Shown piece after piece: positions 1-37,905 of a stretch of DNA of 37,905 nucleotides. Under the pieces are notes generated by a model. It ran no database searches. It saw nothing but the letters and a program-made list of their open reading frames with translations, and had not been told where the DNA came from. Position 1 is the stretch's first letter; each line of letters opens with the position of its first letter. The position numbers were made by a program, and so were the translations under genes. This stretch comes from a virus (taxonomy: Duplodnaviria; Caudoviricetes): IMG/VR virus record IMGVR_UViG_3300033076_000390, positions 1-37,905 of that record. One strand, 5' to 3'.

Positions 1-296
1 CATAAATTTGGTGTATTATTAGTTCCATCACATAAAACCCAACCAGTTGGAATAGATGCAATGGAACCTGACCACATGACAATCACACCTGCTGGTACAA
101 GCGCTTGTAGATCACTTGCAGTAGTTTTAGTTGCTAAAGCAGCAGTTACAGTTGTTGCAAAATTCGCGTCATCACCTAACGCTGCAGCAAGTTCGTTTAA
201 TGTATTTAAAGTTGTAGGAGCACTATCAACAAGATTTGAAATTTGATCTTGTACTACTGCCGGCTCTAGTGCTGTTGCTTTTAATTTGCGTGGCAT
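1..296 (-). CDS. Tail fibre / tail-collar domain protein (partial, runs off the window; absent from the ORF track)
   Basis: Manual translation from the ATG at 296 gives MPRKLKATALEPAVVQDQISNLVDSAPTTLNTLNELAAALGDDANFATTVTAALATK...VPAGVIVMWSGSIASIPTGWVLCDGTNNTPNL. It contains the APxTLxTLxELAxAL fibre motif and the PxGxIxxWxG..IPxGWxLCDG tail-collar motif. Confidence 0.85.
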   Translation of the reverse strand, partial: MPRKLKATALEPAVVQDQISNLVDSAPTTLNTLNELAAALGDDANFATTVTAALATKTTASDLQALVPAGVIVMWSGSIASIPTGWVLCDGTNNTPNL

Positions 297-299
297 ATA

Positions 300-1091
300 T
301 TATTTAATCCAAAGGACTCCATCTGCTTGACCTAATGCATCTTCACTAAAACCATAGTTAGTACCCTGTTCAGGATGACGCATGTATGCAAAATATGTAC
401 CACTTGATGTGTGGTGATCACCAAAACCGCGTGTACCAGTGTTAGGATCTCTATTACTAATAGAACCTTCAAAAGTAGTTGAAACATTTGTACGAGCGTC
501 TTGATCTGATGCTGAAGCAACTGTATCTACACTTGCTGAAGATGATATAAACATATGTTTATTTGTTGCGCCATTTGTCCATGATGGTGCTTCCATCCAA
601 TATGCTGTACTGCCAGTGTATGTTGACGAACCACGAAGAGAATTCATCCAAGCGTCAGATACCTTGCTTGCTGATGCTGCTGATGGGTTTGGACCATTAA
701 CCCCATCAAAATTTACAGCGCTATTATTTGAATGCGCTTGACCACTAGCTCTAGTCGCTCTTACACAACAAACCCAACCTCCACCATTACGTGTGTTATC
801 AACATACATTCTATAAGCACTTGCTTGTCCATTTGGTCTAATATAATACCAGCCATCACTAAATCCGGCGTTTTTAAGAGCTATACCTGAAAGAGCTGGG
901 TTATCAATTGATCCTAAGCGTGGACTGATGTCAGACCATCCACTTGAACGATAAATTTCAGTTGAATTTGTTTCAGTGTTTAAATAAAGAGTACCAATTG
1001 AAGGTGTTGCAGGTCTTCCAGCTGTATTACCGCTTTTAGTAACTAGTGTACCTCCACTTACAACTGTAACGCCATTAGAAATAATTGCCAT
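300..1091 (-). CDS. Virion adhesin / fibre-tip protein with fibrinogen-like C-terminal region
   Basis: N-terminal fibre module GNTAGRPATPSIGTLYLNT, then DGWYYIRPNG...MYVDNTRNGGGWV, which resembles the start of fibrinogen-like domains. Lies among fibre genes. Confidence 0.6.
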   Translation of the reverse strand: MAIISNGVTVVSGGTLVTKSGNTAGRPATPSIGTLYLNTETNSTEIYRSSGWSDISPRLGSIDNPALSGIALKNAGFSDGWYYIRPNGQASAYRMYVDNTRNGGGWVCCVRATRASGQAHSNNSAVNFDGVNGPNPSAASASKVSDAWMNSLRGSSTYTGSTAYWMEAPSWTNGATNKHMFISSSASVDTVASASDQDARTNVSTTFEGSISNRDPNTGTRGFGDHHTSSGTYFAYMRHPEQGTNYGFSEDALGQADGVLWIK

Positions 1092-1822
1092 TACACTTCC
1101 TCTAACTTAAACTTATATTTTTTACCATTTTTATTATTTATGATATAGAGTTCAGAGTCACCTTCTTGGATAGTCCAATTTCCTTTAGTACCATCAATAG
1201 AATTACCAACTTCATGGCTTTCATTGCTCATGTGTAAGTCACCGGTGTAAATATTTCTCCATTGATATGTTGAAGATCCAATATCATATGAATTATTTGT
1301 TGCTGGTAATAAATGTCCACTAAATGAATCACCGGTTTTGTTTGCTTTAGTTGCTAAAGCATTAGTGATTGTTGTTGCATAATTTGGATCATTGCCCAAT
1401 GCTGTAGCAAGTTCATTTAAAGTGTCTAAAGTTGAAGGAGCTGAATTAACTAAATTTGCAACTGTCGTATTTAATAACGTTGGACTAATTGGAGTATAAC
1501 CAAGTTTAGCTTCAATAGCGCCGGTTGCTAATTTTGCTGAAGTAATAGAACCATCACTTACTGAATTCAATGGCGCAGAAACACCAAATCCACGAACGAT
1601 AATCTCTGATCCATTTGCTGGCGCTGTTGTAAATGTTAATGTTGTACTATTAATACCGTAATCTGTAACTGGAACTTGTGCAACGTCGTCTACATAAACA
1701 AAGCATTCGTTTTGGTATTGAGCGTCATTAAGCGTAAATGTAGTTGTACTACCATTACCTGTAAAAGTTTGGAGCGTTGCCGCTCCTGAAAATGCTCTAC
1801 GTGGGAATTGATTTAATGCCAT
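1091..1822 (-). CDS. Tail fibre-associated structural protein
   Basis: TFTGNGSTTTFTL...VYVDDVAQVP..DY...LTFTTAP repeat seen in T4-like cyanophage structural proteins; APSTLDTLNELATALGNDPNYATT fibre motif; C-terminal WRNIYTGDLHMSNE...GNWTIQEG domain. Confidence 0.75.
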   Translation of the reverse strand: MALNQFPRRAFSGAATLQTFTGNGSTTTFTLNDAQYQNECFVYVDDVAQVPVTDYGINSTTLTFTTAPANGSEIIVRGFGVSAPLNSVSDGSITSAKLATGAIEAKLGYTPISPTLLNTTVANLVNSAPSTLDTLNELATALGNDPNYATTITNALATKANKTGDSFSGHLLPATNNSYDIGSSTYQWRNIYTGDLHMSNESHEVGNSIDGTKGNWTIQEGDSELYIINNKNGKKYKFKLEEV

Positions 1823-1825
1823 GCG

Positions 1826-2287
1826 TTATACCAATGTATCAAAGCGTGCTGTACGCACAGTTGTATTAGCGTTTGCTGGTGTAATTAGTAATCTAACATA
1901 TCCACCAGAGATATCTGAGTCTACAGTAATTAGAGGTGATGCACCTGTGTAGATTGTTGCGTACTCAGTCATGTAAACTGTAGTACCATCTTGAACCATG
2001 ATAACTTCTGTTGCATGGTATTGGCTACCAACTGTAGCTTGAATTAGATACTTAACACTACGTACTTTTAGTACACTGTATTGATCAACGATTTGATCAG
2101 TTGCTGTTGTTGCCAATGTAGATTCTGTACGAACCCAGTCAGAGATTGGAACTACTGTGTTGTCAGTTTTCTTTAGGAATAGTCTACCATCGGCAGAGTT
2201 AATCGCTAATTCGCCTTCAGTCAACGCACCAGAAGATGGTACTGCACCTTCCGTCGCTGATCTTTTAAACTGAACAACTGTTGCCAT
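1826..2287 (-). CDS. Tail fibre-associated structural protein
   Basis: N-terminal QFKRS...P...L.EGELAIN..DGRLF motif typical of phage fibre N-termini; gene context. Confidence 0.6.
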   Translation of the reverse strand: MATVVQFKRSATEGAVPSSGALTEGELAINSADGRLFLKKTDNTVVPISDWVRTESTLATTATDQIVDQYSVLKVRSVKYLIQATVGSQYHATEVIMVQDGTTVYMTEYATIYTGASPLITVDSDISGGYVRLLITPANANTTVRTARFDTLV

Positions 2288-2291
2288 TTAA

Positions 2292-2504
2292 TTACTCTTC
2301 TGTTGTGTCTGTCTTTGTTATACTAGCAGCTTGAAAATCATCTGCTGGTTTTTGTTCTTCGTCTTTTGGTGTTAGATCAATGATACGTTTTTGAGCTAAC
2401 ACTAATTGTGTCTCAAGCATTACAACCTTATTAGTAAGATCTGCAATTGCTCTTTGTTGTCTTTCAATATACGCATTAACGAATTCTTGTGAATCAACTT
2501 TCAT
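2292..2504 (-). CDS. Small coiled-coil hypothetical protein
   Basis: 70-aa ORF with GGAGA ribosome-binding site and heptad-like segment IADLTNKVVMLETQLVLA; preceded by a late promoter. Confidence 0.7.
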   Translation of the reverse strand: MKVDSQEFVNAYIERQQRAIADLTNKVVMLETQLVLAQKRIIDLTPKDEEQKPADDFQAASITKTDTTEE

Positions 2505-2524
2505 AATATCTCCATAAGTTAAAT

Positions 2525-2554
2525 TGGACCTACTACGTATTTATAGTAGGTCCA
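2525..2554. repeat. Perfect 11-bp inverted repeat (hairpin) overlapping a late promoter; possible terminator or processing site
   Basis: TGGACCTACTA (2525-2535), loop CGTATTTA, TAGTAGGTCCA (2544-2554), in the intergenic gap. Confidence 0.75.
2538..2545 (-). promoter_or_regulatory. T4-type late promoter TATAAATA
   Basis: Exact gp55-type consensus on the minus strand, intergenic, upstream of the ORF starting at 2504. Confidence 0.75.
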
Positions 2555-2564
2555 GAATCACATC

Positions 2565-4376
2565 TTAGTATGTACCGCAGTCGATGTGTCCGAATGATGG
2601 AACACCTGAAGAGTTCATTTGAAGAACTTGACCTTGTACACCAAATACGCTTGATGAATCTTCGTTATAGAATACAACGTTACCTGAACCATTAACACCC
2701 ATTACTGATGTGCTTGAATAGTTACCTGCAGTGAATGTCATGCTGTCAAGTAATGAGTTACCAAACTTAACGTTTGCAGCTGCACCTGAAATTACTTCAG
2801 AAGCATTTGTTGCATCTTCAATGAATGTGAAACGTGCATCAGAAGCATCGTAACCGAAGAAACCTTGCTTAGCAGCAGTACCATTATGCCATTGGAATAA
2901 GATACCTTTGTCCATTCCATCAGGTGCGCTAAGTGCTGCATCACCACCAAGAATGAAGATTGGATCATCAACTGTAACAACCGTTGAGTTAACTGTAGTT
3001 GTTGTACCATTGATTGTTAAGTTACCTTCAATAACAACTGAACCAGCTGAACCACTTGGGTTTGGATCCAAGTACATAACACCACCAGTTGTTGTACTGA
3101 TTGTGTCGCCAAGGATCTTAATCTTACCAACTTGTAATGGAATTGTTGTGTCTGTAAAGACCATTCCATTTTCATCAAGGTTTACGCGCTTAACACCGTC
3201 TGTATAGAACTCAAGGTCGTTATTGTTTGCACCTGGCGATGTTTCTGCACGAATGAATGTGTTTTGATCAACGTCGATAACACCACCAAGACCTGTCCAG
3301 TTTGTACCATCATAAGCTTCGTAACGAAGATCTGTTGTGTTGTAACGAATCATACCAGCTACAGGAGTACCTGGACGTGATGCTGTATTACCAACAGGAA
3401 TCTTAACCGCTGTTGATGAGTTGATGTTTGTTACACCTAAACCGTTAGGCGCAAAGTTAATGTCGCCGTTTGAGTTAGTTGCTGTTACAGTGTTACCATT
3501 GATGTTTAGGTTATCAATATCAGCAGAACCAGTGATGTCTAAGTCACCAGTAAGAACTAAGTTAGATGTAGATGTATTAAACGTGAAGTTAGCAGAATCA
3601 ACTAACTCACCAGATGTGCCAGCAAATGTAACACGACCAGATGTTAGATCTTCAACATTTAGTGAAGCAAGAGTTGATTGACCATCAACGTTTAATGTAC
3701 CAACGATCTGTGTATTGCCTGTTGCATGAGCTACAGTGAATTTATTAACACCAACGATTAATGATGTACCATCAAATGTTAGGTTGCTTGAGTCTACTAA
3801 CTCACCTGAAGCACCAACGTAAACTAGACGAGTTGCTGTAAGGTCTTCTACATTTAAAGATGCAAGTGTTGCTTGGCCATCGATATTTAATGTACCAGTT
3901 GCATGAATGTTACCAGTAGCTTCAATATCGCCGGTATGATTTAGAATACCACTGATATTAAGATTTGTGCCACTGATTGCTACATCACCAAGTGTTGTAA
4001 TGTTGATATCGCCAGTACCATTAGCAGTAACGTTGATATCGCCATTAGCATTTGTTGAGCTAAGAGTGTTACCATCAAGGCGTAGGTTATCTACGTTGAA
4101 GATATCGATCTTGCTATTTGCATCAACAATTAATGCAGAACTTGCTGTTAGTGTACCTGGTGTGTGATCTAACTTACTTGTAAAGTACTTACCACCAATA
4201 ACTTCAATATTCGCCGCTGCACCAGTAAGTGGATCCTCAGAACCAGTACCAATGAAGAGACGATCTCCGCCATTTACTAAGTCACCTGTTAAATACGAAT
4301 ACGCTAACTCACCAGTGGCAAGAGCGGAAGGTGAGCCGCTTACGCCCGAGTTCTTAATTTTAATAATTGTTGACAT
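2565..4376 (-). CDS. Tail fibre / virion structural protein with internal repeats
   Basis: 603 aa, rich in G/T/N/S. N-terminal IKIKNS...L.TGELAYS motif; duplicated GTLNxDGQxTLASLNVEDLT...GELVDS.N.TF unit; RPGTPVAGMIRYNT module. Confidence 0.8.
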   Translation of the reverse strand: MSTIIKIKNSGVSGSPSALATGELAYSYLTGDLVNGGDRLFIGTGSEDPLTGAAANIEVIGGKYFTSKLDHTPGTLTASSALIVDANSKIDIFNVDNLRLDGNTLSSTNANGDINVTANGTGDINITTLGDVAISGTNLNISGILNHTGDIEATGNIHATGTLNIDGQATLASLNVEDLTATRLVYVGASGELVDSSNLTFDGTSLIVGVNKFTVAHATGNTQIVGTLNVDGQSTLASLNVEDLTSGRVTFAGTSGELVDSANFTFNTSTSNLVLTGDLDITGSADIDNLNINGNTVTATNSNGDINFAPNGLGVTNINSSTAVKIPVGNTASRPGTPVAGMIRYNTTDLRYEAYDGTNWTGLGGVIDVDQNTFIRAETSPGANNNDLEFYTDGVKRVNLDENGMVFTDTTIPLQVGKIKILGDTISTTTGGVMYLDPNPSGSAGSVVIEGNLTINGTTTTVNSTVVTVDDPIFILGGDAALSAPDGMDKGILFQWHNGTAAKQGFFGYDASDARFTFIEDATNASEVISGAAANVKFGNSLLDSMTFTAGNYSSTSVMGVNGSGNVVFYNEDSSSVFGVQGQVLQMNSSGVPSFGHIDCGTY

Positions 4377-4600
4377 TAATACTTGCCTCCGATGATTTTT
4401 GTCTTACTACGTGGATGATCGACTTCTGCTTTTAGAACAAATTTCGCAATCTGTTCATCATAGACCATCATCGCTCCGTCTTCTAATTGTGTTGCGTCGA
4501 TGTCTGTTAAATCTAATAGGCTCATTGACTGAATGCCAAGAGCCATAGTCTTTACTTTTAGTGTTTTATCCTGATTGATTTTGACTTTGATGTCTGCCAT
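4376..4600 (-). CDS. Small virion-associated hypothetical protein
   Basis: 74 aa with LxDLxDID...DGAMMVYD...KF and a terminal GGKY; its stop overlaps the next start codon. Confidence 0.6.
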   Translation of the reverse strand: MADIKVKINQDKTLKVKTMALGIQSMSLLDLTDIDATQLEDGAMMVYDEQIAKFVLKAEVDHPRSKTKIIGGKY

Positions 4601-4603
4601 AGA

Positions 4604-4942
4604 TTACCTCGTTACTCGTGGAGTTACGGTAACCTGTCCTTCAACTACTCGAACTACAGGTGTGCCGGTTGTATGAACAATTTCAACATCATAAACATAA
4701 CGACCTGGCTTCATAGTTCCAGTTTGAGTAGGAGTCAATTGAATCTTGATCTTACCTTGTCCCTGTGAAGTCAATTTAGTACAAGTGAAAGGAAACGACG
4801 TCGAGGACGTGTAAGTTCTACGAACTTGTCCTCGAACAGTGTAATTCGTCAAGTCGATTAAGTTACCAACGTTATCTTCTAACGTAATGGTAGACGAAAA
4901 ATCAGATCCTTGGTCGATTACTAAGTTTGCAACAATAGCCAT
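4604..4942 (-). CDS. BppU-N-like / fibre-attachment structural protein
   Basis: NLVIDQGSDF...DLTNYTVRGQVR...GRYVYDVEI...RVVEGQVTVTP pattern, common in T4-like phage fibre clusters. Confidence 0.6.
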   Translation of the reverse strand: MAIVANLVIDQGSDFSSTITLEDNVGNLIDLTNYTVRGQVRRTYTSSTSFPFTCTKLTSQGQGKIKIQLTPTQTGTMKPGRYVYDVEIVHTTGTPVVRVVEGQVTVTPRVTR

Positions 4943-4976
4943 TTAAAAAGTCTTTACAAAAAGGTTTGTTCTGACT

Positions 4977-4984
4977 TATTTATA
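4977..4984 (-). promoter_or_regulatory. T4-type late promoter TATAAATA
   Basis: Exact consensus in the intergenic gap between the enzyme island and the downstream fibre genes. Confidence 0.8.
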
Positions 4985-4995
4985 TAGAATTGCAA

Positions 4996-5565
4996 TTAAG
5001 AATCGCGGTATAAGAATAAATCTACGGGCATTGCAAGTCTCATTGTACTGTGGTATGTTGAGACGTAGTGATATAAGAAGCTTGGAAAAACCGCGATTTC
5101 TCCGCTTTCAGGAATAAATGATAGATCATTAAACCAAGGCTCGAAAGTTTCGTCATATCCTCTATTGGAATTTTGTCTTGGATCGGTGAATGATATTCTA
5201 CCACCAGCATCTTCACCTTCACACCATAAGTAAAAGACGGCCGACAATTGAGCGCCTCTATGATTATGGTAGTTGATACTATAATCATGTCCTGAACCAG
5301 TTAACCAACTTCTAGTTCTGTATTTCCAATAGTCTAAAGGTTTTCCAACAGTGTCTTGAAGAAACTTATCAAATGTTGGTAACACAAGTTCATTCTTAAA
5401 TTTAACTACTTCTTCTGCAGGATTATCAAGAACGTTCATGTTATTTAGATCGCTTGGAGGATTACTTAGATCATAATCCATAAGAAGTCTAGTTACAAGC
5501 GAGTCACGAATGTCAACCGGCATAGTTGTTCTCATAACCGGCGTTGGCCACAATTGATGAATCAT
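4996..5565 (-). CDS. 2OG-Fe(II) oxygenase (phage-type, HxH...H)
   Basis: HNH...LSAVFYL...GG.I.F.DPR...GEIAVFPSFLYHYV...R matches the double-stranded beta-helix oxygenase signature. Confidence 0.8.
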   Translation of the reverse strand: MIHQLWPTPVMRTTMPVDIRDSLVTRLLMDYDLSNPPSDLNNMNVLDNPAEEVVKFKNELVLPTFDKFLQDTVGKPLDYWKYRTRSWLTGSGHDYSINYHNHRGAQLSAVFYLWCEGEDAGGRISFTDPRQNSNRGYDETFEPWFNDLSFIPESGEIAVFPSFLYHYVSTYHSTMRLAMPVDLFLYRDS

Positions 5566-6074
5566 GCAACTCTCCTAAGCATCAAATTCAAAGTAATCCT
5601 ATTAGTAAGCCCATGATATTCTTTAACTGAGTGCCAAACATTGCTTGGGAAGATAACTAATTGACCCATCAGGAATGGAACTATAAACGTATTACAGTCT
5701 ACATTCTTAGTGTCTGATACCCATTGTGGGTTACTCCAAGAAGGATCATATAAGACTAAGTCTCCGCCGCAATCTTCATCGCCCATTACTTGTAGAACAG
5801 CGACGAGTTGATTACCATAGTGATTATCACAGTGAATCCCAAAATCATTATGATCTATGGTAGTCGTCTTTCTGATCCATCCATCGACTATTTCATAAGT
5901 TCCTGGATATTCGCCGTGTACTTCTTTTAGTACAGCATTTTTTAGATCTTCAGTACAAACTTCTTCCCAATCTTTACTGTCTATCTCAGCATATTTATTA
6001 TAGACTGCCATGACTAGATCAAAGTCAATCGTTCCATACGCCACTCGAGTAGGCCATAAGTCAATCTTCTTCAA
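5562..6074 (-). CDS. 2OG-Fe(II) oxygenase
   Basis: HCD...GGDLVLYDP...GQLVIFPSNVWHSV...RITL gives the HxD...H triad plus the 2OG-binding Arg. Confidence 0.8.
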   Translation of the reverse strand: MKKIDLWPTRVAYGTIDFDLVMAVYNKYAEIDSKDWEEVCTEDLKNAVLKEVHGEYPGTYEIVDGWIRKTTTIDHNDFGIHCDNHYGNQLVAVLQVMGDEDCGGDLVLYDPSWSNPQWVSDTKNVDCNTFIVPFLMGQLVIFPSNVWHSVKEYHGLTNRITLNLMLRRVA

Positions 6075-6471
6075 TCATGAACTCCTCAACAAAGTATTCT
6101 CTAACATCTGGAACCATGCCTAATGTCTCATCAAAATCCCAGCCTATTTCATTTAAGATCCGTGTATATGTTTTTGCGTCTTTACTATATGTGACGAAGT
6201 ATGGATCATTGCCAAACAAAAGATCTTCGTCGTTAAGATACTCTAATGGTCTTCCACCAAAGTGATCAGCTAACCAGCGGGCATAACAAATTGCAACCAT
6301 ATAAGACTTAGATGGATAAACCCAACCAAGATTCTTATGTTTGAAGTATGCAACTGCGTCTGGTACAACGTTGTTCGTTATAACGATATACTTCGTATTT
6401 AAGTCATCATCATGTTGCGGGTTTAGACGATGGTATATTTCCTGTCTAATCTTCCAATCACTTTTTTTCAT
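6061..6471 (-). CDS. Hypothetical protein of the enzyme island
   Basis: The ORF track gives 6061-6486 with a TTG start. The ATG at 6471 (MKKSDWK), preceded by AGGG, is the more likely start. No motif recognised. Confidence 0.7.
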   Translation of the reverse strand: MKKSDWKIRQEIYHRLNPQHDDDLNTKYIVITNNVVPDAVAYFKHKNLGWVYPSKSYMVAICYARWLADHFGGRPLEYLNDEDLLFGNDPYFVTYSKDAKTYTRILNEIGWDFDETLGMVPDVREYFVEEFMIEED

Positions 6472-6473
6472 TC

Positions 6474-6508
6474 TAGCCCTGTACAACTATGGAATTATAG
6501 TATAAAAT
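6474..6508 (+). promoter_or_regulatory. Putative early (sigma70-type) promoter, antisense to the enzyme island
   Basis: TAGCCC-TGTACA (6480-6485), 17 bp, TAAAAT (6503-6508). The 12-mer TAGCCCTGTACA is identical to that of the promoter at 37871-37905. Confidence 0.55.
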
Positions 6509-6512
6509 AGAT

Positions 6513-7433
6513 CTACCCCCGGAGGGTGGATATAGAGTACCAGTTGATCAAATGATAGAATCCATTACAACCGGTATCTAATGATTGTACTTCTCTTATA
6601 TGCTCAGATAAGCAGTGTCCATTGTAGTTACAGCTTGAACAGTATGAGTTGTTTGAAGTACGTTCTTTCTCAGTATCGCACCATGTAAAGTAACCATCGA
6701 TCGTATCATATTCTTGAAAGAATTCATTGTCATCCTTATCAAATTCTAAAACCCCAAACTTGCCATTAGGAGTAATATAAACGTGATCATCTGAATAACT
6801 ATTACGTGTTTTATTTATGACATCTTCAAGTTGACTAATATTCGATAACTCAAATGTTCTGTTCTCATTCGTTATCCACTTCTTCACAAATTCTTCATAT
6901 TCGTTATAAGTCACATGAAGTTGATTTGCCTGATTGGAACTATATGGTTTGATCTCTACACTTTCAAGATTCTTAAATCTGTTCAATATGTTGACCATTT
7001 CATCAGTGTTTTGTTTTATCAAATCAGGAGAAGCTAACATCAATACACTAAACGGTTTATTTAATAAAGCCATGTTACGAAGAACACGCTCATGATCTTC
7101 TCTAGCATTAAAGTCAAAACTAACCGATGTATAAACACGATCATCTGTTGTGATATCATTGATCATTGAAAGATTGGTTATTAGATTGATGTCTTCAATA
7201 CCATACGTATGTAGTGTATTAATTAGATCATTCCAGTAATCTTTTGGAAGTAGACCAAGTTCGCCACCATACAAATCTACTTTCTCAATAGGTTCATACG
7301 ATAGCACCTCACAGATCATTTCATTTAAACGGTCTAGTGATAGTAATTTATTGTCACTTAACTGTTCAGGCGTAAGATAACAGAACTTACATCTGAAGTT
7401 ACAGTAATACCAAGGGTTGATTGAAAGGATCAT
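6513..7433 (-). CDS. Radical SAM enzyme with reduced SPASM-like C-terminus
   Basis: CNFRCKFC (Cx3Cx2C), YGGE motif, C-terminal CSSCNYNGHCLSEH...C. Confidence 0.9.
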   Translation of the reverse strand: MILSINPWYYCNFRCKFCYLTPEQLSDNKLLSLDRLNEMICEVLSYEPIEKVDLYGGELGLLPKDYWNDLINTLHTYGIEDINLITNLSMINDITTDDRVYTSVSFDFNAREDHERVLRNMALLNKPFSVLMLASPDLIKQNTDEMVNILNRFKNLESVEIKPYSSNQANQLHVTYNEYEEFVKKWITNENRTFELSNISQLEDVINKTRNSYSDDHVYITPNGKFGVLEFDKDDNEFFQEYDTIDGYFTWCDTEKERTSNNSYCSSCNYNGHCLSEHIREVQSLDTGCNGFYHLINWYSISTLRG

Positions 7434-7954
7434 CCACTGATATCCTTATTGATCTTGTAATTGAATAATGCAACTCTACGTGGTACATCCATCTTTAGAG
7501 GATTAACGATATGTTCAAAATTTAAATTATGGTTCATGAAAGAAACATCATAACGCTTTGGATAAAACCCATCGATGTATTCTTTTGTCTTTATATCTCT
7601 AAAGCTTATATCACCACCAATGTCTTCGTCCATGTCATCTAGGTATAAAAGAATCGATAAGTTATAACCCTCGATGTTATCATTGTGCCATGATAGTGTA
7701 GCTTCATCCATTCCATTAACGATTTCACAATCATCACCATATTGGAAATTAGGATCTATATGTTTAACATACTTTTCAGCTAAAAGAATCTGTGTATTTC
7801 TAATGTCATTTTCAACTAAGACATTACGCTTAACCAAACGAAGTCCTTGTTCCTTTAGGTTCTTCCATTCCCACGACTCAAAGTCCTTAAGATATTTAAA
7901 GACTTCTTTATCGTTAACTTTATAAAACCCATTCTTCTTGAATTCTTCTATCAT
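7430..7954 (-). CDS. 2OG-Fe(II) oxygenase (prolyl-hydroxylase-like)
   Basis: WHND...ILLYLD...GGDI.F...FEHIV...RR. Confidence 0.8.
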   Translation of the reverse strand: MIEEFKKNGFYKVNDKEVFKYLKDFESWEWKNLKEQGLRLVKRNVLVENDIRNTQILLAEKYVKHIDPNFQYGDDCEIVNGMDEATLSWHNDNIEGYNLSILLYLDDMDEDIGGDISFRDIKTKEYIDGFYPKRYDVSFMNHNLNFEHIVNPLKMDVPRRVALFNYKINKDISG

Positions 7955-8976
7955 TTGTTCGCCTCAATAATATCATTAGCTAGCGTCTTCATTTTTGCAC
8001 AGTGAATCATATTCATATCATAATCTTTATGATCTTTAATAGTCTTCTTACATCCATTGCAGATTTCAAACATAGGACATGTATAGCAATCATTAGTCAT
8101 AGTCTGTAGTGATTGGACGAACTTAATAGGAAATACCTTGGCTCCGTTCATCTCTTTTTTAAAGTCGATAGGATATAATCTATCATCTCCAAAAGCACCA
8201 CATGAATAGTAATCGCCGGATGGCTGTAGCGTTCTAATTCCAGAGTCGCACTCGCGGTTTTGAGGACAGCATGTCGCACGACCTTTTAGGCGCTTCATCA
8301 TTTGTTTAGTATTAAATTCCCAAGGGGCTAATCCTTGTTTCCAAATATCTACATAGATTTCGTAGATATCGGCAAGAAGAAAAGGCTTACCTTCTTGCCC
8401 CATGATAATGCCTTTGAACTTTACTGGAGGGCCAGATGACATTGCGTAATTCAACTTACACTCAACACCCATCTCTCTCGCAAGTTCTACGTTCTTTACG
8501 GCGTATTGCTTATTTTCATCTGTGATAACTGAGATAAAATCAGGTCTATAACCACAATGCTCAAGCATTGCATCAGAGACTTTCCAAAAGTCTTCTTCAG
8601 TGAATTCGCTTAAATCTCCCTTTAGTCTTCCACCGCCATATTGAAATGAAGTAGTAACACCAACGCGTGGATGATTAAAAAGATCTTTCCATTTATTTGG
8701 ATTTTTGTAGAATGGCCAAAGATTAGACGTTATTGAGATTGACGTTGGTAGATCGATACTGTCTAAATGTTCGATGATCTTCCAGTAATAATCTGGTTGC
8801 ATCATTAATGGATCACCACCATTGACGATAATGGTGTTAGTTTCAGGAAAGCGCTTTAGAAAATCAAAGATGTATTGGTGATCTAGCTCAACTGACTTAT
8901 CATCTGTGATGTGTGTGCTTGAACAGAATGTACACTTAAAGTTACATTTTTCTGTAGGTTTAATTATAAGATCCAT
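7951..8976 (-). CDS. Radical SAM/SPASM enzyme
   Basis: IIKPTEKCNFKCTFC, GGDP motif, CCP...C...YYSC, CYTCPMFEICNGC...C. Confidence 0.92.
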   Translation of the reverse strand: MDLIIKPTEKCNFKCTFCSSTHITDDKSVELDHQYIFDFLKRFPETNTIIVNGGDPLMMQPDYYWKIIEHLDSIDLPTSISITSNLWPFYKNPNKWKDLFNHPRVGVTTSFQYGGGRLKGDLSEFTEEDFWKVSDAMLEHCGYRPDFISVITDENKQYAVKNVELAREMGVECKLNYAMSSGPPVKFKGIIMGQEGKPFLLADIYEIYVDIWKQGLAPWEFNTKQMMKRLKGRATCCPQNRECDSGIRTLQPSGDYYSCGAFGDDRLYPIDFKKEMNGAKVFPIKFVQSLQTMTNDCYTCPMFEICNGCKKTIKDHKDYDMNMIHCAKMKTLANDIIEANK

Positions 8977-10459
8977 TGAATTTTTCTTTATTCACATAGT
9001 ACTTTCGTACCCAATCTTCAATAAGATGTCCATCGTATAATAAGAAGTCTTCTGTCACTCTGTTACCATCAACTAACTTATCAATCTCACTTTTAATATA
9101 TTTAAACCAGTCTTCATGCTGAATTTCTTGATAAACCTGACGAAGATAAACACTCGGCTTTTGGTCTTTAGGTGTAAGAGGACCAAGAACGCATTGAGCA
9201 TAGTTCATAAAGAACATTTCTTTCCACTGCTCTTTAGTGAACGTGTTAGTCTGAATAACGATTTCCTGTGGTGATTTATATTTTCCAATCACGCTATGAC
9301 TTACATATGTGATATCATTATCGTCGTTTTCAGTAACACCAATCTTAGTCGTCTTAATACCATGTAATGCTTTATATAAAGGATCTGCCATCTCAGTAGC
9401 TGGCAAAATAGTTAATGGCCCGCGTGACCAATCCCAAATATTTGTATTCGGCGTTAAGTCCATCTCATCGTAGAACGAATCTATCGTTGATCCAGGAAGA
9501 CCAAGAATAAGTTCTAACTTGCCAGACATTCCATAAAGATCACGGTACTTTTTAGCAAGAGCCATGTTCTCTTCAATTGTAATGTCTTTTCTTTTCACTG
9601 CATCTAATGCGTCTTTACTAATAGATTGAATCGATAACGAGTAGTAATCCATCAATCCATTTGCAAAACCAATGTCAAGAATCTTTTCACGCTTTTCAAC
9701 TTTAACTTTGGCAATTCCATAGATTAAGATTTTCTTTGGTGCGTTGAATATCTTTTTGTTGTCGGCAATACGTTGCATGATCTCAACATCTCTACTTAAT
9801 ATACCAAAATTGGCATCTACAATATCAATGTTGCCAAAACCTAACATACAGACCAAGTCTAATTCTTTAAAAACATTTTCAATAGGTTTCTGAATAACCT
9901 TAGTTCCTACACCGCCACCCCATTCGCAATATGTACATGAATATGGACAACCACGAGTAGTCTCAAAGTTAATCACAGACGTCTTATTTAGTTTTTTAGC
10001 AATCCCTGAAACGTTTGTAAGATATTCAATGTTATGTTCAAATGATGATTGCTCTGGAAAACAGAACTTAGCTTTACCAGCTTTGATTGGATCTATTCCA
10101 TCAAATATGTCTTTAAGGTATAGTTCACCAGGAACTAATGGATCGCAGTTGTAGTCAATTCCGTCAAACATAGTTTGTTGTGGACCACCACGAATAACTT
10201 CAATGCTTGACACTTCTTTAATTCGCTTAGCTACTTCAATGCACAGTTTTTCATTCCAAATGTATGTACTTAAACATAGAACTTTTGGATTGTGCTTAAC
10301 GATCTCATTGACTACATCATCTAGAGTTTCATATAATTCCCAATCGATGATTGGCTCTATCCATTCATGCTCTGGAAGAAATGAACTCATGTTCATCCAT
10401 GCAGTGTCAGCTACTATTGTTCTAGTAGAGATAGGAGGGTTAAGCCAATAGATTCGCAT
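8960..10459 (-). CDS. Cobalamin-binding-type radical SAM enzyme (class B methyltransferase-like)
   Basis: N-terminal LSTYIWN...GGP (B12-binding-like), ETTRGCPYSCTYCEWG, DANFG, ELILGLPG. Confidence 0.85.
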   Translation of the reverse strand: MRIYWLNPPISTRTIVADTAWMNMSSFLPEHEWIEPIIDWELYETLDDVVNEIVKHNPKVLCLSTYIWNEKLCIEVAKRIKEVSSIEVIRGGPQQTMFDGIDYNCDPLVPGELYLKDIFDGIDPIKAGKAKFCFPEQSSFEHNIEYLTNVSGIAKKLNKTSVINFETTRGCPYSCTYCEWGGGVGTKVIQKPIENVFKELDLVCMLGFGNIDIVDANFGILSRDVEIMQRIADNKKIFNAPKKILIYGIAKVKVEKREKILDIGFANGLMDYYSLSIQSISKDALDAVKRKDITIEENMALAKKYRDLYGMSGKLELILGLPGSTIDSFYDEMDLTPNTNIWDWSRGPLTILPATEMADPLYKALHGIKTTKIGVTENDDNDITYVSHSVIGKYKSPQEIVIQTNTFTKEQWKEMFFMNYAQCVLGPLTPKDQKPSVYLRQVYQEIQHEDWFKYIKSEIDKLVDGNRVTEDFLLYDGHLIEDWVRKYYVNKEKFNGSYN

Positions 10460-11027
10460 TTCTTATCCAATAATTTCCATCACGTTTAAAACCAAGAGGT
10501 TGCATTAAAGAAGCTTTATATGAATTACGAGGAACTCTTTTCTGATTGATCGATAGATGCAACCATTCCATGTATGATCCTGCTGGACAAATCATTTTTC
10601 TATCGCCAAACATCTTTATTAAGTCATGCCAAATGTCTTTGACGATATTTGTTGTAACTACACGCCCAAGATTTTTCATATACCCATAATATTTAACAGT
10701 GCCAATAATGACTTCATTTTCATAAGGATATACGATTGATTGTCCAATCTCTATCTTCCAAGGCTCAGGACAACCAATGACTTGTTCTTCGCCTTTACAC
10801 TTCACAGCTTCTTCATCAATAGAAGGATAGACACCTTTTTCGACATGCCAAATAAGAACATGCCCTTGGTTAGGGCATATCCTAGCTACGTATGGGTGTT
10901 TTGTTGGAGTATTTTCTGGATAGCAATCAACGTTGGCTGGATAATACCGCGCGTTTAAAGGGTTTGATCCCGCGTCGTAATCTAACATCGTCGATGTATC
11001 TGTGCGTAAGTTTATAGACACACTCAT
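10440..11027 (-). CDS. Hypothetical protein of the enzyme island
   Basis: 195-aa ORF (alternative start at 10988) overlapping both neighbours; no firm motif. Confidence 0.65.
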   Translation of the reverse strand: MSVSINLRTDTSTMLDYDAGSNPLNARYYPANVDCYPENTPTKHPYVARICPNQGHVLIWHVEKGVYPSIDEEAVKCKGEEQVIGCPEPWKIEIGQSIVYPYENEVIIGTVKYYGYMKNLGRVVTTNIVKDIWHDLIKMFGDRKMICPAGSYMEWLHLSINQKRVPRNSYKASLMQPLGFKRDGNYWIRNANLLA

Positions 11028-12003
11028 CTAGTTCTTCCCTAAATTTATAATCATGGCTCATGAAACAACCTAAACCACATCTGTCCAAATACTCGCATGA
11101 AACGCAATCGTATTTTTCTAAGAAGTTGTTCTCAATACCAGAATTATCATTCGCTTTCAATGGGCTTTTGTAAAAAGTAATAGCCTTTTCATCACTAAGC
11201 ATTAAATTACCGCACTGACACATTGTTCCATCTTGAAGAACTAATTTTGAAGTGCGACAGGTAATGTAGTTATAATCATTCTCTATCCATCCTTTGATAG
11301 GATCTACATTTGGATAGTTGTCTATTAAGTGTTTAAAGAAAGTTAGTAGTAACTCGTCTGATGGCGCTTGATGAGTTGCAGAAACGTCTGGAGAATAGTA
11401 ATCAAAGTAGATATACTTTCCAGCGTTATATAGTTCTTTAAAGTATGGATCTTTGTCTTGCAGTAAGTACTCAATGCTTGGCTTACTTAACAACATACTA
11501 ATGCATTTCACTCTATCACCAAAGTATTTCATAGAGTGCTTGAATTGCATGAAGTCGTTTACATTGAATCTACCACGGGGATCGTACGATGTAACTAACT
11601 CTGCATGTACACCAATACTTTGTGAATAACTAAAGAGTTCGTCGATTAAGTTATACTTAGTAGTGACTAAGTTGCTAACCCAATTGATTCGTACTCGTTT
11701 GTTGTATTTTTCTCCAAGCGCTTTAATGCCAAGAGTAAGATCTTTATATGCTTGTAACAAAGATTCGTCAAAAATCTCTGTGGCAAATACTTCGCCACCC
11801 ATAGCATTAAAGATTACAGAGTCTCTTCTTTCAGTAGATAAGAACTTTTCAATAGGGATTAATTTTGACAACACATCGTCAATCCCTACTCTGTTTTCAT
11901 GGTCTTGCCAACAGAAAGAACATCTTAAATTACAATATTCAAATAAGTGAAGCGTATATTCTTGTTCAATATCACGCTTCTTCTCAATAACGAATTCACG
12001 CAT
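10927..12003 (-). CDS. Radical SAM/SPASM enzyme
   Basis: CNLRCSFC, MGGE, and C-terminal C...CQC...CVSCEYLDRCGLGC...C (Cx2Cx5Cx3C). Confidence 0.92.
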   Translation of the reverse strand: MREFVIEKKRDIEQEYTLHLFEYCNLRCSFCWQDHENRVGIDDVLSKLIPIEKFLSTERRDSVIFNAMGGEVFATEIFDESLLQAYKDLTLGIKALGEKYNKRVRINWVSNLVTTKYNLIDELFSYSQSIGVHAELVTSYDPRGRFNVNDFMQFKHSMKYFGDRVKCISMLLSKPSIEYLLQDKDPYFKELYNAGKYIYFDYYSPDVSATHQAPSDELLLTFFKHLIDNYPNVDPIKGWIENDYNYITCRTSKLVLQDGTMCQCGNLMLSDEKAITFYKSPLKANDNSGIENNFLEKYDCVSCEYLDRCGLGCFMSHDYKFREELDECVYKLTHRYIDDVRLRRGIKPFKRAVLSSQR

Positions 12004-12005
12004 TA

Positions 12006-13100
12006 TTACACCAATTTGTATTTGCTTAAATCAGCACCTTCAAATTTTTGACGTAGGAAGTAGAGGAATAAGACAAAGTTTACGTTTTGGAAGTCAAAAC
12101 GTGGGATCATATTCGTATCAAATGGTTCATTGATAACGAATGTTAATAGTTCTTGCATTTCATCGTCAGTAAGTTCATCTCTAGACGCAGCATTCAGGTA
12201 TGAGCTTAATCCAAAAACAGATCGATCAATCTGCATTCCTTCAAAGCGATCATACACTGAAATAAGTGTATTACGTAAACCATTTATTTGTTCATCTGAA
12301 AGACCAGCAAGATTGCAATTACCGCTTTGCATTTCCCAGATCTGGTTATCTGCATAAGCTTCTAATCCAGGAATTCCAGCTAATGGATCTTCACGTGTAA
12401 TATCTACTAATGAAGGATCAATCCCCATTGCAGTTTGGAATCTGTGGTTATTAATATTCAATAGAACCATTTGGCGATTATCAGTCAGCAATTCTTTAAA
12501 CCAACGGCGAAGGAACATATGCATTGTTGATTTTAATTGCGCTGTATAATTCTTAGATCCAGATAAGTGATCTGCAATCATTAGTTCATATGAAAGATTT
12601 AACCCAAGTGACTTAAACGCTTTCTTTTCTTTAGCTGTAAACTTAGTAGCTTCATCCCAGAATGTTTGTAGATCACCAAGATCTTCCCACAATGTGTTTA
12701 AAGACATGCTATACACAGAAGATAACTGTGTATTAGAAATAATGCGTTGATTGTAGATTGTATGATCTACAATTGTCTTAAATCCTTCAAAATCTAAACT
12801 AGGAAGTATACCCTTAAACCATTGAGTAGTAAACTTCTTATACGCAGTTTTATCGCAATAGATAATGATCTTCTTGCCAGATTGACTAGAGAAGTCACGC
12901 AGTTTTTCTAAGAATGCAATAAAATCATTCTCAATAACTTCATCATATGTTAAACCAAACTTGATAAGTTCACCATAGGCAACTTTATCAAGTTCAATCA
13001 TCATCTTCTTACCATATTGCTCAGAGATGACAACTCTGTCGAAATTGATTTCGATATTATCGTCGAATTCAAGATATACTTTGTTAAACAGATGTAACAT
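12006..13100 (-). CDS. Hypothetical protein of the enzyme island (364 aa)
   Basis: Long ORF tightly packed with its neighbours; no catalytic motif recognised. Confidence 0.75.
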   Translation of the reverse strand: MLHLFNKVYLEFDDNIEINFDRVVISEQYGKKMMIELDKVAYGELIKFGLTYDEVIENDFIAFLEKLRDFSSQSGKKIIIYCDKTAYKKFTTQWFKGILPSLDFEGFKTIVDHTIYNQRIISNTQLSSVYSMSLNTLWEDLGDLQTFWDEATKFTAKEKKAFKSLGLNLSYELMIADHLSGSKNYTAQLKSTMHMFLRRWFKELLTDNRQMVLLNINNHRFQTAMGIDPSLVDITREDPLAGIPGLEAYADNQIWEMQSGNCNLAGLSDEQINGLRNTLISVYDRFEGMQIDRSVFGLSSYLNAASRDELTDDEMQELLTFVINEPFDTNMIPRFDFQNVNFVLFLYFLRQKFEGADLSKYKLV

Positions 13101-13800
13101 TTACTAATTCCTTTAAGGTTTGTTCTTTTGCTTTGTTATAGTCTTCACTCTTGATCAAACCTTCTGAAATACCGTAGGTTAGAAGGAACATTGGATTATT
13201 ATCATTAGCCCAATAACTATACATGTTCTTACCTTTAAACATATAGTCATTGAAGTAGTGAGTGTAGTAACGTAAATCTTCGTTCTTTATGTTTCCATAA
13301 AAATTATAAAACTGCGGATGTTTTAAAACACTAATAAAGTTAACACCAACTAATGTGTCGCTATCATCTTTCTCAAAGTTATCTACAAACTCTTTGAAAG
13401 AAGGATCGTTAACGATAGACATATTATAAATCGTTAAACTATCTAAGCGAGATGACCATGCTGAGATGATGTCTTTGTTTTGCTCAATGAAGACTTCATC
13501 TTTCACAGGTACTAATTCTTTGTATTGCTTTAAAACATAAATTGCTAGATTTTCTAGAATAGGAATATTCACAATGCTTGATGCATTGAAATACTCTTTA
13601 AGCATTTCATAACATTCGCTATCATCACATCCAGTAAAATCAATATCACAAGGAATGTCCAGGTTGCTAAAATACGTTAATAGTTTAGCACCTTTCAATT
13701 TACTTTCTTTATAATTGATGATATAGAACGTGCTTTTATCTGTGAAGTACTTCTTTAAGTCTTCAATAGAGATAGGAGCAGGTGTTTTCACAAAATTCAT
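13084..13800 (-). CDS. Hypothetical protein of the enzyme island (238 aa)
   Basis: Starts 2 nt after the stop of the CHxS protein; no motif recognised. Confidence 0.75.
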   Translation of the reverse strand: MNFVKTPAPISIEDLKKYFTDKSTFYIINYKESKLKGAKLLTYFSNLDIPCDIDFTGCDDSECYEMLKEYFNASSIVNIPILENLAIYVLKQYKELVPVKDEVFIEQNKDIISAWSSRLDSLTIYNMSIVNDPSFKEFVDNFEKDDSDTLVGVNFISVLKHPQFYNFYGNIKNEDLRYYTHYFNDYMFKGKNMYSYWANDNNPMFLLTYGISEGLIKSEDYNKAKEQTLKELVNVTSV

Positions 13801-13802
13801 TA

Positions 13803-14372
13803 TTAACGTCTTCCTCTAGAACTATGACAAGATGAGTGACATGATGCATGACACACGTTGATTTGTACAGTGACAGTATTTCCACGAGCACCATTATAGT
13901 TTGCACGCATACTATCAAACATTGCTTCTAAACCACCAGCAGTAATAGTATTACCTGCCCAAACGTCTGAACGACCAGCGCCAACGCCTTGGAAGTAGTT
14001 ACCATTCATGTATGCTACAGCAGTACCATCGTAGATATATCCAGGATTTGGGCGTGAACCAGTGTTACCGCCGCCACCATCTACGTATAGTAATGCACGA
14101 AGGTTTCGAATGTTCGTGTAATAATATGTCTCTGTGATAAGAACGTTATAAATTTGTTGAGCGTTAATAACTGTTCCAGCACCAGCAATATTACCACCGC
14201 TAATTCCAATGCCTTTGCCCCATGTATACCCACCAAAGTAGTTACCATCAAACTCACCGAATGGGTATGCATTATAGCCCCAAGAAATACCAGAGTTAGC
14301 AGAGGCTACTACGTAGTCAGAAAATCTATCAACGATATTCTGTGGTGTGATTGGATTATTTAGTGACGCCAT
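13803..14372 (-). CDS. Putative substrate/precursor: Gly/Asn/Tyr-rich structural-like protein with C-terminal (CHxS)x3-RGRR tail
   Basis: Ends VCHASCHSSCHSSRGRR. All Cys and His residues of the 189-aa protein are in this tail. Has a GGA ribosome-binding site and is flanked by radical SAM genes. Confidence 0.7.
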   Translation of the reverse strand: MASLNNPITPQNIVDRFSDYVVASANSGISWGYNAYPFGEFDGNYFGGYTWGKGIGISGGNIAGAGTVINAQQIYNVLITETYYYTNIRNLRALLYVDGGGGNTGSRPNPGYIYDGTAVAYMNGNYFQGVGAGRSDVWAGNTITAGGLEAMFDSMRANYNGARGNTVTVQINVCHASCHSSCHSSRGRR

Positions 14373-15402
14373 GTTGTTCCTTAATTATCCACACTTTTTT
14401 AGTGTTTTTACTTAATGCTTTCATTAAACTTTTAGGTGCTCCACAGATATTATCCTGCCATGCAAGTTGATGGCAATCGCCACCGCAATGTTGAAATACC
14501 TCACATGAATAACAGTTAGGATTTCTACTTTTCTCGCAGGCCATATTGTGAAGCCTTATTGGACTATTTATAAGGTCTTCGATAGAGTCTTTTATATGTC
14601 CAAATTGTTGTTCAGGTGCAGAGTTCGGGCAACCTGCAATAGTACCATCCGCATTTAGTGTAAAGATCTTTTCTTCGCAGTCTCTACAGAAAGTACCACC
14701 TGCTGTGAATCCAGTTTCAAACTTAGCGTAGATCGTTTCCAGGAATTCATTTTCAAACCAATCTCTAGCTCCATAAAGTTCGCTCTGTTCATGCATCTTT
14801 AAGAACCATTGATCTTGTTCTACGTTTGAAGGAAATATATCTGGATGCAGATTTGCATTTCCATTACCAGTTAATCTTTCAAACGATACTTCTTTGACAC
14901 CTAGGTTTTTTATCCATGTAAGAAGATAGATTGGTTCTATAGACAGCGTATCTTTAGTAACGCTAATGAACAATCGTATATTAACACCTTCATCAACAAG
15001 TGTCTTCACATTTGTAAGCCAAAGCTTCAACTGCTTATCGTTATCAAATCTAATCTTAGGATCCCATGATGTACCTAAGCGATTGTTTAGAGGACCTTTA
15101 ATAAAATCTATGTGTTCTTGCTTTAACTTAAATACCAGATTGGTAGTTGCTCCCCAACTAATGTTAGGTTTATCGCAGTGATCAAACACATATTGCATTT
15201 CACTTACATCAACTAAAAATGGTTCACCACCATGAAATTCACAGTGAAGTGTATCACTTTCTTTGACTGGAAATTTGTTTATCCATTCTGCAATTGCTTT
15301 ATAGTCCCAATAGATTTTTGCGCCATTGATACCATTTGTAAAGCAATGTCTACAATTTAGATTACACGTCTCCGTAGTCTTTAGGTAAAACATCCAATTC
15401 AT
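14356..15402 (-). CDS. Radical SAM/SPASM maturase
   Basis: YLKTTETCNLNCRHC, FHGGEP, CRDC...IAGCP...CYSCEVFQHCGGDC...C (canonical SPASM Cx2Cx5Cx3C). Confidence 0.93.
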   Translation of the reverse strand: MNWMFYLKTTETCNLNCRHCFTNGINGAKIYWDYKAIAEWINKFPVKESDTLHCEFHGGEPFLVDVSEMQYVFDHCDKPNISWGATTNLVFKLKQEHIDFIKGPLNNRLGTSWDPKIRFDNDKQLKLWLTNVKTLVDEGVNIRLFISVTKDTLSIEPIYLLTWIKNLGVKEVSFERLTGNGNANLHPDIFPSNVEQDQWFLKMHEQSELYGARDWFENEFLETIYAKFETGFTAGGTFCRDCEEKIFTLNADGTIAGCPNSAPEQQFGHIKDSIEDLINSPIRLHNMACEKSRNPNCYSCEVFQHCGGDCHQLAWQDNICGAPKSLMKALSKNTKKVWIIKEQHGVTK

Positions 15403-15898
15403 GATTTAGTTTTTCAGTGAGGTATTTTTCTAAGCCAAAGCTAAGTGTTAGTGCAAAATCATCATTGATTGCTTGATGAGGTGTATTAGCTGGAATGAAT
15501 ACGTCTTGTCCAGCCTCTAGTATTATATACTCACCATCTACGATAAGCGTTTTCTTACCTTCTGCGCAATAGATGATAACATCATCTGGATCAGTGTGCA
15601 TAGGGAATGATGGTGATTTTGGATGTGCAACAAACACGTGGCATGTTATAGGACCACTATGATTATTCTTCAGCGCATAATACTTAGCTCTATTCCAAAT
15701 ATTAGCGCTGTACTTTTCAAACCCTTCTACTTTAATAGTTACATTGTCTTCATATAACTCTGAAAACGAACTAAGGAGGATTTGCTCCCCCTTAGTATTG
15801 ATTTTGTAAACTAATTTTTGTTCGTATGCTAAAGGGTTGTGAATAAATTCTACAACATCATTCAATTGTAACATAAGATTATAGGATAATGCACTCAA
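15362..15898 (-). CDS. JmjC/cupin-type hydroxylase (YcfD/ROX-like)
   Basis: SFPMHTDPDDV...GKK...L.AGQDVFIPANTPHQA...LSFG (HxD...H). The true start may be 15874, just after the stop of the upstream gene. Confidence 0.8.
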   Translation of the reverse strand: MSALSYNLMLQLNDVVEFIHNPLAYEQKLVYKINTKGEQILLSSFSELYEDNVTIKVEGFEKYSANIWNRAKYYALKNNHSGPITCHVFVAHPKSPSFPMHTDPDDVIIYCAEGKKTLIVDGEYIILEAGQDVFIPANTPHQAINDDFALTLSFGLEKYLTEKLNHELDVLPKDYGDV

Positions 15899-16907
15899 CT
15901 AATTTTTCTTCAACAGCAGCATTAGTTTCCAATGCTACACCGATAATGTTTGTATTACCTTGCATGGCTCTTCCATCAGGACCAGCCATGATCGATTCGC
16001 CTTTCTTAATTGCGCCAACAACTCTTACTGGAACACGACCCTTAAGAGCTACAGGTTGACCTTCAGATTCTGAGTTCATCAAATAAGCAGGCTTTTCAGA
16101 AATTACACCAATAGCTACTTGACCAGGCGCCCATGATTGTGTACAATCTGCAGAACCACCTAATGCAACAACAATCACAGTACCAGTTGCGTATGTAAGA
16201 TCAGTTGTATACTTTTCTGCCAAGTCGGCGTATCGTGCGGCAGTTGCTGTACCATACATGATGTTGGCTGAAAGACTGCCATCACCATGACGTAAAACGA
16301 TTGTGTTTGCATCAGCACCAGTTGATGGTTGATAACCATCTAATACGTCAGCATCTAAACCAGATCCAGCGCCATCATTACCAGAATGCCAAGGTGTATA
16401 GCCTAAAGCTGTTGTAACATCTGAACTGCTTAATGAAGTACCACTAGTTGCACGACCTTTGCTATCAACTGTAATCTTTGTATATGTACCAGCACTAACA
16501 CCAGAGTTTGCAAGTGTTAAAGCACCAGTTACGTTACCGGTACCATCAAAGTTTGTAGTCCAAGTAGCATCACCTGTGATACTAATAGAACGTGTAGTTG
16601 CTAACTTAGTTGCAGTATCTGCGTTACCAGTAACGTTAGCAATAAGGTTACCAGTAATAGTTAAGTTACCTGACGCGTCAAGCGTTAGTTCTACTGGATC
16701 TCCAGCATCAACTTGAACTTTAAATTGTGTGTCTGAAACTGTAAGAGTGCCTTGAATAGCACCGCTTCGTAATTCATTAATTGCAGCAACAAGATTCAAG
16801 GCAGTAGTAGCTAATGTAGCACCATCACCAACCAATGTGGAGATATCATTGGTTTTAATTCTCCATTGCTCGAATGTGTTATCTTGGGTAACGTTGATTA
16901 ACGCCAT
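15879..16907 (-). CDS. Tail fibre/spike protein with C-terminal intramolecular-chaperone (peptidase G2-like) domain
   Basis: TFEQWRIKTN N-terminus, GTYTKITVDSKGR and GSGLDADVLDG fibre motifs, YADLAEKY...GVISEKPAYLMN...VALKGRVPVRV. Confidence 0.8.
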   Translation of the reverse strand: MALINVTQDNTFEQWRIKTNDISTLVGDGATLATTALNLVAAINELRSGAIQGTLTVSDTQFKVQVDAGDPVELTLDASGNLTITGNLIANVTGNADTATKLATTRSISITGDATWTTNFDGTGNVTGALTLANSGVSAGTYTKITVDSKGRATSGTSLSSSDVTTALGYTPWHSGNDGAGSGLDADVLDGYQPSTGADANTIVLRHGDGSLSANIMYGTATAARYADLAEKYTTDLTYATGTVIVVALGGSADCTQSWAPGQVAIGVISEKPAYLMNSESEGQPVALKGRVPVRVVGAIKKGESIMAGPDGRAMQGNTNIIGVALETNAAVEEKLVECIIL

Positions 16908-16908
16908 G

Positions 16909-17112
16909 TTAGCTTACTCTCTCTAGAATTTTTTGTAGCATATTTTTTATATCACTTACTTCATTCTCAAGTTTAGTGATTCGTTCTTTTTCTTCTTTAG
17001 CCTTTTGAGCACGTTCAACTGCTTGAAGATATGCGGTACGGTTAGTGTTAATAACCGCACCGGTTTTCATATCCTTCTCAAGGTCTTTATCATCTACGAC
17101 TTTTGCTCTCAT
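16909..17112 (-). CDS. Small coiled-coil hypothetical protein
   Basis: L.KD..TGAVINTN...RI.KLENEVSDIKNML; similar small genes follow the large virion protein in T4-like phages. Confidence 0.75.
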   Translation of the reverse strand: MRAKVVDDKDLEKDMKTGAVINTNRTAYLQAVERAQKAKEEKERITKLENEVSDIKNMLQKILERVS

Positions 17113-17117
17113 ACTTT

Positions 17118-17124
17118 TATTTAT
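17118..17124 (-). promoter_or_regulatory. Late-promoter core ATAAATA, 5 nt before the ATG
   Basis: CATAAATA-AAAGT-ATG on the minus strand. Confidence 0.5.
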
Positions 17125-20100
17125 GTGGCTAATGCGATAACTCTAAAGTCACGAATACGAGGAACTTTAGAAGAGTTCTGAGATTTTAAAACAACCTTAA
17201 CTGCAACTAGTGTGAATGGTGTTAAACCTTCGTTCAAGTATTCATAGTCCTTGAATGTAGTTGTGTTTTCAGTTGTAAGTGGAATCACTTGGCCTGTAGC
17301 AGCAATCCAAGGTAGTTCTTCAAACTTCTGGTCTGAACCAGGCGTTTGAACCTTGTAATATGTCTCAATGATAGAACCATCTGGGCGATTTGCTGAGAAG
17401 ATAATCTTAACAGCGGTTGCAGCTTGATCAAGTGTGATCTTGCGTGTAATATAACGTGCTAATGAAGAAGCACCTGTTGGAGCTAGTTCAGAAACATAGT
17501 CTTTAACTTCGTTCTTACCAGAAGCGCCACCACCAACTGTTTGAGGATTGTCGATACGGTTAGCAATACAGATCGCAGACATACGCTCAAGGTCGATCAT
17601 TGGAGATACGTTATCTTCAGTAGTTGTTAGAACACCCTTCAACCAGAATGAACGTGCACCACCAAGTTTTTCTGTTTCATTAACTGTAGAAGCAATCATA
17701 TATGGACGATCTGTCACATAGTTATCGTTTAGAATTGCTGGACGATATTCTGTGCTTCCATCTAATGTATAAGCTGCTTCAGTACCAGCTAGTGATTGAG
17801 ATGTTGTTAAACGTAGACCCCAATCTGTACGTGTATCTGGGAACTGAACTAATGAAACACTAGGTTGTAGAACGTTGATAGTCTTATTCTCAGTTGCATA
17901 AACTGCAGTACCACCAGAGTTACCTGTTGCAGTAGCGTTAGTGCCAACTACGAATGAGTACCAATCTTGCTCAACAGCAGTGATAGTCTGTGTTGTATTT
18001 AATTGAGCAACTGGAATTCCGTTAACATCTGCAGCAACACCAGAGATGATTACTTTAGAGTTAACTGGATGACCGTGGTTCTTATGTAATACACGAACAA
18101 CGTTGCTTGAATTCGTTGTATAAACTGGGTTTGCAAATAGTTTACGTAATGGAACGTTTGCATTATTAAGAACAACTGTACCAGTCACTGAAGTATCAAA
18201 AGCTGCACGATATAGTTTGTACTTCAAGTCTTGCATTTGATCAGCGTTCCATGTAGAACCGTTCTGAGACTTGAATAACACACCAGTAGTTGGTTGCTTA
18301 GAGATGCGGTTTGATGTACCAACTTCGTTTTCACCAAGTTGCGCAATCCATAACTTATATTGCTGCGAGTTAGCTAGAACAACGATTGAATATTCACGGC
18401 CTTGATTCAAGAATACAGGTGCTGGGAATGTGAATGTTGTTGCAACTGAAGCATTTGCAGATGTATTAACAGACGAAGCTGGTAGAGTTACTTGGCCAAA
18501 ACCAACGATTGTAGTTGTTGGATAACCATTATCAACTGTACGAATTTGAACAGTAACTGGGATGTTAGCATCTTTCTCTGAGAAGTATAGATCAAGCTTA
18601 GTGATCATTACACCGCCTGGTTTATCAACCAAGAATGTTTGTGCTAATGGATCCCAACGTTCTGTATTAACGAATGTGTTAATTAAACGTGAGTTAGTAA
18701 CTGTACGTGTTTCTGAAACCGCAGTTTGCTGTAGGTTTGGAGAACGTAGAGAAACTTCTTGAAGAGTCTCTGTTAAACCAGAAGCTGAGTAAACTGCTTG
18801 AGCAGAACATGTAGCTAAGTCAAAGTTGTTATTAGAATCATCAGACAGACGGAATGTACGATCGCCTGTACGGAACTTAATAGCCGATGTATTAGGAATG
18901 TAGAATTCACCAATCAATTCACCTGCAGCATTAGATACTAAAGCGTTTGTGCCGTTAGTAATATCAGTTGCAGTTAGTTCTGGGTGGCGAACCGCTGAAG
19001 TATTTGGTTCTGCATCAACTGGAGCATCAGAGAATCGTGTGAACGATGTTAATGGCTTACAGAAGTCAGAAACTGAAATACTTTCAAAGAATGGATACAT
19101 TCTTGTATTTGGCTTAAGGCCAATAACCTTAAACTTAACACGGCGTGAGCGGATGAATGGAACCATACGTACATCAACTACACGTTCGCCAAGTGATGAT
19201 TGAATTGTATCAGGAGCTACTGAAGTACGAATACCTGCACGAGCTTGAGCTGATTGAATAGTTTCAATAACATCGGTTTGTGTTGTTCTCCAGTTCGAAC
19301 CTGAAGTAACACTAAGGTTGTTGCTTAATGAACGACCAGTCCATTGTGTTTGCCATTCATTCCATACAGTGCCAAGAACTCCTGATTCATCTGCAAGGAA
19401 GTTAACAACATCAAACAACCCTTGGTTGTCAACAATAAGTTCTGGACGTGATTCTGTATCTTTCCAGTCATCTGAACTTGGTGAAAGATCCATAATACCA
19501 ACGAACTTGATTACGTCAAATGGGTTAACAAACTCAGTACGTGATGCGGATGGTTGATCAATATATGTTGTGTGCGTATATGGTAACGTTAGAACATCGC
19601 CTGTCTTTTGAATGTTAGTAGAGTCTGCAGAGTTATATGCTAGACGAACTGTGTCTTCAAAGAATTGTGGACGAGCTTCACCACGTTCAGCATCGATAGA
19701 GATGTGGTAGTCAGGATCTCCTGGATTACCAATATTGTGACCATAGAATGGATCAACGATAAAACCATTCTTGAAACGATCAACGTTATTCGTATCAAGG
19801 ATTTGTAAGTCAGCAGTTTCTTTTTCAAGTAATGAAAGAGAAGTGTAGTACTCAAGGTTCTTAATACGTTGTTCTAAGCGACCGATATCGCGCATTGTGT
19901 AACGACGGTTGTCGATCAATGTAGGGATAACGTCTTGTGGCCCGAATGTGTATGGCTTTAATGCTAGTTCATATAGAACCATAGCATCATCAGGATCTTT
20001 AGGTGAGTTAGGTGTTAATGATGAAACACCTTTAACAACGCCAAAGTTACCTTTAGCGTCTAAGTATAACTTGTCGATACGTGCTAGGTAGAAGTCAAAG

Positions 20101-22430
20101 TCTGTACGGATGTTATCACCAATACGTGGGATTTCAACTAAAGAAGCACCAGTGATGTTGTTACCAACATCGTTAACATATGAAGTACCATCATCACGTA
20201 CACGTGGACGGAAGTCTAATGTATCACGTAATTGGAATGATTCAAAGCGAGATTGATATGAAGGAATCTCGTCATACGCGATTTGGCCAGTGTATGAGTC
20301 TACAGAGAAGTAATCACCAGCACCGTGTGTGAAGTAATCAAATACAACTAATAGACGACCAGTTGGAGCAGGTTGACCTGTCTTTAACTTAATACGACCA
20401 ACATCATAGAAGTTATCACGCTGACCATTGTCTAACTCATAACGATCTGTAACGTTTTGGCTAGATGTAGTAGCGTTAGTTCCTGTACTTGCTGACATGT
20501 AAACACCTTTAAGTTTAAAGATGTCAGCCTTACCAAGCGTATCATAGTTGCCTGGTGTTGTATTTGGTGAAGTGATGTTTAGATTATAATCACTTACCAA
20601 TGTCTTTTGTTTTTCAACAGCTTCTTGCTTATAAACTGTAGCAATAAGAACAAATGATTGAGTAGTTAAACCTAAGTCATCTAACTTAATAAGAACGTTC
20701 TTACCAGTAGGTGTACCAGATAGAACAACACGTGATCCACCGCCTGCACCAGTATATGCAGAGTCTAGGTTAAGTACAGCACCGTTGTCTGTACGAACCA
20801 TTAAGAAGTCACGGCTTGAATATGGAGTAATGAACTGTTCATTAACACCGGCAGTTAACTGAACTTGGCCGTTTGATAATGAACCTGTGTAAACACGACG
20901 TACTGAGTAGTTAGTATCAATCGTGCCGCCAGTGCCACGAATAGTCTTAATAACATCGTATGGCATACGAACTAATAGACTATTTGTAGATGTGTCTTGT
21001 AAAACAGCGTTGCTTGATTCTAGAACGATGTTTGCTGTTGTTGGAGGAGTGCCTGCAACATATACTGAACGTACAGAAGAGAAGCTTTGACCGCTGTTCA
21101 TCTTAATATCAAATAAGAAGAAGCGATATACAGCTGCTGAGTTACCTAATGTTCCAGAGAAGTGCTCAACAGCACGTACACGGGCCGTACCAAGTTCTGA
21201 ACCTGGTGCAACACCTCCAGTTGATACTGTAGCACTACGTAAAGAAACGATTGGGAACGATGTAACGTTCGGTGCGCCATATAAACCTGTTACATTTACA
21301 TATGCGCCTAGGTTGAATGGAATAGCAACGTTATTGTCAGATGCATATTCACGTGACTTATCAACAGGAACGTAGTTAGTAGCTAATGTTTCAATTTCAA
21401 AACCGCGAACATATGCTTTACCAGCTTCCATACCAATAGCTAGTTTAGATTCTAAACCACCATCTGCTGCAGAGTAGATACCACGATTACCAGCTTCTTT
21501 TAAGTGCTCACGAACTTCAATATTGAAAGACTTAACTGTATAGTTACCAGACTCATCGTATGTACGACGCGCTAATGTTTCTTCAATAACTGAATAGTCG
21601 GTTGAACGAACTTTTGAGCGAACAATACCATTCTCAACCTGCATGATCTGAACGAAGTCAGCAGTAGTTGCAGAAGGAGCTTTCTTTGTAAGTGTTAGTG
21701 TAATGCTATAACGATGAGCACCTGGCGCAGCATAGTTAGGTGATCCATTCGCATTATCGTTTAGTGATGGATCAGTCTGTGAAGTAATAACTGATTGACC
21801 AACTGCAAAACCAATTTTATATGTTGGAGTTGTTGTGTATTTTTCTAGAACAATTGTTTGATCTTCAACAAGAACAAACATGTCAGAAACAAAGTACACA
21901 CCTTTGGCAACTGAAACAGCCGAGCCATAACCTACATTGCCTGTTCCAGATTTAATAGCTGCTTCGCGTGCATTCGAACCATCAGATAGAAGAGTCTCAC
22001 CGGCCGCAAAAAGTTTAGTAGTGTTATTAGTACCAGAGTTTGTGTACTTAACAAATAGTGTTAATGGATCACTACCAGTTGCTGCAGCGACACCAACTAC
22101 TTTAGCAGTTACGCCACTAGTTTGTCCAGTAACAACAGTCCCAGTAAATTCACTTAGATATGTAGCAACATCTGAACCATTTGGCGCAAGGTCGTTAATC
22201 TTTACGAAGCCATATTCTAAGTCAAGCGTAACACCGCCTGGGATAACCATCGCGCCTTCTTCAAACATATGACGACCAAAGCGAGCAACTTGCTCGTTAA
22301 TGATCGTTTGCATTTGAGTAAGTTCACGGGCCTGAACGGCAACGCCTGGACGATATAGAATGCGGTAGAATTTCTTACTATCCGCGTAATCGTCAAAATA
22401 TGGATCTGAACTATAGACCTTTAGTGTCAT
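17121..22430 (-). CDS. Large virion/baseplate-associated structural protein (DUF4815 / VrlC-like)
   Basis: 1769 aa; PYFDDY...FYRILYRPG.AVQARELTQMQ N-terminus, APGAHRY, LARRTYDESGNY, RFKNGFIVDPF, DPLAQTF, PRIRDFRVIALA. Confidence 0.8.
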   Translation of the reverse strand: MTLKVYSSDPYFDDYADSKKFYRILYRPGVAVQARELTQMQTIINEQVARFGRHMFEEGAMVIPGGVTLDLEYGFVKINDLAPNGSDVATYLSEFTGTVVTGQTSGVTAKVVGVAAATGSDPLTLFVKYTNSGTNNTTKLFAAGETLLSDGSNAREAAIKSGTGNVGYGSAVSVAKGVYFVSDMFVLVEDQTIVLEKYTTTPTYKIGFAVGQSVITSQTDPSLNDNANGSPNYAAPGAHRYSITLTLTKKAPSATTADFVQIMQVENGIVRSKVRSTDYSVIEETLARRTYDESGNYTVKSFNIEVREHLKEAGNRGIYSAADGGLESKLAIGMEAGKAYVRGFEIETLATNYVPVDKSREYASDNNVAIPFNLGAYVNVTGLYGAPNVTSFPIVSLRSATVSTGGVAPGSELGTARVRAVEHFSGTLGNSAAVYRFFLFDIKMNSGQSFSSVRSVYVAGTPPTTANIVLESSNAVLQDTSTNSLLVRMPYDVIKTIRGTGGTIDTNYSVRRVYTGSLSNGQVQLTAGVNEQFITPYSSRDFLMVRTDNGAVLNLDSAYTGAGGGSRVVLSGTPTGKNVLIKLDDLGLTTQSFVLIATVYKQEAVEKQKTLVSDYNLNITSPNTTPGNYDTLGKADIFKLKGVYMSASTGTNATTSSQNVTDRYELDNGQRDNFYDVGRIKLKTGQPAPTGRLLVVFDYFTHGAGDYFSVDSYTGQIAYDEIPSYQSRFESFQLRDTLDFRPRVRDDGTSYVNDVGNNITGASLVEIPRIGDNIRTDFDFYLARIDKLYLDAKGNFGVVKGVSSLTPNSPKDPDDAMVLYELALKPYTFGPQDVIPTLIDNRRYTMRDIGRLEQRIKNLEYYTSLSLLEKETADLQILDTNNVDRFKNGFIVDPFYGHNIGNPGDPDYHISIDAERGEARPQFFEDTVRLAYNSADSTNIQKTGDVLTLPYTHTTYIDQPSASRTEFVNPFDVIKFVGIMDLSPSSDDWKDTESRPELIVDNQGLFDVVNFLADESGVLGTVWNEWQTQWTGRSLSNNLSVTSGSNWRTTQTDVIETIQSAQARAGIRTSVAPDTIQSSLGERVVDVRMVPFIRSRRVKFKVIGLKPNTRMYPFFESISVSDFCKPLTSFTRFSDAPVDAEPNTSAVRHPELTATDITNGTNALVSNAAGELIGEFYIPNTSAIKFRTGDRTFRLSDDSNNNFDLATCSAQAVYSASGLTETLQEVSLRSPNLQQTAVSETRTVTNSRLINTFVNTERWDPLAQTFLVDKPGGVMITKLDLYFSEKDANIPVTVQIRTVDNGYPTTTIVGFGQVTLPASSVNTSANASVATTFTFPAPVFLNQGREYSIVVLANSQQYKLWIAQLGENEVGTSNRISKQPTTGVLFKSQNGSTWNADQMQDLKYKLYRAAFDTSVTGTVVLNNANVPLRKLFANPVYTTNSSNVVRVLHKNHGHPVNSKVIISGVAADVNGIPVAQLNTTQTITAVEQDWYSFVVGTNATATGNSGGTAVYATENKTINVLQPSVSLVQFPDTRTDWGLRLTTSQSLAGTEAAYTLDGSTEYRPAILNDNYVTDRPYMIASTVNETEKLGGARSFWLKGVLTTTEDNVSPMIDLERMSAICIANRIDNPQTVGGGASGKNEVKDYVSELAPTGASSLARYITRKITLDQAATAVKIIFSANRPDGSIIETYYKVQTPGSDQKFEELPWIAATGQVIPLTTENTTTFKDYEYLNEGLTPFTLVAVKVVLKSQNSSKVPRIRDFRVIALAT

Positions 22431-22449
22431 TTTATCTCTTCTTTAAAAT

Positions 22450-23754
22450 TTACATTTCAATAACTAAACGTACGTCTTCTGTCTGGTTAGAAGCACGATT
22501 CACTGGGCTTCTATTTTCTATATACACAACATCGCCAGAATACTTCTTGACTTCAGGTGTTGTGATACCTGAGACAGTTGCGCTCACTGCGCCTTGAGTA
22601 ATAATCTCTCCAGATTGGAATGCAGTATAACCTGTTGTATCGTTCTGATAAATCTTAACTGAACCAGAACCGATTGAAGCTACAAATCCTTTAGCACCTG
22701 ATGTACCACCAACAACTTGATCATCCTTAACGAATGAACCACCTGTGGTAGTACCATGTGATAGAACTGTTAATGCAGACTTAGTAGTCGATGTAGCAAC
22801 AGTCGTAGTGCCATAGTCGTATGGATTACGGATAATACCAATTTGACGATAATCGTTATCGATGATGAAGTCGCCTGAACCATCAGCGCCTTCTAATAGA
22901 ACTTGTGCCATTACATAGAAACCACCAAGTTCTTTGATTGGATCTGAACCATGACCACCTGCTGGAGAAATAACACCTCGTGCAGTAGCCGCAGTTGATG
23001 GTGAACCACCATTCAATGTAACTTGTACTCGTGTGTAACCTGAACCAACAGTGTTCATAGTAATACCAGTTACAACTCCGCCGGAAACAGTCGCTGTAGC
23101 TGTTGCGCCTGTACCATCACCGCTGATTACAACGTTTGGAGCACTTACATAGCCAGCGCCTGCATTTACTAATTTAATACGATGGATTGCTCCATCGACC
23201 GCAGCAGCTTGAACGTTCCATTGGATAGAACCATCATCGCTTGCTAATTTTTTAACTGGGAAGAACGAGTTAGTCAAGAACTTATTAACGTCGTTACCGC
23301 CAATAGTAAACATGAACTTCCAACGATAACCATCAGCTAATGGCGTATTAGAAATAGTAGTTGCTGTTCCAGTTGGTTTAACAACTGAAGCACCTGCACC
23401 GGCTTGGATACACTTATAAACGTTAAGTTCATCGGTAACAACATAATATTGACGTGTAGCCAATTGAGTGTCTTGATCGTCATACTCGGAGTATGTAGTA
23501 CCAGCAATCCAGTTATAACGTGGAGCACAGTGACTAATCTGAGAAGCAGCGATACGCTTTAGAGCAATAGTGTTTGCCCAAGCATCGTATTCGTCTGATA
23601 AGCGATCGATTGGAGATGGAACTGAAGTATCAGAAGGTGTCCATGCCTGAGCTCTACCAACAAACAAGTAGTAACTGTTGTTAGAGTCACTAATGTCTGT
23701 GATCAGATTCTTGGCGTTCTGATAACGGAATTTTGTTGTGATAATTGCTGGCAT
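22450..23754 (-). CDS. gp8: Baseplate wedge subunit gp8
   Basis: YYLFVGR..AW, RYNW..G..Y..YD, YYVVTDELNVYKCI, DGYRWKFMF, YSGDVVYIENRSP..RA..QTED; order gp6-gp7-gp8. Confidence 0.85.
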   Translation of the reverse strand: MPAIITTKFRYQNAKNLITDISDSNNSYYLFVGRAQAWTPSDTSVPSPIDRLSDEYDAWANTIALKRIAASQISHCAPRYNWIAGTTYSEYDDQDTQLATRQYYVVTDELNVYKCIQAGAGASVVKPTGTATTISNTPLADGYRWKFMFTIGGNDVNKFLTNSFFPVKKLASDDGSIQWNVQAAAVDGAIHRIKLVNAGAGYVSAPNVVISGDGTGATATATVSGGVVTGITMNTVGSGYTRVQVTLNGGSPSTAATARGVISPAGGHGSDPIKELGGFYVMAQVLLEGADGSGDFIIDNDYRQIGIIRNPYDYGTTTVATSTTKSALTVLSHGTTTGGSFVKDDQVVGGTSGAKGFVASIGSGSVKIYQNDTTGYTAFQSGEIITQGAVSATVSGITTPEVKKYSGDVVYIENRSPVNRASNQTEDVRLVIEM

Positions 23755-23779
23755 TTAAAGTCCCTTTGACTTATATTAT

Positions 23780-24679
23780 TTAAGTATTTATTAGAGTAAT
23801 TTCAGCCGGTATAGTAATATTTGTCTTACCGCCAGTTGAAACTTGCTCGATTGTTAGATCTGCGTAACTACTAATCGCTCCACCATTTACAAATTTAGTT
23901 TGCTCAAAGTGAAGGAACGTAGTTCCAAGTGTGTTAAGAGCATCTCTGCCTTTAACGATTTCTAAAGATGCTACAAAACTACGTGCATATCCACCAACTG
24001 TAGCAATAATAATTGGTAGTTTGCCTTCTTGTGGATCCACAAATCCTGGAGGAATTTGTGAATAACGCTTTGCTGCCTGCGACTGAATTAAAACCTGGCC
24101 AAAGAATGCAAACCCTGTTGGGTGTAATAACTTCTTAACGGCGTCTTGCCAATAATCAATTGTTTGACCAGTCTTAATCACATATGAGAAGTTCTGATAG
24201 TAGCGACTATCTTGAATATACTTCTTATCGGAGATAAAGCCATCGTTACTTACGTAACGATTCTGAGTACGATCCCACTTACCATCAGATGGTTTTAATA
24301 AGTCAACACGTGGGTAATACAATTCGATCTGATCGTTAAACAACAAGTTAAACAATGCTTCGTATGAAGGAATAGATCCCTTTGAACGATAAATATCATT
24401 AACTTGTTTGTACAACTTACGTGGATCAACTTGGATCTGTTGAGGAATTGATGTAGCAAATTCGCGTTGCAGATATTCAATAAACTGTGTTGAGGCTTTA
24501 TCAATGTCACGTTTTTCTAGAAGCGTATTAAGGATATGGCCTGGCTGATCTTCAGCAGACTGCATCCATTCAAAATACGATTCGATGAATTCTGTAAGAT
24601 TACCGCCATTCGTACGAATGTGCTCTGGAATAATACTATCCAGAGCATAATAATCTTGACGTTCGGTTTGAAGTGCCAT
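23780..24679 (-). CDS. gp7: Baseplate wedge protein, short gp7-like
   Basis: F..YFEWM, IYRSKGS..SY..LF..LF, LKPSDGKW, IQDSRYYQNFSYVIK, LHPTGF. Start taken at the ATG at 24679 (MALQTER), right after the gp6 stop. Confidence 0.7.
   Translation of the reverse strand: MALQTERQDYYALDSIIPEHIRTNGGNLTEFIESYFEWMQSAEDQPGHILNTLLEKRDIDKASTQFIEYLQREFATSIPQQIQVDPRKLYKQVNDIYRSKGSIPSYEALFNLLFNDQIELYYPRVDLLKPSDGKWDRTQNRYVSNDGFISDKKYIQDSRYYQNFSYVIKTGQTIDYWQDAVKKLLHPTGFAFFGQVLIQSQAAKRYSQIPPGFVDPQEGKLPIIIATVGGYARSFVASLEIVKGRDALNTLGTTFLHFEQTKFVNGGAISSYADLTIEQVSTGGKTNITIPAEITLINT
23785..23793 (-). promoter_or_regulatory. Late promoter variant TAATAAATA upstream of gp8
   Basis: Inside the 3' end of the gp7-like gene, about 30 nt before the gp8 ATG. 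Confidence 0.45.
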
Positions 24680-24680
24680 A

Positions 24681-26552
24681 TTAACCTGAGTGACGTGGTG
24701 TTGTATTGTATCCAATACCAGCGATTGTTCCACCAGTTGCAATAGTATCTACTTCTGGAGTAATCGTTGATAGATTCATATCAATTTGTAATAACTGATT
24801 ACGTTTAGGTGCGATGTCATTTGAATTTGGCATTGCTGTAATAGTTATATAGCTGCCGTCATACGCTGATGGATTAAAGTTAGTAATAACGACAATACCA
24901 TCAGTTGAGTTTAAATAACCAGCATCTTGAACAGTGACTTGTTTTGTATCACCGATGTAACGATAAATTTGTAGTAAATGTGTTCCACCTTCATCGCTGT
25001 GAACATCAATTCCTTCAGCTGCTGCTTGAGGTAGATCTTGCAGATACTGAGTAAATCCGTTATATGTGAATGAAGTAGACGAAAGAATCTTTTCATTACT
25101 ATTTGATGTGTATAATGGTGATGAGAATGAAAGCGTATACTTCTGAGCAGTTCCAACAACTGGTGCAAAACGCTTTTGCATATAAACACGAACAGTTGAG
25201 TTAAGAATTGATGGATCTGCATTGTCAATTAAACGTGAAAGCTTAGAGTGACGGAAAACACCATCGAACTTCTTAAGCTCATTGTTATTATAGTTTGTAA
25301 TTACATCAGCTACAGCTTGACGTAATTCACCAGCCGTCTTATTAGTTAAGTTAGGATCATACTTAAAGAACACTTCAAGTTTGATGTAAGTATACTCAGG
25401 ATCAACTAACTCAGGTGTAATAGAAACAACGTTACGTGTCTTTAACACTTGGTCTTTAATGAATTGCTTTTCAGTAGCCGTTAATGTCTCAGCATTCTTT
25501 GGCTTAATAGAAATATAAGCCTTACCATAATCAGGTGGATCGTTCTCTTCACCACCCCACACTGAAACTGTTTCAATGTTTGGATAGTTGTTAATAATAG
25601 CAGCTTTGTAATCTTCAGGAGTAACAACGCGGTTCTGAGAGATGTATGATAATGGCGCATTGAACTTAATAGAGTCAATGTCTTCGCGATCGCCACCACC
25701 AGCAGCTTTATACAATACTGTAATATCAACGTTAGAGTTGCCTTGAATTGTAGACGCTAATGTAAATGATGATGCGCCATTAGCTAAAGCACCGTTAGTG
25801 CTTAACCACTCAATTTCAACAACATTACCAGCTTGTAGATTCTTACCTACAATGCCATCTCCAAAATAAATTTCATACTTTCCATCTTTTGATTCTTGTA
25901 AGAAATATGCTTTAGTGCTAGATGTAATGTCAACGAAGTTACGTGCTAATGTGTAAATGTCGTATGTAGTTGTACTACTATTTGATTTTACTTTAACAAC
26001 AAGAGATGATGTATCAACGTTTGCATCTGGAATTTCGAAATATTGACTTGTGTCAAATGAGTCAATAACATATGAAAATGTTTTTAATGTACCTTCATTC
26101 ACTTTTAAATTTGCAAATGTATAAACACCAGCAATAGGTGAAATTGATTGTGACTCTAAAACTGTAAATGCATATCTAACACCATCGACAACTGATGAAA
26201 ACTCTGTGCCACGTTCAATCGTTAACGATGATGGAGATCCAGTTGGAGATAATACGGTAACATCAAGATATGCAAATGACGATGACATTGAGCGAGGAAC
26301 ATAACCAAGCATCTTTGAGTGTGATACAACATTATTACGTAACTGAGCAGAATCAAGGAACACTTCATTGATTGCCATGTTCGCGTTGATTGCGTTAAAG
26401 TGTGTGTTATACGCTAATAGCTCTAATAACACAGCCATGCCTGAACCTTCAAAGTCATAGTCTTGGAACTTGCTTTGAGACTTCAAATAAGTTTTTAGAT
26501 TCTCACGAATCTGAAAAAAGTCTAGTTCAGTGACCTTTAAGTTTGATGCCAT
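24681..26552 (-). CDS. gp6: Baseplate wedge subunit gp6
   Basis: LDFFQIRENLKTYL...DYDFEGS.M.VLLELLAYNTH, EVFLDSAQLR, YEIYFGDG, QNRVVT.EDY, WGGE.N.PP.YG. Confidence 0.92.
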   Translation of the reverse strand: MASNLKVTELDFFQIRENLKTYLKSQSKFQDYDFEGSGMAVLLELLAYNTHFNAINANMAINEVFLDSAQLRNNVVSHSKMLGYVPRSMSSSFAYLDVTVLSPTGSPSSLTIERGTEFSSVVDGVRYAFTVLESQSISPIAGVYTFANLKVNEGTLKTFSYVIDSFDTSQYFEIPDANVDTSSLVVKVKSNSSTTTYDIYTLARNFVDITSSTKAYFLQESKDGKYEIYFGDGIVGKNLQAGNVVEIEWLSTNGALANGASSFTLASTIQGNSNVDITVLYKAAGGGDREDIDSIKFNAPLSYISQNRVVTPEDYKAAIINNYPNIETVSVWGGEENDPPDYGKAYISIKPKNAETLTATEKQFIKDQVLKTRNVVSITPELVDPEYTYIKLEVFFKYDPNLTNKTAGELRQAVADVITNYNNNELKKFDGVFRHSKLSRLIDNADPSILNSTVRVYMQKRFAPVVGTAQKYTLSFSSPLYTSNSNEKILSSTSFTYNGFTQYLQDLPQAAAEGIDVHSDEGGTHLLQIYRYIGDTKQVTVQDAGYLNSTDGIVVITNFNPSAYDGSYITITAMPNSNDIAPKRNQLLQIDMNLSTITPEVDTIATGGTIAGIGYNTTPRHSG

Positions 26553-26995
26553 TATCGTAATCTCTCTAGAACAGTTGTTACCTCTGCAACTTGTTCAGTT
26601 GAGAGGATTTGAAATTGAATACTCATATTGTATGAATTATTGTCTGGGTCGTCAGTTGCCGAAATACTAATAACACGAACTCTTGGCTCAAAGTTGTCAA
26701 GCACTTCCTTTGCAGCATCTTCCAAATCACTGATTGTGATAGGATCTGCAGGTTCGAATAGTAAACCACGAACGCCACAACCAATCTCTGGTTGAAATGG
26801 TCGCTCATAGAAGTTAGTCAAGATCAAATTAATGACAGACTTCTTAATGGCTTCAATATCCTTGATAGGATTAATGTCGCCAGTCACTGGATTTGGTATA
26901 AAAAGCAAATCTAAGTCTGAATAAATTGTATCTCTAGCAATGACGCTAGCTTTACCAATTTTGACCAATAAGTCTGAAGGATCTTGTGTACGCAT
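26552..26995 (-). CDS. gp25: Baseplate wedge subunit gp25
   Basis: YSDLDL.F..NP.TGDI...AIKKSVINL.LT...ERPFQPEIGC...LFE...FEPRV. Confidence 0.92.
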   Translation of the reverse strand: MRTQDPSDLLVKIGKASVIARDTIYSDLDLLFIPNPVTGDINPIKDIEAIKKSVINLILTNFYERPFQPEIGCGVRGLLFEPADPITISDLEDAAKEVLDNFEPRVRVISISATDDPDNNSYNMSIQFQILSTEQVAEVTTVLERLR

Positions 26996-27000
26996 ATCTA

Positions 27001-27009
27001 TATTTATTA
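27001..27009 (-). promoter_or_regulatory. Late promoter TAATAAATA, 5 nt before the gp25 ATG
   Basis: TAATAAATA-TAGAT-ATG. Confidence 0.6.
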
Positions 27010-28410
27010 AGCTTTCAGGACTTTTAGCGCTGCTTCTGTATACTTAAGGCGATCGTCTAACGCATTTGTACCGCCATTTACTTTAATGCTCAACCCTTTA
27101 TAATCTTGTTTGTCGGCAAAGCCAGATAGATTATTACTTTTCCAGAACCATAACGAAGATTCAATCGCAACAGTTCTATTTTGTGCTACTTGATCTGGAT
27201 CTTTAACTAAACGATCATCACCAAATGTATCTTTTGAGCACGCAAGATAGTTAGCCTTAAATGTTAACTGCTTTAGACCGCGTCCTCTATAACGATAGCC
27301 ATCTCCAGAGGCTTCTGGCCCATTTAGATATCTGCCACCATAAACCTTATTGGCAATCTTTTCAGAATTGCCGGCGTACTGATCAGCGTCTTCTTGTGTT
27401 TTAAAATACTTTTTAAATGTGTTTAGAAGGTTTTTAGATGAATATTTTAAATTTTCTTCAAGCTTTTTTGGATCATTTGCAAATTTAGTCTCAGCCATGA
27501 TCTGCCCAATCCATCCTGCAACGCGTTCAGGTGTAGTTACACCGTATTTTGGAAGGTATTGTACTGCTAAATCATACCATTGACCAGCAGCGGCGTTTGC
27601 TGCAGCAATAAATTTCTCTTTTGTGAACGCAAATGTAAATCCGCCAGCTGGAGGAGGCGAAGGTTGTGCTTCTACGGTTGGATTTTTCTTCGGAGTGACC
27701 GGTGGTGCTGCTTTTTCAGCTGGTTTAGTGATTCCAATAGGATTTCCATTAGTATCATTTACAACAGCGCCGCTAGTGTCAGTCAAAACGATGATTTTAT
27801 CACCATCTGGCGTCACATAATCGCCAGAACTATCTTTTGAAGCTCCGTCAACGATGATTTTGATCTGACCATTGACTAAAATAGGCTTTCCGTCTGCATC
27901 TGTGACGATTCTAACGTTATAACCAGGTAATTTCGACTCAACGTTTGGTACTTCCTTACACATGTCAAGGAGCGCGGCCGCAATATTCTCTTCTGTAAGA
28001 GTATTTAAGATGTCTTGTGTCGTCGTAGTAATGTTTGCAGCTAAATTTTGCAGTTGCTCATACAAACTTGCCGACGACGATGATATTGCCGGCGGTTTTG
28101 GAATCTTATTGATAAGTTCATCTAAGTTTTCAACAGTTTTACCAAAATAATTCTTAAGTTTTTCAACAGAAGCATTATATTCAGCTGGTGAAAGGTATGG
28201 TAACTTAGCCAATTCGGCCTGAAGATTATAATTTTCCATCATCGGAACATTCACTTCGGACAATTTAGCCTTAATTGTAGTTGCAAGACTATCCAAATCA
28301 CTTATAGAATCTAATCCTTCAGCGATTTTTGCTTTTAGCTTATCAATTTCGGCTTTAGCTTCATCTAAAGCCGCATTAACGCCGCATGGTGAAATAGTTA
28401 TATTAGCCAT
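27007..28410 (-). CDS. Multidomain protein with C-terminal glycoside hydrolase family 19 (muramidase) domain
   Basis: ERVAGWIGQIMAET...EENLKYS...IANKVYGGR..NG....GDGYRYRGRGLKQLT...NY...WFW...VNGG.N.L.DR, preceded by a helical N-terminus and a Pro-rich linker. Confidence 0.85.
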   Translation of the reverse strand: MANITISPCGVNAALDEAKAEIDKLKAKIAEGLDSISDLDSLATTIKAKLSEVNVPMMENYNLQAELAKLPYLSPAEYNASVEKLKNYFGKTVENLDELINKIPKPPAISSSSASLYEQLQNLAANITTTTQDILNTLTEENIAAALLDMCKEVPNVESKLPGYNVRIVTDADGKPILVNGQIKIIVDGASKDSSGDYVTPDGDKIIVLTDTSGAVVNDTNGNPIGITKPAEKAAPPVTPKKNPTVEAQPSPPPAGGFTFAFTKEKFIAAANAAAGQWYDLAVQYLPKYGVTTPERVAGWIGQIMAETKFANDPKKLEENLKYSSKNLLNTFKKYFKTQEDADQYAGNSEKIANKVYGGRYLNGPEASGDGYRYRGRGLKQLTFKANYLACSKDTFGDDRLVKDPDQVAQNRTVAIESSLWFWKSNNLSGFADKQDYKGLSIKVNGGTNALDDRLKYTEAALKVLKA

Positions 28411-28411
28411 A

Positions 28412-29734
28412 TTAGTTTAAATCAATTCTAGAAGCTGTAATACCGAATGTACCTGTTGAATTCATAGTAGATGTAGTATCTGATGTGAATGCAGATGAAC
28501 CCTTTGAGTGCGCAATGAAGTTGCCATCAGTTTCAATATTGAAGTTACCAGCAGTTGTGATTGTCAAATTGGAATTACATGTTAAGTTCCAATCTGCATC
28601 AGAACCAAACTCTAAACCAGATTTTGATAAGAATCTTTGTGATGCATTTGTAGAAATTGCCTGTGCACCTGCTGAGAACATTGTATATGTGTCTAGGAAA
28701 GTTAAGTCTGCTGCCCCGGTGCAAGTAAATGTGGACTTACCACCAATAGACTCTGTCTTATTATTTCCTACTAGTAATGTCTGATCAACACCAACACGTT
28801 GAATCTGGCTTTCTTTAATATTAACGTTTACGTTGCCAATTACTTCCAGATTGTCGTTCTTACTAACCTTAGTGTTACGTTCGCCATGAACCTTTAAGTT
28901 AAAATTACCACCTACTTCTAATGTGTAGTCACCTTTAACTAAATGTTTAGCGTCACCTTCGATAGTAATGTTTCTGTTTCCACGAACAAGGATATTTTCA
29001 GATCCAATGACAATCTCAAAGTTATCACCTACAACTTTTGTAGACTTTTTGCCATTTGGATAAATTTCATAGAATGTTCCAGATGGATGATACTCATGAA
29101 TACGTGTTTGCATTGGAGTATCATCATACTCACGAACAATTCCGGATTCAGATTCAAATGTATGGACGAATGGGTAATAACCACCAATTCCATTTCGTGG
29201 TTCTGGTTCTGACCAAGTGCTACGATTGTAATATGAATCTGCTTTGTCTAATTGTGTAGTATCTAGTTTTGGAGGTGTAGCAGTTTCAACACCTGATACC
29301 ATAGTTGAATAACGAGTTGCATATGCTGGTGTAGACTTCCATGTATCATAGCGCGCATTGCGTGATACGTCAGTCTCATTAAACCAACGTGGGTATTTTC
29401 CATTAGGATCTTTGAACGCTTTTAATTCTGATAGTTCTTGAGTAGACTTACTTGGCAAAGATCCCATGATAATTGGATCTTGAGCGTTTTCACCATCAGC
29501 AAAAAATCCTAAAACCCATGAACCTTCGACTAAACCGGTTGGTGTAATACCAACGCCAGAAATTGAAGCTGAATTAACAGGCATCATTACATTAGCCCAA
29601 GGTAAATCTTCAGTTCCGATTTTTGTCGTATCATCCGTGTGAATACCGAATACTCGAACACGAACACGCCCCATCTGTAGAGGATCTTCTCTATCTTCAA
29701 CTACGCCAACAAACCAATACATCGCTGACAGCAT
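28412..29734 (-). CDS. gp5: Baseplate central spike gp5 (OB-fold + beta-helix, no lysozyme domain)
   Basis: WFVGVVEDREDPLQMGRVRVRVFGIH...LPWA...GSWVLGFF.DG...QDP, YPFVH..ESESG, H.SGTF.E, VxG beta-helix repeats, terminal RIDLN. Confidence 0.9.
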   Translation of the reverse strand: MLSAMYWFVGVVEDREDPLQMGRVRVRVFGIHTDDTTKIGTEDLPWANVMMPVNSASISGVGITPTGLVEGSWVLGFFADGENAQDPIIMGSLPSKSTQELSELKAFKDPNGKYPRWFNETDVSRNARYDTWKSTPAYATRYSTMVSGVETATPPKLDTTQLDKADSYYNRSTWSEPEPRNGIGGYYPFVHTFESESGIVREYDDTPMQTRIHEYHPSGTFYEIYPNGKKSTKVVGDNFEIVIGSENILVRGNRNITIEGDAKHLVKGDYTLEVGGNFNLKVHGERNTKVSKNDNLEVIGNVNVNIKESQIQRVGVDQTLLVGNNKTESIGGKSTFTCTGAADLTFLDTYTMFSAGAQAISTNASQRFLSKSGLEFGSDADWNLTCNSNLTITTAGNFNIETDGNFIAHSKGSSAFTSDTTSTMNSTGTFGITASRIDLN

Positions 29735-30984
29735 TATTTTACCTTCTTACCCAATGATTCTTTTGCAACTTCCATGATGATATAGTATTTACCCTGTTCC
29801 ATTTTGTGGTGAATGTTCTGAACAATATACTTACCTGACATGAATTCATTAGAATTTTTAGATGTACCAACTGACGTTGGTCTATTACGTTCTACTTCAA
29901 ACTGAATAACTTTACCGACTGATAAATCCATACGACCTTTAACAGTCATTGATACTTTGATAAGTCCAATCTGACTTAAAAATGGTTCTGTTTCTAATTT
30001 TGCAAATTCAATCTCATTGTTATAGTTGTTAAGATTAGATCCAAAAGCCAATGGGTTTTTTAATCCAATAGTGTGAATAGCATCATGTTCATTGAGAGAT
30101 TTGTTATCTACTTTAAACTTATCAGTGATGTATGGAAACTTATCTAAACGTTCTTTTTTCTTAAAGTCTTTTAGATAATCATATGCAAGATTTTTATATG
30201 AACGATTTGCGTGATCTACTATATGTAAGATTTGACCAAATGCTCCACGCATAATATTCTTACCAGTGTTTGACATATTGTCGATATCATATTGTAACGC
30301 AGTATTCATCATTGCTGCTTTTTGTTCAGCATCATCTTTTGCAGTAGATCCACTACGGTGAACATACTTATTAAATACAGGTTTCTTAAAGATAGTTTCA
30401 TATGATTCAAATATAATTCCATCTTTAACTGTTTCATAAAAAGCAAATGGATATCCATTTGAACTTGTTGCGCGTTTAGTTAACCAGTCAATCGCCTTAT
30501 ATGCAGCCCAATTCGGAATAACAACTTTATAATCACCATTAGACTTTTCAATATTCTTTGATGTAGATTTTAATTCGTTCTGAACAATCTTCTTAACAAT
30601 CTCGCTAATAGGACCATTGAAAGCTTGTGATACTGTTGATAAACCACTAAGCATATACTCTGGTGTGATCAACTTTAAAACATACATCGAAGCTTGTGAA
30701 TTTCCTTTTACGTAATTTTGTACAGACGACACATAAAATTCACGCTTAATAGTCGTATTAATGTTTAGGTCTTTAATAGCAAGCTTAACTTTTTCTTGAC
30801 CAATAATAGGAATAGTCTCAATCAGATTAGCAGCATCAACAATAGAGAGCTCACACTTAATGTAAGGTGAATATAACGACTCAAAGAAACTAACACCTGT
30901 AATTAGGTCTTTAATTTCTTTTTCAACGCCAGTAGATGACGTGATAACAACTGACTCTATCGAGTATTCAAATTTAGTAGTCAT
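29734..30984 (-). CDS. Baseplate hub protein (gp27-like)
   Basis: Lies between gp53 and gp5; FESL.SP.I...L.I.D...PIIGQE, F.FYET..G..F.S, SGKYIV..IHH. Confidence 0.65.
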   Translation of the reverse strand: MTTKFEYSIESVVITSSTGVEKEIKDLITGVSFFESLYSPYIKCELSIVDAANLIETIPIIGQEKVKLAIKDLNINTTIKREFYVSSVQNYVKGNSQASMYVLKLITPEYMLSGLSTVSQAFNGPISEIVKKIVQNELKSTSKNIEKSNGDYKVVIPNWAAYKAIDWLTKRATSSNGYPFAFYETVKDGIIFESYETIFKKPVFNKYVHRSGSTAKDDAEQKAAMMNTALQYDIDNMSNTGKNIMRGAFGQILHIVDHANRSYKNLAYDYLKDFKKKERLDKFPYITDKFKVDNKSLNEHDAIHTIGLKNPLAFGSNLNNYNNEIEFAKLETEPFLSQIGLIKVSMTVKGRMDLSVGKVIQFEVERNRPTSVGTSKNSNEFMSGKYIVQNIHHKMEQGKYYIIMEVAKESLGKKVK

Positions 30985-31706
30985 TAAGCTTCTTCAGTTT
31001 TAATCTGTTCAATGAATTGATCTGCAATTGATTGTATGTATTGAGGACGAATAATCTTAATCTTCGTCTTAGCATCATTTAAGTTGAACTCATGTTCTTC
31101 ATTGCTAATAGGCGTTGCACCAACGGTAGATTTAATAACATGATCACCTCTAGCATTTTCATAATGGTGTGGTGTATCTTTCCAATATGCTTCACCACTG
31201 ATAATAACATATTCATTAGTAGCAATGTCACGAACAATTTCATTAGGAACAAATGTTCCACTAATAACTTCGATACGCATAATCCCCAAGTTAGGGTCTT
31301 TATCGATTAATTTAGCTTGTGCGCCAGACACAAGGCCAGCAATTCTATTGCCCTTTACAAACTTTGTAGAAATGTCTTCGTTAGTTGTTAAAACTACGCC
31401 AGGATATTTTTTGTCTACTAAGTGTTGAAGCTCTGTTGTGCCTAATGGCCAATCGGTGTGAATATTAACTAAGTTATCATTAACCATAAAGAACGTCCAA
31501 TAGTAATCAGGAGTTCCATACAGTTTAGTTGATACGATATCAGGACGTTCTCCGTCTTGAATATTATAGAACGTATAGAATGTAACGTCGTCTTTGAATT
31601 GTTTCTTAACTTTAACAACTCTGAATAGATCTACTACTTCGCTTTTCTGATTATCGAAAAATAGATCATACTGAGTAGTAGGAAAATTAGTAAAGTATTG
31701 TGACAT
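30984..31706 (-). CDS. gp53: Baseplate wedge protein gp53
   Basis: YFTNFP...Y, LysM-like YNIQDGERPDIVSTKLYG.PDYYW, WPL, HHYE, IKIIRP. Confidence 0.85.
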   Translation of the reverse strand: MSQYFTNFPTTQYDLFFDNQKSEVVDLFRVVKVKKQFKDDVTFYTFYNIQDGERPDIVSTKLYGTPDYYWTFFMVNDNLVNIHTDWPLGTTELQHLVDKKYPGVVLTTNEDISTKFVKGNRIAGLVSGAQAKLIDKDPNLGIMRIEVISGTFVPNEIVRDIATNEYVIISGEAYWKDTPHHYENARGDHVIKSTVGATPISNEEHEFNLNDAKTKIKIIRPQYIQSIADQFIEQIKTEEA

Positions 31707-31709
31707 ACA

Positions 31710-32621
31710 TTAATATCCGTTCTTGATATCTTCTCTTGATAGAGCTTTTGTTTCTTGGAATGTCAATGATAGATCGATCTCTGATGGCATACCATCTTCA
31801 AAGAAACTTGGTGATGTTGGGTTATAGTTTACAGAGATGGAAGTTAAGTATGCTCTACCTAATTTAATTAGATTCTTGTTTTCACGACCTGATGAAAGAT
31901 ACTTAATTTCAAATACATCAGGGAATGTATATGTAGACATACTTAATGATTTAGACAAGCCAGATTTTGCATCGGCTTCCAGTGTTCCAGGTCCTAAAGA
32001 AGGATATGCAGCTAGTCGGAAGAACTGAACGATCTTAATGATCTCTTTTGCTTCGGCTTTAGTACGTGGAATCAACTTAAATGAGAAGTTGAATTGACGA
32101 AGTGCAGGTGATCTAAACAACATCTGTGTGTGAGGGTTAACTACTTCACCACGATTAATTAATAGTTGTCCGGCAGCACCACCAACTAAACCTTTTTCTT
32201 GAGATGCAGCTGCAAGCTTTTGCGAAATAAATCTATCAGCTAATTGTGGAGAGTCTGCAGCAACTTGTTTTAAGAACTCACCTGTTGTAGCTGAGTTCTG
32301 ATATGAATTAACAAGCATACCGCCGATACCAGTGTCTGTGTTATCATATGATAAGTTATCATTAACAGTTAGTGCACCAGGCATATATAAACTTACAGAA
32401 CCAAGTGTAGAAGCTACAAACTCTGGTGCTGCAATGAATTTATCTGTCTTGCTATTTTTAGGTGCTCGAGCAATAGCTGTGAACTTTACAATGTTCTGGT
32501 ACTTTTGCTGGTCGCCTAGAGGATAACGAAGACTAACCTTACTTCCACCAAATACTTGGGAGAAAGCAGAAGCTACTTCTGACAGTGCTGAGTTGATTAG
32601 ACCTGTTAAATTATCAAGCAT
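31710..32621 (-). CDS. gp48: Baseplate tail-tube cap gp48
   Basis: LRYP, LYMP, NPH..MLF..P.LRQFNFSFKLIPR...EA..I..I..FFR, VNY.P, L.F.E. Confidence 0.8.
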   Translation of the reverse strand: MLDNLTGLINSALSEVASAFSQVFGGSKVSLRYPLGDQQKYQNIVKFTAIARAPKNSKTDKFIAAPEFVASTLGSVSLYMPGALTVNDNLSYDNTDTGIGGMLVNSYQNSATTGEFLKQVAADSPQLADRFISQKLAAASQEKGLVGGAAGQLLINRGEVVNPHTQMLFRSPALRQFNFSFKLIPRTKAEAKEIIKIVQFFRLAAYPSLGPGTLEADAKSGLSKSLSMSTYTFPDVFEIKYLSSGRENKNLIKLGRAYLTSISVNYNPTSPSFFEDGMPSEIDLSLTFQETKALSREDIKNGY

Positions 32622-32654
32622 GAAGATCTCTTTTTGAATAGATACGGACCTACT

Positions 32655-32662
32655 TATTTATA
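32655..32662 (-). promoter_or_regulatory. T4-type late promoter TATAAATA driving the leftward baseplate operon
   Basis: Exact consensus at the gp48/gp4 divergence, overlapping the gp4 start codon. Confidence 0.8.
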
Positions 32663-33102
32663 TGGCAACCTATAGCGGTTTCTTTAAACCTAAAAATCCA
32701 GCAAAGTACGCTGGAGATTACAAAAACATCATCTATCGCTCGCTTTGGGAAAGAAATGTATTCCGTTGGTGTGATGAGCATCCAGACGTACTAAAGTGGG
32801 GAAGCGAAGAGGTAGTTGTACCATATTATTATCCTTTAGACAAAAAATACCATCGCTACTTTGTAGACTTAAAGATAGTCACAGCCCAAGGAACATATCT
32901 TATCGAGATTAAACCTAAAGCACAGACTAAGGCTCCTAAAAAACCTAGTCGTCAGACTAAAAGATACCTTACAGAAGCAGCAACCTTTGTTAAGAATCAA
33001 TGTAAGTGGAAGGCTGCTGAGTCATATGCTAAAGATCGAGGATGGGAATTCCACATCTGGACTGAAGATACAATTAAATCTATGGGCATCCGAATTCTCT
33101 AA
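32662..33102 (+). CDS. gp4: Head completion nuclease gp4
   Basis: YSG.FKPKNP.KY.GD...I.YRS.WE...WCD...W.SEE..VPY...HRYFVD...EIKP..QT, N..KW.AA. Confidence 0.92.
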   Translation: MATYSGFFKPKNPAKYAGDYKNIIYRSLWERNVFRWCDEHPDVLKWGSEEVVVPYYYPLDKKYHRYFVDLKIVTAQGTYLIEIKPKAQTKAPKKPSRQTKRYLTEAATFVKNQCKWKAAESYAKDRGWEFHIWTEDTIKSMGIRIL

Positions 33103-33108
33103 TAAATA
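33102..33108 (+). promoter_or_regulatory. Late promoter core (TA)ATAAATA, 5 nt before the gp2 ATG
   Basis: TAATAAATA-GAGAT-ATG. Confidence 0.6.
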
Positions 33109-33113
33109 GAGAT

Positions 33114-33710
33114 ATGGCAAAATCTTTATTTGACAAAATTCAAGGCGAACTTAAAGGTGCTGGAATAGCATCTTATACTCGTGAATCACAAAAGTGGTTT
33201 ACTGATCGTGTAAGATCTATTGGCAGAATCAATGAGGTTAACTTCCTCAAAGATCCTAACCTAGTTCGTAAGAACAAATTCTTTCCTGGATACATGTACC
33301 ATTTTGTATATGATCCAAAAGGGAAAGAAACGCTTCCATACTATGATACGTTCCCATTAATCATCGCGGTTGCTCCGGCACCTGGTGGATTCTATGGATT
33401 GAACCTTCACTATATTAATCCATTGACACGTGCTTTGTTCTTAGATAAACTTATGGACATTGCTAATAAGACTGAGTTCGATGAGAAGAAACGCTTCAGA
33501 CTGAACTATAGTCTATTATCTGCAAGCAAAAGATTTAAAGAATTTGAGCCATGCTTTAAGCATTACCTTACACAACACATTAACTCTAGAATCATGCTAG
33601 TCCCATCTCAAGAATGGGAAACAGCAATCTTCTTACCAACTGAACGTTTTGAGAACGCCAATAAGAAGCAAGTCTGGAGACAATCTAAGAATAAGATTCT
33701 AGGAATATGA
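33114..33710 (+). CDS. gp2: DNA end protector protein gp2
   Basis: G.MY.F.YDPK.KETLPYYD.FPL...GFYGLNLHY...R, CFKHYL, W..A..LP.E.F. Confidence 0.92.
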   Translation: MAKSLFDKIQGELKGAGIASYTRESQKWFTDRVRSIGRINEVNFLKDPNLVRKNKFFPGYMYHFVYDPKGKETLPYYDTFPLIIAVAPAPGGFYGLNLHYINPLTRALFLDKLMDIANKTEFDEKKRFRLNYSLLSASKRFKEFEPCFKHYLTQHINSRIMLVPSQEWETAIFLPTERFENANKKQVWRQSKNKILGI

Positions 33711-34351
33711 ACGTAGATAATTTTAAATCGCTCATTAGTAAAAGAGGTGGATTAGCACCAGGCAACAGATACGCCGTGTATATGCCACTGCCTTTGATCA
33801 GCTTTGATCCACAAGAACTAATTGCTAAGGCGTTCAATCAAGGTCCTAACACTGGAAATAACTTCTTCCAAGATCCACGAGATGTTTCTATTCTCTGTGA
33901 TCAAGTAACTATGCCAGGTCGTCAAATCTCTACGACTGAAGTTCAAAACAATATGCTTGGCTTGAAGTTACCATATAACTACATGAACGACGATGTTCAA
34001 ATGCAGTTCCATATTACCAACGATCATTACATGAAGAAGTTCTTTGAGAACTGGACTGGTCGTATTATCAATAAGCGTAATCTAACATTAAGATATCGTT
34101 CATCCTACGCTACAGATATTATCATTCAACAACTGGATCAACGTGATATTCCAGTTTATACATGCACATTAAAGAATGCGTACCCAACGACTGTTGCAAG
34201 TTACGACTTGGCAAACGCATCAGAAAGTACTACTCAGAAACTATCAGTTACATTTACATATGAAGACTGGTCTGAGGAAGGATTCGTTGAATCAGTTCTT
34301 TCAAAGGGCAAGGTTCTACTTGGCTCTGTTGGAAGAACGCTTGGCTTATAA
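33707..34351 (+). CDS. Tail-tube initiator (gp54 / gp19-like fold)
   Basis: GGLA..NRY, C....MPG, FFE.W, I.QLD, L.NAYP, V.F.Y..W. Confidence 0.7.
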   Translation: MNVDNFKSLISKRGGLAPGNRYAVYMPLPLISFDPQELIAKAFNQGPNTGNNFFQDPRDVSILCDQVTMPGRQISTTEVQNNMLGLKLPYNYMNDDVQMQFHITNDHYMKKFFENWTGRIINKRNLTLRYRSSYATDIIIQQLDQRDIPVYTCTLKNAYPTTVASYDLANASESTTQKLSVTFTYEDWSEEGFVESVLSKGKVLLGSVGRTLGL

Positions 34352-34368
34352 CATTATTGAGGAATATT

Positions 34369-35076
34369 ATGGCTTTACCTATTTTAAACACACCACGATT
34401 TGAACTTGAGTTACCTATTAGCAAGAAGTCTATCTCGTATAGACCATTCTTAGTTAAGGAAGAGAAAGTTCTTCTAATGGCTTTAGAGTCTCAGGACCAA
34501 AAGCAGATTATGAGAGCTATGCATGATATCATCGATTCATGTACATTTGGAGAAGTGAAGGCTAAGCAACTTCCGGTTGCTGAGTTAGAATGGATCTTCC
34601 TTAAGCTAAGATCTAAATCAGTTGGTGAGACATCCCACATTGGTATCAAGTGTGAATCATGTGGTGAAACACATGAGACGGATGTTAACCTAGAAGAAAT
34701 TGTATTGGATGCTAACAATATCGTAAGCAACAAGATCATGTTGACCGACAAAGTTGGCGTTATCATGAAGTATCCAAGCTCAGAGGACGTTCTTAAGAAT
34801 ATCGATTCTAAGAAGTCCGATGTTGAGAATAGCTATGCGGTTATCGCAGCTTGTCTTGATAAGATCTTTGATACAGATAACGTATATGATGTAGCAGCAC
34901 AAACAAAACAAGAAGTACAAGAGTTTATTGATTCATTGAACAAACAACAGTTCGAGAAGATCAAAGACTTCTTTGATAAACTACCAAAATTGAAATACCC
35001 AATCGGGTTTAACTGCGCAAAGTGTGGCCATGCAAATGATGTTACACTTGAAGGTATGGAAAGTTTTTTCGCGTAG
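34369..35076 (+). CDS. gp26: Baseplate hub assembly protein gp26
   Basis: MALP....P...L.LP...I.YRPFLVKEEK.LL.A.ES, FL.LR.KSVGE, two CxxC pairs, terminal LEG.ESFF. GAGG ribosome-binding site before the ATG at 34369. Confidence 0.88.
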   Translation: MALPILNTPRFELELPISKKSISYRPFLVKEEKVLLMALESQDQKQIMRAMHDIIDSCTFGEVKAKQLPVAELEWIFLKLRSKSVGETSHIGIKCESCGETHETDVNLEEIVLDANNIVSNKIMLTDKVGVIMKYPSSEDVLKNIDSKKSDVENSYAVIAACLDKIFDTDNVYDVAAQTKQEVQEFIDSLNKQQFEKIKDFFDKLPKLKYPIGFNCAKCGHANDVTLEGMESFFA

Positions 35077-35093
35077 CTCTCTCACACGATAGC

Positions 35094-35261
35094 TTGGAAA
35101 ATTACTACCGAGCTAACTTTATCATGATGCAGCATCACAAGTATAGCTTAACTGAATTAGATGAGATGTTGCCGTGGGAGAGAGAAATCTATATCGCTAT
35201 GTTGGTAGAACATGTCAAAGAAGAGAACGAACGAATAAAGAAACTTAATAGTAAGCACTAA
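35094..35261 (+). CDS. gp51: gp51-like baseplate assembly protein (absent from the ORF track; possibly made as a -1 frameshift extension of gp26)
   Basis: Manual translation gives LENYYRANFIMMQHHKYSLTELDEMLPWEREIYIAMLVEHVKEENERIKKLNSKH*. The frame is open from 35052, and the only starts (TTG 35094, ATG 35124) lack a clear SD sequence. Confidence 0.8.
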   Translation: MENYYRANFIMMQHHKYSLTELDEMLPWEREIYIAMLVEHVKEENERIKKLNSKH

Positions 35262-35269
35262 GGGTTATT

Positions 35270-36802
35270 ATGGCCAAGAACAAAAAGACAGTAAGTTCGA
35301 CTGGAGGAGAGAGTTCACTAAGAACTCTCGTAGCTCAGTTAAAACAAGAATCCATTGATAATGGAGATCTTATTGTCGCCTCTAACTTTATCCTATCAAA
35401 CATCTCTAATAACATTGCAGACATGACTGAGCATATCCTCAAGATGCCGGTTATTATGGCTACAGCTACTGCGCCAGCACCATTGGTTGCTAAGGAGAAG
35501 GATGCTGAGAATCTAAAAGAGACTGAGAAGGATAACAAAAGAGAAGACAAGATCTCTACTACATTGGATAACAGTCTTACAGAACTTAAGGAACTTCGTA
35601 AGGATCTTAAGAAGGGTGGTCTATTAGATCTACTCCTGGCAGGTGCTGCGATCCTAGGTGGTTCTGTTCTTGGTATTGCTCAACAATATCTAAACGTATT
35701 CTCTAAGATCTTCAAACCAGTTCTTCAGTTATTCGAAGGTGATGGTAAGACTTGGGGTAAGATGATGGACCGAGTTCGTGATGGATGGAAATCCTTCACT
35801 AGTCTATTCACTAAGCTGGGTAACTGGTTTATGGAAGGTAAGACAGGCTCAGTCATCAATAAGGGTATTGAGATCTTTAAGAGTATCGGCAATATGTTTG
35901 GTAAGGTTGTCGAATACTTCAAGTCAGTTGGCAATCTAATCGCCGAAGCTTGGGCTGGTATCAATGCAGTATTTGGATCTAAAGAGGGTGGCTTTATTGG
36001 AAAGATCGTCAACTTCTTTAAAGGTATTGGCGATAAGTTTAAGTACTTCTTTAAGTTAGGCGTTCAGATCGGTAAGAAGATCCTATTCCCAATCATCACT
36101 CTATATGATACAATCATGGGTGCATTGGAAGGATACGAGAAGGAAGGTGTCTTTGGCGCGATCAAAGGTGCTATCGCCGGCTTCATTAACTCAATCATTG
36201 GTGGTCTATTAGATCTAGTCAAGGACGGAGTGTCTTGGTTACTTAATCTTCTTGGATTCGAGAATGCCAGCAAGTTCCTCGACTCATTCTCATTCCAAGA
36301 GTTGATTGAGAAAGCAGTTGATGGATTCTTTAACTTCGTCAAGGGTATGTTCGACTTCGTAGTGGATGTATTCACAAATCCAGGTAAGGCGATGGAGAAG
36401 CTTGCTGAGATGGGTAATATGGCGAGTGAGGGATTGAAGAAGCTTCTACGTACTCTTCTACCAAATCCAGCGGGTGGTACTGCGGAAAAGATCGCATCTA
36501 AGTTGATTCCTGACAGTGTCTACGAATTTGCCGGAATGGATCCAAAGACAGGTGCTGTAGTACAACAGACCGCTGATACAGGTGTAGCTACCAAGGCGCT
36601 GCAGGGAACTACGAATGAGAATACAGCAGTCAAAGCAGAAGCAGCTGCCAAGACCGCGATGGCCGGAGCAGCTGCAAGCATGTCTAACAGTAGTTCTCAG
36701 GTAGTCAATAACAATACTACTCAGGCGGCTATTATTAGAAGTAAGGCAACGAACTGGGATCCTGAAGATCAGTGGGCGAGAGGCTTAGCTTACGGAGCCT
36801 AA
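35270..36802 (+). CDS. Tape-measure-like / baseplate hub protein (gp29-like)
   Basis: 510 aa, helical, with periodic F/W, G and K amphipathic repeats and a C-terminal VVNNN motif; follows gp26-gp51. Confidence 0.65.
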   Translation: MAKNKKTVSSTGGESSLRTLVAQLKQESIDNGDLIVASNFILSNISNNIADMTEHILKMPVIMATATAPAPLVAKEKDAENLKETEKDNKREDKISTTLDNSLTELKELRKDLKKGGLLDLLLAGAAILGGSVLGIAQQYLNVFSKIFKPVLQLFEGDGKTWGKMMDRVRDGWKSFTSLFTKLGNWFMEGKTGSVINKGIEIFKSIGNMFGKVVEYFKSVGNLIAEAWAGINAVFGSKEGGFIGKIVNFFKGIGDKFKYFFKLGVQIGKKILFPIITLYDTIMGALEGYEKEGVFGAIKGAIAGFINSIIGGLLDLVKDGVSWLLNLLGFENASKFLDSFSFQELIEKAVDGFFNFVKGMFDFVVDVFTNPGKAMEKLAEMGNMASEGLKKLLRTLLPNPAGGTAEKIASKLIPDSVYEFAGMDPKTGAVVQQTADTGVATKALQGTTNENTAVKAEAAAKTAMAGAAASMSNSSSQVVNNNTTQAAIIRSKATNWDPEDQWARGLAYGA

Positions 36803-37020
36803 CGAGTAGTCCACGGACTATACTTCTGGTATTCCTTCAAATTGGTCTCCTTAATGGAGACCTTTTTCGTTATAGACAACGATCTTTCAAAGTCGAGCCA
36901 CGACTTAAGGTTATATCCACGGGCAGGGACCTTGTGCTTGAATCCACCTTGATTCTCAATCGTCAGCACGAAGAACGCATCCCTGTTAACTTTATTCTCT
37001 GGGTAGCCGACGACTATCAT
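36799..37020 (-). CDS. Hypothetical protein (probable early gene)
   Basis: 73-aa ORF with an ATGA overlap to the upstream gene; converges on the tape-measure-like gene. Confidence 0.6.
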   Translation of the reverse strand: MIVVGYPENKVNRDAFFVLTIENQGGFKHKVPARGYNLKSWLDFERSLSITKKVSIKETNLKEYQKYSPWTTR

Positions 37021-37220
37021 GCTGCTCCAAAGAATAGTACATCACCTGCTTCCTTAGGATATCTTGCTCCCCAGTCGGCGATTCGCTCTTTATCTAGATC
37101 CTCGGACAGGCCAGGAACCGTACCGATAAAGTATTTGATACCCTCGAACTCGTCCTCACAGCGTACGATACCTACACAACCTGTACCGCCGGTAAACCAC
37201 ATTGCATCTAGAATCTTCAT
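37017..37220 (-). CDS. Hypothetical protein (probable early gene)
   Basis: 67-aa ORF with an AGGTGAG-type ribosome-binding site. Confidence 0.65.
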   Translation of the reverse strand: MKILDAMWFTGGTGCVGIVRCEDEFEGIKYFIGTVPGLSEDLDKERIADWGARYPKEAGDVLFFGAA

Positions 37221-37385
37221 TCTCTCACCTTCTCATTCATCTTTCCAAGTTCAATCATACAGATCCTCCACACCCGCGGGCTTACTACACTTAAGACAGC
37301 CAGGAGGCTGGAGGCCAGTAGTAGACACAGTCTAATATAGATCGCATCCGTCAGATCATTGAATCCCTTTAGAATAGTTACCATA

Positions 37386-37832
37386 TTACTCCACCTCTAC
37401 CATGAAGCACGTCTTACTCTTAAACTTACGGTAGGCAAGCACCAGAAAGCCAGGAGCTTGTTTCTTCCGTTCGTGCCTATTCTTATAGCGGATATCGGAG
37501 ATCTTCTCCTTGGTCTTCTGTAGGAGAACACATATAGTAACAATAAGAGTCATAATCACTATAATAGTCCAGAATACTCCCGTAGCCTCAGATAACGTAT
37601 AACCAAGGAATAACCAACCAATCAGATTACCAATAGTATAACCAACGAAGGATACAATACCAATACCACCGAATACCAACAGAGATAACTTAAACAACCC
37701 TAGTAGTACTCTCCGAATATAACTACAGATGTCCGTACGATCACCAGCCTCTAGTTTATCCCATTGATTAGCCAGACCAAAGTTAGCTAGGAATAGATGC
37801 CAACTCGTAGAACTCAACTTATGTGCTTCCAT
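37386..37832 (-). CDS. Hypothetical membrane protein (probable early gene)
   Basis: Two to three hydrophobic segments followed by a basic tail; GAGG ribosome-binding site; promoter upstream. Confidence 0.75.
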   Translation of the reverse strand: MEAHKLSSTSWHLFLANFGLANQWDKLEAGDRTDICSYIRRVLLGLFKLSLLVFGGIGIVSFVGYTIGNLIGWLFLGYTLSEATGVFWTIIVIMTLIVTICVLLQKTKEKISDIRYKNRHERKKQAPGFLVLAYRKFKSKTCFMVEVE

Positions 37833-37870
37833 ACTATATTCCTCTATTATATTAAAACCACCATAGTTAA

Positions 37871-37899
37871 ATTATATCAACCAGAAAGCTCGCTGTACA
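37871..37899 (-). promoter_or_regulatory. Early (sigma70-type) promoter
   Basis: Minus strand reads TGTACA, 17 bp, TATAAT, upstream of a gene with a strong ribosome-binding site. Confidence 0.7.
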
Positions 37900-37905
37900 G
37901 GGCTA

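What the first reader, a model, noticed from the sequence alone, without database searches (positions are those of the whole stretch)
4996..15898. Phage-encoded RiPP-like modification island (5 radical SAM enzymes, 4 oxygenases, a candidate substrate) inside the tail-fibre operon
Seen: 14 consecutive, mostly overlapping minus-strand genes between two fibre genes. Four have Cx3Cx2C plus SPASM-like Cys clusters, one is a B12-type radical SAM enzyme, three are 2OG-Fe(II) oxygenases, one is a JmjC/cupin protein, four are unknown, and one has a Cys/His repeat tail. No transporter, leader peptidase or immunity gene is recognisable. The island continues directly from late structural genes, and a late promoter resumes right after it (4977). 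Known: radical SAM/SPASM enzymes, B12 radical SAM methyltransferases and 2OG/JmjC hydroxylases are standard peptide and protein tailoring enzymes. Inference: this is a late-expressed pathway that crosslinks, methylates and hydroxylates a virion component (for example for receptor binding, stability or metal binding) rather than making an exported peptide.
Basis: partly seen in the sequence, partly recalled or inferred. Interest (0 to 1): 0.95.

Follow-up and report, generated by a model that had tools for sequence, protein, structure and literature searches.

The report
Phage enzyme kit tailoring virion protein
Among its tail-fibre genes this phage carries five iron-sulfur radical enzymes and four iron oxygenases around one small protein with a near-invariant Cys-His-x-Ser tail, and these enzymes likely rebuild that tail chemically on a protein that probably ends up in the virus particle, a kind of particle finishing I found no description of.

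Summary
Observation confirmed: 14 co-oriented genes with five radical-SAM enzymes, three 2OG oxygenases, a cupin, four unknowns and a 189-aa protein ending (Cys-His-x-Ser)3-RGRR. The core (cupin, four rSAMs, substrate, orphan genes A, B, D) is conserved in dozens of uncultured T4-like phages and in cultured jumbo phages; the B12 enzyme, 2OG oxygenases and gene C are accessory. The substrate gene has its own T4-type late promoter hidden inside the upstream rSAM gene (49 of 56 loci; 0-1 for the other core genes). Its homologue gp170 is in the published Atu_ph07 particle proteome, peaking in the top gel band at 32 kDa; none of the enzymes is listed. B12-enzyme presence covaries with a non-Gly residue in the third repeat (post hoc). 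Close relatives fill the same slot with a different four-rSAM kit or with nothing. Best reading (0.62): a swappable kit that crosslinks and decorates the tail of a particle protein. No chemistry is shown. It is not a member of the HXS defence system. The scan has reported this kit before on other DNA.

The parts
15879..16907 (-). Upstream tail-fibre-like gene (context; left border of the slot)
   Evidence: PHROG tail fibre hits; homologue upstream in 40 of 51 dereplicated loci
15362..15898 (-). Cupin/JmjC-like Fe oxygenase, core gene; invariant H101-x-D103...H141
   Evidence: Pfam Cupin_2, JmjC_2; alignment; profile hits generic cupins best and MINA53 histidyl hydroxylase weakly, E 2e-4; present in 63 of 68 loci
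14356..15402 (-). rSAM1, radical SAM/SPASM enzyme, directly upstream of the substrate gene
   Evidence: adjacent to the substrate gene in 53 of 56 loci
14565..14572 (-). T4-type late promoter motif TATAAATA embedded in rSAM1, about 200 nt before the substrate start
   Evidence: exact motif within 240 nt upstream in 49 of 56 loci, at several positions and frames
13803..14372 (-). CHxS protein (189 aa): folded body plus C-terminal (C-H-x-S)3-RGRR tail; candidate substrate and particle protein
   Evidence: 667 homologues; AF2 pLDDT 86; Atu_ph07 gp170 homologue in particle proteome
13806..13853 (-). The 16-residue tail, C174-R189
   Evidence: CHxxCHxxCH in 261 of 270 listed homologues; 257 of these end exactly six residues later
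13084..13800 (-). Orphan gene A (238 aa), core; candidate helper
   Evidence: phrog_20767; adjacent downstream in 53 of 56 loci; confident model without a clear fold match
12006..13100 (-). Orphan gene B (364 aa), near-core, divergent
   Evidence: 57 of 68 loci; no family
10927..12003 (-). rSAM2, radical SAM/SPASM enzyme, core
   Evidence: 44 of 44 loci with enough downstream DNA; CX3CX2C in 92 of 92
10440..11027 (-). Orphan gene C (195 aa), accessory
   Evidence: 25 of 68 loci; no family
8960..10459 (-). B12-dependent radical SAM enzyme, probable C-methyltransferase, accessory
   Evidence: NF033712 E 1.9e-37; 33 of 68 loci; covaries with residue x of the third repeat
7951..8976 (-). rSAM3, radical SAM/SPASM enzyme, core and highly conserved
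   Evidence: 57-65% identity to cultured jumbo-phage homologues; 42 of 44 loci
7430..7954 (-). 2OG-Fe(II) oxygenase 1, accessory
   Evidence: PF13640 E 5e-5; HxD motif
6513..7433 (-). rSAM4, radical SAM enzyme with a short auxiliary Cys cluster, core
   Evidence: 43 of 44 loci; conserved C265, C268, C274, H278, C289
6061..6486 (-). Orphan gene D (141 aa), core
   Evidence: phrog_20737; 61 of 68 loci; no structural lead
5562..6074 (-). 2OG-Fe(II) oxygenase 2, accessory
   Evidence: PF13759/PF13640, phrog_81
4996..5565 (-). 2OG-Fe(II) oxygenase 3, accessory
   Evidence: PF13759 E 1.6e-10, phrog_81
4977..4984 (-). Late promoter motif for the downstream structural genes
   Evidence: also present before the homologous gene in the 10 relatives printed
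4604..4942 (-). LtfC-like fibre-assembly gene (context; right border of the slot)
   Evidence: phrog_1084, phrog_3304, PF23926 weak

Best explanation
The island is likely a dedicated maturation kit in which four radical-SAM enzymes and a cupin oxygenase chemically rebuild the (Cys-His-x-Ser)3-RGRR tail of the 189-aa protein, which is probably made in excess late in infection and built into the virus particle. Shown: gene content, linkage, tail invariance, a conserved late-promoter motif for the substrate gene, a homologue in a particle preparation, and exchange of the whole kit at one slot among the fibre genes. Inferred steps: (1) one or more SPASM enzymes abstract H from Ser/Asn C-beta and close His-x-Ser rings of the triceptide type (-2 Da each; about 0.4); (2) others act on the Cys residues (thioether links or oxidation), possibly between subunits; (3) the cupin hydroxylates His or Arg; (4) where present, the B12 enzyme methylates the variable residue of the third repeat (Ser184 here); (5) genes A, B and D present the substrate or service the Fe-S enzymes. 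The product would be a rigid, probably metal-binding, cationic end that locks or arms a fibre-associated protein. The 2OG oxygenases are optional and may act on other fibre proteins.
For: Tail invariant while the body diverges to below 30% identity. Core genes linked in 42-44 of 44 and 48-50 of 51 loci. Of 80 rSAM3-anchored loci 59 show a CHxS gene and the other 21 are cut before the place where it lies in their relatives. Same order in four of four cultured phages opened, both T4-like and phiKZ-like. Exact TATAAATA before the CHxS gene in 49 of 56 loci against 0 of 51 (rSAM1), 1 of 49 (cupin), 0 of 54 (A), 0 of 49 (rSAM3), 0 of 46 (rSAM4); background 0.01 per window. Atu_ph07 gp170: 8 peptides, 35% coverage, most abundant in band 1; gp164-169, 171 and 172 are not listed (PMC6102473 Table S5). 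No signal peptide-like segment. Some homologues carry insertions or fusions that look like fibre/baseplate domains (resemblance judged from recall). B12 covariation. Best NCBIfam matches of rSAM1 and rSAM3 are peptide and protein maturases (PapB, DynA, sulfatase maturase; all far below cut-off). His-to-C-beta rings on Hxx motifs are established (PMC11499958), and a +8 Da rSAM-dependent change maps to an HxS motif in HxsA (PMC13128918).
Against: No modified peptide has been observed and no enzyme assayed. Particle evidence is one homologue (15% identity in the structural alignment) in a PEG-purified preparation that also contains RecA-like, SSB and terminase proteins. The loading buffer lists no reductant, so band 1 may reflect disulfides or an SDS-resistant oligomer. 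A late promoter also drives the downstream enzymes and does not prove a structural role. Tail conservation is partly built into the searches. In one clade the CHxS genes lie 8-10 kb away on the other strand (L122, L125, L132, L140). B12 covariation was picked post hoc, is imperfect (6 of 33 B12 loci have Gly; 10 of 35 without B12 have non-Gly) and is only borderline after tree correction (median p 0.03-0.06). Most relatives lack any kit, so it is dispensable at lineage level.
Confidence: 0.62

Rival explanations
1. The tail is an unmodified Cys/His metal-binding or disulfide-forming motif of a particle protein, and the enzymes act on something else: another fibre protein, or a small cofactor that the tail binds.
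For: C and H are the strictly invariant residues and recur with period four; the gel had no listed reductant; His-x-His metal sites are common in phage fibres (recalled); the alternative kit's small protein has HxH motifs.
Against: Ser/Asn two residues after each His and the fixed six-residue end are also conserved. Only the tail is shared with the plasmid substrate, which again sits among related rSAM genes. B12 presence tracks a tail residue.
Confidence: 0.14
2. An HXS-like effector: the matured cationic HxS tail acts at DNA entry, either as superinfection exclusion in the infected cell or as an ejected protein that guides or protects the phage's own DNA.
For: HxsA uses rSAM-matured HxS repeats with basic residues to bind DNA and block entry (PMC13128918); the phage tail ends in RxRR; the plasmid counterpart has a hydrophobic N-terminus like a signal peptide.
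Against: The phage protein has no signal peptide-like segment or PG-binding domain; late promoter and tail-operon position; no HxsA-D family match near cut-off. An ejected-protein role is not excluded.
Confidence: 0.1
3. A true RiPP: the folded body is a large leader, and the modified 16-mer is cut off and released at lysis as a bioactive peptide or metallophore.
For: Leader-plus-core layout with a basic end; many tailoring enzymes; gp170 coverage is only 35% and the table does not show whether the tail was seen.
Against: No protease or transporter in the kit; the body folds confidently, accepts large insertions and is found with particles at high apparent mass.
Confidence: 0.07
4. The enzymes make a modified nucleotide, tRNA base or cofactor (auxiliary metabolism or DNA hypermodification), and the CHxS gene is a bystander.
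For: Weak hits to viperin, MoaA and QueE models; one relative has PP-loop/QueC-like genes in the same slot (L168; label from motif recall).
Against: Those hits cover only the CX3CX2C region; the kit lies among late structural genes; the CHxS gene sits between rSAM1 and gene A in 53 of 56 loci.
Confidence: 0.04

Closest known systems
HXS anti-phage system (HxsA/B/C/D; TIGR03976-03979; PMC13128918)
   Same: A full-length protein with tandem His-x-Ser motifs and basic residues, encoded with more than one radical SAM enzyme and a small helper gene; modification maps to the HxS motif.
   Different: Bacterial defence versus phage late operon. HxsA has a signal peptide and PG-binding domain and is processed N-terminally; here a Cys precedes each His (period four), the motif is the extreme C-terminus, there are four or five rSAM enzymes that are not HxsB/HxsC (27-30 bits against cut-offs of 268-370), plus oxygenases, and no HxsD match.
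Triceptides / three-residue cyclophane synthases HaaB, YhhB, HtkB (PMC11499958)
   Same: His-x-(Ala/Arg/Lys) motifs crosslinked His to C-beta by SPASM enzymes; H-x-S/N/A here fits the pattern.
   Different: Those are short exported peptides with one maturase; here the substrate is a folded 20-kDa protein, YhhB/AmcB/XyeB/FxsB models score far below cut-off, and Cys is invariant.
CXXX-repeat rSAM targets and ranthipeptide/sactipeptide maturases (TIGR04114/TIGR04115, PapB; QhpD recalled)
   Same: Cys every fourth residue; SPASM enzymes that form Cys thioethers; PapB is rSAM1's best NCBIfam hit (E 2e-10). QhpD crosslinks a protein subunit (recalled).
   Different: TIGR04114 did not match any of 19 tail-bearing or family proteins tested; no Asp/Glu acceptor pattern; phage structural context.
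Radical-SAM ('arylsulfatase/SAM') cluster of Pseudomonas megaplasmids pQBR103 and IncP-2 (PMC4989453; bioRxiv 10.64898/2026.03.27.714766)
   Same: Six rSAM genes distantly related to rSAM1 and rSAM3 (about 25% identity) around a small protein ending in four C-H-x-A/S repeats and RGWR, directly behind an appendage (type IV pilus) operon.
   Different: Plasmid-borne; the small protein has a hydrophobic N-terminus and only its tail aligns; no homologue of gene A. The passages I read call the function undetermined and do not mention the small protein.
Ralstonia phage RP31 ORF70-76 cassette (undescribed; annotated in PMC5468394)
   Same: Four rSAM genes plus a small His-motif protein occupying the same slot behind fibre genes, in both phiKZ-like and T4-like phages.
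   Different: Different enzyme families (best E 2e-3 to this kit); substrate candidate has HxH motifs and no Cys.

Membership tests
HXS system | HxsB and HxsC orthologues (TIGR03978, TIGR03977) | tested here: not met
   Best scores 27.4 bits (cut-off 370) and 29.5 bits (cut-off 267.9), N-terminal region only
HXS system | HxsD (TIGR03976) | tested here: not met
   No NCBIfam match at E 0.01 for genes A, B, C or D; single-sequence scan, so a very remote relation is not excluded
HXS system | Effector with signal peptide and peptidoglycan-binding domain | tested here: not met
   No Pfam/NCBIfam domain; N-terminal 40 residues have maximum hydropathy 0.43
HXS system | Tandem His-x-Ser repeats | tested here: met
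   Three H-x-S/N motifs; Ser in 252, 216 and 244 of 261 at the three positions; spacing differs by the added Cys
HXS system | Blocks phage DNA entry; +8 Da modification | not testable with these tools
   Needs experiments
Triceptides | Aromatic-x-x motif in the precursor | tested here: met
   H-x-S/N/A three times
Triceptides | Maturase in a known cyclophane-synthase family | tested here: not met
   YhhB, AmcB, XyeB and FxsB models give 17-23 bits against cut-offs of 370-450
Triceptides | Aromatic-to-C-beta crosslink | not testable with these tools
   Needs MS/MS and NMR
CXXX-repeat rSAM target family / ranthipeptides | TIGR04114 match of the substrate | tested here: not met
   No TIGR04114 hit for 19 proteins at E 0.1; Atlas row 30 (score 0.76, PF27846 in 19% of one cluster) is a lead only
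CXXX-repeat rSAM target family / ranthipeptides | Cys thioether crosslinks | not testable with these tools
   Needs experiments
Classical exported RiPP | Leader peptidase and/or transporter in the cluster | tested here: not met
   None among the 14 genes; genes A-D have no assigned function, and only 38 kb of the genome is held
B12-dependent radical SAM methyltransferases | B12-binding domain plus CX3CX2C domain | tested here: met
   Pfam B12-binding weak (E 1e-3), Radical_SAM E 1e-11, NF033712 E 1.9e-37; methyl transfer itself untested
JmjC ribosomal-oxygenase-type protein hydroxylases | JmjC fold with HxD...H and 2OG-binding residues | tested here: inconclusive
   HxD...H invariant; MINA53 hit E 2e-4, but generic cupins score higher
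Known virion structural folds | Fold match of the CHxS protein to a solved structure | tested here: inconclusive
   Foldseek PDB best E 0.88; VIA best Z 4.0, rmsd 5.2, 146 aligned

The most novel reading that the evidence does not exclude
Large phages keep an exchangeable 'tailoring slot' among their fibre genes, filled by alternative multi-radical-SAM kits, each with its own small His-motif particle protein. This kit crosslinks the CHxS tails covalently, including between subunits, into an SDS-resistant polymer or collar on the virion. The same chemistry finishes a pilus-associated protein on Pseudomonas megaplasmids, making it a general way of hardening or arming microbial appendages.
Probability: 0.27. 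Interest if true: 0.93.

Novelty: categorically new. Interest (0 to 1): 0.8.

Why it matters
My ten paper searches found no radical-SAM modification of a phage particle protein, so the novelty rating rests on the biological role; at the level of chemistry the kit probably resembles HxS and triceptide maturation. If true, virions carry RiPP-style crosslinks that standard proteomics would miss, and a dedicated set of eight or more genes tunes particle chemistry. It would supply four uncharacterised SPASM enzymes with a predicted 16-residue substrate, four orphan proteins with no known family, and a testable function for the radical-SAM cluster long noted on Pseudomonas megaplasmids. It is directly testable because cultured phages on laboratory hosts (Atu_ph07, Phosso) carry the core kit.

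Tried and rejected
tblastn of the CHxS protein against the phage collection found nothing; homologues were found through rSAM1 neighbourhoods instead. No clear PDB fold for the CHxS model or gene A. No PDB sequence relatives below E 0.01 for A, B, C or D. Atlas gave no usable hit for D. Complex prediction of CHxS with A returned no verdict. A recalled resemblance between D and the HxsD motif found no support. The window-wide TATAAATA count is at chance; only position and conservation carry weight. Sigma-70 promoter and terminator scans were at chance; no Rfam match; PADLOC hits to the rSAMs were weak viperin matches, plus one PDC-M51A hit for the B12 enzyme. No RNA holder listed; two runs guessed as RNA gave only scattered short contigs. 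The RP31 particle table (32 proteins) lists none of ORF68-76, but that kit is a different one and only excised bands were analysed. The RSL2/RSF1 proteomics paper was not held. The motif-string paper search returned only unrelated text in the 20 rows listed. Loci for gp8 relatives were too short to reach the slot. A CxxCH haem-c reading was rejected: the spacing is CxxxCH and the phage protein has no export signal. The A1 search of four partial relatives and RP31 found no CHxS gene, but had no positive control.


Full report
Setting. The window is a 37.9-kb fragment of a T4-like myovirus tail region (gp5, gp6, gp8, gp25, tube, a 1769-aa phrog_358 protein, fibres). DNA runs from freshwater and soil studies hold the stretch, and two runs laid on it cover 30 of 30 bins.

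Observation. The 14 ORFs are present as described. Ten of 13 internal junctions overlap. Four ORFs match PHROG 1802 and keep CX3CX2C in every one of 92-98 unique full-length homologues; rSAM1-3 keep seven or eight conserved auxiliary Cys or nearly so, rSAM4 only four plus a His. The 499-aa ORF is a B12-type enzyme closest to KedN5-family methyltransferases, below cut-off. Three 2OG domains and one cupin are supported. Genes A-D have no Pfam or NCBIfam family. No curated rSAM family reaches its cut-off.

The substrate candidate. The 189-aa protein has 667 homologues at E 0.001 and 538 representatives at 50% clustering. Of the 270 proteins those calls listed, 261 carry CHxxCHxxCH near the end and 257 of these stop exactly six residues later; the residue two after each His is Ser or Asn almost always, and the middle residue varies (the searches favour the motif). 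The body folds confidently (pLDDT 86) while the last six residues are low-confidence. It has no clear PDB match but matches predicted structures from DT01 (by length, the 178-aa top hit) and Atu_ph07 gp170 (TM 0.57, E 8e-7). There is no signal peptide-like segment.

Linkage. rSAM1 and rSAM3 each hit the same 15 cultured-phage records. I opened four (Atu_ph07, Phosso, RSL2, DT01), and all have cupin, rSAM1, CHxS, A, rSAM2, rSAM3, rSAM4 and D. Of 80 CHxS-anchored IMG/VR loci, 76 had the full motif and collapsed to 56 at 90%. Among the 51 with enough upstream DNA, rSAM1 was in 50, the cupin in 48 and the fibre homologue in 40; among the 44 with enough downstream DNA, rSAM2 44, rSAM4 43, rSAM3 42, A 42, B 41, D 40, 2OG 39, B12 22, C 15. 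From the enzyme side, 59 of 80 rSAM3-anchored loci (best 80 of 95) show a CHxS gene. Of the other 21, 13 are cut upstream and 8 belong to a rearranged clade whose longer loci carry the gene 6-10 kb away. A pattern scan of 185,579 prokaryotic genomes confirmed one of 22 candidates, in a MAG that also has a T4-type gp6; this scan is insensitive to distant forms, and earlier scan notes mentioning predatory bacteria were not tested.

A promoter for the substrate gene. TATAAATA at 14565-14572 lies inside rSAM1. The exact motif is within 240 nt upstream of the CHxS gene in 49 of 56 loci, against 0 of 51 for rSAM1, 1 of 49 cupin, 0 of 54 A, 0 of 48 B, 1 of 52 rSAM2, 0 of 49 rSAM3, 0 of 46 rSAM4 and 0 of 41 D; background is 0.01 per 250 nt. 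It occurs at about -25, -45, -67, -97, -163 to -222, in different frames and outside the gene, so it is a DNA signal and not a by-product of the protein. Six of the seven exceptions have a one-mismatch copy. None of the four cultured phages has the exact motif there; Atu_ph07 has a one-mismatch copy. That this is the T4 late consensus is recalled. Extra late transcription of this gene fits a protein needed in bulk.

Particle evidence. In PMC6102473 (passages and supplement parts 2-3 read) Table S5 lists gp170, 31.89 kDa, which matches the mass I computed, with 8 peptides, 35% coverage, bands 1-9, most abundant in band 1; gp164-169, 171 and 172 are absent. Band 1 is taken as the top because 76-139-kDa proteins peak there; I did not see the figure. 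By my hand count 2 of 39 proteins of 25-40 kDa with two or more peptides peak in band 1. The preparation was PEG-purified and the buffer lists no reductant, so disulfides or a stable oligomer explain the shift equally well.

A hint that an enzyme reads the tail. In 68 dereplicated loci the middle residue of the third repeat is Gly in 6 of 33 with the B12 enzyme and in 25 of 35 without (Fisher p 1e-5, best of many positions tried). On FastTree trees of rSAM1, rSAM4 and both, 9-11 independent pairs went the same way 5.4-6.2 times and the opposite way 0-0.3 times (median p 0.03, 0.06, 0.03). This is suggestive only.

An exchangeable slot. Among 58 relatives of the 4604 gene with about 6 kb upstream, 50 have no rSAM there, one has this kit, six have another four-rSAM kit homologous to RP31 ORF72-76, and one has a third gene set. 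In two of those six I fetched the upstream DNA: the same fibre gene (E 1e-107, 1e-96) is followed by a 128-aa HxH protein homologous to RP31 ORF70. RP31 shows the same swap against RSL2 and DT01. The kit is therefore optional cargo tied to the fibre region in two unrelated phage groups.

Plasmids. Following an earlier scan note, I found distant homologues of rSAM3 and rSAM1 on 136 plasmid records each. In the two opened, six rSAM genes follow a type IV pilus operon and surround a 124-128-aa protein ending in four C-H-x-A/S repeats and RGWR. Passages of PMC4989453 and bioRxiv 10.64898/2026.03.27.714766 note this cluster as of undetermined function.

Mechanism. Shown: content, linkage, promoter motif, tail invariance, a particle-associated homologue, exchangeability. 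Inferred: rSAM1-4 act on the tail, most plausibly His-to-Ser C-beta rings as in HaaB, YhhB and HtkB (PMC11499958, part 1 of 3 read) plus Cys chemistry; the cupin hydroxylates His or Arg (weak MINA53 match); the B12 enzyme methylates Ser184; A, B and D are helpers. The purpose is unknown; a rigid metal-binding or inter-subunit lock on a fibre-associated protein is my preferred guess. Overall confidence 0.62.

Comparison. HXS (PMC13128918, parts 1-4 of 9 read) is the closest system in logic but fails membership on enzymes, HxsD and export features. PMC9062424 (passages) notes that HxS motifs recur with unrelated rSAM enzymes. Phage papers only list these genes as annotations (PMC8066314, PMC11898562, PMC5468394, passages); the jumbo-phage review PMC7824862 has no 'radical SAM' passage; PMC12801897 concerns another gene. 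Searches found no description of this kit. The library lacks most subscription papers, including the RSL2/RSF1 proteome, and bioRxiv supplements were not seen.

Verdict. A real, widespread and apparently undescribed system. Earlier notes of this scan reached the same reading on other genomes; they are not independent evidence. The embedded promoter, the B12 covariation and the alternative kit in the same slot were tested here. Interest 0.8, pending mass spectrometry.

Noticed in passing
L169-L171, L173, L174, L178 (1-5960); L255 7479-7865 and L256 6755-7141 (oriented); L167 7173-14743: A second, unrelated four-rSAM kit (homologues of RP31 ORF72-76, E 1e-37 to 1e-128) with a 125-128-aa protein bearing two HxH motifs fills the same slot behind the same fibre gene in close relatives, and replaces the CHxS kit in RP31 relative to RSL2 and DT01.
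   Followed up: partly
L168 59-4119: The relative with the closest 4604 gene (88%) has two PP-loop/QueC-like genes, one rSAM and an oxygenase-like gene in the slot: a third kind of filling (labels from motifs, recalled).
   Followed up: no
L165 15676-16050; L166 15465-15851: Small plasmid proteins with a hydrophobic N-terminus ending in four C-H-x-A/S repeats and RGWR, amid six rSAM genes directly after a type IV pilus operon; 136 plasmid records hit by rSAM3.
   Followed up: partly
L082, L158, L122, L125, L132, L140: A clade with two tandem short (about 135-aa) CHxS genes, extra rSAM genes and a rearranged core without detectable A or B.
   Followed up: partly
L063-L065, L071 (9070-10438 in L063): The CHxS gene is split: its N-terminal part is fused to a glycine-rich domain and the tail is on the next gene; the late promoter stays in front of the first part.
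   Followed up: no
BFVD A0A8S5USJ7, A0A8S5USJ8, A0A8S5USV2: Three 500-660-aa proteins of one Myoviridae genome match the CHxS model (TM about 0.5), suggesting the body also occurs inside larger paralogues.
   Followed up: no
window 2525-2554, minus strand: The late-promoter motif at 2538-2545 lies in the centre of a 12-pair inverted repeat.
   Followed up: no
window 6515-6527, minus strand: Small G+C hairpin with a T-rich tail at the rSAM4/D junction, a possible terminator inside the kit; not above chance in the scan.
   Followed up: no
window 27007-28410, minus strand: Glycoside hydrolase 19 lysozyme encoded as a separate gene right after the gp5-like spike.
   Followed up: no
window 35270-37335, plus strand: Two GC-richer ORFs (510 and 187 aa) after the gp26-like gene with almost no family match.
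   Followed up: no
L164 (NZGN01000038.1): The only hit in the bacterial genome scan; that genome also has a T4-type gp6 gene, so it is probably a phage contig binned into a MAG.
   Followed up: partly
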